Source: a virus
Taxonomy: Duplodnaviria > Heunggongvirae > Uroviricota > Caudoviricetes
IMG/VR virus record: IMGVR_UViG_3300034082_003579
Reading direction: 5' to 3' (one strand)
DNA: 64,000 bases
How positions within the stretch are numbered: the first letter of the stretch is position 1; the number at the start of each line of letters is the position of its first letter. Made by a program: the position numbers and the translations under genes. The notes under the pieces are model-generated. The model saw nothing but the letters and a program-made list of their open reading frames with translations. It made no database searches and was not told where the DNA came from. This document shows positions 1 to 64,000 of the stretch, one piece after another.

Positions 1-12
1 AACAAAGACCCG

Positions 13-1134
13 ATGTGGCAAGGTGGTGGAATGCAATCCCAAGTTAAAGTAGTACTACGAAATCCGTTATCTCGTCGAGATTTAGTTGATTACACAATTG
101 AAGTACAAGATCATCTCTTGGCTAGAGACTGGAAAGTGGCATTAACTAAACTACTAGCATCCGGTAAACTGCTAGAAAAAAACTTTTGTTTTATGGGATT
201 TCCAAACACTGCAAGAACACTGCCTTATCTCTGCAGAGAATTAACCCAGGCCGTCGCTGTTATAAACTCTGAGTTCACAGACTATCAAATTACAGAAACA
301 TACACACCCGATACTGTTGTGGGTTTTGATTATGCTGAAAACGGAATCAATCATAACTTGTTAAACAAGTTACACAATCATTTTGAAGTTTTACAAGGCA
401 CAGTAGAAAATCTCAGTTCATGGTATACATGTGCCAGTTACGAAACCAAGTATGCTATACGACAACTCAATAATATTTGCCATGAAATGGAAAATCTCAT
501 ATTGAGTCAACGCAAAGCTGCCACTGCACCTTTTTGGGTTCGACCCAGTCAGATCACCACCTGGTTGTCTGCAGACCGTTACGACTTATTGCCCCAGCAT
601 CGGCAAGAATTTGTTACCAATGGATATGACCGTGTGCTTGGCGGGGTCTACATGCACTGGACACAGATAGGTAAAACTTTATTTGAAGTATTTAGAGACG
701 AAGGTGCACCAGTGTTGACAGATACTGTATGCAAAGCTATCACGCATCTAAGATATTACTCTGGAGAATTTGATGTAGAATGGGGCAATGACGTTGTGTA
801 TGGTGGACAAAGACCATGGCATGATCAAGAGCAAGATCGATTTCGTGCCTGGCTTGTTGACAACAATAGGGATCCTACTGATCCGAATCTGAGCCTAGGG
901 TACTTGCCCATAGCACAAGTTCTGTTGCAACAGAGTTTTGGAACAACTGATGCCCAAGAGATTTGGAATATCCTGGGTTCGCACTTAGATATATACAGTA
1001 TAGAAGTCAACGGGGTTACTCAGACATTTGATTATTGTTGGACTGACAGCAATTATAAACAACAACAAATCAATCGACTGAAACCCGGATACGACTATTC
1101 GGGCCAACAAGGAGAACACCATGCGCTGGATTAA
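13..1134 (+). CDS. hypothetical protein
   Basis: 373-aa ORF with no recognisable motif; first gene of the + strand block. Confidence 0.45.
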   Translation: MWQGGGMQSQVKVVLRNPLSRRDLVDYTIEVQDHLLARDWKVALTKLLASGKLLEKNFCFMGFPNTARTLPYLCRELTQAVAVINSEFTDYQITETYTPDTVVGFDYAENGINHNLLNKLHNHFEVLQGTVENLSSWYTCASYETKYAIRQLNNICHEMENLILSQRKAATAPFWVRPSQITTWLSADRYDLLPQHRQEFVTNGYDRVLGGVYMHWTQIGKTLFEVFRDEGAPVLTDTVCKAITHLRYYSGEFDVEWGNDVVYGGQRPWHDQEQDRFRAWLVDNNRDPTDPNLSLGYLPIAQVLLQQSFGTTDAQEIWNILGSHLDIYSIEVNGVTQTFDYCWTDSNYKQQQINRLKPGYDYSGQQGEHHALD

Positions 1135-1218
1135 AAGACTGATCGATAAAATCAAATTAGAAATACGTTACAGAAAAAAACTAAAAGAACTTCGTAAAAG
1201 AGATCCGTTTATATACAA

Positions 1219-2709
1219 ATGAAACATATATTGGGCGTCAGTGCCGGCTTCCACGATGCTGCGGTCAGCTTAATTGATGATCGCGGCCGTATTGTGTTTG
1301 CAGGTCACAGTGAACGATACAGCAAACGAAAGAATGACGCAGATATATGCCACGGCCTAGTCGCCGAGATACGCGACTATGACATAGACACTATTGCATG
1401 GTACGAAAGACCCTGGCTAAAACAGTCACGGCAATTGTACAGTGGGCAAGGTGTTGATTGGAACCGAATTACACTTAATCAAAATATTCAATACCAATTG
1501 TCGCCTTGGCTGCATCAACGTCCTGGTCGTGCAGTCAGTTATAATCATCACCTAAGTCATGCTGCTGCTGGATTTCAAACCAGTTCCTACACACGAGCAA
1601 CTGTTGTGGTTATTGACGCAATAGGAGAATGGGATACCATAAGTATTTGGGGAGCAGAATATGATCAAAAGAATCGTGCAGTATATAAAAAGCTGTGGGG
1701 ACAACGATACCCCCACTCAATCGGACTGTTTTATAGTGGAATTACTAGCCGCATTGGCCTACACCCACTAGACGAAGAATACATTACCATGGGCATGGCC
1801 GGCTGGGGTCGTGCTGTCTGGATTGATCGCATGCGGCAGGACTTAGTAGCCGATTCGGACGAAGTAAGATTTACTCAGAATTTGCATGCTGGCATCGATG
1901 ATAAATGGTTAGAATCAGCTGACAACAACGACATTGCCAGCACCGCGCAGGAACTGGCAGAACAATTAATTTACAATGTAATGAAACGTGCTCGTGCATT
2001 TAACTGGAGCAAGAACTTAGTATACATGGGCGGAGTGGCACTCAACTGCTTGGCCAATCGAAACTTGGGAGAATACTTTGATCACATTTGGATTATGCCT
2101 TGTCCCGGTGATGCTGGTAGTAGTCTTGGTGCTGCCGCTTTGGCTTTTGGTGGTCGTATTGACTGGCAGCATCCCTATCTGGGCCATGTTATACCTGGCC
2201 AGTATCCTGTCGATGCCGTTGTTGATCACCTGCTCACTGATCGTATCGTTGGCGTGGCCAGCGGCGCTGCCGAATTTGGACCGCGAGCTCTAGGTAATAG
2301 AAGTTTATTGGCTGATCCACGCGGACCCGATATCAAGGATCGAGTAAATGAAATCAAACGAAGACAAAAATTTAGACCCTTTGCCCCTGTCATCTTGGAA
2401 GAGCATGCTGATCAATACTTTGATCTTCCTCGTGGTTTCGGTAGTAGCCCTTATATGCAATCTGTCGCCCGCTGCTTGGCTCCTGAGTTGTATCCTGCTA
2501 TTGTGCATGTGGATGGCACTAGTAGAGTTCAAACAGTGGCTCCGGACTTGGCGTCAGGGATCAGACAACTGCTAGAAGCCTGGTACGCACGCACTGGTTG
2601 CCCCATGCTACTAAACACCAGTTTAAACATCAGAAGCGAACCCATGGTCAATGATCGAGCAGACGCTGACAGATTTGAAATTTTATACAATGTAAAGGTA
2701 TGTTCATAA
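1219..2709 (+). CDS. carbamoyltransferase (NodU/CmcH family)
   Basis: 496 aa; N-terminal GVSAGFHDAAVSL block and overall Kae1/YgjD-like layout typical of O-/N-carbamoyltransferases. Confidence 0.75.
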   Translation: MKHILGVSAGFHDAAVSLIDDRGRIVFAGHSERYSKRKNDADICHGLVAEIRDYDIDTIAWYERPWLKQSRQLYSGQGVDWNRITLNQNIQYQLSPWLHQRPGRAVSYNHHLSHAAAGFQTSSYTRATVVVIDAIGEWDTISIWGAEYDQKNRAVYKKLWGQRYPHSIGLFYSGITSRIGLHPLDEEYITMGMAGWGRAVWIDRMRQDLVADSDEVRFTQNLHAGIDDKWLESADNNDIASTAQELAEQLIYNVMKRARAFNWSKNLVYMGGVALNCLANRNLGEYFDHIWIMPCPGDAGSSLGAAALAFGGRIDWQHPYLGHVIPGQYPVDAVVDHLLTDRIVGVASGAAEFGPRALGNRSLLADPRGPDIKDRVNEIKRRQKFRPFAPVILEEHADQYFDLPRGFGSSPYMQSVARCLAPELYPAIVHVDGTSRVQTVAPDLASGIRQLLEAWYARTGCPMLLNTSLNIRSEPMVNDRADADRFEILYNVKVCS

Positions 2710-2710
2710 T

Positions 2711-3829
2711 ATGATAGTAGATTATATTCCTGATTTGGATCCAAAAATGCACTACATCAGGTATGCTGATCTAATAGATCAGCATCCGTTGCCTTGCATT
2801 TTACTGGATTTTAATCGTCCACAATTCAATTTTAATATCACTCAGGGGATAGACGCACTGTTGATTGAAAAGTATTCAAAGTTTCAAAAGAATCCTCCGC
2901 TGCTGATTATTCACAGTATCAACGAATCTCCTACGATTGATCGTTTTTCATTCTTACCGGCATTAAAATCATTACATCCTGGGTTGAAAATTCTTCATTT
3001 AACAACAGGTTGGGAATCACCACAGGCTGATTATACCACAATAACTGATTGTAATACATTTTTTTGGCATATCCATAACCAGTGGAAAGACTCATTTTCT
3101 TATCAAGCAACTCATCATTTTGTTGCCTTAGCTAGAATTCCGCGATTCAGTCGCACACGAGTGATTAATTCTATCTTAAACAGAAACTTGCAACATTTGG
3201 GATATTTTAGCATTGGTGCAGCAGCCGAATGTGACAATAGCAATGAATTTTTTTTAAGAAATCATACAGCCTTAGGTATTGACGAGAAAAATCTAAAATA
3301 TTTTCCTTGCTTTGTTGACGGGATTGTTGATCTAAAATCAAAACTTGCTGACAAACAATCTTTTTGTAAGTCATCTACTATAACCAATGACAAAATAAAA
3401 AATGCCTTGGTAAATGTAGTATTAGAGTCTGGATTTGAATATTCATCTGCTGTGCCCGCAGACTGGAGTTGGACCGTACCCATGCTCACTGAAAAAACAG
3501 TAAAAGCATTTGTACTTGGTCAGATTCCAATGATATTGGGACCACGTGGCCAGGTTGAAAAAACAAGACAGCAAGGTTTTGATTTATTTGACGAATTAAT
3601 TGATCATGGCTACGACAACGAACCTGACCCATTGTTACGAATAGAACAATTTGTCAGCAGCCTTGAGAAATTTATCAATCGTGTCCCATCAAATACTTTG
3701 CAAGATCTTAAAGAATCATTGATGCCAAGATTTATGTTCAATCGAGAACTTGCAAAAAAAATGTCGGACTGTGATATAAGTGTTGAGATAACAAAATTTT
3801 TAGACAGTTTGCAGCTTGAAAATTTATGA
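2711..3829 (+). CDS. hypothetical protein
   Basis: 372-aa ORF starting 2 nt after the upstream stop (translational coupling); no motif recognised. Confidence 0.45.
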   Translation: MIVDYIPDLDPKMHYIRYADLIDQHPLPCILLDFNRPQFNFNITQGIDALLIEKYSKFQKNPPLLIIHSINESPTIDRFSFLPALKSLHPGLKILHLTTGWESPQADYTTITDCNTFFWHIHNQWKDSFSYQATHHFVALARIPRFSRTRVINSILNRNLQHLGYFSIGAAAECDNSNEFFLRNHTALGIDEKNLKYFPCFVDGIVDLKSKLADKQSFCKSSTITNDKIKNALVNVVLESGFEYSSAVPADWSWTVPMLTEKTVKAFVLGQIPMILGPRGQVEKTRQQGFDLFDELIDHGYDNEPDPLLRIEQFVSSLEKFINRVPSNTLQDLKESLMPRFMFNRELAKKMSDCDISVEITKFLDSLQLENL

Positions 3830-3961
3830 AAAATATAATTGTTTTAGAGAGAGAGTTTTTGATTATCAGAGTTACAGTGATCTAATTTTGAGTATACCAT
3901 TGTTTTAATCAATAAAATAATTAAACTCATAGTTGACAAGTATGTTTAATAGGAAAGTATA

Positions 3962-5380
3962 ATGGATATCAAAGCAATGAAACAATGGAAGATTGAAAAC
4001 TTAGACAGTAAAAGTCCAAGTTTTTGTGGATCTAAATGGTACAACGCCAGCCTGTGGCTAGGTCAAGGCTGGACTACTAGTTGTCACCATAACCCTCCGC
4101 ATGCAATAGATCTCGAAGCAATCAAAACCAATCCTCGGGCCCTGCACAACACTCCGATTAAAAAACAAGAACGCAAGATGATGCAGGAAGGAAAAAAACC
4201 AAAAAATTGCCAATTTTGTTGGGTTATGGAAGAAGTTGATCCCAATGGCCTTGCCGACAGAACATGGACCTCTTGGGGCGGCCAAATGAGCAAACAACAG
4301 CTGGATAATGCATTTACTCAAAGCTGGGATGTTGACTATGATCTTACCTATTTAGAAATAGTGTTTGACAGAACCTGTAATCTGGCTTGTAGTTATTGTG
4401 CACCTACTATCAGCACTACCTGGGCCAAGGATATTAGAAAAAACGGGCCTTATTTAAATTTGCCAACAGATCATCGCAACCACTACATTGATACAGGCGA
4501 TAGTTTTATCAAATACAACTACGGAGATCAAAATCCTTATGCAGACGCATTTTTTCGTTGGTGGGAAGAAAGTTTGCACAAAACTATAAAACAGATTCGT
4601 ATATCAGGCGGCGAACCAATGATGTCTGGGCATACGTGGAAGTTGCTGTCTTGGCTGGCCGACAATGCCGGCAAAGCTGATTGCAGAATTGAGATGACCA
4701 CAAATCTGGCTTACGATCAAGATACGTTAAAACGTTTTTTAGACATGTGTAGTCGAATTAGTGTGCCTGTATGGGTGTACACCAGCGCAGAAAGCACTGG
4801 ACAAAAAATGGAATATGTAAGAGACGGCATCGATTGGGATCTATGGCATAGCAATCTAGATATGGTTCTCAACAGTGGGGTAGTTGCCAACACTGGAATT
4901 TGCGGTACATTGAGTGCCATCAGTGCCGACGGATTTGTAGATTTTCTTTACTGGTTATTGGAACGTAAAAAAACTGCACCTGCAAATTCCAACGGAACAA
5001 CCAGTCTTATGTTGAGTGTGAATCCTGTGCGATTTCCCAGCTTTCAGAACATAGTTGTATTACCAAACGAAATGAGGCAAAAGTACAGCAAAGATATACA
5101 GGAATTTTTAAACATAGACAATTTAAATAAATGGTTTTTGCCTATCGAAATTGATCACATTGATCGCTTTGCCAAGTATTTGAGTACTGTAGAAATTCCG
5201 CACCAAGAAAAACAAATACAACACGGATCTGCTGTATATGATCAAAAAGATCCAGCTCAAGATACAAAATTACTGGAAAAAGATTTTCGTAGTTTTTTTG
5301 ATCAATATGATCAACGTAGAGGTAAAAACTTTATAAATACTTTTCCTAATCTTGCAGAATGGTATCAATCAATAAAATGA
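3962..5380 (+). CDS. radical SAM domain protein
   Basis: CNLACSYC = CxxxCxxC cluster-binding motif; paralogous to the 45918..47033 ORF (CNLACRSC). Confidence 0.65.
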   Translation: MDIKAMKQWKIENLDSKSPSFCGSKWYNASLWLGQGWTTSCHHNPPHAIDLEAIKTNPRALHNTPIKKQERKMMQEGKKPKNCQFCWVMEEVDPNGLADRTWTSWGGQMSKQQLDNAFTQSWDVDYDLTYLEIVFDRTCNLACSYCAPTISTTWAKDIRKNGPYLNLPTDHRNHYIDTGDSFIKYNYGDQNPYADAFFRWWEESLHKTIKQIRISGGEPMMSGHTWKLLSWLADNAGKADCRIEMTTNLAYDQDTLKRFLDMCSRISVPVWVYTSAESTGQKMEYVRDGIDWDLWHSNLDMVLNSGVVANTGICGTLSAISADGFVDFLYWLLERKKTAPANSNGTTSLMLSVNPVRFPSFQNIVVLPNEMRQKYSKDIQEFLNIDNLNKWFLPIEIDHIDRFAKYLSTVEIPHQEKQIQHGSAVYDQKDPAQDTKLLEKDFRSFFDQYDQRRGKNFINTFPNLAEWYQSIK

Positions 5381-6153
5381 AAAAAAACATTGTTTTCGTT
5401 GGCGACAGCTATTGCAGTTCATTTAGAGGCCCAAGTCCGAACCGGCATGAGTCGAATCAACAACAACATGGTCACCCAACCTGGCTCAATGTTGCAGCAA
5501 AAGAATTGAATCTTAATCTTTACAGTTTTGGATATGCTGGGCGTAGCTGGTGGTTTAGTCGAGATCGGTTGTTTCGGCATATTCAAAAAAATCCGGACTT
5601 TGTTGAACGAATTGAAGTTATGGTATTTGTACATACTGATTACTGGAGATTTAACTCCTGCAAGTCTGAAATTGGAATGAATTTAATTTACAGCGATCCA
5701 AAACTTTTTGACTTCGAAACTCAACAACTTTCCTCTGCATTAAAAGATTGGATAAATTATCTAAGAGACGACTCCTTTCAGATTTGGGCACAAATGCAAT
5801 GGTTTGAAGAAATTAATCGTAAATTTAAATGCAGCGACTTTAAAAAAATACACTTGTTCACCCTTCCATTCAATATTGAAATCGCAGCAGGACTCGACGG
5901 AATGATAGTTGCTACACCGTTGATTCATATTTCTCTCGGAGAAGTTACCGGTACTGATTCAGAAGTGGCCGACATAACTAACGATATGAGAGCAAATCAC
6001 ATGAGTCCACACAATAACGTGGTGCTAGGGAAATACATAGTTAATGAAGTGCAAAATTACAAGCCTGGTACTATAAAACTAGACCTGTCAGATTTTGAAC
6101 GTGTAAACTTTAATGCTAGTCGTTGGCCTGAGCCGGGGTTTGGCACTAAGTAA
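5359..6153 (+). CDS. SGNH/GDSL-like hydrolase
   Basis: N-terminal IVFVGDSY block (GDS(x) motif); start overlaps the upstream gene. Confidence 0.45.
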   Translation: MVSINKMKKNIVFVGDSYCSSFRGPSPNRHESNQQQHGHPTWLNVAAKELNLNLYSFGYAGRSWWFSRDRLFRHIQKNPDFVERIEVMVFVHTDYWRFNSCKSEIGMNLIYSDPKLFDFETQQLSSALKDWINYLRDDSFQIWAQMQWFEEINRKFKCSDFKKIHLFTLPFNIEIAAGLDGMIVATPLIHISLGEVTGTDSEVADITNDMRANHMSPHNNVVLGKYIVNEVQNYKPGTIKLDLSDFERVNFNASRWPEPGFGTK

Positions 6154-6236
6154 ACTTCATCGGTGATCAGTCATTACTGCGTTGCATTTACTAGAAATTT
6201 TGAGGTGCAAGTGCAAGATTTCTTTGAAATTATAAA

Positions 6237-6977
6237 TCATTTTTTTGATAATAAATTATTGTCAATTATATAATTAAAGATATAATTTGCCCAGGCTTCC
6301 TGAGCATCTGGTTCATAGTGATACCAGCCTGGTGTAATCTCTTTGAATCCATTGTCGTGACACCAGTGTATGTAGGTTTGTGTACTGTTATACGGATGAA
6401 AATATTGTTTATTCCAATCTAGTTGATATTGTGTTTCGTTTATTCTAAAATCATGGAAGGCGTGAAAAAACAAATGCGGTATATTATGAAATTCAAAGTA
6501 CTTGTGTACATTATAAATTCGTTCATGCCAGTAATGAGACATTCCTGTTCGATAGTCGTTGTTTCTTGAGGTGCGTTCCCAATTCTCTTTGCGTAATTTA
6601 TATTCCTCTGGCGGCTGCCTCCCTACACCCAAATTATTGATTTCCCAGAATTCTGGGTAACCCTGGTCAGTAAGAAACCATTGTACTCGACAAAATTCAC
6701 TCCAGCCGATTATTACTAAATCAACATCTCGATTTTGCCTGATATACTCCATTGTAGTATCATAGATTCTGTCATTGCTACTACCACAAAGAGAAAGATT
6801 TGTTGTTCCAGTTGCTCCTAATAATTTTTCCAGGTGACTGGCTATACCTAGTGAATAATCGGTTAGCTCTTCTCCGCTCATATTGCTATCGCCGTTGAAT
6901 AATATTTTCATAGATAAGTTTCCAATCCACCACGCCGGCGGATATCTTGTGTACAGCAACTGATGCCACCGTCCCAA
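6237..6977 (-). CDS. SGNH/GDSL-like hydrolase
   Basis: KILFNGDSNMSG block near the N-terminus. Confidence 0.4.
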   Translation of the reverse strand: MGRWHQLLYTRYPPAWWIGNLSMKILFNGDSNMSGEELTDYSLGIASHLEKLLGATGTTNLSLCGSSNDRIYDTTMEYIRQNRDVDLVIIGWSEFCRVQWFLTDQGYPEFWEINNLGVGRQPPEEYKLRKENWERTSRNNDYRTGMSHYWHERIYNVHKYFEFHNIPHLFFHAFHDFRINETQYQLDWNKQYFHPYNSTQTYIHWCHDNGFKEITPGWYHYEPDAQEAWANYIFNYIIDNNLLSKK

Positions 6978-7927
6978 AAATAACTATGACGCAGTTCGCT
7001 AATGATAGGTTCGATCTTATGCTTGCGGCAAAAATCAAACACTTCTTTGTTGTAAGCACTAAAGATTACATGATTCTCGTCGAGAACCAGGCAGTTGACA
7101 TCAAAAACTGTTTCAGCTACAAATCCTGTCCATTTGCTAAGATATGTATTGACAAAGTCTGTAAATTCAGCAGTGGGAGTTTGTCCCTGCACATACCATG
7201 CTCCAGGACTTTGTTCATATTTAAATTTGCCTACTTCCATTGCTGCCCATATACTGCTATCCCAAATCTTACACACATCCCATCCTGGAAAATCTTCTGC
7301 TAAGTTCAAATTAAAATCATGCTTGCTAGAAAGAATAACGCCCGGCTTGAGAATTGCAAATACAGCATCACCGTGTCCGTCAGTAACAGCTTCGTGAATA
7401 CGATATTCGGGTGTCAGTACATTGTCCACAATCCATTGAGTTTGATCTGGTCTTAAGAAATCACTGTTGTCAAAGAAGACATCTTGTCCAACTCGTACAA
7501 TACAGCTGGCACTGGCTCCGTTGAGTATACAATCCGCGTCCCATGCACCTTTATGTGGATTGATTACTTGTCCTGGATATCGAGCACATATATTATCTAA
7601 CTCTGGCATGGCCAACACACGCAATAACTTGTTACCTAATGTGATTTGCCAATCTCTTGGAGTTAGTGGTGGCAACGGTGCTCCGCCACCTTCAGTTTGA
7701 AACCAAACAAATTGATCCTTGGATGGTAGATCCGGGCGCACTACTATTGAACCGTATTGTTCAATAGTTTTTTGTAAGTTATTGAGGTCTTCTTCGGTCT
7801 CTGACAGAATCTGCTGCAGTTGATTACGAACTTGTGCATTGTCAATGAAATCAAAGTAATCGGGACTGTAAGCACGACCCACAATGACTTCTTCAAGTGG
7901 TTGCCAGCTGGTGTAAGAATTAATCAT
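6908..7927 (-). CDS. amidinotransferase-family enzyme (AGAT/StrB-like)
   Basis: 339 aa; C-terminal GGISCCTQDIRRRG resembles the catalytic-Cys region of glycine/inosamine amidinotransferases. Confidence 0.6.
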   Translation of the reverse strand: MINSYTSWQPLEEVIVGRAYSPDYFDFIDNAQVRNQLQQILSETEEDLNNLQKTIEQYGSIVVRPDLPSKDQFVWFQTEGGGAPLPPLTPRDWQITLGNKLLRVLAMPELDNICARYPGQVINPHKGAWDADCILNGASASCIVRVGQDVFFDNSDFLRPDQTQWIVDNVLTPEYRIHEAVTDGHGDAVFAILKPGVILSSKHDFNLNLAEDFPGWDVCKIWDSSIWAAMEVGKFKYEQSPGAWYVQGQTPTAEFTDFVNTYLSKWTGFVAETVFDVNCLVLDENHVIFSAYNKEVFDFCRKHKIEPIISELRHSYFWDGGISCCTQDIRRRGGLETYL

Positions 7928-9114
7928 ATGTGTCGGAGTCTTTTAAGTAAGTTATTTAAGCGTTCATATTTACTAGCTAAAAATAATTGTTGATTATGTT
8001 CGATATCGCTGCGACAAGATTCAAACCAATTGTGCATGTCTTGCTGCTGAATCTGTAGGATTGTGTTACGACATTGTATCCATCTTTGAGTATTGTTTAT
8101 AACAGTGTCGTATGAGTTATCAATGGCATGATCAAATGTGCGATATCCTAAATTTCTCAACACAGCAAGACTACCGGGGCAACCTACAATTACAAATGGA
8201 TGCCCATGTTTTATTGCTCGGAATGTTTTTTCGGTCAAAAAGGCACCATTGGATCCATCAGCATCAAAATGTGTTTCCAATATTATACTGCAGTAGGAGT
8301 TGAGATAATGATCAGCTTGGATCATATGATGATCGTTATGTTGATCTGATGTCAATTTATCACAGCGATATGGTGTACCTGCCAAAAATTGAATTATATC
8401 TTTTCGAACATTTAAAGTATCAATCTCTATAGGGTTATTATCAATTGATTCTACCACAGAATGTTCTGTGCTGTAGCTCCAGTAAGATTTTTTCAATAGG
8501 TTGTTGCGCAGTAAATCAGTCATTACAGTAGCCCGCCACCATTTGTGTGTTCTGGACAGTACTGTAAAATTATAATCTCTTGATTCACAGTGAATAGGCA
8601 ACGACAACACGTCTTGATTTCGCTGCCAGTATAACAGTTCGTGGTCTGGAAAATAAACGAACCCAGGCACAGAATCAGCTGCTGAATTCCCACTGATTAC
8701 ACAGTAACAATTGTAAGGAATATTGTGTTGCGTACACAATGTATCTAATCGTTGTTTAATATGGTGAGGATTATCGCCTTCGTGATAGTAAAATAACACC
8801 TGCAGAGTTTGCTGACGCAATGCACCTAATACTGATAACGGCATCAAAGAAAAATAATCAACAGCAAAGTCAAAAAATCCTAACCCTACAGTGTAATAAG
8901 ATCCTGGTGGCCACCCAGAATCAACTTTGTGTAGTTGCATGGGATATTGATGCTGTTGGCAGTGTTCGTGCAGTTCTACCGGAACAGTATTTGGCCAATG
9001 CTGTACAAATTCTCGCCACCCGGGTGTGTATGGAGTTGCTTGATGCCGAGCAAGAGCTGGATAAGCCTTGTCTCTTATAATTCGATCAGCTACAAAATTA
9101 AACACGCAGTCCAT
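7924..9114 (-). CDS. hypothetical protein (possible glycosyltransferase-like)
   Basis: 396-aa ORF, translationally coupled to its neighbours; no firm motif. Confidence 0.45.
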   Translation of the reverse strand: MDCVFNFVADRIIRDKAYPALARHQATPYTPGWREFVQHWPNTVPVELHEHCQQHQYPMQLHKVDSGWPPGSYYTVGLGFFDFAVDYFSLMPLSVLGALRQQTLQVLFYYHEGDNPHHIKQRLDTLCTQHNIPYNCYCVISGNSAADSVPGFVYFPDHELLYWQRNQDVLSLPIHCESRDYNFTVLSRTHKWWRATVMTDLLRNNLLKKSYWSYSTEHSVVESIDNNPIEIDTLNVRKDIIQFLAGTPYRCDKLTSDQHNDHHMIQADHYLNSYCSIILETHFDADGSNGAFLTEKTFRAIKHGHPFVIVGCPGSLAVLRNLGYRTFDHAIDNSYDTVINNTQRWIQCRNTILQIQQQDMHNWFESCRSDIEHNQQLFLASKYERLNNLLKRLRHI

Positions 9115-10189
9115 GTAGCATTCCGGTTAATTCTTTCCATAGCACGTCTGTTAACCCACCGTTGTAAAAGTGAGCATAGTTATGCTCTACTGCAGACAAA
9201 CAGGCACGATGTATCTGTTGACGTTCTGTAACGGATAGAGTATCAAAATTCTTGAGTAAACTTACAACACGCTCGACTCTGCGTATGTCGTCAGTTTCTA
9301 AATCATAGCTTTCGTCAAACACATCTGCAAAAGTACGGAAGCCGTAGCTGCGCATGTATTCTAAGCTGCCGGCTGGTGCCATCAATACAAACGGCATTTC
9401 CAGTGCAATGGCTTTAAATGTCTTTTCGGTAATGTGCAATCTTTTTCCAAAATAAACAGTCTCAGTCGGTACATATACTAAACTGTCAGCAGCTTCGTCA
9501 AAGTTAGTAAGCCAACACGACGTCATTTGTTGTGTTGCTTCACCCGGAAACAACTTAGGTAACTCTGCTGAATCAAACACTTGCGTTATGTCTGGATACG
9601 TGTTATTATACTTGTTAGCAATCACACTTATGTCCACATTTTCGTAACTACAGGTTCTCGGAGCCGAAATCCAATTATGATCCAACTTATTCTTAAACAC
9701 ATTGTACAAAAACAAAACTCTATGATCTCGTTTGCCAGCAACTATTCTGTTTGGGCTCATAAAAGCACGGCTGGGCGCACGGTCTCGAGCACGTGGTATT
9801 AGGAAGGTTTTGTCGTATCCGCGAAACCAATCTTGACAGGCCCAACCGTGATAAAAATAGTAGTGCGCCTTCCAGCCATACTGATCGCATAACTTTTTAA
9901 CATGTTCTCCTTGTTCACTGACTATTACATGTCCTTGTGGTTTAGTCCAAATATCCTTATTGCGCTGAATCACATCATCAAACAAGGATTTGTGCAGATC
10001 TAAATGAACTGGCTCTTGATCATGAAAAAATACATAGTCATTTTCTACAACATCATCTCTGCCCAAGTTAAATAGACTATCGGGGTCACTGCGCCCAGGT
10101 GGATCACAAAAGAACATTCTTGTTCCTATCTTATTTCGGTCAATCCAGGGCCAAAAGGTATTATTATAAATCTCGTCGATTCTAATCAT
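9098..10189 (-). CDS. hypothetical protein
   Basis: 363-aa ORF overlapping the downstream gene by 17 nt. Confidence 0.45.
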   Translation of the reverse strand: MIRIDEIYNNTFWPWIDRNKIGTRMFFCDPPGRSDPDSLFNLGRDDVVENDYVFFHDQEPVHLDLHKSLFDDVIQRNKDIWTKPQGHVIVSEQGEHVKKLCDQYGWKAHYYFYHGWACQDWFRGYDKTFLIPRARDRAPSRAFMSPNRIVAGKRDHRVLFLYNVFKNKLDHNWISAPRTCSYENVDISVIANKYNNTYPDITQVFDSAELPKLFPGEATQQMTSCWLTNFDEAADSLVYVPTETVYFGKRLHITEKTFKAIALEMPFVLMAPAGSLEYMRSYGFRTFADVFDESYDLETDDIRRVERVVSLLKNFDTLSVTERQQIHRACLSAVEHNYAHFYNGGLTDVLWKELTGMLHGLRV

Positions 10190-12368
10190 GTTTGATGTAT
10201 TCTATATCGGTAAAAAACCAGGCTTGTTTGCGCATGAACGTGCAGCAGATAGTATCGAACATGCCCAGCAATTGAGTCGCACTCGATACTGTTGGGTTGT
10301 CAATTACTTATCGGACTACACAGACTGGGATTGGCTTTGGGAACCAGTGCCATGGCAAGCCAATCAACGCCATACTTGGCCTAGCCAGCATCAAAAAGAT
10401 TCCGGGACATACTTAGTTCCTAAAATGGATTACTGCGAAACACAATATCATGCTGATAGGTTTATTAAACGTTTATCAAATTGCGACAACTGGTATATTC
10501 CTGAAAATATAGATAGCTCATTTGATTTTTCTTGGCACCCGGATCCTGCTGATCCGCCTGTGACGTATTATTTCGGCACACAGTGGCAAAGAACAGGCGG
10601 CCCTGTTTTTGTCAATGGCAGTGACAATATAAAAATTATAGAATCGCCACGTGCAATTGCATTGCCAACTGCTAACAATTGGTCTGTGCTTGATTTAAGT
10701 TTTGATTATTCCTGGCACCCAGACCTGCTGGACCAAGCTTACATATATCAGTTCGGAACGCAGCATCAAAAAACAGGTGGACCTCAGTATCAAGTACCCG
10801 GGGCATCTGACATCAAGTATTGCGCCGAACCCAGATTATTAAAAACCACAGTCGATGAACATTGGAAAATACCTAACGGCCAGTTTGACGGGTTTGATTA
10901 TACATGGCATCCTGATGACACTGACGGAAAATTTATCTATCAGTTTGGAACGCAGCATCAAAAAACAGGTGGACCTCGGTATCAAGCACCCGGGGCATCT
11001 GACATCAAGTACATAGATCAAATTAAAATTAAAACAAACCGTGTGGCGTCTGCGGTATTTGAAATAGATTTCTTGGATGGTAATGCTGGACAAATTCCTG
11101 GCACTACAAAAGTTGTCAGGTATTTTGACAACTACTTAGATACTCTTAAAAGAATAGCAAAAAATGTTCAGTACGAACATGAATTTGTTTGGATATGCAG
11201 CAGCATCTGCGATTATACCGACTTTGATTTTAGCTGGCATCCAGAACAGTGGCAGGCAGGCATGCTACATGTATTCCCCAGCAACGAAGAAAAATTCGGC
11301 GACACATTTTTTATGCATGCCCCGACTTTTGCTTATCGTAGCGAACAGTGTAAGTTGTTAGATTGGTATGATTTAAATTTTGTCAAGAATCAATCAGTTC
11401 CGCGCCGTGCAATACCTGTAATACAACACTTCCAAGACTCTCATGTGGGGACAGTATCCACAGCAGAATGGTCTGGACCACTGGCAGTATTTTCAGTTGA
11501 CGGAATAGTTGATCATGTACCGACTGTGCCCATGTGGCGTGCAGAAACAAAAACCATTGTCCCACTTAGTGCCGGAGCTTCGTCTGTTGTTGTACCACGT
11601 GCTGCAATACCGTATATCAAAACACAGTTATACGATTATTCCTATATTGATAAGACAAAACAATTTCAATCTGATCGGCTGTTAGACATTGTTTTTCTCA
11701 GCAACAGCGAGCCCAATGCTGATGCCAATTGGCAACACTTGCAGACTATTACAGCAGGACGGAGCAATCGTTGTATTAGAGTCGACGGCATCAACGGACG
11801 AGGCGCAGCATACAAAGCAGCAGCCGACGCCAGCGAAACACCTTGGTTCTTTTCTGTGTTTGCCAAACTAGAAATTGATCCTGCATTTGATTTTGGTTGG
11901 CAACCAGATCGTATGCAACAGACCAAGCACTACATCTTTAATAGTAGAAATCCAGTAAATGGATTAGAGTATGGACATCAAGGCTTGATTGCGTACAACA
12001 AGAAGTTAGTGCTAGGGACCGACGAAATACGCGGTCTAGACTTTACACTAAGTCAGCCACACGGTGTAGAACCCGTACTAAGCGGAACAGCACACTTTAA
12101 TACAGATCCTTGGAGCACATGGCGTACTGCATTTAGAGAAGTTGTAAAACTGCAATACTACTACGAAACCATACCTGATGTGGAAACAGAATACAGACTA
12201 ACTACATGGCAGAAACGTGCGCAAGGCGACCATGCCGAATGGAGCTTGCGTGGTGCCAAAGATGCTGTAGAATACTATGATTCAGTGTTGGGAAATTATG
12301 ACAGCTTGTTGCTGACGTTTGAATGGGCTTGGCTAAGAGATTATTTTAATCAGCAGTACATCGTTTGA
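10188..12368 (+). CDS. large repeat-containing protein
   Basis: 726 aa with about 5 copies of a ~55-aa module (F/Y)D(F/Y)(S/T)WHPD...Y.FGTQ.Q.TGGP.Y..PG.SDIKY; two copies are near-identical at DNA level. Confidence 0.55.
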   Translation: MFDVFYIGKKPGLFAHERAADSIEHAQQLSRTRYCWVVNYLSDYTDWDWLWEPVPWQANQRHTWPSQHQKDSGTYLVPKMDYCETQYHADRFIKRLSNCDNWYIPENIDSSFDFSWHPDPADPPVTYYFGTQWQRTGGPVFVNGSDNIKIIESPRAIALPTANNWSVLDLSFDYSWHPDLLDQAYIYQFGTQHQKTGGPQYQVPGASDIKYCAEPRLLKTTVDEHWKIPNGQFDGFDYTWHPDDTDGKFIYQFGTQHQKTGGPRYQAPGASDIKYIDQIKIKTNRVASAVFEIDFLDGNAGQIPGTTKVVRYFDNYLDTLKRIAKNVQYEHEFVWICSSICDYTDFDFSWHPEQWQAGMLHVFPSNEEKFGDTFFMHAPTFAYRSEQCKLLDWYDLNFVKNQSVPRRAIPVIQHFQDSHVGTVSTAEWSGPLAVFSVDGIVDHVPTVPMWRAETKTIVPLSAGASSVVVPRAAIPYIKTQLYDYSYIDKTKQFQSDRLLDIVFLSNSEPNADANWQHLQTITAGRSNRCIRVDGINGRGAAYKAAADASETPWFFSVFAKLEIDPAFDFGWQPDRMQQTKHYIFNSRNPVNGLEYGHQGLIAYNKKLVLGTDEIRGLDFTLSQPHGVEPVLSGTAHFNTDPWSTWRTAFREVVKLQYYYETIPDVETEYRLTTWQKRAQGDHAEWSLRGAKDAVEYYDSVLGNYDSLLLTFEWAWLRDYFNQQYIV
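10749..10819 (+). repeat. 71-nt intragenic direct repeat, copy 1
   Basis: cagttcggaacgcagcatcaaaaaacaggtggacctcagtatcaagtacccggggcatctgacatcaagta; about 3 mismatches to copy 2. Confidence 0.7.
10941..11011 (+). repeat. 71-nt intragenic direct repeat, copy 2
   Basis: near-identical to 10749..10819; recent internal duplication of a protein repeat module. Confidence 0.7.
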
Positions 12369-13476
12369 CTTGAGCAGCAATGTGTTTTACTTCGCTATCA
12401 GTTAATTCAGGGTAGATAGGCAAGCTCAATACTCTGCGACTCAATGTACTAGAACAACTCAGCAACGAATTAGGCCCAGGATAACAACTGTAAATTGGTT
12501 CTTCGTGCAAAGGTCGTACATAATGTATTTTTGTTTCTATGCCGCGAGCAGCAAGATCTTGTTGCAGCTGGTGCTGATTGTCAACTTCGATGACAAATTT
12601 GTGAAAGCAATGGCTGTACATCATGTCATCGGTGATGAGAGTCTTAACTGCGGTACCTGTAAATTGTTCGTTGTAATAAGCAGCAATGTCTCGTCGTCGA
12701 TTTTGCCATTGGTGAATGTGATTGGCTTTGACCATCATTAATGCACAGTCCAATTCACTCATCCTACTGTTGGTACCAACAGTGGTGCCACCAGTCATTG
12801 AATTGCCGCGCCAATTGCGTACAAATTCTGCCAACGCACTGTCTCTTGTGACAACAGCTCCGCCATTGCCGTAGCAAGGTAAATTCTTTGTGGGATCAAA
12901 GCTGATAGCAGTAGCAGTACCAACTCGAGTACCACTGTCAGCTAACCAATGTTGAGCACCGTCTTCAATTATCAGTGTATCTCTGTATAACCAGTCTTGC
13001 CATTGTCGTTGATTGCCCATGTGTGCCACACTGGCACCGTACAAGCCCACAATAACCACAGCCTCATAATCAATCTTTTCTGGTAAACTATCAAAATTCA
13101 ACAAGCCGTATCGGTCAGTGTCGACAAATCGTATATGCCACCCTGCACGTTTGAACGCATTGGCAGTGGCTCGATAAGTCAAGGACGGGATCAATACTGT
13201 TGGTGTATAAGGAAAGTTTCGTCGGTGAAATTCAGCAATGGCCTCAAGTGCATGAGTACCCGAATGCACAGTTATTGCATAACGGCTATTGTTATATCTT
13301 GCAAGCCAAGTTTCGAACTGCTCGGTATAGCGACCATTCATCAATTGCCCCGAAGCATACACCTGAGATGCTACAGGGTCAATTTCGTTTTTTAAAGATT
13401 GATATTGACGATCAAGGCCGTTGAATGATATCATGCCTTGAGCTGCTGCTGCCAGTAAGGGGATTCTTGGAGCCAC
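12346..13476 (-). CDS. DegT/DnrJ/EryC1/StrS-family PLP-dependent sugar aminotransferase
   Basis: 376 aa; family-typical N-terminus ISFNGLDRQYQSLKNEI and overall architecture. Confidence 0.75.
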   Translation of the reverse strand: MAPRIPLLAAAAQGMISFNGLDRQYQSLKNEIDPVASQVYASGQLMNGRYTEQFETWLARYNNSRYAITVHSGTHALEAIAEFHRRNFPYTPTVLIPSLTYRATANAFKRAGWHIRFVDTDRYGLLNFDSLPEKIDYEAVVIVGLYGASVAHMGNQRQWQDWLYRDTLIIEDGAQHWLADSGTRVGTATAISFDPTKNLPCYGNGGAVVTRDSALAEFVRNWRGNSMTGGTTVGTNSRMSELDCALMMVKANHIHQWQNRRRDIAAYYNEQFTGTAVKTLITDDMMYSHCFHKFVIEVDNQHQLQQDLAARGIETKIHYVRPLHEEPIYSCYPGPNSLLSCSSTLSRRVLSLPIYPELTDSEVKHIAAQVKRCTAD

Positions 13477-14399
13477 CGATGATAAATCTCAAACCCTTCT
13501 TCCATATCCACTTGAGGATTGTATCCTAGGTCTCGTCGAGCAGCATCGATATTCAATGCGCCGCGGCTGGGAAAATCCAAGTCACGCCCTCTCACATTGA
13601 TAGAGCCACGCTTGGCAATACGAACTGCCAGTTCAGCAGCTTCCAGTAATGTCTTGCTATGGCTCTTGGTAATGTTGTAGGTCCGATTGTTAGCAACGTC
13701 TAACGTGACAGCAGCCGCAATGCCGTCAGCAGCATCGTCGACATAGGTAAAGTCTAAGGTTTCGTTTGCTCCGTTGACGTTGAGAGTTTCACCACGCATG
13801 GCAGCCAGCAAGAACTTGCTGATTACACGATCGTTCACATCTAAGGGTCCGTACACAGCACTGGGACGAATGATCACATGTGCTATGCCTGATTTTCTAG
13901 TGTAGTCTTTTACCAGCCATTCGCCTGCTAACTTTAAGATACCGTATTGCCCTTGTGGGCGGCACACAGCATCTTCGCGTACTTGATCTGCAAAGTCGCC
14001 GTAGACCATGCTGCTACTGATATAAACAAACTTCTTTACTTGATGACGGACAGACAGTTCCAACAAATTTAACAGGCCTTCGCTCATGGTCTGACTGCCC
14101 AATTGTGGATTTACATTTACAACTTTTTGTCGCGGAAAACTGGCCAAGTGAACAACAGTGTCAATTTGATTTTGTTCTATTATATTGTTCATGGCCTCAG
14201 ACACAATGTCCGTGCGATAAATCTGATTGGTGGCGATTTTCTTTTGACGTTCAGCAAACAAATAGTCAATTTCGTCCCAGGGAATAAGATCGTAGTTGGT
14301 ACAAACATCAACAATAACAACATGGTGTCCTTGTGATTCTAATCGTTGAACTACATTGTGACCGATAAGACCCAGACCGCCTGTTACTAGTATTTTCAT
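13431..14399 (-). CDS. NAD-dependent nucleotide-sugar epimerase/dehydratase
   Basis: MKILVTGGLGLIGHNVV Rossmann GxxGxxG; SDR-extended family layout. Confidence 0.75.
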   Translation of the reverse strand: MKILVTGGLGLIGHNVVQRLESQGHHVVIVDVCTNYDLIPWDEIDYLFAERQKKIATNQIYRTDIVSEAMNNIIEQNQIDTVVHLASFPRQKVVNVNPQLGSQTMSEGLLNLLELSVRHQVKKFVYISSSMVYGDFADQVREDAVCRPQGQYGILKLAGEWLVKDYTRKSGIAHVIIRPSAVYGPLDVNDRVISKFLLAAMRGETLNVNGANETLDFTYVDDAADGIAAAVTLDVANNRTYNITKSHSKTLLEAAELAVRIAKRGSINVRGRDLDFPSRGALNIDAARRDLGYNPQVDMEEGFEIYHRWLQESPYWQQQLKA

Positions 14400-14719
14400 T
14401 GGAATTTCAACTTAAAAAATAATTCGTTTTGTTCTGTTAATCTTGCTGCAATACAGTACCGATATCCATACGTGTACTGATCAACTCGACGATGCCATTG
14501 CGGCAGCTCTACACTGTGTTCCATAACCCACATACCAGCTTCGCTGTGCTGCCACGCCAGTAATGGGTCAGCAGCATAGATATCAGGATCCTCTACATCG
14601 CCTATGGAAAATTCGTGTACAATAACGGTAGATATCTTAACTGGTTTGTCGTCTACAAGTTGCCACTGAGTCTCATTGTTAACAACGGCGTAGGTAGGAA
14701 ACTGCTTGATACGAGCCAT
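14396..14719 (-). CDS. hypothetical protein (C-terminus ELFFKLKFQ, related to the small-ORF family)
   Basis: 107-aa ORF, translationally coupled. Confidence 0.4.
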   Translation of the reverse strand: MARIKQFPTYAVVNNETQWQLVDDKPVKISTVIVHEFSIGDVEDPDIYAADPLLAWQHSEAGMWVMEHSVELPQWHRRVDQYTYGYRYCIAARLTEQNELFFKLKFQ

Positions 14720-14746
14720 GTGTTTATATTAACACAGTTAACACAA

Positions 14747-15433
14747 TTATTCTACTGAAACAAGTTTTGCAGCCATGGGGAAAATCTCCGAAATGACCTG
14801 AGCACATGCCAGTGCAACCAATTGATGTTCCTTCTGTGTGCCATTTGCACTGCGCAATTCGATAAAATGAATCCAGGATCGTAAAGAACCATTCATGTAC
14901 AATCGACTCACTGTGTTACCTTCAGGCAATACTGCACGGGCCTGTTCTTTGGCAATGCCGTTTCGAACAGCCCAGGTATAAGCTTCTCGAGCAGCTCTAA
15001 TCACATCCTGTTGTTTCTCTATCCAAATTCGATTGGTTTCCCGATTGCCAGCATCAGTTAAATCTAGCTCAACACTGTTCTGTCTGTTTTTGGTGTCTTG
15101 CATACGTGCTTCACGAATTTCAAAATCCAAGTCCTTGGTCGGATCAGCATAACGCTGACTGAACTCTTGAAAAGCAAAGCTGCGATGTCGCAAGATTTGG
15201 CGAGCAATATCACGTGTGGTTGTGATTTCGACACAGGCCGAAACCATTTCCAAGGGCGACCAATGAGCATGTTTGACCAGGTAATTGATCAGTTTTTCGC
15301 TGGTTTCGGTGTTGAGTTGATTTGAAGGATTGCTGACACGGGCACAAAATGCAATAAGTTCTTGCACGTTGTCGATCCCGGCGTCAGCAAACTCAGCTGT
15401 GGGAGCCGAGCTTGAGACTAGACGTACTTGCAT
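14747..15433 (-). CDS. thyX: flavin-dependent thymidylate synthase ThyX
   Basis: ILRHRSFAFQEFSQRY = ThyX RHRxxxxxxxS signature. Confidence 0.85.
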   Translation of the reverse strand: MQVRLVSSSAPTAEFADAGIDNVQELIAFCARVSNPSNQLNTETSEKLINYLVKHAHWSPLEMVSACVEITTTRDIARQILRHRSFAFQEFSQRYADPTKDLDFEIREARMQDTKNRQNSVELDLTDAGNRETNRIWIEKQQDVIRAAREAYTWAVRNGIAKEQARAVLPEGNTVSRLYMNGSLRSWIHFIELRSANGTQKEHQLVALACAQVISEIFPMAAKLVSVE

Positions 15434-15735
15434 TAAATTCCTTTAAGTAGTTTGTCGGTTTCGGGTTGAATAATTTCGGCCACTGCTTCAACATCCAGCA
15501 CCAGTTCCATTGAAGCAATTAAGCCATCGTTCTCACTGATATAAACCGATACAGCTTGTTCGATACTGTCGTTGTTGAATCCTTGCTTGCGCAGTTGACG
15601 CAGGTTGATGGTTTTTTGTTTACGATCGGTAGTTTTAAAAACTACCTTCTTGACACATTCTATTGGACAGTGATTTTTGTCAACGTCGTTAACAATTTGT
15701 TCCCATCTTTGTAAAAAGTCTCGATCAAGCTGCAT
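15433..15735 (-). CDS. hypothetical protein
   Basis: 100-aa ORF, coupled to thyX. Confidence 0.4.
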   Translation of the reverse strand: MQLDRDFLQRWEQIVNDVDKNHCPIECVKKVVFKTTDRKQKTINLRQLRKQGFNNDSIEQAVSVYISENDGLIASMELVLDVEAVAEIIQPETDKLLKGI

Positions 15736-16528
15736 CAGCAGTTTTCACCTTCTTCTGCCGTCCACGTTTGGGTTTTGGTGCTCCGCCAGCCATGGCTTCG
15801 GCCTCGGCCTTGAGTCTGGCACTTTCAGCCAACAATCCACGAGCTTCGACTTCCATACGAGTGGCCTGTGCCATTCGATCCTTTGCCAAATGTGCATCGT
15901 CTAGTGCCTTGGCAGCATCTGACCCTGCTACTTCGGCCATGCGTTGTGGAACTGGAGCACCAACTTCGCGACCGTAATCATCACGACGTCTAGCTTTGCC
16001 GGTGTAACCTTTGTTGGCATCGAGATTGGCCATTTCTTGAATAGCTTCGTTTCCCATTTTCATCTTGCGAATGATCTCATTCATCTCTGCCAGATTAACA
16101 GAGCTGCTGGGTGTAGGAGTAACTGTGACTTGTTTGGCCTGTACTTTTTTAATCATTCCTTCTGAGTGCAAGGTCTGTAGCATGGGACGACCGTCCGGCA
16201 GTAGACTACGGAATAGCGCATCTCCAAGATTTTCTGCAGCCTGCCCTTCAGGAGATTCGATCACTCGCATGATAGCATCGTGCATGTGTACAGCCAATGT
16301 CTGAGGATAGATGACCAAGGTCATGTGGTCTTCGCCGGGTACTTCTCTAAATATAATAGCAACCTTTCGATCGCCGTGTTTGCCAATGTGCTTGATCATT
16401 CTGCTTCTCCTGGTTGAGATTGAGCTGCTTCTGCTTGTGCAACAACTGTTTCTAAAAATCCTGTGAGCTTTTCGTAAAGCTCGCCCACTGTACGCATTTC
16501 CTCTGCACGGAATGCACCGCGCTGGCAA
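15725..16528 (-). CDS. hypothetical protein with Lys/Arg-rich C-terminus
   Basis: 267-aa ORF; C-terminal GAPKPKRGRQKKVK. Confidence 0.45.
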   Translation of the reverse strand: MPARCIPCRGNAYSGRALRKAHRIFRNSCCTSRSSSISTRRSRMIKHIGKHGDRKVAIIFREVPGEDHMTLVIYPQTLAVHMHDAIMRVIESPEGQAAENLGDALFRSLLPDGRPMLQTLHSEGMIKKVQAKQVTVTPTPSSSVNLAEMNEIIRKMKMGNEAIQEMANLDANKGYTGKARRRDDYGREVGAPVPQRMAEVAGSDAAKALDDAHLAKDRMAQATRMEVEARGLLAESARLKAEAEAMAGGAPKPKRGRQKKVKTADAA

Positions 16529-16611
16529 GCAACATCAATGAGATTTTTAATAACAGCAAGATCCTGTAGTGTGATTTGGGTTTCGGGTGTGTTCATAGTA
16601 ATATTTAACAA
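16396..16611 (-). CDS. hypothetical protein
   Basis: 71-aa ORF. Confidence 0.3.
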   Translation of the reverse strand: MLNITMNTPETQITLQDLAVIKNLIDVACQRGAFRAEEMRTVGELYEKLTGFLETVVAQAEAAQSQPGEAE

Positions 16612-16675
16612 ATAATTACCGTGGAAAATAAAAATTGCCCTGTTTTCAGGGCAATTTATATTGATTTAGGTTAAA

Positions 16676-17947
16676 TTAGTTTTCTTCGTACAAGGCCCAA
16701 ACACCAAATGGTGGGTCGGGATTCTTGTCGCCGTGGATAACCCAAGTAGTATCGCAGTAGTTGGGATCACCCCATGAGCCGCACGGGTAGCCGTCTGTGA
16801 ACACAATCAACTTCTTGGGTTCAATAGCTTGGGCTTTGAGGAAGTTGAATATGGCATCAAAGTCAGTGCCACCACCGCCTTGCAAGTCATACTCGCTGAT
16901 ATCGTCCAAGTTATCGCTGGTAAACAAGTGCAGGTTGTACACTTCGGTATCAAAACAGGCAACATGGATACGATAGTCTTCAAACGTTTCCATGATACCT
17001 TTGATTTCACTTAGGAAGTCGCGGCCTTGTTCGGTTGAGATCGATCCCGACAGGTCGATAAACACAGCAATGTCAATGGCTTCTTGTGTTTTCATACCAG
17101 GCATGACAGCATCCATGTCCCAGCCCTTGCGACCCGACTTCATCCACGTATAGTCGCTCTTGACTGTGCTTTGGATTTGCTGCATGATCAGTTCGCGCCA
17201 GTTCAACTTGTGCTCAGTCAAATTCTGAATCAAACGCTTGACACCAGCTGGCAAGTTACCAGCATCACATGTCTGAGCGGCGCTCAACATGGCTTCCTTG
17301 ATCTCATCGCGGATGGCAGCACGTTCTTCATCAGTAAGACGAGGACGTCCTTTGCTGTTGCCGTCACGGCCAGTACCGCTTTCGGTGTCACCGTCGTCTT
17401 CCATGTGATCGTCCAACATCTTGTTGACAAGATCTTCAATGTCAATTTTTTCGGCGTTTGCGTACAAGTCGTCGTAGACTTCTTCGGCACTCATACCATC
17501 GTACTTGACATCATACAGGCAAGGAACCGACGTAATGAATTCACCAATGCGGTGCTTTTTCAAGTCAGCATTATTGCAGTAGTCGCCGGCCACGTTCCAC
17601 AGCTTGGGATGACGATCACCGCAGCGACCAAAATGGTCATAGATCACATGCAGGATTTCGTGTCCAAACAAGAATTCAACTTCCTTGGGACGCAGCATTT
17701 TGATAAAGCGAGTGTTGTAATAAAAGTTTCTACCGTCGGTAGCAGCAGTAGCACACCATTCGTCGGCATTGACCAACTTTAGTCTAGTGGCCAAGTTACC
17801 AAAGAAACTGGCACGAAGCAACATGCCAACTCGTGCTGTAATAAGAATTTCACGAACTTCGCGATCTACTTTTGGGTCTGTTGGGCCAATCAAATCAGCA
17901 AAACGCTTGGCGTCATTTTTGTTGGCAGTGTCTGTTGCTGTAGTCAT
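16676..17947 (-). CDS. VWA-domain protein with HExxH metallopeptidase-like motif (MoxR partner)
   Basis: HEILHVIYDH motif; MIDAS-like DLSGSIS; sits next to a MoxR-type ATPase. Confidence 0.65.
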   Translation of the reverse strand: MTTATDTANKNDAKRFADLIGPTDPKVDREVREILITARVGMLLRASFFGNLATRLKLVNADEWCATAATDGRNFYYNTRFIKMLRPKEVEFLFGHEILHVIYDHFGRCGDRHPKLWNVAGDYCNNADLKKHRIGEFITSVPCLYDVKYDGMSAEEVYDDLYANAEKIDIEDLVNKMLDDHMEDDGDTESGTGRDGNSKGRPRLTDEERAAIRDEIKEAMLSAAQTCDAGNLPAGVKRLIQNLTEHKLNWRELIMQQIQSTVKSDYTWMKSGRKGWDMDAVMPGMKTQEAIDIAVFIDLSGSISTEQGRDFLSEIKGIMETFEDYRIHVACFDTEVYNLHLFTSDNLDDISEYDLQGGGGTDFDAIFNFLKAQAIEPKKLIVFTDGYPCGSWGDPNYCDTTWVIHGDKNPDPPFGVWALYEEN

Positions 17948-17977
17948 TTATATAACTCCGTGTTTTCAGTATAATAC

Positions 17978-18006
17978 ATTATAGCATGACCTGAATTACC
18001 GGTCAA
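17978..18006 (-). promoter_or_regulatory. sigma70-like phage promoter TTGACC-N17-TATAAT
   Basis: minus-strand TTGACCggtaattcaggtcatgcTATAAT upstream of the VWA gene. Confidence 0.6.
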
Positions 18007-18388
18007 TCGGATTTGCCAGTTGAAAGAACACAAGTTCCGGGTCAGACTTGACGTAGATACGTAAGTCACTGTAACCATTGGTCCACGACCAATAAGGATT
18101 ACAACTGACAGGAAGATCTGGTGCAGCTGGTATACCCAAGGGGTGATTATTACCAAACTTCTTGATCATTCGTTGGGTTATGTTTTGATTCATACCAACC
18201 CAACGGTGCATATCAGAGTATTGGCGTATTTCAGCTGACCAACCGTATGTTTGTATAAACCATTGCAGGCAATGGTCAAAGTTCAAGGGACCTTGATCGT
18301 TGCTCATCTGATGGCTGAAACCAATATAGTATTGGAACCAATTGCAATAAGAGAATCTACCGTCGAGACGTTGTATAGTGTATTTCAT
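17996..18388 (-). CDS. hypothetical protein (small-ORF family-like C-terminus)
   Basis: 130 aa; C-terminal ELVFFQLANPIDR. Confidence 0.4.
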   Translation of the reverse strand: MKYTIQRLDGRFSYCNWFQYYIGFSHQMSNDQGPLNFDHCLQWFIQTYGWSAEIRQYSDMHRWVGMNQNITQRMIKKFGNNHPLGIPAAPDLPVSCNPYWSWTNGYSDLRIYVKSDPELVFFQLANPIDR

Positions 18389-18711
18389 CTTGAGTATTTA
18401 AGACCAAAAATGATAGCGTCTTCGATATCTCTAAAGTGAAAATCTAATATCCAGACGTTTGGTTCGTTTTCGTCTGGAACCAAATATCTCCACCGCTTCT
18501 TGTCCCGCCACTTGGGAAATTCTCGCCTAATTTTTACAAGGAAATCTTGCACTTGGTCATGATTGTACGGGTCAAAAGTAACCCTTACACGGTGAGGTTG
18601 GGGAGGGGGCTGACACCCCTCTTCCCTGAGTACTGCTTTAATGTCAGCCCCCATACTCTTACGAGTTAGCACCCAAAATGTATTTTCCGTAACGCTGATG
18701 GAATTCATCAA
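18385..18711 (-). CDS. hypothetical protein (small-ORF family member)
   Basis: 108 aa; C-terminal EDAIIFGLKYSR. Confidence 0.4.
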   Translation of the reverse strand: MMNSISVTENTFWVLTRKSMGADIKAVLREEGCQPPPQPHRVRVTFDPYNHDQVQDFLVKIRREFPKWRDKKRWRYLVPDENEPNVWILDFHFRDIEDAIIFGLKYSR

Positions 18712-19747
18712 AATTCTTCAGCTTGGTTGGCTGGAACGGCAGCTGGTATGTGGTCAGTGCAATTCTAGCACCCATAACAACCAACTCGGTTTCGAAGTTC
18801 TTCATCATGTAAGCAAAGAAGTTGTCGGCCATTTCGTGGAACTCTTTGTCTGTGACCTTGCGCTCAATAGCAGACTTGAGCTCGTAGCACAAGCTGATGA
18901 CCAGGCTGTACATGGCACTGACTTCTTTGACATCCAACTCCTTGGCCTTGCCCGACAAGATATCTTCGGGCTTGGGCAAGCGTCCGGCAATCTTGCGATG
19001 TGCCATGTACTTGACAGCAAGACCTTCGCCAATGGTACCGGCAATAAGGTCAGTTGCAGTAGAGTCATCAATGTCGTTGTCTTCCATCAACTGGCTGACA
19101 AAGCTCCACGAACGCGGTGTAGCAAAAGCACGTGAGCTGGACTTGGCATCAAAATCGTACAAGTCCTGCTTGGCGAAGGTCAAGTAACCAACAACATCCT
19201 TGTGGATATTGTTTAACACTGCCCATTCTTGCCAGCTAGGGAAGTCCACCTTCATTTCAACGTGAACAAAACGGTTTGCCAACGGAGTAGGCATACGATA
19301 AGTAACACCCTTGTCGCTTTCGCGGTTGCCAGCAGCAATCATGACCACATTGTCAGGCAACACATACTTGCCCATTCTGCGATTCAGTACCAGCTGATAA
19401 GCAGCAGCCTGCACACCCGGAGGAGCTGAGTTCATTTCGTCCATAAACAGGACTATGATGGGATACTGACTGGCAAGTTCTGCATCTGGCAGGTCGATCG
19501 GAGGTGCCCAATCCATCTTGCCCAGTTCCTTGTTGTAAAACGGAATACCACGAATGTCTGTGGGATCCATCTGACCCAGGCGCAAGTCAATCATGAATCC
19601 GCCTAGCTCTCGAGCAATATCAGCAACAACTTCGCTCTTGCCGATGCCTGGAGGACCCCACAAGAACAAAGGACGCTGAGATTTAAAACACTTGACGATA
19701 GCGCGACGAGCTTGTTGCGCAGTAACGGTACGATTGTCTGCTGACAT
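18659..19747 (-). CDS. MoxR/CobS-like AAA+ ATPase
   Basis: Walker A LFLWGPPGIGKSEV; 362 aa MoxR-size; paired with the VWA protein. Confidence 0.8.
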   Translation of the reverse strand: MSADNRTVTAQQARRAIVKCFKSQRPLFLWGPPGIGKSEVVADIARELGGFMIDLRLGQMDPTDIRGIPFYNKELGKMDWAPPIDLPDAELASQYPIIVLFMDEMNSAPPGVQAAAYQLVLNRRMGKYVLPDNVVMIAAGNRESDKGVTYRMPTPLANRFVHVEMKVDFPSWQEWAVLNNIHKDVVGYLTFAKQDLYDFDAKSSSRAFATPRSWSFVSQLMEDNDIDDSTATDLIAGTIGEGLAVKYMAHRKIAGRLPKPEDILSGKAKELDVKEVSAMYSLVISLCYELKSAIERKVTDKEFHEMADNFFAYMMKNFETELVVMGARIALTTYQLPFQPTKLKNFDEFHQRYGKYILGANS

Positions 19748-19802
19748 AATGTTTCCTTAGGAAGAGGGATAAAATTAAATTCTGTACTGCTAATGAAATA
19801 CT

Positions 19803-19831
19803 ATTATAGCGTGTCGTGAATTACTGGTCAA
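19803..19831 (-). promoter_or_regulatory. sigma70-like phage promoter TTGACC-N17-TATAAT
   Basis: TTGACCagtaattcacgacacgcTATAATagt upstream of the MoxR ATPase. Confidence 0.65.
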
Positions 19832-20026
19832 CTAGACCTGGTCTGTCTCGGTCTGTTCAATGTAATTGGCTAGCGTATTAACAACCACCATGACCGCTGT
19901 CATTACAGCCGCTGGATTGTCTGTGCCCCGGGCAATACTATAAGCATAGTCCAAAGCGTCATCAAAGTTGTCACGGTCGGCAAACAGGCGATTACGGATG
20001 GATTCAGCAAGTGCGTGTGGTGTCAT
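19832..20026 (-). CDS. hypothetical protein
   Basis: 64-aa ORF between two copies of the conserved promoter. Confidence 0.35.
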   Translation of the reverse strand: MTPHALAESIRNRLFADRDNFDDALDYAYSIARGTDNPAAVMTAVMVVVNTLANYIEQTETDQV

Positions 20027-20027
20027 A

Positions 20028-20249
20028 TTAGGCCTCTACTGGTAGGTCTGTCATGTTGGGAAAGCGACCGGTGGCCTTGTAGGTGTTGACAGCTGAGTAT
20101 CCAGCTTCCAGGGCATAGTCGGCATCGGGGAAAATTGCAGCACTGGTAAACACAGCAATGCCACCACGTTCATCAAACACCTCAATGGAGACTTCGTACT
20201 TGTCCAGATTTTCGTTCAATTTTACTTGGGTAACTTGGGCTTGGTACAT
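20028..20249 (-). CDS. hypothetical protein
   Basis: 73-aa ORF directly downstream of a conserved promoter. Confidence 0.35.
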   Translation of the reverse strand: MYQAQVTQVKLNENLDKYEVSIEVFDERGGIAVFTSAAIFPDADYALEAGYSAVNTYKATGRFPNMTDLPVEA

Positions 20250-20278
20250 TTAATTTCTCCGTTTCGCTAGTGTATGTA

Positions 20279-20307
20279 CTATTATAGACGAAATGCTATT
20301 TCTGGTC
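20279..20307 (-). promoter_or_regulatory. sigma70-like phage promoter TTGACC-N17-TATAAT
   Basis: TTGACCagaaatagcatttcgtcTATAATagt. Confidence 0.65.
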
Positions 20308-20310
20308 AAC

Positions 20311-20466
20311 TGTTTCCAATTCGCGGATTTGGTCTTGGATGCGGTAAAAGCCATCAAATGTAATAGAAGCTTCGTAGCTACCGTCTTGCATGGGTCGATC
20401 TTTCCACCAAGCATTGGCAGCTAAGATGCGATCGCGTTCTTGTTTCAGTTGTTCTAATGTCATCAT
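20311..20466 (-). CDS. small hypothetical protein (51 aa, not in ORF track)
   Basis: MMTLEQLKQERDRIL...; AAGGA RBS; its stop lies inside the downstream promoter -35 (ttgaccagaaaTAG). Confidence 0.3.
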
Positions 20467-20479
20467 TTTTCCTTTTCAA

Positions 20480-20782
20480 TTAACGTACTGGAACCCAGTA
20501 AGCTGGTTTCAACTTCAATTTGTGAACTCGACCATTTCTCCAATCCCACCAATCAGGATCATTTCCGTCTGCATCACCAAAGTGATTCCAAATTTGACCA
20601 GTACCATGCTTCTTCACATGAACGTTAACTGCTTTGGCCATATCTGGAGTGATGCCTAGTTTATAGTACTTGAATTCTTTTTTGATGCGGTCCATATCTT
20701 TAGTTGCATCTTTATTAGAGATATCGTATACGGCTGAGTTGTCTACTGCCGGGACTACAGGGACTGCTTTTGCTTTTCTCAT
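20480..20782 (-). CDS. hypothetical protein
   Basis: 100-aa ORF. Confidence 0.4.
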   Translation of the reverse strand: MRKAKAVPVVPAVDNSAVYDISNKDATKDMDRIKKEFKYYKLGITPDMAKAVNVHVKKHGTGQIWNHFGDADGNDPDWWDWRNGRVHKLKLKPAYWVPVR

Positions 20783-20912
20783 TTCCTGCTCCTACTTGCT
20801 AAGTGCTTGGGTTAATTTGGCGCGAAGCTGGGCGCGGATTACTTGTGCTTCTGGAGTCTGCGGAAGTGTAAACTGTGCTACACGTCTACGCTGTACTAAC
20901 ATCACTTTAACT
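20781..20912 (-). CDS. small hypothetical protein (43 aa, not in ORF track)
   Basis: MRTVKVMLVQRRRVAQF...; GGAG RBS; immediately downstream of a conserved promoter. Confidence 0.3.
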
Positions 20913-20950
20913 GTACGCATCACCTGCTCCTGTTTTGCTACTGTATAACT

Positions 20951-20979
20951 ATTATAGCCGATTTAGGGTTTCTGGTCTA
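20951..20979 (-). promoter_or_regulatory. sigma70-like phage promoter TAGACC-N17-TATAAT
   Basis: TAGACCagaaaccctaaatcggcTATAATagt. Confidence 0.6.
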
Positions 20980-21002
20980 CCAGAAGAAAGCCCCAATTGC
21001 AG

Positions 21003-21030
21003 GGCTTTTTGATGTTGCAAAAAAACAACA
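21003..21030. terminator. terminator-like hairpin
   Basis: gaaagccccaattgcagggctttttg. Confidence 0.4.
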
Positions 21031-21191
21031 GTTGTCTATGCAAGGTATAAATATATTTGTTAACGCCGATTATTACAATTGACGTAGAATATATCAAAAC
21101 GCCTGGTACATTATACCTTTACTGTAGTGTTGCTACAGAACGCCAACAAAATAAATTGTATTATCAATTACATCTAATATAAAATCATTTA

Positions 21192-22520
21192 ATGATAGAG
21201 TCATTTGTTTTTTGGACGATAGGAATACTGTCAGGAATCGCAACCGGGATTCTACCTGGCTTCGGGCCTCTGGCTTTAGTAATACTTTTTTATCCTGTAC
21301 TGATATCTACTGATGTGCTATCAATTATGCTTTTCTATAGCGGCATGTTAGTGGCATCGCAATACACCGGTGCTGTCATTGGAGTGGTAGCTGGGGTACC
21401 AGGTGAAATATCGTCAACCGTGTCAGCAACATCTGGACATAAATTATTTAAAAAAGGAAAAGGGTTTGAAGCCTTGGGAATTTGTGCCATTGGTGGCACA
21501 ATGGCATCATTGATTGCTGTTTTTCTTGTCCCAACAATTGCAAATTTGTTTTACAACAATGCTAAGTTTTACAGTATTTTCGTTCAAGTCTTTATATTTT
21601 TGTCTATTATTATTTTGATGATTGTTTACAACAAAAATTATCTTATCAATCTGATATTAATAGTAACTGGATTTACCGTTGGATTGATTGGATATCATCC
21701 AAATTTTGGATCCATACTGACATTTAATTCAGTGATCCTAGATCCAGGTGTATCTGTAACAGTTTTTTTATTTTGTATTTTTATTGTGCCTCAGTTGTTA
21801 ATGTTTGGTCGAATTAAATTTAACACAGCTAATTTGGCTAGCAAACATCGTATGAGTCAGACTGTAAAACTTGCAGCCAATCGATACCAATCTATTGTAA
21901 GAGGTTCGTTTCTAGGAGTTTTGTTAGGACTAATACCTGCTGTAGGTACATCTATTTGTAGCAATGTCTCGGCATTTGTTGAGAAAAGAATTAATCGTCA
22001 ACAATCCAAGCAGTTGGCATCTGCAGAAGCAGCCAATAATTCTTCTGTAATCAGCAGTATGATTCCTTTGATAGCATTTGGGATTCCGATTACTGCGTCC
22101 GAAATGGTAATTTACAATGTAATCAGTACCAGTACTCCGTCGTTTGGATATTCATGGTTTGAGTCATTGGCATTTGGAAATTTCACTAACTTAAATATCT
22201 TGTTATGTAGCCTTGTAGTAGGTTCCGGTATCATGACTTTTGTTGCTTGGAATTGTGCATCAACTATTATTAAAATAATATCTAAAATTTCTTTTTTACA
22301 TTTATACTCAACTGTTGTTATAATTATCGTAGGTGCTATAATCTATCAAGCAATTGATCAATATCGTGTGTTTACTGATTTTATTTCTTTGTTAGTGTTG
22401 TTACCCATTGGATGGATTTGTTACAAGAAAAATATTGACACACTGCCAGCAGTATTAACTTTTATGATAGCTAAGCCATGCTTGTCGGCAGTATCTGTTG
22501 CAGTTCAATTACTAAATTAA
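21192..22520 (+). CDS. tctA: TctA-family transporter membrane subunit
   Basis: 442 aa polytopic; GILPGFGP and YTGAVIGVVAGVPGEISSTVSATSGHKLFKKGKGFEALG match the TctA conserved core. Confidence 0.65.
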   Translation: MIESFVFWTIGILSGIATGILPGFGPLALVILFYPVLISTDVLSIMLFYSGMLVASQYTGAVIGVVAGVPGEISSTVSATSGHKLFKKGKGFEALGICAIGGTMASLIAVFLVPTIANLFYNNAKFYSIFVQVFIFLSIIILMIVYNKNYLINLILIVTGFTVGLIGYHPNFGSILTFNSVILDPGVSVTVFLFCIFIVPQLLMFGRIKFNTANLASKHRMSQTVKLAANRYQSIVRGSFLGVLLGLIPAVGTSICSNVSAFVEKRINRQQSKQLASAEAANNSSVISSMIPLIAFGIPITASEMVIYNVISTSTPSFGYSWFESLAFGNFTNLNILLCSLVVGSGIMTFVAWNCASTIIKIISKISFLHLYSTVVIIIVGAIIYQAIDQYRVFTDFISLLVLLPIGWICYKKNIDTLPAVLTFMIAKPCLSAVSVAVQLLN

Positions 22521-22535
22521 AGGGAAATTTTTATA

Positions 22536-23414
22536 ATGAAAAAATTAATTATTGCGTTTTTTATCACAGCATCATCAGTGGTTGGTGCTGCAGATTTAAC
22601 CTACTATCAGCTGTCGTCGCGTACTGAGCCCACTGTGCTAATTCAGGATGCATGGATTGATAGCTTGGAATCCAAGGGCATCTCAGTCACTGCCAAGCGA
22701 GGAATGGGTTGCGGAGGCATGACAGCTTACCAAGCTGATCCTGCAGCTAAGTTGGTGTACTTTTCAGGCGGCCGTTACTGGCTCAGTCTGCAAAAAAATG
22801 AAAAAGCTTGCGTGATTGACTTAGACTCAATTGAATGGGTGGCCACTGTTTCTGATCCGTATCTAATGTGCTCACTTGCAGATTCTGCAATTCAGGATAG
22901 TAATTCTTTTAGACAAAAAAAGCAATTGACTATTGGCAGCACCGGTGCTGCGCCATTCAGTAGTTGGATCAGCGATTACAACCGCAAAAATCACACAACT
23001 CACAAATCTATTTCTTTTGGTAACAGCACCGAGGCAGCAATGGCCTTACTGGCCAAAGATATACAAGTGGCTGTGTTACAGGCCATTGCTGCCAAAAAAC
23101 ACATATCAAGTGGAAAAATAAAGTGCTTTGCTTCAACAGCAACTGCGTCTGCCCTGGCAAATTTCTCCAGTCTGCACCCCACTGGGGACAAGGTAATAAA
23201 TGAATATACCTCGACATTTGCATTGGGAGCAGTTGGATTATCGCACGATATGTTATCACGTGTGAGACAAGCAATAAGCAACACATCGGTTGATGTTAGT
23301 ACAACCGGTTTCGAAATTCGTTATGTCACAACCGACAAAGAACAACAGGATGGCAAAAAAATGATTAAATCATTGATCACTGACGTGTTGCAAATTACGA
23401 AGACAAGCAGATGA
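22536..23414 (+). CDS. secreted/periplasmic solute-binding-like protein
   Basis: signal peptide MKKLIIAFFITASSVVGA; 292 aa; follows tctA. Confidence 0.4.
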   Translation: MKKLIIAFFITASSVVGAADLTYYQLSSRTEPTVLIQDAWIDSLESKGISVTAKRGMGCGGMTAYQADPAAKLVYFSGGRYWLSLQKNEKACVIDLDSIEWVATVSDPYLMCSLADSAIQDSNSFRQKKQLTIGSTGAAPFSSWISDYNRKNHTTHKSISFGNSTEAAMALLAKDIQVAVLQAIAAKKHISSGKIKCFASTATASALANFSSLHPTGDKVINEYTSTFALGAVGLSHDMLSRVRQAISNTSVDVSTTGFEIRYVTTDKEQQDGKKMIKSLITDVLQITKTSR

Positions 23415-24505
23415 AATACGGATATTATGAAGTAGCTGGTAAACAGTATGCCAGCAAATTGCAAGCAATAGAAGAGGCTACCCCAAATGGCTGGTGGCCT
23501 CATTGGAATTTCTATGAAAAATATTTTTCGTTGGTTGACTGGTCTGTTGAACCAGAGGAATCTCTGTCGGTATTATATCAACGTCGTGCGAAAGAAATTA
23601 GAGAACAACACAGTCGTGTGTATCTGCACTACAGCGGCGGATCAGACAGCTGGCAGGTTGCATATTCTTTCCTGACTGCTGGATTGAAAATTGATCGGTT
23701 AATTTACCGATCGTATGAATTTGTAAAAGATTTTAAAACAATAGGAGCAGAAAATTTAAACGCCGAAGGCAAACTATCAGCTTATCCATCCTACAAGGCC
23801 TTGCTAGAACTAGATCCTACTCTCAAATGGGAAACTTGGGAAACAGGCGATGACATGATAAAATTATGGGCAAACACAAAGCTTGATACAACTTTATTGA
23901 ATATTCCGCAACCATCAATTATTTCCAGATTGAATTTGATCGAAAATTCGTTTAATTTAACAGACCAATCGACTGCCAACATATATGGCATTGAAAAACC
24001 AAATCTACATTACGAAAATGGCAATTTTTATCTGTTTTTTCCAGACCATGCAGTGAACTTTCAGTGCTTCAATGAAAACAATCAAAACAATATTTTGTTT
24101 TTTTGGGACAACACTCCGGCAACAATTGACATATTAAAAAAACAAGTACACTTGGTTAAAAAATGGTTTTTAAAAAATCCACAACATATACCCAAGATTT
24201 CAAATCGTAAATCTCGAGATGCCGATTGGTATAATCGTGTTGTTTCTAATATTGTTTATCCAGATTACAAATTGCCCTGGCAAACAAAAAAACCTGCTCG
24301 AACCGTTAAAATTGAAACCACTAATTGGTTTTATCAAATAAGCCCAGACCAGCCAGAATGGAAGGCGTATCAAGCATGGCGTAGATATGTAGTTGAACAA
24401 AGCGACCGTATAAAAATAGCCATGAAAGACTTTCCTGAATTTCAGAAGAAAGAGGAAGATTTAAACGTTCTTCCTACGTCGTGGAGTAAGTTGTATAAAA
24501 TATAG
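23411..24505 (+). CDS. hypothetical protein
   Basis: 364-aa ORF, start overlaps the upstream stop. Confidence 0.45.
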   Translation: MKYGYYEVAGKQYASKLQAIEEATPNGWWPHWNFYEKYFSLVDWSVEPEESLSVLYQRRAKEIREQHSRVYLHYSGGSDSWQVAYSFLTAGLKIDRLIYRSYEFVKDFKTIGAENLNAEGKLSAYPSYKALLELDPTLKWETWETGDDMIKLWANTKLDTTLLNIPQPSIISRLNLIENSFNLTDQSTANIYGIEKPNLHYENGNFYLFFPDHAVNFQCFNENNQNNILFFWDNTPATIDILKKQVHLVKKWFLKNPQHIPKISNRKSRDADWYNRVVSNIVYPDYKLPWQTKKPARTVKIETTNWFYQISPDQPEWKAYQAWRRYVVEQSDRIKIAMKDFPEFQKKEEDLNVLPTSWSKLYKI

Positions 24506-24535
24506 GATAAGCAATTCTATTACGGCCCTGCTGTA

Positions 24536-25138
24536 TTACATGGCAGGGCCGTTGCCGTATTGGAACCCAACTCGACCGCCTTCGGCTTCGATCCGTTTGA
24601 TAACATCTTCAAAAAGAATAGGAGCAAAGTCGGTTTGCTCAACACAAACACAATGGTAGCGTGTATCAATCTCATCGCTGTATAAGATTTCACCGGTACG
24701 AGCATCTACTCCGCGCGGTTTCACGACACGGTTTGCATGAAGATGACCGTGTATGTTAACGCCAAAGCGACCGAGACTTGCTTCATGTAAAGGGATATGA
24801 CTAAGAATCATTCCGTTAAGAACGTGGTATGCACGAAGTTCGCGGAAGTGCTGTCTGTATTCGTCATCACGGAAGATGTCATGGTTGCCGCGGATAAGAA
24901 CCTTATCACCGTTGAGACGCCGCATGATACCCAGTGCTTTGCGATTAATTACTACATCGCCCAGGTGGTACACTTTGTCATTTGGGCGAACAGTATCGTT
25001 CCAACGCCGGACCATTTCTTCGTCCATTTCGTCTGCGGTGTCCCATGGGCGAAGTTTGGTCTCGCCATCATTACGCATGAAATGACAGACACCGTTGTGC
25101 CCGAAGTGCGTGTCGCTTACAAGAAATACTGCTGGCAT
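24536..25138 (-). CDS. calcineurin-like metallophosphoesterase (phage Ser/Thr phosphatase-like)
   Basis: VSDTHFGH, GNHD, GHLH metallophosphatase motifs. Confidence 0.7.
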   Translation of the reverse strand: MPAVFLVSDTHFGHNGVCHFMRNDGETKLRPWDTADEMDEEMVRRWNDTVRPNDKVYHLGDVVINRKALGIMRRLNGDKVLIRGNHDIFRDDEYRQHFRELRAYHVLNGMILSHIPLHEASLGRFGVNIHGHLHANRVVKPRGVDARTGEILYSDEIDTRYHCVCVEQTDFAPILFEDVIKRIEAEGGRVGFQYGNGPAM

Positions 25139-25216
25139 AGTTGTCTCCTTTATGCTTTAATCCATTCATCACTGTCACAGAACTCAAGGCTTTCGAGGCC
25201 ATTGTATCTGGTAATC

Positions 25217-25417
25217 TTACACCATTTGTTCGTAGAAGCCGTACTTAGCTGAGTAAGCATCTAATGATTCAAGTTCACGAACTAGTGTGCATCGACCTGT
25301 TCCGTGCATGCGTTTACGAAATCCGTGTACAGACTTATGGTAGTCTGACAAAATTTCAGCTAGATCAGCATCACTGTATTGACTCTTAAACCAATCAAGT
25401 TTGTTTGATGACTGCAT
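25217..25417 (-). CDS. hypothetical protein
   Basis: 66-aa ORF. Confidence 0.3.
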   Translation of the reverse strand: MQSSNKLDWFKSQYSDADLAEILSDYHKSVHGFRKRMHGTGRCTLVRELESLDAYSAKYGFYEQMV

Positions 25418-25438
25418 TGCATTTCTCCTGGTCCGAGA

Positions 25439-25897
25439 TTAGACAGCGACTTCGTCGCTGTCTTGAGCAACCTTGCTCAAAGGGTTGGGGTAGTAGGCCA
25501 TGGCACCGTTACCTACTGGGAAGGCGATAAACTGTAGAGCAGCCAATTCCTTGGCAGTCAGCTCACGTGGCTCGGGAGTCTTGCTTTTTTTGGCTTTAGA
25601 CATCTTTACTTTAACACGGACTTCTTTTTTGGCTTTGGGAGCCTTAGCAAAAGGATTCTCGTCTTTGACTTGTGCAGTCAAAAATGCTGTGACTTCTGCT
25701 TCGGCATTGCCGTACAATTGCAACACTGCCTTAACAGCTTCATTTTTTGTGGCAACTGGTGCGGCCAGTTTGATGATGTTGATGTCAGTGTCGCCCAGCT
25801 TGGCCAACTGCTCAATACGCTTTTCGTCGGTAGCAGTACGGAATTTGAGCTCACCTGCTACACGGCTATAACCTGCAAAAGAGATTAACTTAGACAT
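25439..25897 (-). CDS. Lys/Ala-rich basic protein (histone H1-like tail)
   Basis: 152 aa with an AKAPKAKKEVRVKVKMSKAKKSK segment; downstream of a conserved promoter. Confidence 0.4.
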   Translation of the reverse strand: MSKLISFAGYSRVAGELKFRTATDEKRIEQLAKLGDTDINIIKLAAPVATKNEAVKAVLQLYGNAEAEVTAFLTAQVKDENPFAKAPKAKKEVRVKVKMSKAKKSKTPEPRELTAKELAALQFIAFPVGNGAMAYYPNPLSKVAQDSDEVAV

Positions 25898-25927
25898 TTA
25901 CTGCTCCTGTTTTGTTAGTGTATATAC

Positions 25928-25956
25928 ATTATAGCCGAAATGGCATTTCTGGTCTA
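25928..25956 (-). promoter_or_regulatory. sigma70-like phage promoter TAGACC-N17-TATAAT
   Basis: TAGACCagaaatgccatttcggcTATAATgt upstream of the basic-protein gene. Confidence 0.6.
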
Positions 25957-26076
25957 CCAAAATATGCCAAAAAGCAACATAAAAACTAGCAAAAATTCAA
26001 CGAATCCCATTAAAAAAAACGTAGTAAAATTGCGTAATGCGCTGGGAGGATTTGGATGTGATTTTATCATACTGTT

Positions 26077-26105
26077 AGTATAACAAATCTGGTATTTTTG
26101 GTCAA
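26077..26105 (-). promoter_or_regulatory. sigma70-like promoter TTGACC-N17-TATACT
   Basis: TTGACCaaaaataccagatttgtTATACT, just downstream of a terminator hairpin. Confidence 0.5.
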
Positions 26106-26111
26106 TAAAAA

Positions 26112-26140
26112 AGCCCCAGTTTGGGGCTTGATTTTTGTTG
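26112..26140. terminator. bidirectional rho-independent terminator
   Basis: aaaaaagccccagtttggggcttgattttt: stem gcccca/tggggc with flanking A/T runs, right after the 26154..26489 gene. Confidence 0.6.
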
Positions 26141-26153
26141 TATTTTTACAACA

Positions 26154-26489
26154 TTATTGCTCGGTTATAACAGTACCCAAATAAGTCCAACCGGCTGCTG
26201 AATCGGCAGCAAGAGCAGCATCTGAATCGTATCCAAATGATGTTCTTACTGCTTCGTATTCATCGCCGCTAACTACATGCTTATTAATAGATAAAGTAAA
26301 AATTTCCTGATCCCAATTGTACGTAATTGGCTCTAACAAAACTCCGTCAGCAAGTGCAGCATTATTGCCTTCTGTTACAGATAGTTCTAGTTCAGCTGGA
26401 TATAAAGAATTTTTATTGGCATACGCTTCGTTGCCATCTACAAAGGTTGCATTATTTTTTTCGTATTGTACTTTTAATAATTGTGACAT
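26154..26489 (-). CDS. hypothetical protein
   Basis: 111-aa ORF followed by a terminator hairpin. Confidence 0.4.
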   Translation of the reverse strand: MSQLLKVQYEKNNATFVDGNEAYANKNSLYPAELELSVTEGNNAALADGVLLEPITYNWDQEIFTLSINKHVVSGDEYEAVRTSFGYDSDAALAADSAAGWTYLGTVITEQ

Positions 26490-26557
26490 AGAATATCCTT
26501 AGCAGTGTTATGAAATTATTTATGATTGATGCAATAAAGAAAACTGACACGTTGTTT

Positions 26558-26977
26558 TTATTTTGTTCTTTCGATAATGTCTCGGTACCCACTCCAGCTG
26601 GGGTGAATCCCATCTTTTTGCAGTCCGTGAATAGGCAATATAGTATCACCGTATTCAGCAGCTACAGTTTTTACATAATCTTGTATTGTTTCAATTGGCA
26701 CTTCGCTGCCTTTTAAGTTGCCAGCAGGTAGTACCCAAAAGACTCGATTGCTCGAGACACGAGCTCGCATCTTACGCAATTCCTGTGGAGTCTTGATGTA
26801 TTTGTGGTCGTTGGTGGCCAAACTGATGATCACAACACCGGCTGTTAAATTGGCAGTGGGATACATGTTATTCCACTGCCATGTATTGATGCCGCCTTTT
26901 CCGACCAGTTCACACTGTGGTGCAAATTGTTTGGTACCTACTGCAATTGAGTCACCTAATATTAAACATTCCAACAT
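26558..26977 (-). CDS. SGNH/GDSL hydrolase
   Basis: ILGDSIA block I and DGIHPS (DxxH) block V. Confidence 0.5.
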   Translation of the reverse strand: MLECLILGDSIAVGTKQFAPQCELVGKGGINTWQWNNMYPTANLTAGVVIISLATNDHKYIKTPQELRKMRARVSSNRVFWVLPAGNLKGSEVPIETIQDYVKTVAAEYGDTILPIHGLQKDGIHPSWSGYRDIIERTK

Positions 26978-27024
26978 AATCGTTCCTTCTAAGCATTAAA
27001 AACTATATTATAACACAATAGAAA

Positions 27025-27048
27025 AAGGGCCGTCAAGGCCCTTTTTCA
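27025..27048. terminator. bidirectional terminator downstream of the rubrerythrin gene
   Basis: aaaaagggccgtcaaggcccttttt. Confidence 0.6.
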
Positions 27049-27072
27049 CCGTTAACAACAGTTAGACTACAA

Positions 27073-27513
27073 TTACTCTTGTTCTGCTTTGTATGCGTCC
27101 AATGCTCGCTGATAGCGATTGGCATGTGAGCGTTCTGCTTTGGCCAATGTCTCAAACCAATCAGCAACTTCGTCAAAGCCTTCGTCGCGAGCAGTTTTAG
27201 CCATGCCTGGATACATATCTGTGTACTCATGGGTTTCGCCATGAATAGCTGCTTCCAATGCTTCCTGTGGTGTTGTGCCTGGCATACCTGTTCCGGGTTC
27301 GCCAGCTCCGCCGTTGATCAAGAATTCCATGTGACCGTGAGCATGTCCTGTTTCACCTTCGGCAGTGGAACGAAACAAGGCAGCTACATCGGGCGCACCT
27401 GCTACATCGCACAAGTTTGCAAAATACAAATAACGGCGATTGGCCATTGACTCACCTGCAAATGCTTCTTTTAGACATTCTGCGGTTTTACTTCCTTTTA
27501 GACTTTCTGACAT
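27073..27513 (-). CDS. rubrerythrin/ferritin-like diiron protein
   Basis: [13 protein letters not shown] and ERSHANRYQ diiron ligands; start set at MSESLK with AAGGAG RBS (the ORF track extends to 27585). Confidence 0.65.
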
Positions 27514-27718
27514 GTAATACTCCTTTCGATGTAAAATGTGTATATCAGTGTTTGTACTGACTTGAACTATTATATATGATTTCAATACTATAAGTCAACG
27601 TATTTTTATAGGGTTTTCCTATTGTATTTTTTAATAGTCGGCATTGATGTTTTCTATACCCACTGAAGACAAATTGGTGTTGACTAAATATTAATGGAGC
27701 ACTTAAAAAGAGAATAAT

Positions 27719-28000
27719 ATGAACGAAATATTTAAACTGATATCCGATCTGGGATTTCCAATTGCCGCTGCCATTACCGGCGGTTATTTTGTATACTTAA
27801 CTATTAAATTATTGTTAGCTGGCGTACTTTCGGCAGTAAAAGGCATGGCCGGAATTATCACTGCTTTAGATAATCGTGTCAAAACCATGAATCACGACGT
27901 GGTCCGAATTGACGCCGTGGTATCAAATGCCTTGGGTCTCAAACCAGATGTTGAGCGTATTGCTCGAGCTGACGGCAAAAACGACGCAAGGAGAGATTGA
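27719..28000 (+). CDS. small membrane protein, putative holin-like
   Basis: 93 aa, N-terminal TM helix then charged tail; paralog of 28179..28478. Confidence 0.35.
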   Translation: MNEIFKLISDLGFPIAAAITGGYFVYLTIKLLLAGVLSAVKGMAGIITALDNRVKTMNHDVVRIDAVVSNALGLKPDVERIARADGKNDARRD

Positions 28001-28179
28001 TGCGCTTTTATGACTACGAGTGGGATTTATACCCAGATAGCATAGTGTTTGATCGAGAACTAGACATTGAAAAAATAGGATGGGAAGTCGGCGATGTTTT
28101 TAGATTGGTCAAGGAAAACGGTCGCATGAAGTTAATAAAAATAGATCCACTAGAAAAATTTATAAGGAGCAAAGACTGA
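27997..28179 (+). CDS. hypothetical protein
   Basis: 60-aa coupled ORF. Confidence 0.3.
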   Translation: MMRFYDYEWDLYPDSIVFDRELDIEKIGWEVGDVFRLVKENGRMKLIKIDPLEKFIRSKD

Positions 28180-28478
28180 TGGGCGACATAGCAGAACTAA
28201 TCAGCAAGTACGGATTTCCTATTGTGGCTGCAGCGGGAATGGGCATGATGATCAAGTATGTGTGGACCTGGGCCACAACCGAAATCAAGCCAGTTATCAG
28301 TGATGCCAATACAGTTTTGATCGCTCTTATTGATCGTATCCGTATGTTAGATAACGATTTAATCAGACTCAATCAGAAAGTCAATACTGTGCTACACTTG
28401 CGTGGCAAAACTATTGAACATGAGCGTGTGGAAGCCGAAGACAAAATTAATCAAAAGATAATCGAAGATAAAAAATGA
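28179..28478 (+). CDS. small membrane protein, paralog of 27719..28000
   Basis: shared (D/E)LISxxGFPIxAA...D(N/R)(R/I)...L motif. Confidence 0.35.
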   Translation: MGDIAELISKYGFPIVAAAGMGMMIKYVWTWATTEIKPVISDANTVLIALIDRIRMLDNDLIRLNQKVNTVLHLRGKTIEHERVEAEDKINQKIIEDKK

Positions 28479-28816
28479 AATATCTTGCCGCAGCGTTGAT
28501 AGCCGTGACTTTAACTGGATGTAGCTTACTACCGCGAGCACATGATCCTGTTATGTTCGGACAATTGGTAGTATTGAGCCTACAAGTTGAACAGGTAGAT
28601 TGCGATCGACCCAATTGGCAACCGGCTATGCAGCAGTCGCAGGCCTTGTCACGGTATACAGCCTGGCGCCATGATCCGCAGGCTGACAATCTTGCAGGGC
28701 TATATAAACACGTAGAACGCATGAATCAAGGTGGTAGCAAGACATTCTGCGAACTGGGAAAGAGAACAGCAGCAGGAAGAATTTCAGCAGCACGGACAGC
28801 ATGGGAAGGAAGATGA
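28475..28816 (+). CDS. lipoprotein
   Basis: signal with lipobox LTGC. Confidence 0.4.
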   Translation: MKYLAAALIAVTLTGCSLLPRAHDPVMFGQLVVLSLQVEQVDCDRPNWQPAMQQSQALSRYTAWRHDPQADNLAGLYKHVERMNQGGSKTFCELGKRTAAGRISAARTAWEGR

Positions 28817-29055
28817 TAAATTCAATTGACGTATTAGAACAACTCAAACTGGTAGATCCAGTGTTTACTGGTATTGCAACAGAAATGCAAGCAATCGAAG
28901 ATGCTTATGCTCGTGGCGACCTATCCGCCCAAGAACGCCATCATTTAATGTCTGAAATACGTGATATCCGTGCTGCTGAAGTTTGTGCCGGTAACGAAAT
29001 TGCATTCCGTCACTTGGTACAAGTCTGCACACTGATATTAAGCATGGTCAAGTAA
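28801..29055 (+). CDS. hypothetical protein
   Basis: 84-aa ORF. Confidence 0.3.
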   Translation: MGRKMINSIDVLEQLKLVDPVFTGIATEMQAIEDAYARGDLSAQERHHLMSEIRDIRAAEVCAGNEIAFRHLVQVCTLILSMVK

Positions 29056-31146
29056 TCACTTGGTTGTAGCTATAAAAATTCCAGACCAGTCGGCTGGTAA
29101 CTTTTGTGTCTTTTGGAACTCGCAGCGTTCAATCCACATGTCATAGTAATCGGTCATTTGACCATCGAACTCTGATTTAAGTTCTTGACAAAGATCGATA
29201 GCTTGATCAAATTCCTGTGCTCGATACAGACGATGCATTTCGTCGTGTGTTGTCTGTGCCATTAAGTATTCTGTCATGGCACCTGCATCAGTATCTAATA
29301 CTGTGTGTATACCAACTCCGACTGATTTGCCTTTGACAGCCAAGTCATCAATCTTGAGAAACAAGAACGAATCGCCGCATTGCTTGACTGTGTTCTCTCC
29401 AACTAACAGTACACAACCATATTCTTTACACTTGCTTTCAATACGAGCTGCAGTACTTACAGCGTCACCCAACACATCATAACTGTGTCGTGCAGTTGAT
29501 CCCATTTCGCCGATGTAGCCTAGGCCTGTGTTGATACCTGCACCCATCTTGACCCCAGGGCGTCCTTTGGCTTCTAATTCTTGACTGAACTCTTTGACTG
29601 CTTGAACCATCTTGAGTCCCACTGCCACAGCAGTCTTTGCATGATCCGGATCATCTATAGGAGCGTTGTGTATGTGCATACTTGCATCACCAATGTACTT
29701 GATGATCATACCGTTGGCTTCTAGTATTGGTCGAGTGATAGCATCCATGTAGCCGTTCATGACTTCTGTTAGGCCTTTGACATCGTCCCCAAAACTTTCT
29801 CCCAGGGGTGTAAAGCCACGCAGGTCACTGAAGCAGATTGATACTTCTTTCTTGACACCGTCTTTGATTAGACTGGGATTCTCTTGCAGCAGTCGAACCA
29901 CAGTAGGTGAAGCATAGCCAGCAAACTGTTTCTTAATAGCCTGCTTCTGCAAAAACTCACTTACAAACTTAACACCATAAGCATGCAGAAGAACAAGACC
30001 CAAGCCCACAGCGATAGCACTACTATCCACGAGCCAACTATAAGCAGAAAACAAATATAAGCTACTACCGACACTGCCAGCAAGCACGACAACAGCAGAA
30101 ATAATTCCAACATAAACCCACCTTGTTAATATTAATAATATGATACTCAACACGACCAGTGCTACGATTTCAGCACCGTCTGCCCAGTCTGGTCTTTGGA
30201 TTGCAACACCGTTTAACAGGGTGCCTACCACTGCGGCCTGTACTGCATGAGGATGAACAGCACCTAAACTGGTTGCCACTGGATTACTGATACCAGCTGC
30301 AGTTGGACCTACAATGACCAGGGCACCATCAAACGATTCAGGTAACGTAGTTATAGTGGTTGAATGTGCAGTTTGGCTCCAATCAATCCATACCCGACCC
30401 AGGCTGTCAGTAGCAACAGGACCAAACTTGGGAATACGTATGCGTTCTACTCCTGACTCATTCAGTTTGACTTGAAATGTAGTATCAGATGCAGCCACTC
30501 GCATGATTTCAAATGCCAAGCTAGGGTACAAGTTATCGCCTACAGCAATCACCAACGGCATGCGTCTATTGACACCGTCTAATTCTGGCAAGGTATGAAC
30601 AGTTCCTACTCCCCGTGCCGATCGTTCTAATTCTAGGATGTTGGCGATCATGCCAGGATATGACACAATGCGATCCAAGTATTGCGATCCAATCACAGCA
30701 GATCCAGGTCTACGTGGAGTATTTTTATTTTGTTCAGCTGGAATATTAGGTAAGATTACCAGGTGCTTTTGCATTACAGACGACAATGCAGCATCGCCGC
30801 CGGCACGATCTGTTTCTGGCATCAGTACATTGAATACCACCAGACCAGCATCTCGGCGATACAGTTCTTCGATCAACTCAGCATATATTGTTCTGGGAAA
30901 GGGCCATTGGCCATGTTTGTTGATTGCAGCTTCGTCTATGTCCACAGTCCAAATTTCGTTGACAGTGGGAGACTGATTAACAATAAGTGTATCAAAATAT
31001 CGCAAGCGAACGCTTTCAACAAATGCAGGATCGGCCGCACGAATGCCTACAATCAAGGCCAGAGTAACAACCGCAGTCCAGGGACTTAGCAAGATCTTTT
31101 TTATCATAGGTTTATTTTGTAGTAGAGTCGCCAAACACGTACACAC
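29056..31146 (-). CDS. CHASE2 sensor-domain class III adenylate/guanylate cyclase
   Basis: 696 aa; N-terminal periplasmic domain plus TM helices; C-terminal ICFSDLRGFTPL...KYIGDASM cyclase homology domain. Confidence 0.7.
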   Translation of the reverse strand: MCTCLATLLQNKPMIKKILLSPWTAVVTLALIVGIRAADPAFVESVRLRYFDTLIVNQSPTVNEIWTVDIDEAAINKHGQWPFPRTIYAELIEELYRRDAGLVVFNVLMPETDRAGGDAALSSVMQKHLVILPNIPAEQNKNTPRRPGSAVIGSQYLDRIVSYPGMIANILELERSARGVGTVHTLPELDGVNRRMPLVIAVGDNLYPSLAFEIMRVAASDTTFQVKLNESGVERIRIPKFGPVATDSLGRVWIDWSQTAHSTTITTLPESFDGALVIVGPTAAGISNPVATSLGAVHPHAVQAAVVGTLLNGVAIQRPDWADGAEIVALVVLSIILLILTRWVYVGIISAVVVLAGSVGSSLYLFSAYSWLVDSSAIAVGLGLVLLHAYGVKFVSEFLQKQAIKKQFAGYASPTVVRLLQENPSLIKDGVKKEVSICFSDLRGFTPLGESFGDDVKGLTEVMNGYMDAITRPILEANGMIIKYIGDASMHIHNAPIDDPDHAKTAVAVGLKMVQAVKEFSQELEAKGRPGVKMGAGINTGLGYIGEMGSTARHSYDVLGDAVSTAARIESKCKEYGCVLLVGENTVKQCGDSFLFLKIDDLAVKGKSVGVGIHTVLDTDAGAMTEYLMAQTTHDEMHRLYRAQEFDQAIDLCQELKSEFDGQMTDYYDMWIERCEFQKTQKLPADWSGIFIATTK

Positions 31147-31522
31147 GCATCGGTGTACCCGACTTCAAGGCCCGGGCACTTCTGTGGTGTCCGTCTAATA
31201 TATAAAGTCTATTGTTTTTTTTGTAAACTACTGGCAAATCTTCATACTCATCAAACAAAGCACCATCACTACCGTAGTTGCTGAGCCAGTCTTGTGTGGC
31301 AAACAGCTGAGCAGGATTTACTGTAGCTACTTCAGGTTCAACTCCGGCTGCTATCTGTGCTTCTGCAGCCTGATGCAGTAGTCCGGCATCTAAATAATCG
31401 TCGGCCTTTTCGAATTCAGCAGTGTTGGGATCTAAATATTGACCTATGCGCAAATTAGTGCGCCATATGTTGGGATCTTGGGCAATTTCTGTTATTCTCA
31501 TAGTAGTAATATTTAGCCACAA
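31112..31522 (-). CDS. ParB/Srx-like nuclease-domain protein
   Basis: YILDGHHR motif; 3' end overlaps the cyclase start. Confidence 0.4.
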   Translation of the reverse strand: MWLNITTMRITEIAQDPNIWRTNLRIGQYLDPNTAEFEKADDYLDAGLLHQAAEAQIAAGVEPEVATVNPAQLFATQDWLSNYGSDGALFDEYEDLPVVYKKNNRLYILDGHHRSARALKSGTPMRVYVFGDSTTK

Positions 31523-31565
31523 AGAAGCCCCTGACGGGGCTTCGTACTCTGACTAATTGTGTTGT

Positions 31566-32366
31566 TTATTTCCCAATCATCAACCCAGTCATATTGCTAG
31601 GCACAATAATGGTCTGTACCTTACCGTTCTTGACACCTTCGGAGATGTTAAGTGCTGCTTGTGCATTCATGTAAGCAATACTAGCCGAGCTTTGATTTGT
31701 AAGTGCTGCCATACGACGTGATTCTGCTTCGGCTGTTTTAACTTCAACTTCTTTTTGCAACAGCTCATTCTTAGCACGAACTAACTCGTTAGCACTAGCA
31801 ACCACCGAATCTGCAGGAGTAATCTGACGGATTAATACTTGTGTAATAGTAACCGAACCGTTGAGCTTTTCATCAGCAAGAGTTTGTGTGATAATGTCAC
31901 GCATTTCTTGTTCCATTGCAGCACGACTGTCGTTCATGGTCAGTGCATCATATCGACGTGCGGCCTTATAGGCAGCATTACGTGCGGCCTGTGCGATATA
32001 ATTGTACATCAAAAAGGTATCGCCGTTTTTATCGGTAGCATGGAAGCTGCGATTCTTTGTAGTGTAGAGTTCGCTAACTTGATTTGGATTGATGTTATAG
32101 ATAACAGTAACATCCATATCCTTCATTGTTGAATTGTCTTTGGCCAGCGGTGTCATATCGTTGACTGGGACAGACACATCGCGAACTGGGAACGTAAGAA
32201 CATCGCCGACCAGCGTTTGATTGAATGATCCTGGCATCAATTCGCCAGGTTTAACTTGTTTGTCAAAGCCAACACGTACACCAACTTCACCTGTTTCAAT
32301 TCGAGTGCAGCCAACAGTGGCAGCAACGAGACCAACAATAAGAGCCAATTTAAAAGTACGATTCAT
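31566..32366 (-). CDS. SPFH/band-7 (prohibitin/HflK-like) lipoprotein
   Basis: band-7 core; start set at MNRTFKLALIVGLVAATVGC lipoprotein signal (the ORF track extends to 32426). Confidence 0.65.
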   Translation of the reverse strand: MNRTFKLALIVGLVAATVGCTRIETGEVGVRVGFDKQVKPGELMPGSFNQTLVGDVLTFPVRDVSVPVNDMTPLAKDNSTMKDMDVTVIYNINPNQVSELYTTKNRSFHATDKNGDTFLMYNYIAQAARNAAYKAARRYDALTMNDSRAAMEQEMRDIITQTLADEKLNGSVTITQVLIRQITPADSVVASANELVRAKNELLQKEVEVKTAEAESRRMAALTNQSSASIAYMNAQAALNISEGVKNGKVQTIIVPSNMTGLMIGK

Positions 32367-32629
32367 ACGATTCCTTAGAATAAGATTACAATTGAGATTA
32401 AGACAGCCAATGCCAGTACAGAACAAAGTATACTATAGGCTGCAATTTTGGTCAACCGCCATTTTTCTTTACCTGTGGTCTTGCGAAATGCAGCGATACC
32501 AAACCAAAATAGGGCAGTTAAGATTAGAAAAGCCAGGAAAACTCGGATCATTATAGCCTCAAAGTTACTAATGAGCCTATATTATAGCAAAGATAAAGGG
32601 ACTGGTCAAGTCCCTTTGATAAAACATTA

Positions 32630-33622
32630 TTATTTTTTAATCAAGTTAGATTGAAATATTTGCCAGCAATTTTCCCAGGTCCATTTGTCGCCACTGGCTC
32701 TTACTATATCTCTGTTGAGCTGTAGTGCAAGGTCAATGGCAGTTGCTAAGTCATCGTGCATGTAACCGTTTATGCCCGGCTCTATTACATCCACAGGTCC
32801 AGTCACTGGATAGGCCGCAACCGGTGTCCCTAAACTGATGGCCTCAATCATCACAATGCCAAATGTGTCAACACGGCTGGGAAAAGCAAACACATCTGCT
32901 TGAACATAATAGTCGGCCAAGTCAGTGCCTTTCTTGTATCCCACAAACTCGACAGCAGGATATTGACGTTCTAAGCGCACACGATCAGGTCCATCGCCGA
33001 CTACAACCACACGATAGCGATCGCCCAACCGACACAGATCATCTAGTCCCTTTTCTACACTGACACGACCAGCATATAAAACCACAGGAACAGTATTGAT
33101 TGTATGTTCCAATGTGGCTTTTAGATGCATCCGATCTACTCCGCGTGTCCATGGTATCATATCCCAGGTAAATCCGTTTGCTTGCAATTCATCGACCATA
33201 GACTGGGTGGTAGTTAAGACTCGCCCACTGTGCTTGTGAAACCATCTCAAGTACCAGTATGTCCATTCAGTAGGAATACCGTAAATTTCATTTAAGAACT
33301 CTGGAAACTTGGTGTGGTAGCTGGTGTTATATCTGAGACCTTTGCGCCAGCAATAGTTACTACCGGCAACACCAATAGGTCCTTCAGTGGCAATGTGAAT
33401 ATAATCAGCGCCGCTGTCTTGGATCATTTGACCAATACCCCATGGCCAGGACAGTTTTACTTCTGCATATCCAGGACATCTGACATGGGGGAAACGACTG
33501 GGATCAATAAATTCAACTGTGTATCCGTTTTTGTGTGCTTGCTTTTCTAAATTATTAAATGTTGTTACTACACCATTCACTTGGTCGCAAAGATTGTCAG
33601 TGATGATTAAGATTTTTTGCAT
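32630..33622 (-). CDS. GT4-family glycosyltransferase
   Basis: 330 aa; GT-B layout with E..(7)..E region near the C-terminus. Confidence 0.7.
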   Translation of the reverse strand: MQKILIITDNLCDQVNGVVTTFNNLEKQAHKNGYTVEFIDPSRFPHVRCPGYAEVKLSWPWGIGQMIQDSGADYIHIATEGPIGVAGSNYCWRKGLRYNTSYHTKFPEFLNEIYGIPTEWTYWYLRWFHKHSGRVLTTTQSMVDELQANGFTWDMIPWTRGVDRMHLKATLEHTINTVPVVLYAGRVSVEKGLDDLCRLGDRYRVVVVGDGPDRVRLERQYPAVEFVGYKKGTDLADYYVQADVFAFPSRVDTFGIVMIEAISLGTPVAAYPVTGPVDVIEPGINGYMHDDLATAIDLALQLNRDIVRASGDKWTWENCWQIFQSNLIKK

Positions 33623-33700
33623 TTGCCTACTACCTTGAAGTTATCAAATTTAATCCAATATGTAAAATTGGATTTGGCCAGTTCACAAGCTGTTTGAGTC

Positions 33701-34543
33701 TCAAACGGAATCTCTACCCTGGCCGGTATGTCCTGCGAGTTGTTCACATGCACTGCTATCAACAATAGTATCCACATTGTCCTTCTCCTGCGTCCAAGTT
33801 ATGATTTCCCAACGACCGTCGTGATGTTCCACAAGTGCTGTACATGATTCAACCCAGTCACCGTCGTTCATGTATGTGATGCCATCTACCTGTTTAATTT
33901 CAGCATGATGAATGTGTCCGCATATGACTCCGTCGAACCCACGCTTCCGGCAGTACGTTGCTAAATTTTGTTCAAACTGAAATATAAAATCAATGGCTTT
34001 TTTAACACGCTTCTTTAGATACTGGCTGAGACTCCAATAACCAAATCCCATCTTGTGTCGGATCCAGTTGAAGCGGCTATTAATGCTGAGAACAATGTCG
34101 TAGGCTCGATCGCCTAAGAAACTGATCCACGGTGCCAGTCTAGTAATACCGTCAAACAGATCTCCGTGTGTGACCAGGTATCGTTGACCGTCAATACCTA
34201 CATGTGTTGCTTGATTTACAATTTCAATCTCACCGAAGCCAATACCATACGGTATCAGTGGGCGTAGAAACTCGTCATGATTTCCTGCTATGTATACTAT
34301 GTGTGTACCACGTTTGGCGTGACCTAGTATGCGACGAATCACATTACTATGACTTTGACGCCATCGCCAACGGTTTTGTTGTATCTTCCAAGCGTCAATA
34401 ATATCGCCTACAAGATACAGGGTTTCACAGGTGTTGTGTTTGAGAAAGTTGTTTAATTGATTGGCTTTACAATCTTTGGTACCTAAGTGGACGTCAGAAA
34501 TAAAAATTGATCTATAAGTTATTTCTAACATCCATTTTTCCAA
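33701..34543 (-). CDS. metallophosphoesterase (LpxH-like)
   Basis: ISDVHLG ... LVGDIID.W ... GNHDE. Confidence 0.55.
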   Translation of the reverse strand: MEKWMLEITYRSIFISDVHLGTKDCKANQLNNFLKHNTCETLYLVGDIIDAWKIQQNRWRWRQSHSNVIRRILGHAKRGTHIVYIAGNHDEFLRPLIPYGIGFGEIEIVNQATHVGIDGQRYLVTHGDLFDGITRLAPWISFLGDRAYDIVLSINSRFNWIRHKMGFGYWSLSQYLKKRVKKAIDFIFQFEQNLATYCRKRGFDGVICGHIHHAEIKQVDGITYMNDGDWVESCTALVEHHDGRWEIITWTQEKDNVDTIVDSSACEQLAGHTGQGRDSV

Positions 34544-34599
34544 AAAGGTGCTGGTTACGAGTTCCAGCGTGTACTCTATCGTGTACCCGGTTTACTTGA

Positions 34600-35610
34600 T
34601 TACTTTGCGATCTTGGTCCAAACTTTGTTACGAATTTGGTCAGTTAACGTGTCTGGCAGTGCTACATAGTCCAGCTCTGATGCCATGGTCTTACCGTTCT
34701 TAAATGCCCAGTCAAAAAACTCGATGACTTCAGCTGAGGCTTTTGGATCAGCAGGTTTGGCATATACTAATATAAAACTGGCACCGGCAATAGGCCAACT
34801 CTTAGCACCGGCAGCATCTATAATACTGATACCCATACCTGGCTTACTGAACCAATCAGCGTCGGCTGCTGCAGCGGCAAATGATTCTTCGTTGGGATTT
34901 ACATAGTGTCCATCACGATTCTGCAATTGAAGGTATTTGATATTGTTCTTTTTAGCATAGGCGTATTCCACATAGCCAATAGCACCTTTAACTCGCGTCA
35001 CGTTAGCAGCGACACCTTCGTTGCCTTTACCACCAACTGAACTGGCTGCAGGCCATTTGACAGCATTGCCTTTGCCAACACTGTCTGCCCAGGATTTGCT
35101 GACTGTAGTCAAATAGTCAGTGAAGTGATAGGTAGTGCCGGATCCGTCAGCACGATGTACCACTGTGATATTTTGATCGGGCAGTCTCTTGCCTGGATTT
35201 AGTGCTGCTATCTTAGCGTCATTCCATTTTGTGATTGTGCCTTGATAAATGTCAGCTAACACTGGTCCAGTTAGTCTCAGTTCGCCTTGCTTGAAACCGT
35301 CCAAGTTAGCAATTGGAACGACTCCGCCAAGAATGGCTGGAAACTGTAGTAAGCCATTCTTGTCCAACGCATCACCTGATACAGGAGCATCACTTGCACC
35401 AAACATTACAGTCTTGTTGACAATTTGTCTAACACCACCGGAACTGCCAATTGATTGATAATTGAATCTGATACCTGTTTCTTTGTTGTAAACTTCTGCC
35501 CATTTGGCATAGATGGGATATGGAAATGTTGCACCGGCGCCTGTGATTTGTTGTGCCGATGCTGCGAATGTGGATGCTGCTAGTAATAGTAATGCCAATA
35601 TCTTTTTCAT
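34600..35610 (-). CDS. pstS: phosphate-binding protein PstS
   Basis: signal peptide; QITGAGATFPYPIYAKWA and ADGSGTT blocks typical of PstS. Confidence 0.85.
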   Translation of the reverse strand: MKKILALLLLAASTFAASAQQITGAGATFPYPIYAKWAEVYNKETGIRFNYQSIGSSGGVRQIVNKTVMFGASDAPVSGDALDKNGLLQFPAILGGVVPIANLDGFKQGELRLTGPVLADIYQGTITKWNDAKIAALNPGKRLPDQNITVVHRADGSGTTYHFTDYLTTVSKSWADSVGKGNAVKWPAASSVGGKGNEGVAANVTRVKGAIGYVEYAYAKKNNIKYLQLQNRDGHYVNPNEESFAAAAADADWFSKPGMGISIIDAAGAKSWPIAGASFILVYAKPADPKASAEVIEFFDWAFKNGKTMASELDYVALPDTLTDQIRNKVWTKIAK

Positions 35611-35682
35611 TGTATCTCCTTGTGAAAAGTATTTACAATAATAGTAGCATATTATTATTACAGTTGTGTGACAGTGTTGTCT

Positions 35683-36774
35683 TTATTTTTGTACAATTGT
35701 AATTACTGTATTGCCGCCTTGGTTTACTTGTTGTTTGACTTGTACTCCGCCTTGATTGATATTGATCACAGCATTGGACTCTGTGCTGACAGTGACTTCG
35801 GCAATATGACCCGGTCGCCGATATAGAGTAATTTTACTTTTGTCATCGTTGAAGTAATATCCGATGTTGGTGGCAGGATTATAATTGGGCAGAATATTTT
35901 TTTCGAAAGCATTGCCCAGTGTTGTTTTATTCTGTGCCGACAATTCGTCTGTTTCAGCTAGAGCCAATAGATCGACTTCTAAGTCATTGCGATCGATTGC
36001 GTTCTTTTCGTCTAACTCATTCTTATCCAACTCTTTAAATGCCAACAAATCCACGTCAAGCTCATTCTTATCCAACTCAGTCTTGTCCGACCGATACGCA
36101 GTTTCTTTAATTTCCGCCGGCGGACTTACAATCAACATGTTGTTGATGTTGGCCTGATCAATTGAAATCACGGCAGGGGTAGACGGAGCCGAATTCAAAC
36201 TGTTGACCACTGTAGCTTGATAGGCCACATCCAACAACACACTTCCTGCTTCGTTGGAAACTAAGATGGCACCAGTCACACACCCTTTTTTATCGCAGCT
36301 GGGCAATAACATAACCAAACTACGACCCAATTCATCCACGGTCATGGAAAAGTCTGTGCCACGCACTGCTACAGTAGCAGTGGGAGTTCGTACGTTGACT
36401 GCCTGTGGATTATTTTTAGCAATCTGGCCAGACGCATAGCGTGCTGTGCCCAGTGCAACTCGCATGGCCAACTTGCCTGTGCCTTTTGAAGCGTCGTATA
36501 CAAAGTCATCAATCACCAACTTACTCTGCTCAGTTATTTTGACCGTGGTTTTATCGTCAAACGACAAAGTAACACGACTTTTAGCAGTGGTCACTGTGTC
36601 CTGCATCTCAACTGCTGTGTTGATCGAACTCTCAACACTTTTTTTGTTTCTTAGAATTTCTGTAGGGCCAGTCTGCTCAGTTACTCGCCCTACAGGAGCT
36701 GCAGAATTAATTGGACTGAGTAACAGTAATAGCGTTGTTGTTACCAGTCGAAGTAATAGTTGCTTGTTGTGCAT
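35683..36774 (-). CDS. FecR-domain secreted protein
   Basis: signal peptide; ATVAVRGTDFSMTV FecR-type motif. Confidence 0.45.
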   Translation of the reverse strand: MHNKQLLLRLVTTTLLLLLSPINSAAPVGRVTEQTGPTEILRNKKSVESSINTAVEMQDTVTTAKSRVTLSFDDKTTVKITEQSKLVIDDFVYDASKGTGKLAMRVALGTARYASGQIAKNNPQAVNVRTPTATVAVRGTDFSMTVDELGRSLVMLLPSCDKKGCVTGAILVSNEAGSVLLDVAYQATVVNSLNSAPSTPAVISIDQANINNMLIVSPPAEIKETAYRSDKTELDKNELDVDLLAFKELDKNELDEKNAIDRNDLEVDLLALAETDELSAQNKTTLGNAFEKNILPNYNPATNIGYYFNDDKSKITLYRRPGHIAEVTVSTESNAVININQGGVQVKQQVNQGGNTVITIVQK

Positions 36775-37318
36775 TGGTTCCGCCTTGTGTCAAGCTGATG
36801 GTATTGCCACCGAGTGCTATTCCGCCAGTGACAGTTATGATTCCAGAATGTGCACCAGAACCTGACGTGGTATGTGTCACTGTGTTCTCATCTCCAGTGA
36901 TCAAGATCTCACTGTGTTGAGTAGCAGATGCAACCAAGTTTTGTGTCACTGTGTTGTTGTCACCAGTGACTTGTTGTTTGATGAAACTGCTGCCGCATGT
37001 GGCACTGTTGGCAGTGCCACAATTGATCACCTGTGTGTTGTTACTGCCAGTGGTGGTCACAGTTGCAGTGATTGCAGCACCATTGATGATCATGTCCAAG
37101 GTATTAGAGCTACCAATTTGATCAATAGTTACTATATTGGCATCGCCTTTGATTATAGAAGGCGTGCCTTCGTCACCTACACGATTACTGCTGCCATCCT
37201 GCGTTATAGTAACAGTGGCACCAGACCCTACTTGTTCTATATAAACATCATTTGCTTGAGCTGTAGTCACCCAAGCCAGGGCAGCGATTACTGCCATTAT
37301 TCCAAAACGTTTAAGCAT
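36707..37318 (-). CDS. curlin-repeat (CsgA/CsgB-like) secreted protein
   Basis: signal peptide then tandem S/N/Q/G/T-rich ~22-aa repeats of curlin type; adjacent to csgG/csgF homologs. Confidence 0.45.
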   Translation of the reverse strand: MLKRFGIMAVIAALAWVTTAQANDVYIEQVGSGATVTITQDGSSNRVGDEGTPSIIKGDANIVTIDQIGSSNTLDMIINGAAITATVTTTGSNNTQVINCGTANSATCGSSFIKQQVTGDNNTVTQNLVASATQHSEILITGDENTVTHTTSGSGAHSGIITVTGGIALGGNTISLTQGGTNAQQATITSTGNNNAITVTQSN

Positions 37319-37334
37319 TTCTTGCTCCTTTTTA

Positions 37335-38117
37335 TTATTTCTTAAAGCGCCATAGACCTGAACGTTCCCCGCTCATGATCATTTCATACACAGCTTGCTC
37401 GATGGCCACACGTACTGCATAAGTTGTGGGTTCATTTAAGGTTGCACCGTTTTCTAATTCTATGCTTTTGGTAGCAGAGTCAAAGAATTTAAGTGCGCCC
37501 AGGCTATGAGCTGTACTGTATATTGTTTTGGAGATACTGTTGCTGATCAACACTTCTCCCGAGTTAACTGATATGAGTCTAATGCTCACTACTACTTCGT
37601 CAACTCGATACTGTTGGCTTCCGCCTATGCCCATAATTCTGGCACCGTTGCCGCCTGTTCTAATGTTGCTGTCATATCCAATGATACCACCTTCGATTAT
37701 GAGTCCGGCAACTGTCATAGGCTTGAGAGGCTTGGCATCTTTACCTTCGTAAATTTCTCGTTGATTACGTATCAACTGACGTTCCTTGATAAGGTTGTCT
37801 AGACCCACCCGCTCAACCACACGAAACCATCCTGGCACATCCTTTAGGCTCTTGATCAAGAACACTTCGGCACCTTGTGTCACTGCCTTGCTGAATACAG
37901 CCAACTTTTCATTGGGTTTCAACTGTCCTGTCTTGTCTGAGAAGCCGTATACTGCCACAGTGATTACAGGACCATCTAGCGGAGGAATCTTTTCAATCAG
38001 ACTCACTCGTGGTTTAATTTCTACAGGCTCCTCACGAGCTGCATTCATGTGAATCTGAGCGCACCCGCTGACTAAAGCAAGTACAAGTATGGCTAAGATA
38101 CGCATGTTAAAACGCAA
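37335..38117 (-). CDS. csgG: curli production/transport lipoprotein CsgG
   Basis: lipobox LVSGC; ITVAVYGFSDKTGQ matches the CsgG hallmark block. Confidence 0.8.
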   Translation of the reverse strand: MRFNMRILAILVLALVSGCAQIHMNAAREEPVEIKPRVSLIEKIPPLDGPVITVAVYGFSDKTGQLKPNEKLAVFSKAVTQGAEVFLIKSLKDVPGWFRVVERVGLDNLIKERQLIRNQREIYEGKDAKPLKPMTVAGLIIEGGIIGYDSNIRTGGNGARIMGIGGSQQYRVDEVVVSIRLISVNSGEVLISNSISKTIYSTAHSLGALKFFDSATKSIELENGATLNEPTTYAVRVAIEQAVYEMIMSGERSGLWRFKK

Positions 38118-38556
38118 AGCTCGCTATTGGAACAGTGATCTCTGTTCTATTGCCGTTGGCTTCTATTACAGTCAAGGTCACTGTGCTGCCATTCTTAAAC
38201 CAAGTAATGCTACTACCTTGAAAATCCAACGTTCCGGTATCTCGACCAGATTCTCCAAACATGTTGTCAGCCAACTGTTTACTCAACTGAGCATAAATTC
38301 TTGATTCTAAGTTTACAATAAACTTTGACAAGGTTGTATTTTTAGCATCACGTTCGGCCTTGTCTCGGGCTGCTTGTTCAGCATCGTTAATTTTTTGTCG
38401 ACGTTGCGATTCTAATTGTTCTATGGTCAACACATGTGCTGAATAGCCCTGGCCTGAAAAGGCAGGGCTAGAAAATTGATGCACCAATTCGCTGGCCTGT
38501 GTACTGCCGCCTACGACCGTTAGTGCCAGCATGACTGCTGTCAATACGGTTCTCAT
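38107..38556 (-). CDS. csgF: CsgF-like curli assembly protein
   Basis: signal peptide; ELVHQFSSPAFSG N-terminus resembles the CsgF QFRNPNFGG block; overlaps the csgG start. Confidence 0.45.
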   Translation of the reverse strand: MRTVLTAVMLALTVVGGSTQASELVHQFSSPAFSGQGYSAHVLTIEQLESQRRQKINDAEQAARDKAERDAKNTTLSKFIVNLESRIYAQLSKQLADNMFGESGRDTGTLDFQGSSITWFKNGSTVTLTVIEANGNRTEITVPIASFAF

Positions 38557-38643
38557 TGTAAACGCTCCTGTTATTTTTTTTACCTGCTTTATATTTAATC
38601 ATACCTCAAAATTAGTTATGTACACACAAAGAAAAATCCTACC

Positions 38644-38668
38644 GAAGTAGGATTTTTCTTGTACGCTA
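38644..38668. terminator. terminator downstream of the ompA-like gene
   Basis: aaaaatcctaccgaagtaggattttt. Confidence 0.6.
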
Positions 38669-38680
38669 AAGAGTGTACGC

Positions 38681-39229
38681 TTACTTGATTGCAGTGATGA
38701 CTACTCGTCGGTCTGGTGCCAGACATGATTTGAAACGTTCAAAGTTTTTCATTCCAGTACAAAGTTTTGTACCTTCGGTTGGCTGTGTTGCTCCAACACC
38801 TTGAGTGACAAATTTAGATTTGAATCCAGACTTGGCATTCAGATAATCGCCTACCGCACCTGCACGTTGCTGACTCAATCGAAGATTGTAAGCAGCAGTG
38901 CCAATACGATCAGTGTGACCAACCACGGTCACTGTGCTGCCTGGAGCGATGGTTGATGCCAACTGATCCAGTGCTGCACGACCTGCTGGTGTAAGTGCTG
39001 CTGAATCAAACTCAAACAACACATCACCATTGATAGTGACAGGCGCACGTTCTGCAACAGGATCACATCCCTTGACTGCATCAGCAGCGGTATAAGTTCC
39101 TGTATGCAAGCAAAGTCCGGAACCTGTCTTGACAATCTCACCTGAACCATCTGTTACATATCCTGGCCGGCCTTGAGCAATGGCCAGGATTGTGACAGCG
39201 GATAACATGACGGCTAATAATGCTTTCAT
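38681..39229 (-). CDS. OmpA-family peptidoglycan-associated protein
   Basis: VTVVGHTDRIGTAAYNLRLSQQRA OmpA C-terminal domain signature. Confidence 0.7.
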   Translation of the reverse strand: MKALLAVMLSAVTILAIAQGRPGYVTDGSGEIVKTGSGLCLHTGTYTAADAVKGCDPVAERAPVTINGDVLFEFDSAALTPAGRAALDQLASTIAPGSTVTVVGHTDRIGTAAYNLRLSQQRAGAVGDYLNAKSGFKSKFVTQGVGATQPTEGTKLCTGMKNFERFKSCLAPDRRVVITAIK

Positions 39230-39243
39230 TGTTATCCTTTAGA

Positions 39244-40407
39244 TTAGAACTGGTGACGCAAGCCAACACCGACTACAGTGCTCTTGGCAGTGTCAACAGT
39301 AGCCAGGTTATCCATGTAACTCACGTAAGCATACGCATTGGTGCGCTTGGTGAAATCATATGTATAGCCCAGGTTGTAAGCTGACTGATTCTGTGCATTG
39401 TAAACATCTTTCATGTTGGTGTTGGGAGTCAACAAGGTCCAGCTGACCATGACACGGCTTGTGGCGTTGACTGGAACTGTGGCACCCAGCAAGTAGCTGT
39501 TGTAACCCATGTTCTGATCAAAGATCACTTCGCCTGTGTTGTTGGATGGATTGCCATTCAAGTTAACACCAGCACCGGTAGCACCGTTGCCCTGACCCAG
39601 AATGTAACCACCGCGTGTCTGACCGTAAGCTGCTGACAATTTAACAACTTTCAGATCATATGCACCACCCAAGTTCCATGAACTGGGGTTGCTCTGACTG
39701 ATTGATGCCGAAGGTGCATAAATCTTGTCATAGGACAAAGCAGCGTAAACAGGGCCATTGGTGTAGTTGGCACCCAATGACAGCTGGCGAACGTTGTTGT
39801 TGGTTTCAAAGTTGTAACCACTGGAACCGGCTACTGCACTAGCACCGTCGATTGCTGTGTTGCTCATGCCATTAGCAAATGAGTAAGCAGCACCTGCACG
39901 GAATCCTGCCATCGAGGGTGACTGATATTTGACAGCATTGCTCATGCGCAAGGTATTGGCTGCACCGAATGCTGCACCAATGTTGGCTTGTCCAAAGCCT
40001 TGACTGAACGGGTCAACTGCACCAAAATAGTCAGTGGCCAAGTTGTATTGACGACCGATACGGGCCAAGCCCCAAGCATCGTTTTCCACACCCAAGTAAG
40101 CCTGACGACCAAACAGTCGATTAGATTGACCGTTGGTACCATTACCTAATTCAAATCCGTTTTCTAAAACAAAAGTAACGCGGTTACCGTTGCCAATGTC
40201 TTCAACGCCACGCAGACCAAAACGGTTGCCACTTTGTACGCCGTATGCTGCACCAAAGTTTGATGCAGACGCACCTTGCAAGCTCACTGTTTGATAACGA
40301 ATTCCAGCATCTAGAATGCCGTACAAGGTAACAGATGATTGAGCTGTAGCTGCAAAGCTCAGGCCCATTGTGGCCGTTAGTACTGCTAGTTTATGAGTAA
40401 CTTTCAT
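39244..40407 (-). CDS. Gram-negative porin
   Basis: signal peptide; beta-strand-alternating composition; C-terminal ...GLRHQF (terminal Phe). Confidence 0.6.
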   Translation of the reverse strand: MKVTHKLAVLTATMGLSFAATAQSSVTLYGILDAGIRYQTVSLQGASASNFGAAYGVQSGNRFGLRGVEDIGNGNRVTFVLENGFELGNGTNGQSNRLFGRQAYLGVENDAWGLARIGRQYNLATDYFGAVDPFSQGFGQANIGAAFGAANTLRMSNAVKYQSPSMAGFRAGAAYSFANGMSNTAIDGASAVAGSSGYNFETNNNVRQLSLGANYTNGPVYAALSYDKIYAPSASISQSNPSSWNLGGAYDLKVVKLSAAYGQTRGGYILGQGNGATGAGVNLNGNPSNNTGEVIFDQNMGYNSYLLGATVPVNATSRVMVSWTLLTPNTNMKDVYNAQNQSAYNLGYTYDFTKRTNAYAYVSYMDNLATVDTAKSTVVGVGLRHQF

Positions 40408-40504
40408 TACTTCTCCTTTAAAGTTTTAAAAATGTGTATATATTTATAGACAAGTAAGTATATAACAAAATAACAGGGTTGTCAAATATTTCGAACACAC
40501 AAGG

Positions 40505-40535
40505 AAAAAAAGCCCACCGAAATGGGCTTGGTGGT
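40505..40535. terminator. terminator-like hairpin upstream of the porin gene
   Basis: aaaaaagcccaccgaaatgggcttggtggtttt. Confidence 0.45.
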
Positions 40536-40766
40536 TTTAGTTACAAGGTATTTCCTACCCCGGTAGTGATCACGCCGCTAGACGTTCTGCTACAAAGCTA
40601 TCTTCGTTTGCTTTTATTGGTTTTTTACTTTTAACGACTATCTGTGTCGAGTTGTCCATGCCGTTACTTGTTGCCCAATCGAAACCTGGTCAGCCCCATC
40701 AGAAGCATTCTAAACTCTTTCTCATCTCTTGAACAATCGTCATCAGTTACTTGAGGAGAATGCTTT

Positions 40767-40800
40767 TGGTGGAGCTGGAGGGAATCGAACCCTCGTCTTG
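40767..40800 (-). other. tRNA 3'-half-like fragment (T-arm + acceptor + CCA), no 5' partner
   Basis: revcomp reads gagggttcgattccctc-cagctcc-a-cca; no complementary 5' acceptor strand found within 350 nt. Confidence 0.3.
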
Positions 40801-40833
40801 AACACTTTTCTCTTTACTTCATACAACAATTCT

Positions 40834-41046
40834 TTACAGTAAAAAAACCGCCGAACCCAGCAACACAATCAACACTGCAATAACTACAGCAAGTCGAATT
40901 GCATTTTTAAATTCTTTGTCGGGCATGGAAACTTCTTCCACTGCAGGTTTTTCCACCTGAGTTTTTACAGGTTCAGCATCAGCAGTTAGAGAAAGATACA
41001 CAAGATAAACTGCTGCTAATATTCCTAATATGATAAAGATCTTCAT
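40834..41046 (-). CDS. small membrane protein
   Basis: 70 aa, two hydrophobic helices. Confidence 0.3.
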   Translation of the reverse strand: MKIFIILGILAAVYLVYLSLTADAEPVKTQVEKPAVEEVSMPDKEFKNAIRLAVVIAVLIVLLGSAVFLL

Positions 41047-41050
41047 AAAA

Positions 41051-41293
41051 TTATTTATTCTCTACTTCCGGCGGACGTTCACGACGATCCAAGGTCCTGG
41101 GTTTGAGCAGATAATCACGACCAATATTGCCTGCTTCGATTTCTCTAATGGCAGTAACCACAAGATCGTTTTTGCACTGCACTGTAGGAAACCATCCGCG
41201 TTTGAGTTCACGTACACGTCTAGCAGCAATTAACACTAGATCATACTGGTTGCCTACAGCTAGAGCAGCTCGCTGACTGGTAATTCTGGCCAT
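41051..41293 (-). CDS. rpoZ: RNA polymerase omega subunit homolog
   Basis: MARITSQRAALAVGNQYDLVLIAARRVRELK aligns with E. coli RpoZ [31 protein letters not shown]; start set at the internal Met of the longer track ORF. Confidence 0.7.
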   Translation of the reverse strand: MARITSQRAALAVGNQYDLVLIAARRVRELKRGWFPTVQCKNDLVVTAIREIEAGNIGRDYLLKPRTLDRRERPPEVENK

Positions 41294-41352
41294 GATATTT
41301 CCTTGTTTATGAGTGGTTAATATATGTATTGTACAGCAGTTTTTGATGTGTG

Positions 41353-41592
41353 TCAACTCCAGGAGATGACAAATAAGGTACGGTCTTGGTCCCAACGAAA
41401 CGCTACACCAAGTTGGTACGTAGTACCGCTGTCGGCCCAGGCCCAGTGTGTGAAATGACCACCCACACGATTGTTTAGCCAATGCTCTACAGTTCTGATA
41501 CCCAACTCCCAATCTAACTGAGCCTGCTCAAAACTGGGCCAAGGTACAGAAGCTGAATATTCAAATGAGTGTCGGTCTATCAGCATCCGCAT
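41353..41592 (-). CDS. hypothetical protein (small-ORF family; C-terminus TLFVISWS)
   Basis: 79 aa. Confidence 0.4.
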   Translation of the reverse strand: MRMLIDRHSFEYSASVPWPSFEQAQLDWELGIRTVEHWLNNRVGGHFTHWAWADSGTTYQLGVAFRWDQDRTLFVISWS

Positions 41593-41616
41593 GTGTGTAT
41601 TTACACCGCATGCGGA

Positions 41617-42492
41617 TTATTCCTCCCAGGATGGATCAAATGTGACTGTTCCGTCAATGCCGATATTAAACCCTTTAGTAGTCCAATGATTAGCACGACT
41701 TTCGTATCCGTGATAACCACGTGGATTACACAGTACGGTAGTTTCACCAATTTGATACTTGAACTCGTCATGTGTATGACCATGTGTCCAAACTCGAATC
41801 TCAGGATGATCCAGCATAAGTTGGCTCAGATCACTAGAGTATCCACCATTCATCAACGTATCATGTTCGTACATGGGTTTGATACTGAGCTTGCTTGGTG
41901 CCATATGCGTAACCATAACAACCGGACGCGGAGTTTCGCGCTCTTTGTTGTTACGCAATACCTGCACGATATATTCCTTGGTACGCATGTGCTCTTCGGC
42001 TGTACGTTCTGGAGTTAGCTTGTGATAGATGTTGCCGTTTTTCATTGTAATGATACGGTAATCGTTCATGCCCGACTTGAGATGGAACATGGTCAAGCCG
42101 TCACCTTTATTGCAATCAGTCCACAGCGTAGCACCAACAAACAGTACTCCGTCGATTTCTACAGTTTCTTTTTCTAGTAGCTGTACATGATCCGGTAAAT
42201 TGTCTCGAATTTGATCGTATGTCTTGTCGAAGCGGCCACCGTAATGCTCGTGATTGCCCATGACCAAAATGGTTTTGCGATACTTGGCACATTCTTCTTC
42301 AAAGAACCTGTAGAAACGACCTTTCTTTCGACGCGGATCTTCAAATGCAAAATGTACAGTGTCAGGCCCGTAGGCACTTTTGTCCAAGTAACGAGCTTCA
42401 CAAGCATCACCTGAAATGATCAGGATATCGCCACCTGGTAACGTTAAATCTCCAAACTCTAAATGTAGGTCAGAACAAAGGTCTACACGCAT
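41617..42492 (-). CDS. calcineurin-like metallophosphoesterase
   Basis: DLHLEFG, GNHEHY, GHTH motifs. Confidence 0.75.
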   Translation of the reverse strand: MRVDLCSDLHLEFGDLTLPGGDILIISGDACEARYLDKSAYGPDTVHFAFEDPRRKKGRFYRFFEEECAKYRKTILVMGNHEHYGGRFDKTYDQIRDNLPDHVQLLEKETVEIDGVLFVGATLWTDCNKGDGLTMFHLKSGMNDYRIITMKNGNIYHKLTPERTAEEHMRTKEYIVQVLRNNKERETPRPVVMVTHMAPSKLSIKPMYEHDTLMNGGYSSDLSQLMLDHPEIRVWTHGHTHDEFKYQIGETTVLCNPRGYHGYESRANHWTTKGFNIGIDGTVTFDPSWEE

Positions 42493-42995
42493 TTTATTTC
42501 TCCAAAATACTCAGTAGAAACACTGAGTTTGTGCTTTCGCAGCATAAATACTTTCATAGTAGAAACCATGAGTTGTACTATATTTTACAAGGAAAGACAC
42601 ACAATGTCAATAGCAATATTACTCGAACGCCTGGCCGAAATGTTTCCAAAGCAAGATTATCACTCACGCATGGATCGTTATATCTCTTTAAGACAACCTA
42701 AATCTACCGCTGATGTAGAAAACCTACAAAAACAGTTTGAACAACAAAACCACCGAGGACTAATACTATGAAAGCTATTTTTACCGCAATCATCAACTAT
42801 ATGCAACGCCTAGAAGAATATCGCGTTGGACAAATTGTACGCACAAGAGGATGGGAATAAACTATGAAAATTTTAACTGCAATCTGGAATTTTTTTGAAG
42901 AACTTGCTGTAGCAAGAGCAGCTGGTATATTAGCAAGACAAGGTCGAAAGCAAGAAGCCGTCGACCTTATGAAAAATGCTAAAATTATCTAACAG

Positions 42996-43355
42996 TTAGG
43001 GTTGTTCGCCGTACTTGTTCTGACCGGGGTTGGGAGGAATGAATGCCAATGCAATTGCTATGGCAAATCCAACGTAGGGAATAAGATACAAAAATACCCA
43101 ACATCCGCTTTGACCAAAGTCACGAATTCGCTGTGCCGAAACAATCATGCCCATAACATATAATGCAATAAATGCCGGGATCATGATGACGAGACTAAGT
43201 CCGTAAGACAAGAATGCAAAAACGGCACCTACAATTGCTACTGCAATTGCCAATGCAACCAATGCCACGTTGGCCAATACATAGCTCTTTCGACCGCGAC
43301 GTCCTTCAAATTTAAACATGCTACCAAAAAAAGATTGTGCTTGAATGGTGTCCAC
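42996..43355 (-). CDS. DUF805-family inner-membrane protein
   Basis: GRRGRKSY motif followed by 3 TM helices. Confidence 0.45.
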   Translation of the reverse strand: MDTIQAQSFFGSMFKFEGRRGRKSYVLANVALVALAIAVAIVGAVFAFLSYGLSLVIMIPAFIALYVMGMIVSAQRIRDFGQSGCWVFLYLIPYVGFAIAIALAFIPPNPGQNKYGEQP

Positions 43356-43388
43356 TGTGGGATCTCCTGATTAAGTTAATGTATGTGT

Positions 43389-43417
43389 ATTGTACTGTGT
43401 GATGTATTACTGGTCAA
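43389..43417 (-). promoter_or_regulatory. sigma70-like promoter TTGACC-N17-TACAAT
   Basis: TTGACCagtaatacatcacacagTACAAT upstream of the DUF805 gene. Confidence 0.55.
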
Positions 43418-43432
43418 CTGCTTAGGTGATAT

Positions 43433-43507
43433 TGGTGCCCCCACCCGGAATCGAACTGGGATTTGATGATTACAAGTCAACTGTAATAGCCGTTATACTA
43501 TAGGGGC
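43433..43507 (-). tRNA. tRNA-Thr(TGT) (tentative)
   Basis: acceptor gcccctA/tgggggc, anticodon loop cuUGUaa, T-loop ttcgatt, CCA encoded; one mismatch each in the anticodon and T stems. Confidence 0.55.
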
Positions 43508-43517
43508 GTGGAACTGT

Positions 43518-43724
43518 TTACTCAACTGATTCGACAGCTACAACTTTTTCGATGTAGCCTTTTCGACTTGTTACAATACGAATACGATTGAGAATCTTTG
43601 CCTTGATCTTTTTCTTACCTTCTTTTTCTACCAAGGTAGTAAGTTGGGCCACTGTCAATCCACCTAGTCTGGTCTTGCCAGACTTGGTCTTGTTTGGATC
43701 TCTAACTTGATTACGTTGTGCCAT
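43518..43724 (-). CDS. small basic protein
   Basis: 68 aa, Lys/Arg-rich. Confidence 0.35.
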   Translation of the reverse strand: MAQRNQVRDPNKTKSGKTRLGGLTVAQLTTLVEKEGKKKIKAKILNRIRIVTSRKGYIEKVVAVESVE

Positions 43725-43742
43725 TTGATTCCTTTAAAATTT

Positions 43743-43832
43743 TGGCGGAGCGTCAGGGAGTCGAACCCTGTGAGCGTATTACTACACTCTACAGATTAGC
43801 AATCTGCTGCCTTACCATCCGGCCCACGCTCC
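43743..43832 (-). tRNA. tRNA-Ser(GCT)
   Basis: perfect acceptor ggagcgt/acgctcc, anticodon stem gcaga/tctgt, loop uuGCUaa, long variable arm, T-loop ttcgact. Confidence 0.75.
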
Positions 43833-44278
43833 AATTGTTCTACTTCAATACCGCACGACTTTAAAAACTGTACTCCGGCGTTGTCTCTATAGGCCGATCC
43901 AAAATACACACGACGGATACCGCTTTGATATATCAGTTTAGCGCAGTCGATACAAGGAGCGTGAGTGATAAACATAACACTGCCGTCTCCGGATTCACTG
44001 CTGCGAGCCAACTTCGAAATTGCGTTTGATTCTGCATGCAACACCTCTGGTTTGGTTTTTAGTACTATCCTATGTATAGAACCTTCAAATCCTGCATACG
44101 GTTCCACGCTTTCATCTTCACAGTTGTTATCCCAACCTGCTGGCATACCGTTGTAGCCAATGCTAATGATACGATCATCTTTGACCACAATGGCACCAAC
44201 ATGCAATCGCCTGGCGTGGCTGAGTTCTGCAAATGTCTCTGCAGTCCGCATGTAAGCTTCAAGTAAATTGGGTTTCAT
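43796..44278 (-). CDS. dCMP (deoxycytidylate) deaminase
   Basis: HAESNAI and PCIDCAKLI zinc-binding CDA motifs; 3' end overlaps tRNA-Ser(GCT). Confidence 0.8.
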   Translation of the reverse strand: MKPNLLEAYMRTAETFAELSHARRLHVGAIVVKDDRIISIGYNGMPAGWDNNCEDESVEPYAGFEGSIHRIVLKTKPEVLHAESNAISKLARSSESGDGSVMFITHAPCIDCAKLIYQSGIRRVYFGSAYRDNAGVQFLKSCGIEVEQLERGPDGKAADC

Positions 44279-44439
44279 CTGCCTCGACCTGCTGATTTTG
44301 CTGGTGGCTTTTTGACCGACGTGACTGCGCCAGTTTTCTTTGCTTTCTTTTCTACTGCAGGAGCACCATCAGGCTCAACGTGATGAATACCTTTTTTCTT
44401 TTCCAGTGCTGCCTTGAGTGTATCAGTTAGCTTGGACAT
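44275..44439 (-). CDS. small hypothetical protein
   Basis: start reassigned to MSKLTD with AAGGA RBS; Lys-rich. Confidence 0.35.
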   Translation of the reverse strand: MSKLTDTLKAALEKKKGIHHVEPDGAPAVEKKAKKTGAVTSVKKPPAKSAGRGR

Positions 44440-44633
44440 TATAACAGTTCCTTGAGATTCTTCAGTTGCAATGGACTCAACAACAAGCGATATTGAATCT
44501 GTTCGCGGCCATCTCGTCGGGCTCCGACCCATTCGGTGGAGAATTTTAATTCTGAATAACCTTGTGGGTGTAGCACTGATTTAATTTCTACTAGGGTTTT
44601 GAATCCGTCTGTTTCGCTGACAATAGTCTTCAT
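44439..44633 (-). CDS. hypothetical protein
   Basis: 64-aa ORF; its stop overlaps the downstream start. Confidence 0.35.
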   Translation of the reverse strand: MKTIVSETDGFKTLVEIKSVLHPQGYSELKFSTEWVGARRDGREQIQYRLLLSPLQLKNLKELL

Positions 44634-44659
44634 TGTGTCCTCACGTTAATTTGCTTTGA

Positions 44660-44732
44660 TGCAGGAACTGGATTCGAACCAGCGACCTCCAGGTTATGAG
44701 CCTAGCGGGATGACCAACTTCCCTACCCTGCG
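44660..44732 (-). tRNA. tRNA-fMet-like initiator (CAT) with C1:A72 mismatch
   Basis: cgcaggg...acceptor with C1-A72 unpaired, anticodon loop cuCAUaa, T-loop ttcgaat; CCA not encoded. Confidence 0.65.
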
Positions 44733-44835
44733 TCAAAACAAACTAAATGGAGCGGGAGGCGAGAGTTGAACTCGTCTATTTCTGCTTGGAAGGCAGACGT
44801 GTAACCACAAACACTTCACCCGCTTTGTTCTTAAA

Positions 44836-45531
44836 TTACTGTATACCAAATTCTTTGGCAGCAGCCTGTTTGAATTTTTCGTTGTTGGAAAAGATTCTAA
44901 CGCCGCTGTTGTCGAAACCAACAATGTTGGCTCCAGTTTCTGCATACTGTTGTGCCCATTCAAATATCTGTTCAGTTGGCATGCGCCCTGCATAAGATAA
45001 TCTAAGATAACGTTGATTTTCTAAGTATCTAATCAGTATTATAATACCACTTTTGGCTGGAGTCAACCAGTCTGGAATCTGTGTATTTTCTTTCCAATGA
45101 CACACAAAAGTCTTGCAAGGTGAATCGGGTCTAATGGGATAGATGCTGCAACCACTGCGATTGGCAAAGTAACAGGGCTTACCGGGACTAAAATCATGCC
45201 CGTAAGCAGACCCTGACAACCAACCATCGCAGCACTTGGTACAAGTACCGCAGGCACGATCAGCCTTTTTAGTAGTTTCTAATGCAAGAGGTATAATCAT
45301 ACTGTAATTATACCAGATCTCGACCTTGACATACAAAATATTGGGTATGGTAACGCTCTGATCAAGCAAGGGCGTGTGACCATTGCACTTGATCAGTGAT
45401 ACCATATTGAAATACACTAAATCTATTGTATCGTCAAATACAACTTTGCCCGGTTGACGCCGGACCGCCGGGTAGTGAATTAATCCACTACCGGTAGAGG
45501 ATTCTACATGGTGGCGTTTAATGTACTTCAA
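44836..45531 (-). CDS. YkgJ/UPF0153-like Cys-cluster protein
   Basis: CGTCTKCCDGW (CxxCxxCC) putative Zn/Fe-chelating domain; the true start may be internal. Confidence 0.45.
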   Translation of the reverse strand: MKYIKRHHVESSTGSGLIHYPAVRRQPGKVVFDDTIDLVYFNMVSLIKCNGHTPLLDQSVTIPNILYVKVEIWYNYSMIIPLALETTKKADRACGTCTKCCDGWLSGSAYGHDFSPGKPCYFANRSGCSIYPIRPDSPCKTFVCHWKENTQIPDWLTPAKSGIIILIRYLENQRYLRLSYAGRMPTEQIFEWAQQYAETGANIVGFDNSGVRIFSNNEKFKQAAAKEFGIQ

Positions 45532-45803
45532 TATGGTGTAGGCTAAATCGTCCCCGACTCCCCTACTTGAGTTGTCTACCCTGTCCGAATGATTTCTTTT
45601 ATATGGGCGTGATCATCAACACCCTACGATTTCTCCAGGCTCCCTCCATCGGGACTCTGAGGTAGATCGTAAGCACCCTTAACTTTATCGTGGAGTTAAT
45701 TCACGCCCTGTGAGTAACGGCTAGGGACGCCGGGATTCTTGAAAGTTCCGATATAACCCATCGTCACTTACAACCGTTGGACATATTGCTATGTCGTTTG
45801 ACC

Positions 45804-45888
45804 TGGTGGAGTATCCTGGGATCGAACCAGGCGTGCGCAAGCGCGGCGGATTTACAGTCCACTGCATCACCGTTGATGCTTCTACTCC
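45804..45888 (-). tRNA. tRNA-Tyr(GTA)
   Basis: acceptor ggagtag/ctactcc (wobble), anticodon stem gtgga/tccgc, loop cuGUAaa, long variable arm, T-loop ttcgatc. Confidence 0.75.
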
Positions 45889-45917
45889 ATTGACCATTTA
45901 AATATTAAATCATATTT

Positions 45918-47033
45918 TTGATGCTTATAAATAAATTTTTAATTGGTGACAAAATGTCTTTTATATGTAAAGCGCCGTGGACTAGTATTGCTTTTCAACC
46001 AACCGGTGTTGCTCCTTGTTGCATGTATCAGCTTGATGAACTAGAAGAATTCCGCAGCGACGGGAAACTTTTCCAAAAAATACGAGATTCATTTACTGAC
46101 GGAATTGTTCCCACTGGTTGCGTTCGATGTTCTAGTCGAGTAAATCAAGGAAATGAAGAATCGGCTTACTTCAAATCATTTAATCATTACACAACCAATT
46201 TTTCTACTCAGTCTATTCAAGAAATAAATCTAAGGTCAAATAATTTTTGTAATTTAGCATGCCGAAGTTGCGGCCCACATTTTAGTTCTAAGTGGGAAAA
46301 AGAATTTAAAGAAACAATCGTTATTACCAAAGACTCGGACGTATTTTCTAAGATTGATACTTTAGATCTATCTGTACTCAAAACTATAGTATTCGCCGGC
46401 GGCGAACCAACTATTGTACCTGAGCATGTCCAACTGTTGAAAAAACTAATATCTATTAATCATACTCGGGTTAATATTCGAGTAGCTACAAATTTACAAA
46501 CATTAACAAACAAGAATGTTAACTTAATTGACTTATGGAAGAATTTTCCAAATCTTATATTACATATAAGCATTGATGCAGTCGGTAATAATGCCGTTAA
46601 TATTAGATCAGGAACCAATTGGGAGACAATGGTATCTAACATAGAAAAAGTTAGTAAAAATAATATAGATTTTAATTTTGCTATTACTGTAAGTGCATTG
46701 AATATCTGGTTTCTAGAAAAAACGCTTGACTATCTAACAGAAACATTTCCAAAAAACAATAAATTATTACAATTACTTAATACACCAGACATATTAGATA
46801 TCTCGGTTATTCCGCCAAAATACCGAGACTCGATAAATCAAATGCTTAAATCATGCCAGCAAAAAAAATACGAAGTTAATCACATTAAACATTATTTTGA
46901 TAATAATGATACCTCTCAATTTTGGCAAAATTTTTTAACCTATAATCTATTTTTAGATGTAAATCGCCAAGAAAATTTTTGTCAATCTTTGCCGATATAT
47001 GATCAACTGATGATAGACTGGGTACATCTTTAA
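45918..47033 (+). CDS. radical SAM domain protein (paralog of 3962..5380)
   Basis: CNLACRSCGP CxxxCxxC motif; embedded in the tRNA island. Confidence 0.6.
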   Translation: MMLINKFLIGDKMSFICKAPWTSIAFQPTGVAPCCMYQLDELEEFRSDGKLFQKIRDSFTDGIVPTGCVRCSSRVNQGNEESAYFKSFNHYTTNFSTQSIQEINLRSNNFCNLACRSCGPHFSSKWEKEFKETIVITKDSDVFSKIDTLDLSVLKTIVFAGGEPTIVPEHVQLLKKLISINHTRVNIRVATNLQTLTNKNVNLIDLWKNFPNLILHISIDAVGNNAVNIRSGTNWETMVSNIEKVSKNNIDFNFAITVSALNIWFLEKTLDYLTETFPKNNKLLQLLNTPDILDISVIPPKYRDSINQMLKSCQQKKYEVNHIKHYFDNNDTSQFWQNFLTYNLFLDVNRQENFCQSLPIYDQLMIDWVHL

Positions 47034-47062
47034 TTTAATTAAATGTAATCTACTGCATGATT

Positions 47063-47136
47063 TGGCGTATCCCCGAGGACTCGACCCTTGACTAGCGGTT
47101 TTGGAGACTGATATGCTGCCATTACATTAGAGACAC
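47063..47136 (-). tRNA. degenerate tRNA-Trp-like (CCA anticodon loop), possible pseudogene
   Basis: anticodon region cagtctccaaaaccgc is homologous to the Trp gene at 54559 but its 5' stem is mutated (3/5 pairs); T-loop gtcgagt. Confidence 0.35.
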
Positions 47137-47142
47137 AAAAAT

Positions 47143-47217
47143 TGGCGACTCGTGGGAGGATCGAACTCCCGTGACCGGATAGACAATCCAGCGTAATAAC
47201 CATTATACGAACGAGCC
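47143..47217 (-). tRNA. tRNA-Asp(GTC) (tentative)
   Basis: acceptor ggctcgt/acgagtc, anticodon stem ctgga/tccgg, loop uuGUCua (U37 unusual), T arm gggag-ttcgatc-ctccc. Confidence 0.6.
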
Positions 47218-47225
47218 ATAAACTT

Positions 47226-47302
47226 TGGGGTGACTACTGGGTAACGATCCCAGTCTACAACTTTCACAGAGTTGGGTGCGGAACCTTTACACTATAGCCA
47301 CC
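47226..47302 (-). tRNA. tRNA-His(GTG)
   Basis: extra G-1 opposite C73, anticodon stem caact/agttg, loop cuGUGaa; unusual T-loop atcgtta. Confidence 0.7.
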
Positions 47303-47311
47303 ACGGAAACT

Positions 47312-47386
47312 TGGTACTCGGTAGGGGAGTTGAACCCCTCTTGCAGGAATGAAAATCCTGAGTCCTAACCGATAGACGAACCGAGT
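47312..47386 (-). tRNA. tRNA-Glu(TTC)
   Basis: perfect acceptor actcggt/accgagt, Glu-like D-arm ttcgtcta, anticodon stem cagga/tcctg, loop uuUUCau, T-loop ttcaact. Confidence 0.65.
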
Positions 47387-47392
47387 ATAACT

Positions 47393-47433
47393 TGGTGGAG
47401 TATCCTGGGCTCTACCATTGAACTACAGCCACC
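47393..47433 (-). pseudogene. chimeric tRNA fragment (His-like 5' half fused to Tyr-like 3' end)
   Basis: 41 nt: ggtggctgtagttcaatggtagagc + ccaggatactccacca; 17 nt identical to the 3' end of tRNA-Tyr at 45804; lies 22 nt upstream of the HNH gene. Confidence 0.5.
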
Positions 47434-47454
47434 ATTGTTACTACAATAAATATT

Positions 47455-47730
47455 TTGATGAATAAAGAACGAATTCCAGTTAATATGCGCCGCATCGTAA
47501 TTGAACGAGACGGATTACGCTGTGTATATTGCGGAGTTGATTTGCTTAGTAATGAAGTACACTTAGATCATGTAGTACCTGAATCCCAAGGCGGTCCGAC
47601 TTCTGTCGGTAATTTGCAAGTTACCTGCGGTAAATGTAATCTTGAAAAAGGTATACTAACCGAAAGCGAATTTGAAAATAAACTTCGTACACGAGCGTTA
47701 AACATACTAAACAGAATTGGTTACAAATAA
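47455..47730 (+). CDS. HNH endonuclease
   Basis: CVYCGV...HLDHVVP...GN...CNLEKG: HNH motif with zinc-finger cysteines. Confidence 0.75.
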   Translation: MMNKERIPVNMRRIVIERDGLRCVYCGVDLLSNEVHLDHVVPESQGGPTSVGNLQVTCGKCNLEKGILTESEFENKLRTRALNILNRIGYK

Positions 47731-47744
47731 ATTAACACAATATT

Positions 47745-48052
47745 GAAACATACTTAATAGGGAAGGACAGATATTCTAGCTCGGCTCGTCTCCCGAGATA
47801 TCAAATTCATTCTCATTACTCTCGCCTGTTATATCCGCCATACCCCGATTCAGCCCATACGGTAACCGTGGCTGACGTTGTAGTCCATGTTTCGTATGAG
47901 CAACATCTGCGACCAGACATTTACACCCATACTAACCTAACGGAAGCGATAACCCTATTGTGCTCACACGGGCGGTCGATATCAGGGTTTCGTCTTTTAG
48001 CCGTCCCTGAGTCACTTACCCACATGCTCACAAAAATATGCTTCAATATTGC
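47745..48052. repeat. long inverted-repeat hairpin element copy 1 (14-bp arms aatattgaaacata / tatgcttcaatatt, ~290-nt insert)
   Basis: arms nearly perfect complements; the right arm plus ~100 nt downstream (including a promoter) is repeated at 48147..48300. Confidence 0.6.
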
Positions 48053-48097
48053 GTCTAGTTTTTAAAGAACATTTAATGCATTTCTTACTATACAACT

Positions 48098-48126
48098 ATT
48101 ATACTGCTGAAACTATTTCTGGTCAA
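48098..48126 (-). promoter_or_regulatory. sigma70-like phage promoter TTGACC-N17-TATAAT
   Basis: TTGACCagaaatagtttcagcagTATAATagt; transcribes into hairpin element copy 1. Confidence 0.6.
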
Positions 48127-48146
48127 CTCGTTTGTGCGATTTAACA

Positions 48147-48225
48147 ACACAATATTGAAGCACACTACCCCGGACAACTCTTCGGACTGGGCTGTTTCAC
48201 CAGCTAAAATGTGTTTCAATATTGC
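48147..48225. repeat. long inverted-repeat hairpin element copy 2 (arms aatattgaagcacac / gtgtttcaatatt)
   Basis: same arm family as copy 1 with a ~45-nt loop; followed by the same gcgtYKagtttttaaagaac tail and promoter. Confidence 0.6.
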
Positions 48226-48270
48226 GTTGAGTTTTTAAAGAACGTTTTGTGCATTACTTACTATAAAACT

Positions 48271-48299
48271 ATTATAGCAACATGTTGATTGTTGGTCAA
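48271..48299 (-). promoter_or_regulatory. sigma70-like phage promoter TTGACC-N17-TATAAT
   Basis: TTGACCaacaatcaacatgttgcTATAATagt; transcribes into hairpin element copy 2. Confidence 0.6.
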
Positions 48300-48443
48300 C
48301 TGCTATTTGTGTTGTTGTAAAAACGCAACATACTATTTTCATCATCGATTCTATTTTTAATATACCACTATTATAACTCTGAAGCCGTTGCCGATCAACC
48401 CAATTTTTGGATAAATATCAATACAAAACGAATAGGAGCAGGT

Positions 48444-48896
48444 ATGGCAAACAAAGACTATAAAGAAATGAGCGCAAGCGAAAAGAAAAAAGAAGATTGG
48501 ATGAATTCAAAATGGCGTCCAATGATGGGTTGGATGTACATGGCAGTGTGTATGGCTGACTTTGTGCTGTTTCCAGTTCTCTGGAGCCTGGTACAAGCAG
48601 CACACGGCGGCAGTGTACAAACACAATGGAGTCCAATTACCTTGCAAGGCGCAGGATTATTCCACATGGCCATGGGTGCTATTTTGGGTATCGCAGCATT
48701 CGGACGCACACAAGAAAAAATAGCCGGTGCCAACAATGGCGGAATGGCTGCAGCACCTGCGGTCAGTTCGTTCTCTGCACAACCAACAAACAGTTTTAGC
48801 GCATCTGCACCTACCATAGCACCTGTGAGTTTCAGCAGCGGCGGAATTGCAGCAGGCAAAGCTCGTCCAGCTGAATTTGATCATCCGGCAATTTAA
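48444..48896 (+). CDS. membrane protein, putative holin
   Basis: 150 aa with 2-3 TM helices, immediately upstream of the endolysin. Confidence 0.4.
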   Translation: MANKDYKEMSASEKKKEDWMNSKWRPMMGWMYMAVCMADFVLFPVLWSLVQAAHGGSVQTQWSPITLQGAGLFHMAMGAILGIAAFGRTQEKIAGANNGGMAAAPAVSSFSAQPTNSFSASAPTIAPVSFSSGGIAAGKARPAEFDHPAI

Positions 48897-49137
48897 TAAG
48901 GAAAACAAAATGAAATTAATATACTCAACTATTTTAGCACTGAGCCTTGTTGCTGGTGCTCACGCACAAGACACCAAACCTGCCGAAAACAAAGGCGAAA
49001 AGAAAGAAGTCTGTACTGATGTCAAAGACAAGGCCGGTGCTGTGGTCAAGAACAAAGACGGCACGGTCAAACAGTCTTGCAAAACTATCACTGTGCGCAA
49101 GAAATACGAAGGTACTGCAGTGCCTGACAAAAAATAA
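48847..49137 (+). CDS. secreted small Lys-rich protein
   Basis: signal peptide MKLIYSTILALSLVAGAHA. Confidence 0.35.
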   Translation: MQQAKLVQLNLIIRQFNKENKMKLIYSTILALSLVAGAHAQDTKPAENKGEKKEVCTDVKDKAGAVVKNKDGTVKQSCKTITVRKKYEGTAVPDKK

Positions 49138-49150
49138 GGAGTACTAATAC

Positions 49151-50005
49151 ATGGCTTTTAATTTTAATTTTACTCAACAACAACTGGCACAACTGATTCC
49201 GGGTAATCCTTATGTGGCACAATGGTATTCTGCACTGAGCATGATCTTGCCTGACTATGGTATTGATACTGTGCCACGTGTGGCAGCGTTTGTTGCACAA
49301 TGTGCGCACGAAAGTGCCAACTTCAAGTTCCTGAAAGAAAACTTGAACTACAAGGCCGAAAGTCTAATGCGTGTCTGGCCCAGTCGGTTCCCTTCAATGG
49401 ATGTTGCTCGTCAATATGCCATGCAGCCAGAGAAGATCGCCAACAAGGTCTATGGTGGACGCATGGGCAATGGTACAGAAGAAACTGGTGACGGATGGCG
49501 TTATGCTGGCAAAGGTCTTATTCAGTTGACCGGTAAAGACAACTACACACGCTTTGCTGAAAGTATTGACACACCCGTGGAAGAAATTCCTGAATACCTA
49601 CAGACATTCGAAGGTGCTGTGCAATCAGCTTGCTGGTTTTGGGAAGTCAACAACCTCAATCAATGGGCTGATGCCGGCGATATCCTGACCTTAACCAAAC
49701 GCATCAACGGTGGTGTTATCGGTCTTGAAGATCGCAAAAAACACTATGCACATGCTTTACATGTGTTAGGTGGCGATTCAGCACATCATGTTGCAGAAAG
49801 TTCTGCTGCTGTCAACACAGCTCAAGTACTGCGTCGCGGTAGTCGTGGTGATACTGTGGCTGCTATGCAGATCAGACTAGGCCTATCCGGTGACGGCGAT
49901 TTTGGTCCAGCAACAGAACGTGCCTTAATGGGATGGCAACGTGAAAACGGATTAGAACCCGACGGCGTCGCTGGTCCAGCAACACTAGCTAAGTTGTTGG
50001 CATAA
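49151..50005 (+). CDS. endolysin: GH19 glycoside hydrolase with C-terminal peptidoglycan-binding domain
   Basis: CAHESANF...GKGLIQLTGKDNY GH19 catalytic blocks; C-terminal PG_binding_1-like repeat ...GDGDFGPATERAL. Confidence 0.75.
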   Translation: MAFNFNFTQQQLAQLIPGNPYVAQWYSALSMILPDYGIDTVPRVAAFVAQCAHESANFKFLKENLNYKAESLMRVWPSRFPSMDVARQYAMQPEKIANKVYGGRMGNGTEETGDGWRYAGKGLIQLTGKDNYTRFAESIDTPVEEIPEYLQTFEGAVQSACWFWEVNNLNQWADAGDILTLTKRINGGVIGLEDRKKHYAHALHVLGGDSAHHVAESSAAVNTAQVLRRGSRGDTVAAMQIRLGLSGDGDFGPATERALMGWQRENGLEPDGVAGPATLAKLLA

Positions 50006-50009
50006 TATC

Positions 50010-50450
50010 ATGTGGCAAATCATGTGGATACTGAATTTAATACCAGCTTGGCTATGGCACATACTACTGGGAGTTTCCCTGGTGACCATAGCTGCCACAT
50101 ATTTTCTACGCATGATTCCATTCTTTGGCACAAACGCAATTCAGTTGCGTTTTGCGGCTACCTTGATATTGATTTTTACTGTCTGGATGGAAGGCGGCAT
50201 AGCTAACGAAGCTAAATGGCAACAACGTATTCAGGACTTGGAAGCCCGAGTGGCTGAAGCCGAAAAAGCAGCTGCCGAAACCAATACCAAAATTGAAACA
50301 GTTTATGTTGATCGAGTCGAAGTGGTCAAAGAAATACAGTATGTGGTTCGCAAAGATATTGAACGTGCTGCCACTGAACTGGATGCCAACTGTCGTGTTT
50401 CGCCTCGCGCCATTGAACTATTAAATCAAGCCACAGGTGCTAAGAAATGA
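50010..50450 (+). CDS. i-spanin-like protein
   Basis: N-terminal TM, then coiled-coil QQRIQDLEARVAEAEKAAAE; follows the endolysin. Confidence 0.5.
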   Translation: MWQIMWILNLIPAWLWHILLGVSLVTIAATYFLRMIPFFGTNAIQLRFAATLILIFTVWMEGGIANEAKWQQRIQDLEARVAEAEKAAAETNTKIETVYVDRVEVVKEIQYVVRKDIERAATELDANCRVSPRAIELLNQATGAKK

Positions 50451-50704
50451 AATTTGTCGCCATTGCTGTTCTACTAGCGTTGACTGGCTGTGTTGCTCCA
50501 GTCAAACGAGAATTTCCTGCCATACCGCCCAGCTTGGAAAAGCCCTGCAGTCCTTTACTGGAAGTACCAAAAACTACCAAGCTCAGTGAAGTGTTAAAAG
50601 TAGTTACTGAAAACTACGCACTTTATGGTGCTTGTCAGATCAAAAATGAAACTTGGTTGGATTGGTATCAGAAACAAAAGAAAATATTTGACTCTGTAAA
50701 ATAA
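50447..50704 (+). CDS. o-spanin-like lipoprotein
   Basis: lipobox LTGC; start overlaps the i-spanin stop. Confidence 0.5.
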   Translation: MKFVAIAVLLALTGCVAPVKREFPAIPPSLEKPCSPLLEVPKTTKLSEVLKVVTENYALYGACQIKNETWLDWYQKQKKIFDSVK

Positions 50705-50705
50705 T

Positions 50706-50782
50706 TGGTGCGCAGTGACGGACTCGAACCGCCGACATCCCACTTGTAAGGAGGGCACTCTAACCAACTGAGTTAACCGCGC
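50706..50782 (-). tRNA. tRNA-Val(TAC)
   Basis: acceptor gcgcggt/actgcgc, D-arm actc..gagt, anticodon loop cuUACaa (one U-U in stem), T-loop ttcgagt. Confidence 0.65.
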
Positions 50783-50787
50783 ATGTT

Positions 50788-50871
50788 TGGTGCTCCAGGT
50801 CGGACTCGAACCGACACGCCTTTCGGCACTAGTTCCTAAGACTAGCGTGGCTACCATTACACCACCGGAGC
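50788..50871 (-). tRNA. tRNA-Leu(TAG)
   Basis: acceptor gctccgg/ctggagc, perfect anticodon stem ctagt/actag, loop cuUAGga, long variable arm, T arm gtcgg-ttcgagt-ccgac. Confidence 0.75.
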
Positions 50872-50901
50872 TTTATAAATATAACTCTTAGAGGAATACT
50901 T

Positions 50902-51342
50902 ATGAAAAAATTATTACTTGCATTACTATTTGTACCTGCGATTGCTGTATCTCAAACACCGAAAGAACCTGTGGGCGTCACATACGATGCTCAAATTATC
51001 CGCGTCAGCGATGGCGACACCATTGTGATTGCTGCACCATTCTTGCCTGCGCCCTTGAAACCCGAGTTAGCTGTGCGCATCTACGGAGTTGACACTCCGG
51101 AAAAAGGACACAGAGCACAATGTCCACAAGAAGCTGCACGTGCCGAACGAGCGTCGGCCTGGACCAATCAGCTGGTTGCCAGTAGTGCCAAGCGTCAAGT
51201 AATCTTATACAAGTGGGACAAGTTTGGCGGGCGTGTTATCGGTGACATTATCATCAACGGACAAAGTGTACGACGCGGACTTATTGCCAACGGACTGGCA
51301 CGTGAATATTACGGCGACGCAAAACAAAGCTGGTGTAACTAA
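50902..51342 (+). CDS. SNase-like (thermonuclease) secreted nuclease
   Basis: signal peptide; RVSDGDTIV...VRIYGVDTPEK = SNase Ca-binding/catalytic blocks. Confidence 0.65.
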   Translation: MKKLLLALLFVPAIAVSQTPKEPVGVTYDAQIIRVSDGDTIVIAAPFLPAPLKPELAVRIYGVDTPEKGHRAQCPQEAARAERASAWTNQLVASSAKRQVILYKWDKFGGRVIGDIIINGQSVRRGLIANGLAREYYGDAKQSWCN

Positions 51343-51566
51343 TCTCTGCGCTTGCGCCAAGTATAAGTTTGACCACTTGGCAACTGCCCATCACGAACAC
51401 TGTCTACACCCATTGCACCTACTTGATTAGGATTTTCCCCAACCATTGCAACATAGGCTCGACCTTGAGTTCGTAAATGGTTGGCTTCGGTTAGGGCCTC
51501 TACCATTTCTACATAATCTTTGCTGCATGCAGCACCGTCTGATGCTGTCCAATAAACTTTATACAT
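51339..51566 (-). CDS. hypothetical protein
   Basis: 75-aa ORF. Confidence 0.3.
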   Translation of the reverse strand: MYKVYWTASDGAACSKDYVEMVEALTEANHLRTQGRAYVAMVGENPNQVGAMGVDSVRDGQLPSGQTYTWRKRRD

Positions 51567-51590
51567 GTCTCTCTTCTCGTTACATTAAAT

Positions 51591-51666
51591 TGGTACCGAC
51601 TCGCGGTTTCGATCCGCGCCCTCGTGCTCTTCAGGCACACGCTTCCACCAGGTTAGCTTAGTCGGC
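51591..51666 (-). tRNA. tRNA-Phe(GAA)
   Basis: acceptor gccgact/agtcggt, anticodon stem tgtgc/gcacg, loop cuGAAga; unusual T-loop atcgaaa. Confidence 0.6.
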
Positions 51667-51674
51667 ATTAAAAT

Positions 51675-51748
51675 TGGTAGGTTCTAAAAGAATCGAACTT
51701 TTGTCTGCTGGATGTCGACCAGCAATTCTCCCATTGAACTAAGAACCT
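51675..51748 (-). tRNA. tRNA-Val(GAC) (tentative; C33)
   Basis: perfect acceptor aggttct/agaacct, perfect anticodon stem gctgg/ccagc, loop ucGACau, T arm aaaag-ttcgatt-ctttt. Confidence 0.5.
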
Positions 51749-51754
51749 AAAAAT

Positions 51755-51847
51755 TGGCGGGCAGCAGAGGAGTCGAACCCCATCCCCATTACAGAGAACC
51801 CAGTTTTCAAGGCTGGTCGCCGGACCATCCCAGCTGCATTGCTACCC
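51755..51847 (-). tRNA. tRNA-Ser(TGA)
   Basis: class II, 93 nt; acceptor gggtagc/gctgccc, anticodon loop cuUGAaa identical to E. coli Ser(UGA), long variable arm, T-loop ttcgact. Confidence 0.65.
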
Positions 51848-51856
51848 ATAAAAGGT

Positions 51857-51983
51857 GAACGAAGATATCTTCACTGCCACGCCCAGATAATGTTACTCAA
51901 CGGCAGGGGTACGCCACTTGGCGGTTAGGAAAGGTAACCCGTGTGCATTTCGCACTGCTCGGATATCTTCGTTCATTGATTGG
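51857..51983. repeat. 14-bp inverted repeat (tgaacgaagatatc / gatatcttcgttca) enclosing ~100 nt between tRNA-Ser and tRNA-Met
   Basis: perfect complementary arms; interior has a further hairpin cgccacttggcg. Confidence 0.5.
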
Positions 51984-52056
51984 TGGTGAAAGAGGGACTC
52001 GAACCCCCGACCTTGTCCGTATGAAGGACCTGCTCTACCAACTAAGCTATATCACC
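51981..52056 (-). tRNA. tRNA-Met(CAT), elongator type
   Basis: acceptor ggtgata/tttcacc, D-arm gctt..gagc, anticodon loop uuCAUac, T arm ggggg-ttcgagt-ccctc. Confidence 0.6.
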
Positions 52057-52144
52057 ATATTGAAGTACACTCTTGTAACTATCTCACACTCTAGAAATGC
52101 TTCACGAGACCAACGTCAGGGGTTGGCGAATGTACTTCAATATG
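52057..52144. repeat. long inverted-repeat hairpin element copy 3 (atattgaagtacac / gaatgtacttcaatat)
   Basis: 13-bp perfect stem beginning 1 nt from the 5' end of tRNA-Met(CAT). Confidence 0.6.
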
Positions 52145-52318
52145 CCCCCTGTCCCTAAACAAGGCGGAATATTGTCTTGTTATTCGGACGACAGTCCTCA
52201 GGCCTTGATAAGGATACTGACACTCAGCCACTTGTGCATGTATTTTTCGCCAGTTTGAGGATAACAGAATAGGGATAAACTGTCAGAGCCCTGGCACCCC
52301 GTGTTATGGTATAGACTA

Positions 52319-52387
52319 CCATATTGAAACACACTACTCTCTTTTTGGGTGCTGTCTAGAACAACGTCGCAATGTGTTTCAATATGG
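52319..52387. repeat. long inverted-repeat hairpin element copy 4 (ccatattgaaacacac / aatgtgtttcaatatgg)
   Basis: 15-bp perfect stem, 7 nt from the 3' end of tRNA-Lys. Confidence 0.6.
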
Positions 52388-52393
52388 TAACTG

Positions 52394-52470
52394 TGGTAGG
52401 GGCACTGAGACTCGAACTCAGAAAGCCGGATTAAAAGTCCGGTATGATAGACCAATTTCATCATACCCCC
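52394..52470 (-). tRNA. tRNA-Lys(TTT)
   Basis: acceptor gggggta/tgcccct, D-stem atga/tcat, perfect anticodon stem ccgga/tccgg, loop cuUUUaa, T arm ctgag-ttcgagt-ctcag. Confidence 0.7.
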
Positions 52471-52605
52471 GTTGCTTGACTTGCCGACGCATGGCCTTGT
52501 TGGGCTTGCGATGACTGCCTGCCCCTGTCTTTTTAAGTACCAAACAAACGAAGGGGTTACGTTTGGGTACGGTCAGTTTAGACTTCATGTCTAGCTCCTT
52601 AAAAA

Positions 52606-52920
52606 TTATGTTACTTTTTGTTTGTTTTTAACAGCACTAAACAACATTGACGCACGTTTGAGATCAAAGTTTTTGTGGCGGTACATGTAATCTTTTTTAC
52701 GCTCCGCTACTACTAGAGCTTGAGCTAACATGTACTTCTCGTTAAAATCCATGGACTTCATCATGGCGTCTTGCATGTCCATGACGTCTAGTGCATACTC
52801 CAGCCACTTCTCTGTTGCTTTAATGCTGTCGTAAGTGCTAAAGCCTGCGGACTTGTTGCTGGCGTTATACTTGTTAATAAAGTTGCGAGCTTGCATAATA
52901 AACTCCTTATTGATTAACAA
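52606..52920 (-). CDS. hypothetical protein
   Basis: 104-aa ORF inside the tRNA island. Confidence 0.4.
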   Translation of the reverse strand: MLINKEFIMQARNFINKYNASNKSAGFSTYDSIKATEKWLEYALDVMDMQDAMMKSMDFNEKYMLAQALVVAERKKDYMYRHKNFDLKRASMLFSAVKNKQKVT

Positions 52921-52984
52921 GTAAGTATTATAGCAAACAGCGAATTAACAGTCAAGTTGACTGTGGTATTTCTACAACACTATG

Positions 52985-53058
52985 TGGCAGGCCCACAAGG
53001 GTTCGAACCTTGACTGACAGAATCAAAATCTGTAGTGCTACCATTACACTATGGACCA
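52985..53058 (-). tRNA. tRNA-Gln(TTG)
   Basis: perfect anticodon stem acaga/tctgt, loop uuUUGau, D-arm gtgt..gcac, T arm caagg-ttcgaac-ccttg; 1-72 unpaired (U.U). Confidence 0.65.
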
Positions 53059-53064
53059 ACTGAT

Positions 53065-53141
53065 TGGCTCCCCGGGCTGGGCTTGAACCAGCGACATCGG
53101 CATTAACAGTGCCGCGCAACTACCAACTGTGCTACCGAGGA
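53065..53141 (-). tRNA. tRNA-Asn(GTT)
   Basis: acceptor tcctcgg/ccgggga, perfect anticodon stem cggca/tgccg, loop cuGUUaa, T arm gctgg-ttcaagc-ccagc. Confidence 0.7.
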
Positions 53142-53162
53142 ATAAAACTTTACTATACTGCT

Positions 53163-53191
53163 ATTGTAACTGAGACTGTATTACTGGTCAA
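53163..53191 (-). promoter_or_regulatory. sigma70-like promoter TTGACC-N17-TACAAT
   Basis: TTGACCagtaatacagtctcagtTACAAT upstream of tRNA-Asn/Gln. Confidence 0.55.
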
Positions 53192-53192
53192 C

Positions 53193-53666
53193 CTACTGGT
53201 AGTACTGATTGACATGCTGTTGTATCTTATCGTGGCTGATTTTGTAGTGATGATGCCCAGGACTGTGTTGTCCACGTCCGGAAGCATCAAACCAATTATC
53301 GTACGGAATTCCAAATCGATCAAAGTTGACATCAACTGAATGATACGCTCCTACAGTTATCGCATACACCGGCTTGACAGTGACCTGCGTTAACACTTGC
53401 CTGACTGCAACAGCACCAGCACTAAAGCCGTAAAGTTCATATGGTTGATTCACTTGCTGAACAAACTCAACTGCTGCTGCAGATTCGCGCCAGTTGTATA
53501 CTTGAGAACAAGCTGACTTGCGTTCGGCATATTGATCAAATGCAGCTTGATCAAACACACCACCGGCACCACGAAATCCAATGACATATAGATTACAGTC
53601 TGTGTCGGGTACAGCTGGTGCAGCCGCAGAGAAAAACCATAAGAACACAGTGAGAAAAATATCCAT
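53193..53666 (-). CDS. secreted alpha/beta-hydrolase-like protein
   Basis: signal peptide; GFSAG (GxSxG) nucleophile elbow. Confidence 0.45.
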   Translation of the reverse strand: MDIFLTVFLWFFSAAAPAVPDTDCNLYVIGFRGAGGVFDQAAFDQYAERKSACSQVYNWRESAAAVEFVQQVNQPYELYGFSAGAVAVRQVLTQVTVKPVYAITVGAYHSVDVNFDRFGIPYDNWFDASGRGQHSPGHHHYKISHDKIQQHVNQYYQ

Positions 53667-53679
53667 GTGTTATTTAACT

Positions 53680-53755
53680 TGGCCGGTCCTGAGAGACTCG
53701 AACTCCCAACCTCCAGTTTCGAAGACTGGCACTCTATCCATTGAGTTAAGGACCG
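53680..53755 (-). tRNA. tRNA-Arg(TCG)
   Basis: perfect acceptor cggtcct/aggaccg, D-arm actc..gagt, perfect anticodon stem ccagt/actgg, loop cuUCGaa, T-loop ttcgagt. Confidence 0.7.
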
Positions 53756-53760
53756 TGTTG

Positions 53761-53855
53761 TGGTAGTAGCGTAGAGATTCGAACTCTATCGTTGCAGCCC
53801 ATCTGACCGCTCTCCCGGGTTTATAAAACCCAGCCGCATACCAATGCTCGCTACC
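53761..53855 (-). tRNA. noncanonical 95-nt tRNA-like gene (anticodon loop uuUAUaa; identity unclear)
   Basis: good acceptor ggtagcg/cgctact and T arm tagag-ttcgaat-ctcta, but D-stem gcat/atgc has a 4-nt loop and the variable region is 26 nt; best anticodon stem tgggt/acccg gives UAU. Confidence 0.4.
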
Positions 53856-53866
53856 ATTAAAACTTT

Positions 53867-53944
53867 TGGAAGTAAGGGTGGGATTCGAACCCACGGTTTT
53901 TGCGCTTTGCAGGCGCATGCATTGGACCACTCTGCCACCTTACT
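53867..53944 (-). tRNA. tRNA-Cys(GCA)
   Basis: perfect acceptor agtaagg/ccttact with U73 discriminator, perfect anticodon stem tgcgc/gcgca, loop cuGCAaa, T arm gtggg-ttcgaat-cccac. Confidence 0.75.
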
Positions 53945-53949
53945 ATTGT

Positions 53950-54025
53950 TGGTGCTGATGGTGAGGATTGAACTCACGACCTCATCCTTACCAAGGATGC
54001 GCGACTACCACTGTGCTACACCAGC
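53950..54025 (-). tRNA. tRNA-Thr(GGT)
   Basis: acceptor gctggtg/catcagc, perfect anticodon stem catcc/ggatg, loop uuGGUaa, T arm gtgag-ttcaatc-ctcac. Confidence 0.7.
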
Positions 54026-54031
54026 GAACCT

Positions 54032-54517
54032 TTATGCTGCTTTTGCCTGCATGTCTAACACTTCTTTTAAACGGTCGGCAGCATAACTTGCAGCAAAAGC
54101 TTGTGGCTTAACAAAGGGTACAACATTACACATACCTTTGATGTAGCCAATGGCTTCGTTTACCACGCATGAACTACCGTGCAGTTCACTTGGGTTGATG
54201 TCCAAGTGAACTTCCACAATACGATCTTCCAACACATCCTGCAGCTTTAAATACAACTCTGCAATCTTGTACACTTCTGTCATTAGTCGCATGCGTGGTT
54301 TGTCTTTCTTGCTATCCCAATCACGTTCACGTTGTACTTCACCGAAAATCTTACAACCGTTGTTGCCATTGATGTGAACAACGATGGCCAAGGTGTAATC
54401 GGCAAACCATGCTCCATCCACGGAGAATCGAGAACTGTCACCCCCGATGTAAATTCTAGTACCGGGACCTTGAGCTTCGATGAACTGCCGTACTTCATCA
54501 ATGTCGATCTTACGCAT
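54032..54517 (-). CDS. hypothetical protein
   Basis: 161-aa ORF between tRNA-Thr and tRNA-Trp. Confidence 0.4.
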   Translation of the reverse strand: MRKIDIDEVRQFIEAQGPGTRIYIGGDSSRFSVDGAWFADYTLAIVVHINGNNGCKIFGEVQRERDWDSKKDKPRMRLMTEVYKIAELYLKLQDVLEDRIVEVHLDINPSELHGSSCVVNEAIGYIKGMCNVVPFVKPQAFAASYAADRLKEVLDMQAKAA

Positions 54518-54558
54518 TATAACCTCTTGTTTGTTAGCGTACTTTTAACTACAAAAAC

Positions 54559-54634
<76 letters not shown>

Positions 54635-54641
54635 ATAAACT

Positions 54642-54717
54642 TGGTGCGGGGTACAGGGTTCGAACCTGCGACCTGAACGTTGGCAACGTTCCGCTCTACC
54701 AGCTGAGCTAACCACGC
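54642..54717 (-). tRNA. tRNA-Gly(GCC)
   Basis: D-arm gctc-agctggta-gagc, perfect anticodon stem gaacg/cgttc, loop uuGCCaa, T-loop ttcgaac. Confidence 0.75.
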
Positions 54718-54735
54718 ATTATAACTATTTAACCT

Positions 54736-54810
54736 TGGTGGACCGTGGGAGAATCGAACTCCCGCTTCATGCTTGCAAAGCACATGTGCTACCACTATCA
54801 CTAACAGCCC
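54736..54810 (-). tRNA. tRNA-Ala(TGC)
   Basis: G3:U70 wobble identity pair present, anticodon loop uuUGCaa, T arm gggag-ttcgatt-ctccc. Confidence 0.75.
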
Positions 54811-54819
54811 ATTAAAACT

Positions 54820-54895
54820 TGGTCTCCATACGAGGATTTGAACCTCGACCACATGGTCCCAAACCATGCACGCTACCAGATTACGCCATACGGAG
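54820..54895 (-). tRNA. tRNA-Pro(TGG)
   Basis: acceptor ctccgta/tatggag, perfect anticodon stem catgg/ccatg, loop uuUGGga, T arm cgagg-ttcaaat-cctcg. Confidence 0.75.
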
Positions 54896-54904
54896 ATAAA
54901 AACT

Positions 54905-54993
54905 TGGTGGACGAAGGTAGGACTCGAACCTACTACAAAGCTACGAAGGCAGCATAACTCATGCTACGAGCCGTTTCCTAACGGCGTTCGCCC
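54905..54993 (-). tRNA. noncanonical ~89-nt class II-like tRNA-like gene (anticodon unresolved; possible pseudogene)
   Basis: acceptor gggcgaa/ttcgtcc + A + CCA and T arm gtagg-ttcgagt-cctac are intact, but the only 5-bp stem in anticodon position has loop ugaguua (G33); internal direct repeat tcgtagc x2 and no variable-arm hairpin. Confidence 0.35.
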
Positions 54994-55002
54994 ATTAAAA
55001 CT

Positions 55003-55077
55003 TGGTACTGCATACGGGTTACGATCCCGTCTGGTCACCTTGAAAGGGTGATGACCTCACCAGAAGTCGAATGCAGC
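55003..55077 (-). tRNA. tRNA-Glu(TTC), second copy
   Basis: acceptor gctgcat/atgcagt, D-stem gact/ggtc, perfect anticodon stem tcacc/ggtga, loop cuUUCaa (E. coli Glu-like); unusual T-loop atcgtaa. Confidence 0.6.
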
Positions 55078-55083
55078 ATTAAC

Positions 55084-55159
55084 TGGCACCGTAGACGGGA
55101 ATCAAACCCGCTGCGATCTGATAGACAGTCAGATATCACCATCAGGTGGACTCTACGGT
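55084..55159 (-). tRNA. tRNA-like with GTC anticodon loop and noncanonical D-arm (possible Asp paralog/pseudogene)
   Basis: perfect acceptor accgtag/ctacggt, anticodon stem tctga/tcaga, loop cuGUCua; D-stem cacc/ggtg shifted with a 4-nt loop; T-loop tttgatt lacks C56. Confidence 0.4.
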
Positions 55160-55165
55160 ATAACT

Positions 55166-55241
55166 TGGTACCTAGTACTGGGCTTGAACCAGTGACCTAT
55201 GCGTTATCAACACATTGCTCTACCAACTGAGCTAACTAGGC
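55166..55241 (-). tRNA. tRNA-Ile(GAT)
   Basis: D-arm gctc-agttggta-gagc, anticodon stem atgtg/cgcat, loop uuGAUaa, T arm actgg-ttcaagc-ccagt. Confidence 0.7.
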
Positions 55242-55246
55242 ATTAA

Positions 55247-55327
55247 CAATTTATTGAGCACACTACCCGATTAAACCTTTGCAATGCCATTGCTGATTCG
55301 GGTTCGTATAATGTACTCAATAAATTG
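55247..55327. repeat. long inverted-repeat hairpin element copy 5 (caatttattgagcacac / gtactcaataaattg)
   Basis: left arm and loop start (..gagcacactaccc..) homologous to copy 2; 6 nt from the 5' end of tRNA-Ile(GAT). Confidence 0.55.
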
Positions 55328-55689
55328 TAGTGGTTGTCCCACTACTGTCCATCTTACTCTTGCTGTTACCGCCAGCAATTTCACATCCGGAACCCCGCCC
55401 ATTCGAGCATGTTTAGCGTGGGCTCAAGGTTCTCGTTACCTATTCCACGTACTGCTGAAAACAAAAAACCCTAGGGTTTAGCCTAGGGTCTGTGTAGTTT
55501 TGGATATTAGCTATGTAGCTTAACTATCCCTATCTCCACGGACCCGACTTGTTCCCTCTGGTGTGCGATCACTTGTAATATTCATGCCCGCAAACGCACA
55601 CGCTGACCAATAGGCGACTGTGCCTAGTTTGGGCTGTTGTGAGGATATTTGCGAGAGATGGTTATGTGTGTTCATTTTCATATTAAAGT

Positions 55690-55718
55690 AATTGTACTGC
55701 AAAGACCAGTAATGGTCA
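55690..55718 (-). promoter_or_regulatory. tandem promoter 1 TTGACC-N17-TACAAT
   Basis: TTGACCattactggtctttgcagTACAAT; first of two ~80-nt tandem copies upstream of the tRNA cluster. Confidence 0.55.
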
Positions 55719-55772
55719 ACCTGTATTTCTATTTAGTCCTAAGAAATCACTTGTTTAATTTCTTAAAACATA

Positions 55773-55801
55773 ATTGTACTGCAAAGACAGTTTCCTGTCT
55801 A
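55773..55801 (-). promoter_or_regulatory. tandem promoter 2 TAGACA-N17-TACAAT
   Basis: TAGACAggaaactgtctttgcagTACAAT; second tandem copy. Confidence 0.5.
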
Positions 55802-55814
55802 CCGGTATTTCTAT

Positions 55815-56093
55815 TTAGTCTTTCCTAAAAATGTTGCTCCATTGATGCAGCTTTTCTATTTTTCTTTCGGCAGCAGCTTCCAACCCATCAGCCGAAATGA
55901 CATCTTCATCAATTAACAACTTCATCATTGCCATGACATCGCCTAACTCTTGTTCCAACATTTCTCTATGCGGAACGTTAGTCTTGTAATGTTGTGAGTC
56001 TATGCCAAACCTGCGGCACTTGCTGACTTCGACAATGACCTCTGCACATTCTTCCTGCAGGATGTCTAATATTTCTTGTACTCTTTCTTTCAT
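55815..56093 (-). CDS. MazG-like nucleotide pyrophosphohydrolase
   Basis: EQELGDVMAMMKLL matches the MazG EExxE/ELGD motif. Confidence 0.55.
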   Translation of the reverse strand: MKERVQEILDILQEECAEVIVEVSKCRRFGIDSQHYKTNVPHREMLEQELGDVMAMMKLLIDEDVISADGLEAAAERKIEKLHQWSNIFRKD

Positions 56094-56103
56094 TTTAACC
56101 TTA

Positions 56104-56187
56104 TGGTACGGGATACCAGAGTCGAACTGGTACGCATTGCGCGGCGAGTTTTAAGCCCGCTGGGTCTACCGATTCCCCCAATCCCGC
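56104..56187 (-). tRNA. tRNA-Leu(TAA)
   Basis: class II, 84 nt; acceptor gcgggat/atcccgt, 3-bp D-stem with long loop, anticodon stem gcggg/ctcgc, loop cuUAAaa, variable hairpin cgcgcaatgcg, T-loop ttcgact. Confidence 0.7.
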
Positions 56188-56195
56188 ATTATTAT

Positions 56196-56270
56196 TGGTC
56201 CGGCGTGCAGGAATCGAACCCACATTCAGCGGGTAGAAGCCGCTTGTATTATCCATTATACTAACGCCAG
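56196..56270 (-). tRNA. tRNA-Arg(TCT)
   Basis: D-stem gtat/atac, perfect anticodon stem agcgg/ccgct, loop cuUCUac, T-loop ttcgatt. Confidence 0.7.
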
Positions 56271-56275
56271 ATTAT

Positions 56276-56351
56276 TGGTGCCCCCGGAGGGATTTGAACC
56301 CCCGACCAAGCGATTATGAGTCGCCTGCTCTCACCACTGAGCTACAGGGGC
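56276..56351 (-). tRNA. tRNA-Ile2(CAT), lysidine type
   Basis: gcccctgtagctcagtggtgagagcaggcgactCATaatcgcttggtc... is near-identical to E. coli ileX through the D- and anticodon arms. Confidence 0.75.
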
Positions 56352-56382
56352 GGAACTTTACTTATGCTCTGACTAAAAATAC

Positions 56383-56411
56383 ATTATACGGAATTTTCTG
56401 TTACTGGTCAA
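56383..56411 (-). promoter_or_regulatory. sigma70-like phage promoter TTGACC-N17-TATAAT
   Basis: TTGACCagtaacagaaaattccgTATAAT upstream of tRNA-Ile2/Arg/Leu. Confidence 0.6.
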
Positions 56412-57303
56412 CTGGTGGATGATTTAAGCCACGCCAGTGAACAACATGCAAGCGCATAGCTTCACCGTTGTCCATGAGCCACTCTGTTCCGTCCCAATAC
56501 AGTCGTTGATCGGGCCAAACAGTGCTGGCAACCTGACAATCATAGTAGCCCACATGTACTGGATTGTGATCTACTGTAGCATGCCACGGACCCAGCTCGC
56601 TTTCGTCGATTAGTCGTTGAGCTTGCATTTCTTCACCTTCTAAGACTTCAACAGACTCGTCTTGGACATACAGCTCGTAATTAGAACTTTTGCCTGTGGT
56701 GCTGTAAGCGTCCTGGCCGTCGAGATCTTCATCCCTATAAGACACACCGTTACAAACACGCCATCCGTCGTAAGTGCTGAATCCAAATTTTAACTGAGCA
56801 GGATCAAACGGTTCTGTGATTTCTATTTCGGTTTCAAAGAACAAGCCCTTTTCAAAGTTTTGTCCTACAAACACAGCCCGGGTTGGACTAAGTTCAACTT
56901 CGATTGATTCAAACTCTTCTATGCCGATTCCTGCTGTATCCAGAATCTCAGGATCCAGTTCGATCTCCAGCAGTTCTTTTCCAGTCATGTTGTCAGTAAC
57001 ACGCAACCAACAGCCTATACTCATTTCTACACCACAACTGTGTGCTAGGTCGTCGCATTCGTACCAACTGCCATCTCTGATGAATCTAAATTCTTCGGGC
57101 ACATCAGCAAAGTTGCCTTCGTCGTCGTCCCAAGATGTAACATATTCTTCAAAGTCATCACGTGCCCGCCAATAACGTGCGACTACAGGATCCACAGTAC
57201 CCATCACAATTTCGCCGCCATAGCCGCTGAGTGAGATTGTGATATTTCTGGGTGTAAACCGTAAGGTCTGCATCAATTGTTCTTTTTGTTTGCGGGTGGC
57301 CAT
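56401..57303 (-). CDS. hypothetical acidic protein
   Basis: 300-aa ORF. Confidence 0.45.
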   Translation of the reverse strand: MATRKQKEQLMQTLRFTPRNITISLSGYGGEIVMGTVDPVVARYWRARDDFEEYVTSWDDDEGNFADVPEEFRFIRDGSWYECDDLAHSCGVEMSIGCWLRVTDNMTGKELLEIELDPEILDTAGIGIEEFESIEVELSPTRAVFVGQNFEKGLFFETEIEITEPFDPAQLKFGFSTYDGWRVCNGVSYRDEDLDGQDAYSTTGKSSNYELYVQDESVEVLEGEEMQAQRLIDESELGPWHATVDHNPVHVGYYDCQVASTVWPDQRLYWDGTEWLMDNGEAMRLHVVHWRGLNHPPVDQ

Positions 57304-57536
57304 TATACAATACGTCCTAAACCGTTGTAAATAAGTTGATCCAGTTCTTGCTCAAACCTCTGACCAGTACGGCGTTTTTGAAAGATCAATTTCAGCAATT
57401 CAAGATTGTCGCCGGGACTTGCTACTGCTGCCCCAAGACCCCGACGTTCCATTTCTTCCAGGATGTCATCATCCTCGAAGTCATCCATGTCGACATCGAT
57501 GTCGACATATTTTTCAACACTAACGTATCTTGCCAT
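57303..57536 (-). CDS. hypothetical acidic protein
   Basis: 77 aa with DIDVDMDDFEDDDILEE. Confidence 0.35.
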   Translation of the reverse strand: MARYVSVEKYVDIDVDMDDFEDDDILEEMERRGLGAAVASPGDNLELLKLIFQKRRTGQRFEQELDQLIYNGLGRIV

Positions 57537-57635
57537 TATTGCTCCCAGAGTTTACGAGCCACTGTGCCTATTACAATTTCACCACCGTAGCCACAGTGGG
57601 ATTCTTCCTAGCAGATGGTAAATTGTTTATTACGC

Positions 57636-57812
57636 CGGAAACACTGAACGAATGTTGACTTCAGTATCTCCACGTTCATACATGGCTTTGACTTGTTTTT
57701 CGGCATAGTAGCGGCCACCATCGCAGGTGACAGTCTGTGTGCCTTCTACCAATACTTCGCCGGAGTTTTTACGCTGTACAATATAACTTACATTGAATGT
57801 TTGCATTTTGCA
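57636..57812 (-). CDS. small hypothetical protein (58 aa, not in ORF track)
   Basis: MQTFNVSYIVQRKNSGEVL...; AGGA RBS; downstream of a conserved promoter. Confidence 0.3.
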
Positions 57813-57837
57813 TTCCTGTTATGTTTAAACAACTGCT

Positions 57838-57866
57838 ATTATATAGAATGTGGTATTAACGGTCAA
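57838..57866 (-). promoter_or_regulatory. sigma70-like phage promoter TTGACC-N17-TATAAT
   Basis: TTGACCgttaataccacattctaTATAATagc. Confidence 0.6.
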
Positions 57867-58137
57867 CTGATTTGTTCTCGTTCTTTAGTTCTCGGATGAT
57901 ACGATTTTGTTCCATTTGGTAGACCGCACGGCTGAATCGATACCAAGCCAGGGTGGCATCAATGAATGTCATGGCAATGCCTGCTGACAATACATAAAAA
58001 GGCCACGGTGCTGGACATCCTGCTACCAACATAACAACAGCCGAAATCACTGTGACAAAGCCCCAGAAACTCAAGCTCTTGTGACAATCCCGAAACTGCC
58101 AACGAAGGTAACTCATATTTGTTTGCTTTTCCATCAT
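57856..58137 (-). CDS. small membrane protein
   Basis: 93 aa with two TM helices; perfect TTGACA-N17-TATAAT promoter upstream. Confidence 0.4.
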   Translation of the reverse strand: MMEKQTNMSYLRWQFRDCHKSLSFWGFVTVISAVVMLVAGCPAPWPFYVLSAGIAMTFIDATLAWYRFSRAVYQMEQNRIIRELKNENKSVDR

Positions 58138-58165
58138 TTAACTCCTATTGATTAACTTATAAACA

Positions 58166-58194
58166 ATTATACTGCATTTCGCTATAGCTGTCAA
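58166..58194 (-). promoter_or_regulatory. consensus sigma70 promoter TTGACA-N17-TATAAT
   Basis: TTGACAgctatagcgaaatgcagTATAATtg upstream of the 57856..58137 gene. Confidence 0.65.
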
Positions 58195-58197
58195 CGA

Positions 58198-58222
58198 AAA
58201 AGCGGGCCGAAGCCCGCTTTGT
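58198..58222 (-). terminator. rho-independent terminator after groEL
   Basis: minus sense aaagcgggcttcggcccgcttttt: GC stem plus T-run, 18 nt after the groEL stop. Confidence 0.65.
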
Positions 58223-58239
58223 GGTGCAAAAACAACAGA

Positions 58240-60188
<1,949 letters not shown>

Positions 60189-60283
60189 GAAAAGTGTGTT
60201 GCGATCTCAGTCGAGCACCGCAAGGTTACTATTTATATTAATTCTCACTCAGTGAACTAATATAACATAGATTTTACAGCATG

Positions 60284-60628
60284 TCAACGCCAAGTCCTAT
60301 GTCTTTCGGCAATCCACTCGTGTCCGTCGTACTCTTGTATGATCCAGTCCACATCGGCTGGAACTTCTACAATTTTGAGTTGAGCAAAAGAATCTTCGGC
60401 TCGTTCGCCCCATTCTTCGATCAATCGCACCAGATAAGGATCGTCGCGATCAATGTCTTGATCGGTAAAATCAGGATCTTCGATGCAGGCCATGCGCTTG
60501 TATTCTTCTACTGCTGCTTCACTGAGGCCATAGCCACCAAAACAGTCGTTGATAACAATCTTGCGTATACCACGCAGGTGCTGCATTAATCGTTCTTTGT
60601 CCAGATTGCTTATTGTGGCCATTTGCAT
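60284..60628 (-). CDS. hypothetical protein
   Basis: 114-aa ORF, first of the tandem small-ORF array. Confidence 0.4.
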   Translation of the reverse strand: MQMATISNLDKERLMQHLRGIRKIVINDCFGGYGLSEAAVEEYKRMACIEDPDFTDQDIDRDDPYLVRLIEEWGERAEDSFAQLKIVEVPADVDWIIQEYDGHEWIAERHRTWR

Positions 60629-60792
60629 ACAAATAAAAAACTGTCTCGTTTGTTTTGAAAAACAAAAGTGGTCATGTCAGCAGAGAATTTTACTTGCCAT
60701 GTTCCGGCTCGCAAATTTTGCTTACACCACAACATCATGTCTTGTACTGCGTTATCATTGTAGCGATTTACTATGACATCGGTCATACCCAC
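60610..60792 (-). CDS. small-ORF family member
   Basis: C-terminus DSFLFVCKWPQ. Confidence 0.35.
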   Translation of the reverse strand: MGMTDVIVNRYNDNAVQDMMLWCKQNLRAGTWQVKFSADMTTFVFQNKRDSFLFVCKWPQ

Positions 60793-61010
60793 CTCAACGC
60801 AAACATGGTATAATCTTCATCTAGCATGTATACTTCTCCCAGTTGATTCATTGGCATTACATATACATTTATGCCGTACCATTCCTGCATCCACAGTTTA
60901 ATGTGATACGAACCAACTGCAGCACTAGGATCGATGTGCTTGTTTATGCGGGCAGTTATGTCTAGCCAAAATTTAGGGTACAACATGAGATTGACACGTT
61001 TCATGACCAC
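60783..61010 (-). CDS. small-ORF family member
   Basis: C-terminus DYTMFALRWV. Confidence 0.4.
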   Translation of the reverse strand: MVMKRVNLMLYPKFWLDITARINKHIDPSAAVGSYHIKLWMQEWYGINVYVMPMNQLGEVYMLDEDYTMFALRWV

Positions 61011-61243
61011 CTTAGAAAAAATAGCGTTAACAGTTCCGGAGTATCAAATTCCACAATCATGCCTATTCGTTTGGCTCCGGGATTGTTAGCACACCAAGCG
61101 TCCAACTTTTCAACATGCTCAGACCAGAAGGCAATGTCGGTTAGATATACTGTATTGTCCTTATCTACGTCATGTTCGGTCACAATAAACCTCTGCTTTT
61201 TCCAGTCAGCAAATATGTCATCTTGATATTGATTAACGGTCAT
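61001..61243 (-). CDS. small-ORF family member
   Basis: C-terminus PELLTLFFLRWS. Confidence 0.4.
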   Translation of the reverse strand: MTVNQYQDDIFADWKKQRFIVTEHDVDKDNTVYLTDIAFWSEHVEKLDAWCANNPGAKRIGMIVEFDTPELLTLFFLRWS

Positions 61244-61517
61244 TCTGCACGTATTCGTTGTACTTCAGTATGAAAAAAGTTCTTTTGACTTCATCATACC
61301 AGTCAAGATAGACGCAGTTTCGATAGTAGCCGTCTCGGCGGTGAACAGAAACAACTTCGTTAGGTCCAGGTATGTGCCATTTGGCATGTTGCCTGACTGT
61401 AAAGCCCAGTTCTCTGCGCATGACAGATCTTATCATCAAATGACTAGGCGGATGATCTTGACTCAAGCGTTGGTGTAGATTGTTCCATTGTCCTGTTGTT
61501 AATCGAGTGGGTTTCAC
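61233..61517 (-). CDS. small-ORF family member (extended C-terminus)
   Basis: ..TFFILKYNEYVQNDR. Confidence 0.4.
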   Translation of the reverse strand: MKPTRLTTGQWNNLHQRLSQDHPPSHLMIRSVMRRELGFTVRQHAKWHIPGPNEVVSVHRRDGYYRNCVYLDWYDEVKRTFFILKYNEYVQNDR

Positions 61518-61520
61518 AAA

Positions 61521-62072
61521 TTACTCCGGCAACTTTTCCAACATGTCATTGAATATCTCAGCACTCATGTCAAACGCCAGTAGTGCTTCGTCTAAGATCG
61601 ACATTGTGAGTTTGGCATCTAATGCCTTTATCAGTGCGGGACAATCATTGAATTGGTAACACTTGCCCTTTCCAGGTATTTTTTTGGCTAAAATTTTACC
61701 GCCATACAAATCTCTCATGTGCCGAACATAGATGTGGGCTAGAATCTGATCCCCGTGTCCGGAGTAATACAGTTTCATAATGTGTTCTCGGTATCGCTGT
61801 GTGCTGGGCAATACTTCTTCTAGACTAGGTATGTTGTGTCCCAGTTCTGCAAGATCTTCTGCAATTCCGTCTTTTCTTTTGATGCCAGGCAGATCGTGCA
61901 ACAACCCTAAGGTCTCTGCAAAGTACTCAATCTCTCTATAAACAATATAAAACTGTTTGAGAAACAAAACATATTGTTCTTTGGTAATTTCTCCAGTCAG
62001 CATCAACTGAACAAAAGGATTGGCTTCAACTGCTCGGTGTTTCTCATTTGTGTAATTTCTTAATATGCTCAT
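61521..62072 (-). CDS. heme-oxygenase-like / TenA-fold protein
   Basis: KHRAVEANPFVQLMLTGEITKEQYVLFLKQFYIVYREIE resembles the HO N-terminal helix pattern (H..E..F......Y...L.Q.Y.VY..LE). Confidence 0.4.
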   Translation of the reverse strand: MSILRNYTNEKHRAVEANPFVQLMLTGEITKEQYVLFLKQFYIVYREIEYFAETLGLLHDLPGIKRKDGIAEDLAELGHNIPSLEEVLPSTQRYREHIMKLYYSGHGDQILAHIYVRHMRDLYGGKILAKKIPGKGKCYQFNDCPALIKALDAKLTMSILDEALLAFDMSAEIFNDMLEKLPE

Positions 62073-62106
62073 TTTGTTGTTCCTGTACTGTTATTAAACA
62101 AACACT

Positions 62107-62310
62107 TTACGACCATCTCAATTGAAATATTACAGCGTCTTCGGGATTTTCAAATTCTACCCAAGGGTAAAAACTGTGGCGTTTTGCAGGAAACACTCCT
62201 TGCGTATATAGCCAATAACTAAATGCTTCGTTATCGCGGTTGCAATTAGCCAGCCACCATTCAGCAGCATTAACCCAGTAAGGTTCTATGGGTAATCGAG
62301 TCATGACCAT
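62107..62310 (-). CDS. small-ORF family member
   Basis: C-terminus EDAVIFQLRWS. Confidence 0.4.
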   Translation of the reverse strand: MVMTRLPIEPYWVNAAEWWLANCNRDNEAFSYWLYTQGVFPAKRHSFYPWVEFENPEDAVIFQLRWS

Positions 62311-62465
62311 CTCAATGTAAATAATAATGCATCTTGATCATTTTTAAACCAATATCCTTCGGCAGTATGATCCCAGTCATTTAACAATAAGGTATCACGA
62401 CACCATATAAAGACTTGAATATCAGAGGCACAGTCGAGAATAAAAGTCCATGATTCATTTCTCAT
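62301..62465 (-). CDS. small-ORF family member (about 50 aa, not in ORF track)
   Basis: ..NDQDALLFTLRWS; shares a 40-nt near-identical 3' segment with 62462..62719; ATGA start-stop overlaps on both sides. Confidence 0.35.
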   Translation of the reverse strand: MRNESWTFILDCASDIQVFIWCRDTLLLNDWDHTAEGYWFKNDQDALLFTLRWS

Positions 62466-62719
62466 GAGCATCTCAATGTAAATAATAATGCATCTTGTTC
62501 GTGATCAAAGCAGAATGTATACGATGCCAGACCGCCTCCATCCCATGTACATTGCCATGTTCCGTCACGCCCGAAAGTTTCGCGATCTGTGATGCTAAAT
62601 CTCTTTCCAAATTGGTCATGGCACCATTGACACATTCGTTCGATCTCGACCGCAGATGTTTGATGCATTATAACTTTATGTTCTAACCTGTGTTGTTTGT
62701 TAACTACGATCATGCCCAC
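62462..62719 (-). CDS. small-ORF family member
   Basis: C-terminus EQDALLFTLRCS. Confidence 0.4.
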   Translation of the reverse strand: MGMIVVNKQHRLEHKVIMHQTSAVEIERMCQWCHDQFGKRFSITDRETFGRDGTWQCTWDGGGLASYTFCFDHEQDALLFTLRCS

Positions 62720-63153
62720 CTCAGCAAAAACATTAGATAATCTCGTTCGTTTTTAAATGCAGCAAAAACCAAATCTTGACCACTGATTTCATTTATATCC
62801 CAATCGTATGTGCCCATTCGATTGTGATCAAATTTGTTTACACGATGAAAATCAAATCTTACTTTATCTTGACTATGCTCTTCAGCCCACTTATGAACTA
62901 CATTATGTCCGTATCTACAACCACCTGGACCGTAATCGGCTATCATTTGATAAATGTAATGGTTGTGATTTTCAAAACAGTAAACATGCGGATAGCCGTG
63001 ATAAAAGTCACGTATACAACAGGCACGAATGTTGTAGTCAGGATCATATATTCTATGATATTCTGCCCAAGAGGCGCATCCGTGTCGTTTTAAGAATCGC
63101 CGATCCTGCCATGCCTGCCACCGTTGTTTCAACCGTTGGAACATTACGCCCAT
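62710..63153 (-). CDS. small-ORF family member (147 aa)
   Basis: C-terminus ERDYLMFLLRWA. Confidence 0.4.
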   Translation of the reverse strand: MGVMFQRLKQRWQAWQDRRFLKRHGCASWAEYHRIYDPDYNIRACCIRDFYHGYPHVYCFENHNHYIYQMIADYGPGGCRYGHNVVHKWAEEHSQDKVRFDFHRVNKFDHNRMGTYDWDINEISGQDLVFAAFKNERDYLMFLLRWA

Positions 63154-63395
63154 CTCAACTGAAATAACACCGCATCCTGTTCAGTTTCAAACCAAAAGGA
63201 ATTGCCGGTCCATGTATAGTGATCCTGGCCGTACTGCTGAATACACCATTGGTGTGCAGGTTCCCACCGTGTTCGTAGTCCAATGTTCACTGGATACCAG
63301 CCGCCCTGCTTGAGATAGCTATACCAATCAAATAACTGTTCTTCGCTTGATTCAAGCGGGGCCAGGTCGATAAATTCTCGTATGCTCATGACCAC
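63144..63395 (-). CDS. small-ORF family member
   Basis: C-terminus EQDAVLFQLRWA. Confidence 0.4.
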   Translation of the reverse strand: MVMSIREFIDLAPLESSEEQLFDWYSYLKQGGWYPVNIGLRTRWEPAHQWCIQQYGQDHYTWTGNSFWFETEQDAVLFQLRWA

Positions 63396-63622
63396 GATAA
63401 CGCAAACAGCAATTTTGTATCCTCGTCCACGTGCTCGTTGAGTTCAATAGAGAATTCCGGCAACCGGAGGTGCCAATCGTCAGAATAATACTTTACCCAA
63501 CATTGCCATCCTTCTCCTCTTATTACAGTACCGACCGCACCGGATTGTTGTGGTCCTACATTTGTCATCAGCCACTGTACAGCACCACGAGCACGAACAG
63601 CATCGTATAATTTAATTTTCAC
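63386..63622 (-). CDS. small-ORF family member
   Basis: C-terminus EDTKLLFALSWS. Confidence 0.4.
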   Translation of the reverse strand: MKIKLYDAVRARGAVQWLMTNVGPQQSGAVGTVIRGEGWQCWVKYYSDDWHLRLPEFSIELNEHVDEDTKLLFALSWS

Positions 63623-63986
63623 GTTTTATTGTCAGTTCGTCGAACTTGAGTATTTCGTTGAATTTAGGTCCCATGATCATTTGGGTCTCGTTTATCACAA
63701 AGATATGTTGGGGGAAACGCTGTTCCAGCACAGCAACAATTTCATCGTGGTCACGTCCCTGTGCCAAAAATGTATCGTCGTCATTGTCAAACCAATATAT
63801 GATATCGTTGATAATTTCTTGCTTGACCACATGCACAAGTTGTTCTAATTGTGCAATCTGCTGTTCTTCGCGATCTTGACGAGCCTGCAGAAGAGGCAAA
63901 ACTAGCCAGCGTAGCGCCATGCGTCCTGCAACAACGCCTACTAGAAACCAACCAATGGTACTTAAAATGTTTTCTAAAATATCCAT
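63612..63986 (-). CDS. membrane-anchored hypothetical protein
   Basis: 124 aa with an N-terminal TM helix. Confidence 0.4.
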   Translation of the reverse strand: MDILENILSTIGWFLVGVVAGRMALRWLVLPLLQARQDREEQQIAQLEQLVHVVKQEIINDIIYWFDNDDDTFLAQGRDHDEIVAVLEQRFPQHIFVINETQMIMGPKFNEILKFDELTIKREN

Positions 63987-64000
63987 GCCGTTCCTTACAG

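What the first reader, a model, noticed from the sequence alone, without database searches (positions are those of the whole stretch)
1219..14399. Modification-type biosynthetic cluster: carbamoyltransferase, amidinotransferase, radical SAM, three SGNH hydrolases, DegT aminotransferase, epimerase/dehydratase and unknown proteins
A carbamoyltransferase (NodU/CmcH), an AGAT/StrB-like amidinotransferase and a PLP sugar aminotransferase lie together with an NAD-dependent epimerase/dehydratase, a radical SAM enzyme and two or three SGNH esterases. Several unknown, translationally coupled ORFs accompany them (7924..10189 are possibly glycosyltransferases). This looks like a pathway making an aminated, carbamoylated and/or amidino-decorated sugar or nucleotide derivative. 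In a phage this could modify host LPS/glycans or virion proteins. It could conceivably build a DNA hypermodification, since ThyX, dCMP deaminase and MazG elsewhere in the window show that the phage manipulates nucleotide pools. An amidinotransferase plus carbamoyltransferase is not a described phage module as far as I know.
Basis: partly seen in the sequence, partly recalled or inferred. Interest (0 to 1): 0.7.

Follow-up and report, generated by a model that had tools for sequence, protein, structure and literature searches.

The report
Jumbo-phage core sugar-decoration gene block
A family of uncultured ~350-kb freshwater phages always carries a block of soluble enzymes that appears to build an aminated, guanidinylated, carbamoylated sugar and attach it to an unknown target, most likely the phage's own particle; no such enzyme combination has been described for a phage.

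Summary
The main observation holds. Tool searches confirm a carbamoyltransferase, an AGAT/StrB-like amidinotransferase, a radical SAM enzyme, a DegT aminotransferase and an SDR epimerase-type enzyme at the stated coordinates. The ORFs at 7924-10189 model as GT-B glycosyltransferases.

Corrections:
- "Three SGNH hydrolases" is not confirmed. One ORF is DUF6071/SGNH-like, one has only a GDS motif, and 2711-3829 is a third GT-B paralogue.
- ORF 10188-12368 is a GT-A-like repeat protein.
- The block is larger than reported. It runs on to about 16.5 kb, including ThyX. About 10 kb lies beyond the window's left edge, with five more N-twitch radical SAM paralogues and a fourth GT-B.

This is phage DNA, not a host O-antigen island. 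The core set is syntenic in 55 of 55 IMG/VR loci examined, on contigs of up to 364 kb.

All cluster proteins are soluble. None resembles a lipid-carrier, flippase or polymerase protein.

Cellular relatives of the radical SAM family are almost all in Bdellovibrionota. One locus examined there (L078) is a glycan-type cluster with GT4, carbamoyltransferase and DegT genes.

Best reading: a cytoplasmic pathway that tailors a nucleotide sugar and transfers it to a macromolecule, probably virion protein. DNA hypermodification is not supported but not excluded. I rate it a new variant of virus-encoded glycosylation, of moderately high interest.

The parts
13..1134 (+). Conserved protein of unknown function (373 aa), first gene of the plus-strand operon inside the window
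   Evidence: No Pfam, PHROG, NCBIfam or PDB match, even with a 14-sequence profile. An orthologue is present in 55/55 related viral loci, median identity 39%.
1219..2709 (+). O-carbamoyltransferase of the NodU/CmcH/TobZ type
   Evidence: Pfam Carbam_trans_N and Carbam_trans_C. phrog_1601, 7.5e-88. PDB NovN, GdmN, TobZ. NHHLSH metal motif visible in the sequence. Present in 55/55 loci at 68% identity.
2711..3829 (+). GT-B-like paralogue (372 aa), a lineage-variable copy
   Evidence: Shares the C-terminal LTEKTxKA...G(F/Y)..F..D..YD region with 7924-9114 and 9098-10189. Present in only 13/55 loci.
3962..5380 (+). N-terminal-twitch radical SAM enzyme (472 aa)
   Evidence: NF033640 at 271 bits, cut-off 170. 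CX3CX2C at residues 139-146. 38% identical to RsoM2USA_202.
5359..6153 (+). Unknown 264-aa protein with an N-terminal GDS motif; its SGNH status is unproven
   Evidence: No family or PDB match. Present in 12/55 loci.
6237..6911 (-). DUF6071 protein (224 aa), SGNH-like esterase/acyltransferase candidate
   Evidence: DUF6071 at 25.6 bits, just under the cut-off, and precomputed for many relatives. Related to RsoM2USA_200/201/203 (hhalign 88%). Blocks I-II align to rhamnogalacturonan acetylesterase at E 0.9. Present in 3/55 loci.
6908..7927 (-). Amidinotransferase of the AGAT/StrB1/SxtG/HsvA type (339 aa)
   Evidence: PDB phmmer 4e-14 to AGAT, with catalytic Cys and His aligned. Present in 55/55 loci at 85% median identity, the most conserved protein of the block.
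7924..9114 (-). GT-B-fold glycosyltransferase-like protein (396 aa)
9098..10189 (-). GT-B-like paralogue (363 aa)
   Evidence: Paralogy shown. Present in 55/55 loci at 54% identity.
10188..12368 (+). Multi-domain GT-A-like protein (726 aa) with about 65-aa beta repeats of variable number
12346..13476 (-). PLP-dependent sugar aminotransferase (DegT/DnrJ/EryC1/StrS)
   Evidence: Pfam 6e-62. Best PDB matches are a Gln:scyllo-inositol transaminase (1e-46), DesV, QdtB and WbpE. Present in 51/55 loci.
13431..14399 (-). Extended SDR, nucleotide-sugar epimerase/oxidoreductase type
   Evidence: Pfam Epimerase 7e-43. Best PDB match is UDP-GlcA 4-epimerase 6zl6, 1e-25. GxxGxxG, SSSMVYG and YxxxK are visible in the sequence. 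Present in 55/55 loci.
14396..14719 (-). Conserved 107-aa protein of unknown function, translationally coupled to the SDR gene
   Evidence: No Pfam match. Present in 55/55 loci.
14747..15433 (-). ThyX thymidylate synthase, same transcription unit, a conserved neighbour
   Evidence: Pfam Thy1 3e-43. Present in 51/55 loci. Absent from this position in one relative.
15433..16528 (-). Two conserved unknown ORFs (100 aa; 267 aa, or 224 aa from a later start) at the head of the minus-strand operon
   Evidence: Present in 51/55 and 48/55 loci. No Pfam match.
16632..16657 (.). Bidirectional terminator-like hairpin marking the right edge of the block
   Evidence: 11-bp stem followed by a T run on both strands.

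Best explanation
The region is the larger part of a roughly 25-kb core gene block of an uncultured family of ~320-365-kb jumbo phages. The block encodes a wholly soluble, cytoplasmic glycosylation pathway.

Inferred chemistry, none of it shown:
- An SDR enzyme, and/or twitch-type radical SAM enzymes acting like BtrN, oxidise a nucleotide-sugar hydroxyl to a ketone.
- The DegT enzyme transaminates the ketone to an amine.
- The AGAT/StrB-like enzyme transfers an amidino group from arginine, turning an amine into a guanidino group.
- The TobZ/NodU-like enzyme O-carbamoylates a hydroxyl through carbamoyl-AMP.
- The further radical SAM paralogues and the DUF6071/SGNH-like proteins add lineage-specific tailoring.
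- Two conserved GT-B transferases (plus one or two variable copies) and a GT-A-like repeat protein then build a short glycan directly on a macromolecular acceptor made during infection.

My favoured acceptor is a virion protein, by analogy with chloroviruses, mimivirus and mycobacteriophages.

Shown: gene identities, folds, paralogy, solubility, viral origin and strict conservation. Inferred: substrates, order of reactions and the acceptor.
For: - Enzyme identities.
- GT-B fold for 7924-9114. GT-A fold for 10188-12368.
- Three GT-B paralogues in the window and a fourth upstream.
- Six NF033640 radical SAM paralogues across the full block.
- No transmembrane segment in any of 25 proteins. So there is no lipid-carrier initiating transferase, flippase, polymerase or ligase.
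- Viral origin and core status. The GT-B family occurs on at least 540 IMG/VR stretches. CT, amidinotransferase, both GT-B proteins, the GT-A protein, the SDR, two radical SAM enzymes and two unknowns are each present in 55/55 loci. Synteny is kept at 60-65% identity on a 346,856-bp contig.
- Cellular relatives of the radical SAM family are almost all in Bdellovibrionota and often lie next to a carbamoyltransferase. The one locus annotated (L078) reads GT4 - carbamoyltransferase - GT4 - DegT - N_Twi_rSAM - rSAM/SPASM. That ties this enzyme set to glycan chemistry.
- The cyanophage homologue of the amidinotransferase (S-SCSM2R_266) lies beside KdsA, KdsB and a GT24 gene. It was detected in purified virions (PMC12801897).
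Against: - No acceptor is identified, and no structural gene lies in or beside the block.
- No sugar-1-phosphate nucleotidyltransferase was recognised inside the window. A kinase/nucleotidyltransferase-like gene lies about 9 kb upstream.
- The SDR subtype is unresolved.
- The GT-B proteins have no sequence link to any CAZy or Pfam family, so transferase activity rests on fold alone.
- The radical SAM family has no characterised member.
- The preference for virion protein over other acceptors rests on analogy and on one proteomics observation in a distant phage.
Confidence: 0.5

Rival explanations
1. DNA hypermodification. The transferases glycosylate a modified base in phage DNA, and the tailoring enzymes supply an unusual amino/guanidino/carbamoyl sugar, protecting the genome from host nucleases.
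For: - The block is co-oriented with, and conserved next to, ThyX in 51/55 loci.
- All enzymes are soluble.
- The block is universally conserved, as expected for a genome-wide DNA modification.
- Phage GT plus sugar-epimerase clusters that glycosylate 5hmC are documented (bioRxiv 10.1101/2023.12.21.572611).
Against: - Foldseek does not rank T4 BGT among its top hits; UGT, SenB and TreT come first at weak E-values.
- The Z margin over FucT and EXTL3 is small.
- No ThyA-type hydroxymethylase, 5mYOX/TET enzyme or cytosine methyltransferase was found among the window ORFs scanned.
- ThyX and dCMP deaminase indicate normal dTMP synthesis.
- ThyX is missing from the block in one relative.
- All the transferases are acidic, net charge -7 to -24.
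- The one annotated Bdellovibrionota counterpart locus sits among GT4 genes in a glycan-type cluster.
- Five transferases and six radical SAM enzymes exceed any known DNA pathway.
- Palindrome avoidance is weak and uninformative.
Confidence: 0.12
2. Host-surface remodelling. The soluble enzymes act at the inner face of the membrane on host lipid-linked LPS or capsule intermediates. They change the cell surface during infection, for superinfection exclusion or grazing and defence evasion.
For: - The same window carries many envelope genes: a porin, OmpA, CsgG, CsgF, a curlin-repeat protein, a GT4, PstS and TctA.
- Carbamoyltransferase genes are common in cyanomyoviruses. LPS-type gene clusters in those phages are known to me from the literature, not from a tool result.
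- The one annotated Bdellovibrionota counterpart locus looks like a surface-glycan locus.
Against: - The block has no membrane protein, initiating phosphoglycosyltransferase, flippase, polymerase or ligase.
- Its strict conservation (55/55 loci, amidinotransferase 85% identical) is unlike typical variable host-manipulation cargo.
- The GT-B and GT-A families are themselves phage-specific and huge.
Confidence: 0.17
3. Small-molecule product. The block makes a diffusible aminoglycoside- or pseudo-oligosaccharide-like compound with a guanidino and carbamoyl aminocyclitol or sugar, as in the streptomycin and bluensomycin pathways. The compound would be used against competing phages or microbes, or to control the host.
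For: - The enzyme set parallels aminoglycoside pathways:
  - StrB1- and AGAT-like amidinotransferase;
  - TobZ-like carbamoyltransferase;
  - a DegT whose best solved relative is named Gln:scyllo-inositol transaminase;
  - a twitch domain weakly like that of BtrN, E 0.007.
- No acceptor gene is evident.
- The authors of S-SCSM2R call similar genes 'antibiotic synthesis genes'.
Against: - No cyclitol synthase, exporter or self-resistance gene was recognised.
- The GT-A-like protein has 2 to 10 or more variable repeats, which fits macromolecule recognition better.
- The DegT and SDR similarities are generic, about 30% identity.
- The twitch match is not significant.
- Universal conservation in a lytic-type jumbo phage is not expected for a dispensable toxin.
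Confidence: 0.13
4. Ordinary bacterial O-antigen or capsule DNA that is adjacent to a prophage or mis-assembled.
For: - DegT, SDR, GT and carbamoyltransferase genes are typical of such islands.
- Some close homologues sit in MAGs labelled Legionellales, Haliscomenobacter and similar.
Against: - The core gene set is syntenic in 55/55 IMG/VR loci and lies on 317-364-kb viral contigs.
- The window has a holin and a PG-binding lysis pair, 28 tRNAs and a tmRNA.
- The closest isolate is the jumbo phage RsoM2USA.
- Those MAG contigs carry the same phage block and look mis-binned.
- There is no Wzx, Wzy or ABC transporter.
Confidence: 0.02

Closest known systems
Virus-encoded cytoplasmic glycosylation machineries: chlorovirus PBCV-1 capsid glycosylation (A064R and others), mimivirus fibril glycan clusters, mycobacteriophage virion glycosylation
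   Same: - Soluble virus-encoded GT-A and GT-B transferases, plus nucleotide-sugar tailoring enzymes (SDR, DegT-type aminotransferase), act without a lipid carrier.
   Different: - The amidinotransferase, carbamoyltransferase and multiple N-twitch radical SAM enzymes are, to my knowledge, not part of those systems.
- The GT-B family here has no Pfam or CAZy match.
- The acceptor is not known here.
Phage DNA glycosylation: T4 alpha/beta-glucosyltransferases and the 5mYOX/ThyS-associated GT plus epimerase clusters (bioRxiv 10.1101/2023.12.21.572611)
   Same: - Soluble phage GT-B and GT-A enzymes paired with a sugar epimerase.
- A thymidylate-synthase-type gene lies next door.
   Different: - The neighbour is ThyX, not a ThyA-type hydroxymethylase.
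- No 5mYOX or methyltransferase was seen.
- The transferases are acidic.
- Foldseek does not reproduce the T4 match.
- The tailoring set is far larger.
Aminoglycoside pathways (streptomycin and bluensomycin: StrB1 amidinotransferase, StsC/StrS aminotransferases; tobramycin TobZ; butirosin BtrN/BtrS)
   Same: - Same enzyme families in one cluster: amidinotransferase, O-carbamoyltransferase, DegT aminotransferase, twitch radical SAM enzyme and glycosyltransferases.
- The proposed ketone-then-amine-then-guanidine logic is borrowed from these pathways.
   Different: - No cyclitol synthase, exporter or resistance gene.
- Identities are only 20-30%.
- The block lies in a phage and is conserved as a core block.
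- The product is probably attached to a macromolecule.
Cyanomyovirus sugar and 'LPS' gene sets, including the S-SCSM2R amidinotransferase/AHBA_syn/radical SAM genes (PMC12801897)
   Same: - Nol-like carbamoyltransferases and amidinotransferase homologues (30% identity) sit next to sugar genes.
- The genes are phage-encoded and of unknown purpose.
   Different: - In cyanophages the genes are scattered accessory cargo; here they form one conserved, syntenic core block.
- The GT-B and GT-A families found here have no match in isolate phages, apart from a partial GT-A hit in RsoM2USA.
Bdellovibrionota glycan-type clusters with NF033640 radical SAM enzymes
   Same: - N_Twi_rSAM genes, often in several copies, frequently lie beside a carbamoyltransferase.
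- In the one locus annotated (L078), DegT and glycosyltransferase genes lie there too.
   Different: - The transferases in L078 are ordinary GT4 enzymes.
- No amidinotransferase or GT-A repeat protein was detected.
- These clusters are themselves uncharacterised.

Membership tests
NodU/CmcH/TobZ O-carbamoyltransferases | N-terminal Kae1/ASKHA-like domain plus C-terminal YrdC-like domain | tested here: met
   Pfam Carbam_trans_N (113 bits, cut-off 24) and Carbam_trans_C (167 bits, cut-off 27), both near full length.
NodU/CmcH/TobZ O-carbamoyltransferases | Metal-binding His motif (HHxxH) in the N-terminal domain | tested here: met
   NHHLSHAA is present in the translation. The motif's role is recalled from the TobZ literature.
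NodU/CmcH/TobZ O-carbamoyltransferases | Carbamoyl-phosphate- and ATP-dependent O-carbamoylation of a sugar hydroxyl | not testable with these tools
   Needs an enzyme assay.
AGAT/StrB1 amidinotransferases (guanidino-group-modifying enzyme fold) | Significant sequence similarity to characterised amidinotransferases | tested here: met
   AGAT 3.9e-14, SxtG 4.5e-9, StrB1 5.7e-9, HsvA 3.6e-8, in three collinear segments.
AGAT/StrB1 amidinotransferases (guanidino-group-modifying enzyme fold) | Catalytic Cys near the C-terminus and catalytic His | tested here: met
   GGISCCT aligns with GGFHCWT (Cys407 of AGAT). GHGDA aligns with HIDA (His303). The Asp of the triad lies just outside the aligned segment and was not checked.
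AGAT/StrB1 amidinotransferases (guanidino-group-modifying enzyme fold) | Match to a curated family model | tested here: not met
   No Pfam or NCBIfam family at E<=0.01-0.1. Only phrog_25854, of unknown function.
Radical SAM, NF033640 N_Twi_rSAM | CX3CX2C cluster motif and a score above the curated cut-off | tested here: met
   C139/C143/C146 are invariant in 8 paralogues. Score 271.5 bits against a cut-off of 170. The five upstream paralogues score 253-399 bits.
DegT/DnrJ/EryC1/StrS sugar aminotransferases | Pfam PF01041 above the gathering score; PLP-binding Lys | tested here: met
   210.5 bits against a cut-off of 19.8. An SFDPTK motif is present. No NCBIfam equivalog cut-off is reached, so the substrate is unassigned.
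Extended SDR nucleotide-sugar enzymes | GxxGxxG, catalytic Ser/Thr and YxxxK | tested here: met
   GGLGLIG, SSSMVYG and YGILK are present. Pfam Epimerase 7e-43.
NDP-hexose 4,6-dehydratases (RmlB type) | Asp-Glu pair after the catalytic Thr (TDEVYG) | tested here: not met
   The sequence reads SSSMVYG, which resembles the epimerase/decarboxylase type. The motif is recalled from the literature. The best solved relative is a UDP-GlcA 4-epimerase.
SGNH/GDSL hydrolases | Match to a GDSL/SGNH family model or to a solved SGNH structure | tested here: inconclusive
   - 6237-6911: DUF6071 only. Rhamnogalacturonan acetylesterase blocks I-II align at E 0.9.
- 5359-6153: no match at all.
SGNH/GDSL hydrolases | Conserved blocks I (GDS), II (G), III (N) and V (H) | tested here: inconclusive
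   In the 21-sequence alignment of 6237-6911 relatives, G7 D8 S9 N10, G43 S45 N46 and H198 are invariant. No DxxH Asp was identified. For 5359-6153 only GDS is seen.
GT-B glycosyltransferases | Two-Rossmann-domain GT-B fold | tested here: met
GT-B glycosyltransferases | Sequence membership of a described GT family (Pfam/CAZy) | tested here: not met
   No Pfam, PHROG or NCBIfam hit. No PDB sequence hit. 10 distant family members have no Pfam GT domain. The TEK motif resembles the GT10 fucosyltransferase motif only from memory.
T4-type DNA glucosyltransferases | Specific structural similarity to BGT or AGT beyond the generic GT-B fold | tested here: inconclusive
T4-type DNA glucosyltransferases | A neighbouring enzyme that makes a hydroxymethyl-pyrimidine acceptor (ThyA-type hydroxymethylase or 5mYOX plus methyltransferase) | tested here: not met
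   None found among the window ORFs scanned. The neighbour is ThyX. The rest of the ~350-kb genome was not examined.
Lipid-carrier (Und-P) O-antigen/capsule clusters | Initiating phosphoglycosyltransferase, Wzx/Wzy or an ABC transporter, and a ligase, all membrane proteins | tested here: not met
   No 19-residue window reaches a hydropathy typical of a transmembrane helix in any of 25 block proteins; the maximum is 1.63. No such Pfam families were found.
Aminoglycoside biosynthetic gene clusters | Cyclitol-forming enzyme (inositol-phosphate or 2-deoxy-scyllo-inosose synthase) and resistance or export genes | tested here: not met
   Not found in the window block or in the 10 kb upstream.

The most novel reading that the evidence does not exclude
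The block is a genome-wide DNA hypermodification pathway. Phage-specific GT-B and GT-A enzymes would attach a guanidinylated, carbamoylated amino sugar, built with several radical SAM enzymes, to a base in the DNA of a whole family of ~350-kb phages. This would be a new class of DNA modification.
Probability: 0.1. Interest if true: 0.92.

Novelty: new variant of a known kind. Interest (0 to 1): 0.62.

Why it matters
- If the reading is right, a widespread group of large freshwater phages devotes about 7% of its genome to making an unusual cationic, carbamoylated glycan. Every member examined keeps the block. The glycan would therefore be essential to the particle or its genome rather than optional cargo.
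- The finding gives a first functional context for three large protein families that have none:
  - the NF033640 N-twitch radical SAM enzymes;
  - a GT-B-like family with about 12,000 clusters at 50% identity and no Pfam model;
  - a GT-A repeat family with about 3,800 members.
- It links these families to unexplained clusters in predatory Bdellovibrionota.
- The cultured phage RsoM2USA carries part of the module (radical SAM, carbamoyltransferase and three DUF6071 genes). That offers a way into experiments.

Tried and rejected
- Megablast of the first 15 kb against isolate phages gave no match.
- tblastn of the GT-B protein against isolate phages gave none.
- The 373-aa ORF was searched by sequence and by profile against Pfam, NCBIfam, PHROGs and PDB. 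Nothing was found.
- The 264-aa 'SGNH' ORF gave no PDB or family match and no hhalign relation to the DUF6071 proteins.
- I looked for homology between the unknown proteins of the Bacteriovoracaceae locus and the phage GT-B and GT-A families. hhalign probability was below 1%.
- An eight-sequence radical SAM alignment was too diverse for the locus scan, so I repeated it with four sequences.
- The T4 late-promoter motif TATAAATA is not enriched and does not sit at operon starts. The sigma-70 and terminator scans were near background except for the hairpin at 16632-16657.
- Palindrome avoidance, as a proxy for unmodified DNA, was weak: 6-mer median O/E 0.89. It decides nothing.
- Literature searches for this gene combination in phages found nothing directly relevant.
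- I considered the host O-antigen island reading and rejected it.
- I considered ThyX acting as a hydroxymethylase. No evidence and no precedent known to me, so I did not adopt it.

Full report
WHAT IS THERE

The window is phage-like.
- It has 28 tRNA genes and a tmRNA.
- It has a 3-TM holin next to a peptidoglycan-binding protein.
- It has no nucleotide-level match to isolate phages.
- Its nearest cultured relative at protein level is the 343.8-kb Ralstonia jumbo phage RsoM2USA. The carbamoyltransferase is 45% identical and the radical SAM enzyme 38% identical.

- Carbamoyltransferase at 1219-2709: both Pfam domains, and PDB relatives NovN, GdmN and TobZ.
- Radical SAM enzyme at 3962-5380: it passes the curated cut-off of NCBIfam NF033640, 'twitch domain-containing radical SAM protein'.
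- Amidinotransferase at 6908-7927: no Pfam or NCBIfam hit. It matches AGAT at 4e-14 and also SxtG, StrB1 and HsvA, with the catalytic Cys and His aligned.
- DegT aminotransferase at 12346-13476 and an extended SDR at 13431-14399.

THE UNKNOWN ORFS

ORFs 2711-3829, 7924-9114 and 9098-10189 are paralogues. They share a C-terminal LTEKTxKA...G(F/Y)RTF..D.SYD region.

An AlphaFold model of 7924-9114, built on 37 sequences, has pLDDT 87.
- The top matches are T4 beta-glucosyltransferase (13.1), T4 alpha-glucosyltransferase (12.0), H. pylori FucT (11.7) and EXTL3 (11.6).
- Foldseek also finds GT-B enzymes (UGT, SenB, TreT, PglA), but weakly and without T4 BGT near the top.
- I conclude GT-B fold, with no robust affinity to the DNA glucosyltransferases.

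The GT-B family is very large and unannotated.
- There are 2,758 hits at 90% clustering.
- There are 12,067 representatives at 50% clustering, many with two tandem copies.
- None of ten distant members has a Pfam domain.

The 'three SGNH hydrolases' do not hold up.
- The real ORF at 6237-6911 (224 aa, by its 4-nt overlap with the amidinotransferase stop and by metagenome gene calls) belongs to DUF6071.
- It is related to three paralogues, RsoM2USA_200, 201 and 203, that flank the radical SAM and carbamoyltransferase genes of that phage.
- It keeps invariant GDSN, GxSN and a C-terminal His.
- Its only solved-structure hint is rhamnogalacturonan acetylesterase at E 0.9. That makes it plausible but unproven as an SGNH enzyme.
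- ORF 5359-6153 has nothing but a GDS motif.
- There is no third candidate.
- ORF 13-1134 remains unknown even with a profile search.

TRUE EXTENT

Metagenome contigs carrying identical copies of these proteins show that the block continues to the left of the window. That stretch holds:
- five more NF033640 paralogues of 451, 442, 568, 405 and 406 aa;
- a fourth GT-B paralogue of 379 aa;
- an APS-kinase-like P-loop protein with a nucleotidyltransferase-like C-terminus;
- a 203-aa protein with a PRSGT motif that looks sulfotransferase-like by eye.

To the right, the minus-strand unit begins after a bidirectional hairpin at 16632-16657. It runs 267-aa ORF, 100-aa ORF, ThyX, 107-aa ORF, SDR, DegT, with overlapping or near-abutting stops and starts.

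PHAGE CORE, NOT HOST ISLAND

- The GT-B family is found on at least 540 stretches of IMG/VR contigs, many of 317-364 kb.
- In 55 loci with at least 20 kb of sequence held around that gene, tblastn finds the following in 55/55: the carbamoyltransferase (median 68% identity), the amidinotransferase (85%, the most conserved), both core GT-B proteins, the GT-A protein, the SDR, the 107-aa and 373-aa unknowns and two radical SAM enzymes.
- DegT and ThyX are found in 51/55.
- The 2711-3829 copy, the two SGNH-like ORFs and some radical SAM copies are variable.
- Gene order is kept on a 346,856-bp contig at 60-65% identity. One relative lacks ThyX at this position.

CLUES TO FUNCTION

1. None of 25 block proteins has a hydrophobic segment typical of a membrane helix. 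All the transferases are acidic. So this is not a lipid-carrier, periplasmic pathway. It is a soluble system that must glycosylate something in the cytoplasm.
2. Cellular homologues of the radical SAM family are almost entirely in Bdellovibrionota. They often occur in several copies and frequently lie beside a carbamoyltransferase.
   - I annotated one locus, on a 258-kb Bacteriovoracaceae contig. It reads GT4 - ? - ? - carbamoyltransferase - GT4 - DegT - N_Twi_rSAM - rSAM/SPASM.
   - The enzyme combination therefore recurs in a glycan-type cellular cluster, which argues for sugar chemistry.
3. The DegT enzyme's closest solved relatives are a Gln:scyllo-inositol transaminase and the 3-aminotransferases DesV, QdtB and WbpE.
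4. The SDR is nearest a UDP-GlcA 4-epimerase. It reads SSSMVYG rather than the dehydratase TDEVYG (the motif is from memory).
5. The radical SAM profile matches nucleotide- and sugar-acting enzymes (viperin, MoaA, BlsE). Weakly, its N-terminus matches the BtrN twitch domain.
6. The cyanophage S-SCSM2R homologue of the amidinotransferase lies beside KdsA, KdsB and a GT24 gene. It was reported in the virion proteome (PMC12801897).

MECHANISM PROPOSED (INFERENCE)

- A nucleotide sugar is oxidised to a keto sugar, either by the SDR or by a BtrN-like radical SAM dehydrogenase.
- DegT transaminates the keto sugar.
- The amidinotransferase guanidinylates the amine using arginine, as StrB1 does.
- The carbamoyltransferase O-carbamoylates a hydroxyl via carbamoyl-AMP, as TobZ does.
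- Additional radical SAM and SGNH-like enzymes provide lineage-specific tailoring.
- The GT-B and GT-A proteins assemble a short glycan on the acceptor.

I favour virion protein as the acceptor (about 0.35 of the total). The grounds are analogy with chlorovirus, mimivirus and mycobacteriophage systems, together with the strict core conservation. Host envelope intermediates, a diffusible aminoglycoside-like product and DNA remain possible.

DNA HYPERMODIFICATION

Points in favour:
- the ThyX neighbourhood;
- the precedent of phage GT-plus-epimerase clusters that glycosylate 5hmC.

Points against:
- the Foldseek result;
- acidic transferases;
- no hydroxymethylase, TET-like enzyme or methyltransferase among the window ORFs scanned;
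- ThyX with dCMP deaminase, a normal dTMP route;
- the cellular glycan-type counterpart locus.

Palindrome statistics are uninformative. I put this reading at about 0.1.

COMPARISON AND NOVELTY

- Virus-encoded glycosylation, and cyanophage sugar and carbamoyltransferase genes, are known.
- Amidinotransferase, DegT-type and radical SAM genes have been annotated in one cyanophage as 'antibiotic synthesis genes'.
- The new element is the assembly into one strictly conserved core block. It holds an amidinotransferase, a carbamoyltransferase, three to six N-twitch radical SAM enzymes, a Pfam-less GT-B family and a GT-A repeat protein.
- The literature searches I ran found no description of this.
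- I classify it as a new variant of a known kind, with interest 0.62.

Noticed in passing
window 35683-40407 (minus strand): A run of cell-envelope genes: FecR-like, curlin-repeat protein, CsgG, CsgF, OmpA-family protein and a Gram-negative porin (Porin_4). A curli secretion set plus a porin in a phage genome is unusual.
   Followed up: no
window 21192-22520, 29056-31146, 31566-32426, 32630-33622, 34600-35610: More host-like cargo: a TctA transporter, a CHASE2 adenylate/guanylate cyclase, an SPFH/Band 7 protein, a GT4 glycosyltransferase and a PstS-like phosphate-binding protein.
   Followed up: no
window 40479-56351: A tmRNA (tag ANEDSFVAERLAA) followed by 28 tRNA genes on the minus strand. 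Interspersed genes include dCMP deaminase (43796-44278), another radical SAM enzyme (45918-47033), a holin plus PG-binding lysis pair (48444-50005) and an SNase-like nuclease (50902-51342).
   Followed up: partly
window 41051-41512, 58240-59862, 61521-62072: An RNA polymerase omega/Rpb6-like protein, a GroEL/Cpn60 chaperonin and a heme oxygenase.
   Followed up: no
L008 560-10035 (about 10 kb left of the window start): The block continues outside the window. It holds a 203-aa protein with a PRSGT (sulfotransferase-like) motif and an APS-kinase-like P-loop protein with a WHPGH nucleotidyltransferase-like C-terminus. It also holds five NF033640 radical SAM paralogues and a fourth GT-B paralogue. 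The first two hint at sulfation or sugar activation.
   Followed up: partly
L014, L016-L019, L030 (genome contigs): MAG contigs labelled Legionellales, Haliscomenobacter, Rickettsiales, Verrucomicrobia and Betaproteobacteria carry close homologues of block genes. In the two Haliscomenobacter contigs the carbamoyltransferase is 66-69% identical and the GT-B 46-51%. All six carry several radical SAM copies. They look like phage contigs mis-binned into bacterial MAGs.
   Followed up: partly
L020-L090 (genome contigs): Cellular NF033640 radical SAM genes are almost confined to Bdellovibrionota (Bdellovibrio, Bacteriovorax, Halobacteriovorax). They often occur in several copies and frequently lie next to a carbamoyltransferase. 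Why predatory bacteria and jumbo phages share this is unexplained.
   Followed up: partly
window 10188-12368 and relatives P0121-P0240: The GT-A-like protein varies from about 660 to 1,270 aa through gain and loss of a roughly 65-aa repeat. The same FDFxW.PD motif also follows each Rossmann-like subdomain.
   Followed up: partly
window 10187-10190: The start codons of the divergent genes 9098-10189(-) and 10188-12368(+) overlap by 2 nt. Each gene's promoter must therefore lie inside the other gene, or one start is mis-set; one metagenome call gives 339 aa instead of 363.
   Followed up: no
window 26558-26977 (minus strand): A 139-aa ORF outside the finding gives the only GDSL-lipase Pfam hit in the window (Lipase_GDSL_2, 30.2 bits, just under the cut-off of 32.9).
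   Followed up: no
L001 10984-14992 (RsoM2USA_200, 201, 203): Three paralogous ~283-aa proteins, annotated as hypothetical, flank the radical SAM and carbamoyltransferase genes of the cultured phage RsoM2USA. They carry NGCSMxYG instead of GDS, plus GGSSNxRI and DHPLEExHK. They are related to the window's DUF6071 ORF.
   Followed up: partly

Follow-up and report, generated by a model that had tools for sequence, protein, structure and literature searches.

The gene block described here is quite probably a curli-secretion (type VIII secretion, T8SS) module accompanied by lineage-specific envelope cargo in a large phage genome, itself probably that of a jumbo phage. It adds an example to a phage module already known, and is neither a new type of system nor an assembly error. 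Within the window, by which we mean the whole 64,000-nucleotide stretch analyzed, six minus-strand ORFs score above the Pfam gathering scores, and the FecR-domain, curlin-repeat, CsgG, CsgF-like, OmpA-like, and porin genes lie where the initial annotation had placed them (Table 1). Its central observation, that a phage-like genome carries bacterial-type envelope and curli-secretion genes, is thereby borne out. The accompanying view that curli secretion is atypical phage cargo no longer holds: the CsgF-CsgG-curlin-FecR-cyclase set is annotated in HTVC008M and Melnitz, two cultured T4-like phages with the same module and order, the module has been treated in three papers (PMC7029224, PMC9004378, and PMC9599517), and IMG/VR contains it in abundance. 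Remodeling of the host cell surface by the phage, one of the two explanations originally offered, remains the best general reading; the other, a captured island or chimera, fails for the curli core and cyclase.

Table 1. Features of the block and its surroundings, in order of position in the window.
Feature	Position	Strand	Evidence
Membrane CHASE2-sensor class III nucleotidyl (adenylate-type) cyclase	29056..31107	-	Pfam CHASE2 9e-37, Guanylate_cyc 2e-18
136-aa protein, directly upstream of cyclase	31112..31522	-	Weak ParB-like nuclease match
SPFH/Band_7 lipoprotein, lipobox TVGC	31566..32366	-	Pfam Band_7 1e-22
Terminator-like hairpin after GT4 gene	32595-32617		Terminator scan
GT4-family glycosyltransferase	32630..33622	-	Pfam Glycos_transf_1, Glyco_transf_4
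LpxH-like metallophosphoesterase (family level only)	33701..34531	-	Pfam Metallophos
PstS periplasmic phosphate-binding protein	34600..35610	-	NCBIfam PstS equivalog 409 bits (cut-off 339)
Secreted FecR-domain protein	35683..36774	-	Pfam FecR 8e-12
Secreted curlin-repeat protein, CsgA/B-like presumed fiber subunit	36707..37318	-	Pfam Curlin_rpt 6e-10
CsgG lipoprotein, lipobox LVSGC, outer-membrane T8SS channel	37335..38105	-	Pfam CsgG 4e-52
CsgF-like protein, signal peptide, T8SS channel accessory subunit	38107..38556	-	Pfam CsgF 2e-17, full profile
Terminator-like hairpin with T-rich tail, ends porin-OmpA unit and divides it from csgF	38632..38657	-	Fold -18.4 kcal/mol
Small secreted OmpA-C-like peptidoglycan-binding protein, 182 aa, no barrel	38681..39229	-	Pfam OmpA 2e-19, residues 71-155
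General porin, trimeric 16-strand type, signal peptide, C-terminal Phe	39244..40407	-	Pfam Porin_4 4e-47, Porin_1 2e-16
Sigma-70-like promoter, TTGACA-17-TATACT, before porin gene	40457..40485	-	Consensus scan, 11/12 matches
Complete permuted two-piece tmRNA gene	40479-40877

The curli core and the FecR-cyclase pair

Translation of CsgG starts at ATG 38105 rather than TTG 38117, and the exact 256-aa product is present on eight metagenome contigs. The protein aligns over its full length with E. coli CsgG (3x2r; E 1e-44) and reaches 161 bits against the NCBIfam equivalog, far under the cut-off of 505. Its narrow constriction loop departs from that of E. coli, and the conservation of this loop among phages points to purifying selection. 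The adjacent CsgF-like protein had no match in a PDB sequence search. Repeated NxVxIxQxGxxN motifs and a weak NCBIfam CsgB match characterize the curlin-repeat protein, which is encoded in a single copy; a second curlin gene was sought in the window and not found. Every module protein has a signal peptide or lipobox in its sequence. During infection, the CsgG lipoprotein would form an outer-membrane channel with CsgF as its cap, and the Sec-exported curlin protein may pass through this assembly to polymerize as curli-like fibers on the infected cell. The Pfam search of the block returned no CsgE-like gene, which implies that gating and substrate delivery differ from those in E. coli.

The departure of the constriction loop from the E. 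coli sequence also accords with a proposal made for Melnitz from structure modeling and synteny (PMC9004378), in which CsgG, with or without CsgF, sets off lysis by opening as a gated secretin or pinholin-like pore. We consider this very improbable for the window. Holin and endolysin genes in a canonical cassette, with a signal-peptide protein after them (48444-50450), lie 10 kb from the block, so that no extra lysis pore is needed, and a lysis role does not account for the conservation of the curlin, FecR, and cyclase genes. In addition, CsgG is an outer-membrane lipoprotein and as such is unable to depolarize the inner membrane.

The FecR-domain protein consists of a signal peptide, a FecR fold (AF2 pLDDT ~80), a disordered acidic linker of ~85 aa, and a conserved beta-strand C-terminus. 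A Foldseek comparison matches the modeled FecR domain to the cell-surface-signaling domain of PupR (6ovk; E 1.3e-5). The conserved C-terminal motif lies in a region weakly similar to the last curlin repeat (hhalign E 1.4e-4, probability 52%), in which Pfam detected no curlin repeat. The cyclase finds adenylate cyclases such as CyaB in the PDB (1e-20), and an alignment of catalytic motifs assigns it to a subtype in which Ser replaces the transition-state Asn. In class III cyclases, this replacement may lower activity. FecR and cyclase genes overlap by 4 nt in 14 loci and are separated by a 4-nt gap in one more. The FecR-domain protein, predicted to be periplasmic, and the cyclase would constitute an envelope-sensing pair that leads to cAMP. 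We infer fiber secretion, cAMP signaling, and a benefit to the phage, for which aggregation or "sibling capture", surface alteration, and nutrient or phosphate uptake are candidates.

The porin-OmpA cassette and the origin of the block

The porin ends in Phe (...GLRHQF), as the initial annotation had it, and its PDB relatives are the betaproteobacterial porins 8wv0, PorB, and Omp32. It is 57-63% identical to Sheuella and Alcaligenaceae porins, or ~60-65% when summarized over Sheuella and Zwartia-type chromosomal porins, and its N- and C-terminal assembly signals are conserved relative to the chromosomal homologs. Its neighbor had been described as an OmpA-family protein, which holds for the C-terminal peptidoglycan-binding domain (PDB OmpA C-terminal domains, 6e-23) but not for a beta-barrel; the best full-length NCBIfam match, below cut-off, is to the Bordetella-type small OmpA. 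The two genes had also been thought to stand each behind its own terminator. Only 14 nt separate them, however, with no terminator between, and the hairpin that follows the pair has a z of -6.35, with 0/200 shuffles folding equally well. The porin promoter, identified by its consensus match alone, is located just downstream of the tmRNA terminator (40510-40529). From this layout, porin and OmpA-C-like genes are predicted to be co-transcribed as a bicistronic cassette with its own promoter and terminator, and any function of this putative cassette is one that we infer entirely.

One such function would be superinfection exclusion or receptor masking, in which the phage porin and OmpA-like anchor replace or dilute the major porin of the host, the presumed receptor of this or competing phages, and curli fibers add a physical shield; superinfection protection has been put forward previously (PMC9599517). 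The porin is indeed a diverged homolog, with assembly signals kept, of the major porin encoded on the chromosomes of candidate hosts, and its near-consensus promoter fits expression by host polymerase. In one relative whose CsgG is 95% identical, moreover, the porin cassette is replaced by a 59%-identical allele, as expected if selection on the locus is diversifying or host-specific. Rapid divergence of porin loops is general across lineages, however, so the divergence pattern is not discriminating. A collection of 50,697 phage records provides no comparable porin precedent in cultured phages, the sole matches being two 27%-identical fragments, and for a lytic jumbo phage the replacement of outer-membrane proteins would win little time except with a long latent period. 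We regard receptor masking as possible but unlikely.

With respect to composition, the cassette has a slightly raised GC content (0.479 versus 0.434 +/- 0.040) and a codon-usage correlation of 0.84, lower than in the rest of the window. In GC and codon choice, the block as a whole is window-like. The curli core, cargo, and cyclase have codon-usage correlations of 0.92-0.95 to the remaining sequence, compared with 0.925 +/- 0.03 in controls. Judged by the porin identities and the raised GC, the porin-OmpA cassette alone seems to come from a host, though not through a recent event; it probably descends from the major porin of Alcaligenaceae-type freshwater hosts. The raised GC and lower codon-usage correlation, the bacterial-type envelope character of all products, and the tmRNA gene that abuts the block are likewise what one might cite for the view that 27-40.5 kb is bacterial chromosome, misjoined or recently captured by imprecise excision beside a tRNA/tmRNA att site. 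To this view we assign only a minimal probability, and it is largely refuted already. The same gene order spans both proposed junctions, with an identical porin, on at least 17 contigs from different samples, and hundreds of IMG/VR viral contigs carry the module. The nearest bacterial porin is only ~65% identical and sits in an unrelated tpiA-secG-usp-porin-nuo context that lacks an OmpA-like gene. A search for att-like junctions yielded flanking direct repeats that did not exceed chance-level short matches, and the supposed tRNA 3'-fragment at 40767, taken as a landmark, is part of the complete, permuted tmRNA gene. For the curli core and cyclase we thus rejected a host island or chimera on the 91-locus synteny described below, the 17 or more contigs, codon usage, and the lack of flanking repeats.

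Cargo, viral relatives, and the probable carrier

Cargo of 4.6 kb occupies the gap between FecR and the cyclase and encodes PstS, an LpxH-like enzyme, a GT4 glycosyltransferase, an SPFH protein, and the 136-aa protein. The original assignments of PstS, GT4, SPFH, and CHASE2-cyclase stand, and that of LpxH survives only at the level of the metallophosphoesterase family (NCBIfam LpxH 49.6 bits, under the cut-off of 134). The LpxH-like gene adjoins the GT4 gene again in at least five related phage loci. For the SPFH lipoprotein, the 266-aa gene call was taken from independent contigs. The 136-aa protein, whose Pfam ParBc_2 match (4.5e-4) is below cut-off, is 87-92% conserved in relatives L073 and L101. 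PstS is found at the same place only in close relatives and near the module in L014, L073, L101, and L064/65/71. The PstS, LpxH-like, GT4, and SPFH genes would be a lineage-specific insertion between FecR and the cyclase.

Relatives of CsgG occur in at least 595 IMG/VR stretches, on contigs of up to 364 kb. Gene order was constant in all 91 loci examined, with CsgF directly upstream of CsgG in 91/91; curlin was present in 85, FecR in 84, and the cyclase, downstream of FecR, in 66. The T8SS core is universal among these loci, whereas porin and PstS are confined to a few lineages, the porin being immediately upstream of csgF in the clade of the window. Curli core, porin cassette, and the contents of the FecR-cyclase gap are swapped independently among relatives.

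This distribution bears on the proposal that the block is a nutrient-uptake kit, in which a CsgE-less CsgG/CsgF forms an open pore that, with porin and PstS, increases phosphate or solute influx, fiber formation being secondary or absent. An uptake role has been put forward (PMC7029224 and PMC9599517), and cyanophage PstS offers a precedent (bioRxiv 10.1101/2021.07.20.453049). The missing CsgE, the genuine PstS in the cargo gap and its recurrence near the module in relatives, and the position of the porin beside csgF are all consistent with this idea. It leaves unexplained, however, why curlin and CsgF are retained in 85-91 of the 91 loci, and both the restriction of PstS and porin to few lineages and the narrow, conserved CsgG constriction speak against it. 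We judge such a kit quite unlikely.

The 64-kb window contains no structural or packaging gene, so phage identity derives from the relatives, lysis genes, tRNA array, and IMG/VR classification. A holin and endolysin, 28 tRNAs, the tmRNA, and PHROG families are present, and the window gave no indication of lysogeny such as an integrase or att site. Its ATPase best matches those of the jumbo phages PA5oct, Phosso, and Atu_ph07, and relatives are found on contigs of 159.5 kb and 285 kb. The Alcaligenaceae-like porin and beta-type tmRNA point to a betaproteobacterial, freshwater host, and a jumbo phage infecting freshwater Alcaligenaceae is the probable carrier. This carrier, the self-contained porin cassette, and the independent exchange of parts look less familiar than the module itself.

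Comparison with known systems

The closest counterparts are the T8SS modules of HTVC008M, Melnitz, uncultured pelagimyophages, and HTVC023P-type podophages (Zaragoza-Solas 2020, PMC7029224; Buchholz 2022, PMC9004378; Wittmers 2022, PMC9599517). Viral T8SS genes with FecR and adenylate cyclase are expressed in metatranscriptomes according to the same papers, and cells infected with Melnitz were not seen to clump (Buchholz et al., PMC9004378). Like the window, the pelagiphage modules comprise CsgF, CsgG, curlin, FecR, and adenylate cyclase in the same order, lack CsgE, CsgC, and CsgD, and lie within a variable accessory region, with a two-piece tmRNA nearby in Melnitz. Their CsgG proteins are 47-49% identical to ours. 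The window differs in having relatives on contigs of 159-364 kb, probably jumbo, as opposed to cultured phage genomes of ~141-147 kb; in a betaproteobacterial, freshwater host signal instead of SAR11 or OM43; and in one curlin gene where many myophage modules have two. The 4.6 kb of cargo between FecR and cyclase and the porin-OmpA cassette directly upstream of csgF further set the window apart from these modules. Freshwater fonsimyophages are reported to be without the operon (PMC7029224).

Bacterial curli systems (E. coli csgBAC/csgDEFG and alphaproteobacterial csg clusters) share the CsgG channel, CsgF, and a Q/N/G-rich curlin-repeat subunit with the window, which is without CsgE, CsgC/H, and CsgD and whose CsgG, unlike theirs, falls under the NCBIfam equivalog cut-off. 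In the constriction loop (KPNEKLAVFS versus E. coli KPYPASNFS), Tyr51 becomes Asn, Asn55 becomes Val, Phe56 is kept, and one residue is added. Bacterial curli operons do not include FecR or a CHASE2 cyclase (PMC9599517), but pairing of FecR with CHASE2 is known in bacteria. In the Burkholderia "BiofilmReg" operon (PMC5192318), a gene for a secreted FecR protein adjoins one for a membrane protein with an extracytoplasmic CHASE2 domain; this operon departs from the window in that the CHASE2 partner is a histidine kinase and LysM is present in the FecR protein. A FecR-CHASE2 pairing is likewise seen in S. meliloti, between smc02177 and the CHASE2 adenylate cyclases CyaD1/D2/K (PMC5498481), with cAMP as output, as predicted here. 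Unlike these bacterial pairs, that of the window lies inside a phage T8SS module, and its FecR protein ends in a curlin-like C-terminus preceded by a long disordered linker. To our knowledge, no physical FecR-CHASE2 interaction has been demonstrated.

Among porins, the enterobacterial prophage proteins Lc of phage PA-2 and NmpC of DLP12 are lysogenic-conversion genes of temperate lambdoid phages. These and cyanophage PstS resemble the genes of the window as phage-borne homologs of host proteins, accessory in nature and with their own expression signals. Unlike the prophage porins, that of the window is in a setting free of lysogeny signs, is paired with an OmpA-C-like gene, and lies beside a T8SS module.

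A known viral curli module with additional envelope cargo

The initial annotation had described six consecutive envelope and curli genes, and ORF listing together with profile searches recovers all of them on the minus strand; profile searches also place the PstS, GT4 glycosyltransferase, SPFH and CHASE2-cyclase neighbors on that strand (see the table). That observation is correct, far beyond chance. On sequence inspection, every one of the envelope proteins in the block opens with a signal peptide or a lipobox. Two of the labels hold in part. The LpxH-like protein belongs to the metallophosphoesterase family, but identity with LpxH itself (UDP-2,3-diacylglucosamine diphosphatase) was rejected, as its equivalog scores, 49.6 and 37.6 bits, fall short of the respective cut-offs of 134 and 190. 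The OmpA-family protein has the C-terminal peptidoglycan-binding domain but is not a whole OmpA with an N-terminal barrel: it is 182 aa long, and only residues 56-179 align, to OmpA 219-345 or to isolated C-terminal domains. An assignment as an RmpM-type porin partner was likewise set aside, the match to RmpM (1r1m) being weak (1e-6) compared with 6e-23 for OmpA C-terminal domains.

Features of the window discussed in the text
Feature	Position	Strand	Evidence or remark
Sugar/glycan-modification set	1219-14399		
GDSL-like hydrolase	26558-26977	-	
Rubrerythrin	27073-27513	-	
Small lipoprotein	28475-28816	+	
CHASE2 + class III cyclase, 683 aa	29056-31107	-	Pfam CHASE2, Guanylate_cyc
136-aa protein		-	FecR-cyclase gap; function not assigned
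SPFH/Band_7 lipoprotein		-	FecR-cyclase gap
GT4 glycosyltransferase	32630-33622	-	
LpxH-like metallophosphoesterase	33701-34531	-	family level only
PstS		-	NCBIfam equivalog 409 bits (cut-off 339); TIGR00975 370 (205)
FecR-domain protein	35683-36774	-	Pfam 8e-12
Curlin-repeat protein	36707-37318	-	Pfam Curlin_rpt 6e-10; 39.3 bits (cut-off 20.7)
CsgG	37335-38105	-	Pfam 4e-52
CsgF	38107-38556	-	Pfam 2e-17
Hairpin 3' of OmpA-like gene	38632-38657		-18.4 kcal/mol, z -6.35
OmpA-family protein	38681-39229	-	Pfam 2e-19
Porin, Porin_4	39244-40407	-	Pfam 4e-47; C-terminal ...GLRHQF
Promoter-like site	40485-40457		TTGACA-17-TATACT
tmRNA	40479-40877	-	ARAGORN and Rfam
Hairpin, tmRNA terminator	40510-40529		
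RNA polymerase omega-like protein	41051-41293	-	RNA_pol_Rpb6 4e-10
tRNA genes (28)	43433-56351	-	
Second radical SAM gene	45918-47033		
Extra tRNA	47066-47136		Rfam call, missed by ARAGORN
Lysis cassette	48444-50450	+	holin-endolysin at 48.4-50.0 kb
tRNA-Ile(tat)	53761-53855		ARAGORN, 95 nt; no Rfam call
GroEL	58240-59862	-	

The csgF gene comes first and its stop abuts the csgG start, an ATG at 38105; gene callers choose this ATG, the exact 256-aa CsgG product is present in sequence records, and a 260-aa version starting at TTG is absent there. CsgG aligns over its full length with E. coli CsgG (E 1e-44) but does not reach the equivalog level of canonical curli (PRK15184, 161 bits against an NCBIfam cut-off of 505). 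Aligned to 3x2r, its constriction loop reads KPNEKLAVFS versus KPYPASNFS in E. coli. In E. coli numbering, Tyr51 is replaced by Asn and Asn55 by Val, Phe56 is kept, and one residue is inserted. The variant loop is almost invariant in the phage CsgG family, suggesting a channel that works, is under selection and differs in its pore chemistry. CsgF has no match among PDB sequences, and the curlin protein carries several NxVxIxQxGxxN repeats. Among the 20 proteins scanned between 25.4 and 43.4 kb, none has a Pfam match to CsgE or CsgD, both of which are also absent from viral modules (PMC9599517).

The annotation had treated curli genes as untypical phage cargo, a premise that is out of date. A tblastn search of cultured phages with the window's CsgG finds the Pelagibacter phage HTVC008M (48.7% identity) and four isolates of the Methylophilales phage Melnitz (47%), whose GenBank records list CsgF, CsgG, curlin, FecR, a second curlin or hypothetical protein, and an adenylate/guanylate cyclase. 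The module was first reported in pelagimyophages, with a proposed role in "sibling capture" (Zaragoza-Solas et al. 2020, PMC7029224), and was later suggested to form a gated pore for lysis timing (Buchholz et al. 2022, PMC9004378). Wittmers et al. (2022, PMC9599517) defined the viral type VIII secretion system (T8SS) as CsgF, CsgG, CsgA/B, FecR, a second CsgA/B and an adenylate cyclase, noted that FecR and the cyclase lie outside bacterial curli operons, and described transfer between phage families as well as transcripts at sea; this expression evidence is metatranscriptomic detection of marine versions only. In the window the curlin gene directly follows CsgG, and FecR and the cyclase lie downstream, as in Melnitz and HTVC008M. 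Given the same gene order in cultured phages and these three papers, the core of the finding is therefore a known viral module.

Using the window's CsgG as the query, a scan of IMG/VR returned at least 595 viral stretches with a CsgG relative. We kept 80 of these loci, on contigs of up to 364 kb; adding both cultured phages and the population of the window itself gives 91 loci, throughout which gene order is constant. CsgF and CsgG are present in all 91, curlin in 85, FecR in 84 and the cyclase in 66, most of the others being cut by contig ends. The cyclase start and the FecR stop overlap by 4 nt in 14 loci, which speaks for translational coupling and for the two acting as a functional pair. 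In the remaining loci the two genes are separated by 0.1-7 kb of varied genes, many of them envelope-directed: a secreted Thr/Gly-rich protein of 680-800 aa (12 loci), small secreted proteins or lipoproteins, a second curlin, secreted repeat proteins of 1100-1400 aa, a fatty-acid desaturase, and LpxH-like + GT4 pairs. The gap is a hot spot for envelope-directed cargo. In the window it spans 4.6 kb and holds PstS, the LpxH-like, GT4 and SPFH genes, a 58-aa ORF and the 136-aa gene. A second curlin in this interval is frequent but not universal in myophage modules; the window has a single curlin gene, and tblastn with second-copy curlins matches that gene only.

Adjacent LpxH-like and GT4 genes recur in L014, L026, L048, L075/76 and L081, all related viral loci, at 45-81% and 48-61% identity, respectively, which suggests a two-gene lipid- or glycolipid-modifying unit. 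Homologs of a small lipoprotein encoded beyond the window's cyclase lie within the FecR-cyclase gap of three other phage loci; rubrerythrin and GDSL-like hydrolase genes are found nearby.

A probable phage accessory region and the host-island alternative

Judged from its relatives, its lysis and tRNA/tmRNA genes, PHROG families and an ATPase, the window has the look of an accessory region of a large phage, and its carrier is probably a jumbo phage of a freshwater betaproteobacterium. The 28 tRNA genes lie on one strand with small ORFs interspersed; the calls include a tRNA-Ile(tat) seen by ARAGORN and an extra tRNA seen by Rfam. PHROG families in the window include thymidylate synthase, HNH endonuclease and GroEL, and the AAA ATPase finds its best matches in jumbo phages (PA5oct-like, 50.6%, then Phosso, Atu_ph07 and phage G). 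Genes for capsid, terminase or tail were not found in the 64 kb, and PHROG scans of about 40 ORFs from the window and its relatives gave no clear match to such a gene, the sole structural-type match being a marginal "virion structural protein" (E 3.9e-6) in the related locus L023. At the nucleotide level, megablast with 30-42 kb as the query matched none of 50,697 phage records, and relatives emerged only in protein-level searches.

The lysis cassette comprises a holin (phrog_3427; GTA_holin_3TM in the gene calls), a PG_binding_1-domain endolysin (phrog_181, 1.7e-76) and, following these, a possible spanin that has a signal-peptide motif. The view of CsgG as a lysis pore is weaker here: CsgG belongs to the outer membrane, and the phage already has a holin and an endolysin of the ordinary kind.

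Several further genes accompany the module. The omega-like protein is 75-84% identical to counterparts in L012, L073 and L101. In this phage group, including L028 (which also has GroEL), L026 and L042, genes for proteostasis are concentrated near the curli module; Hsp20 occurs in 37 loci and ClpS in 36, and in relatives a possible Clp-type AAA ATPase is encoded upstream of csgF. In the 5 kb before csgF, 27 loci carry a ferredoxin-dependent bilin reductase and 25 a heme oxygenase (examples are L037 6839-7537 and L080 6040-6621). Besides a radical SAM protein, an aminotransferase and a nucleotide-sugar epimerase, the window's sugar/glycan-modification set includes a carbamoyltransferase, which HTVC008M also has beside its curli region. 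The window holds one more radical SAM gene elsewhere.

The alternative to a phage that remodels its host surface was a host-derived island, or a chimeric assembly, with att-like junctions near 26.5-27 kb and 40.5-40.8 kb. A tRNA 3'-fragment at 40767, proposed as a landmark for the second junction, proved to be part of a complete, permuted, two-piece tmRNA gene with the tag peptide ANEDSFVAERLAA, which scores above the gathering thresholds for both tmRNA_permuted (120 bits) and beta_tmRNA (101 bits). Melnitz also has a two-piece tmRNA a few kilobases from its curli module, but that one is reported to be alphaproteobacterial-like, whereas the window's matches beta_tmRNA. Direct repeats over 25.5-43.5 kb are all short (14-35 nt), many are imperfect, and none bracket the block; at the two suspected junctions only short imperfect matches were found. 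The porin recurs as an identical protein in many independent metagenomes, on at least 17 contigs, and wherever contigs reach, gene order is constant over both junctions (rpoZ-like-tmRNA-porin and FecR-PstS...cyclase).

Nor is the block as a whole compositionally foreign. Fractions of synonymous codons correlate with those elsewhere in the window at 0.92 for the curli core, 0.95 for the cargo genes and 0.93 for the cyclase, compared with 0.925 +/- 0.03 for random sets of six window genes, and in GC, GC3 and codon-usage correlation all three sets lie inside the window's own spread. Only the porin-OmpA pair is mildly atypical, with a correlation of 0.84 and a GC content of 0.479 versus 0.434 +/- 0.040 for the other genes. 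Recurrence of the same junctions in independent metagenomes gives a clear answer on assembly chimerism, and with the matching composition, the lack of bracketing repeats and the complete tmRNA, the island, chimera and att readings are not supported. Of the original interpretation, the part that survives is a phage acting on the host surface.

Comparison with related loci points instead to exchange among phages. In L073, a 159.5-kb contig that lacks the LpxH-like, GT4 and SPFH genes, most shared genes are 82-98% identical to those of the window, including CsgF (89%), CsgG (95%), curlin (91%), FecR (92%), porin (93%) and OmpA (95%). L014 keeps PstS, LpxH-like and GT4 genes and a 91% identical CsgG; its 85% identical porin is placed downstream of the cyclase, and no OmpA-like gene was found in the locus. 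Two further loci show reciprocal mosaicism. L101 (285 kb) has a close porin (78%), OmpA (75%), PstS (94%) and cyclase (88%) but a distant curli core (CsgF 41%, CsgG 49%, curlin 35%, FecR 47%); L012, by contrast, has a close curli core (81-95%), and L012/L013, with CsgG at 95% and other shared flank genes at 73-96%, have a distant porin (59%) and OmpA (56%). By these sequence comparisons, the curli core and the porin cassette are each replaced as a unit in otherwise similar genomes, as expected for modules circulating in a phage gene pool, which argues against a one-off host capture. Related phages thus swap the module between them as a cassette.

The porin-OmpA cassette and the host signal

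The porin is a general bacterial porin of the Porin_4/GBP family with predicted trimeric channel activity: the Porin_4 profile spans residues 10-367 with 162 bits (cut-off 27), the protein has a signal peptide and ends in ...RHQF, and PDB matches are the porins 8wv0, 4aui and 1e54. The porin and OmpA genes had been described as each lying behind its own terminator, but none lies between them; one of the two hairpins follows the OmpA-like gene and is strong, and the other is the tmRNA gene's own terminator. A spacer of 14 nt without a hairpin and the hairpin after OmpA indicate that the two genes form one bicistronic cassette, apart from the csgF unit. A near-consensus promoter-like site precedes the porin, downstream of the tmRNA hairpin; its sigma-70-like sequence is compatible with transcription by host polymerase.

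No comparable porin was found in the 50,697 cultured or deposited phage records, the sole matches being two of 27% identity in fecal fragments, and a literature search on phage-encoded porins found nothing relevant. The porin does have close bacterial relatives. The protein is 57-63% identical to porins of Sheuella amnicola and of freshwater Alcaligenaceae/Burkholderiaceae MAGs, and a search of 5.8 billion proteins raised bacterial-type matches to about 65%, including a named Zwartia sp. porin; one 65% match sits in a plain chromosomal context (tpiA-secG-usp-porin-nuoA-G, GC 0.52). Zwartia belongs to the freshwater GKS98 cluster of the Alcaligenaceae (PMC10535154), and Sheuella is in the same family. 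The best full-length family for the OmpA-like protein is the small Bordetella-type OmpA, again from Alcaligenaceae, and the tmRNA is of the betaproteobacterial two-piece type. Taken together, these relationships suggest that the host is likely a freshwater Alcaligenaceae-like betaproteobacterium. These bacterial loci have no OmpA-like gene beside the porin, so the pairing arose in the phage lineage.

A phage porin that can be compared with host chromosomal porins offers a handle for host prediction and a testable case in which the host's major outer-membrane protein has a copy on a lytic-type phage. If the host comes from GKS98, a group with culturable members (Zwartia, Sheuella), the function of the viral T8SS might be opened to experiment.

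The FecR-cyclase pair, a proposed mechanism and comparison with known modules

In an AlphaFold2 model of the FecR protein built with 28 homologs, the FecR domain is predicted with confidence (pLDDT about 80) and is followed by a disordered acidic linker of 85 residues and a beta-strand C-terminus of low confidence. The domain can be superposed on the cell-surface-signaling domain of the anti-sigma regulator PupR (6ovk, E 1.3e-5), a periplasmic protein-protein interaction module. The model also gives a weak local Foldseek match to 5ix9, a "cell surface anchoring domain" (E 4e-3, TM 0.74 over 63 columns). The last 30 or so residues carry the motif ...NIxQDGxxVxQxVNxGGxTxITIxQK, conserved from marine to freshwater phages, which resembles the final repeat of the neighboring curlin (hhalign, C-terminus to C-terminus, E 1.4e-4, probability only 52%); Pfam Curlin_rpt fails to detect it, with 1 of 28 members matching at E 0.15. 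With a weak hhalign match and low AlphaFold2 confidence in this region, a curlin repeat at the FecR C-terminus is a lead, and a hypothesis only.

Class III cyclases are characterized by metal-binding Asp residues, a specificity pair, an Arg and a transition-state Asn. The best solved relatives of the window's cyclase are bacterial class III adenylate cyclases, and it keeps both metal-binding Asp residues, the adenylate-typical Lys/Asp pair and the Arg, with Ser at the position of the transition-state Asn. This protein and 51 related phage CHASE2 cyclases fall into two catalytic-motif subtypes: a canonical one (K...T, GDxVNLASRLE) and one with K...D and Ser for the Asn (GDAVSTAARIES), which includes the window, Melnitz and many other loci. 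A bacterial precedent for pairing a periplasmic FecR domain with a CHASE2 sensor is the Burkholderia "BiofilmReg" operon (PMC5192318). In S. meliloti, the cAMP regulator Clr targets the FecR-domain gene smc02177, and CyaD1 and other CHASE2 adenylate cyclases supply its cAMP (PMC5498481).

The genes of the block are intact, Sec- or lipoprotein-targeted, conserved in order, under selection and carried on phage genomes. After infection, CsgG and CsgF would build an outer-membrane T8SS channel through which the curlin protein would be exported to form curli-like fibers, and the FecR-domain protein and CHASE2 cyclase may act as an envelope-to-cAMP signaling arm. At the same time, PstS, the lipid/glycan enzymes and the porin-OmpA cassette would change the permeability and surface of the infected cell. 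The benefit may be aggregation ("sibling capture"), a defense against superinfection, or uptake of nutrients or phosphate. A more elaborate version, which we consider improbable, would make the FecR protein a T8SS client or nucleator whose export or incorporation into fibers removes it from the periplasmic CHASE2 domain of its translationally coupled cyclase, so that secretion state becomes a cAMP signal. Such a secretion-coupled checkpoint would be comparable in logic to FlgM export, and the porin-OmpA pair and secreted or lipoprotein cargo would then make the locus an outer-membrane rebuilding kit.

Overall, the basic picture of the viral T8SS is unchanged. A search for literature on curli in freshwater jumbo phages found nothing relevant, and until now the module has counted as a trait of marine SAR11/OM43 phages, whose hosts lack curli. 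To this known system the locus adds, on a modest scale, a probable freshwater betaproteobacterial jumbo-phage setting, a host-like porin-OmpA cassette and evidence of modular exchange, and the freshwater Alcaligenaceae-type host signals of these probable jumbo phages point to a wider host and habitat range for the module.
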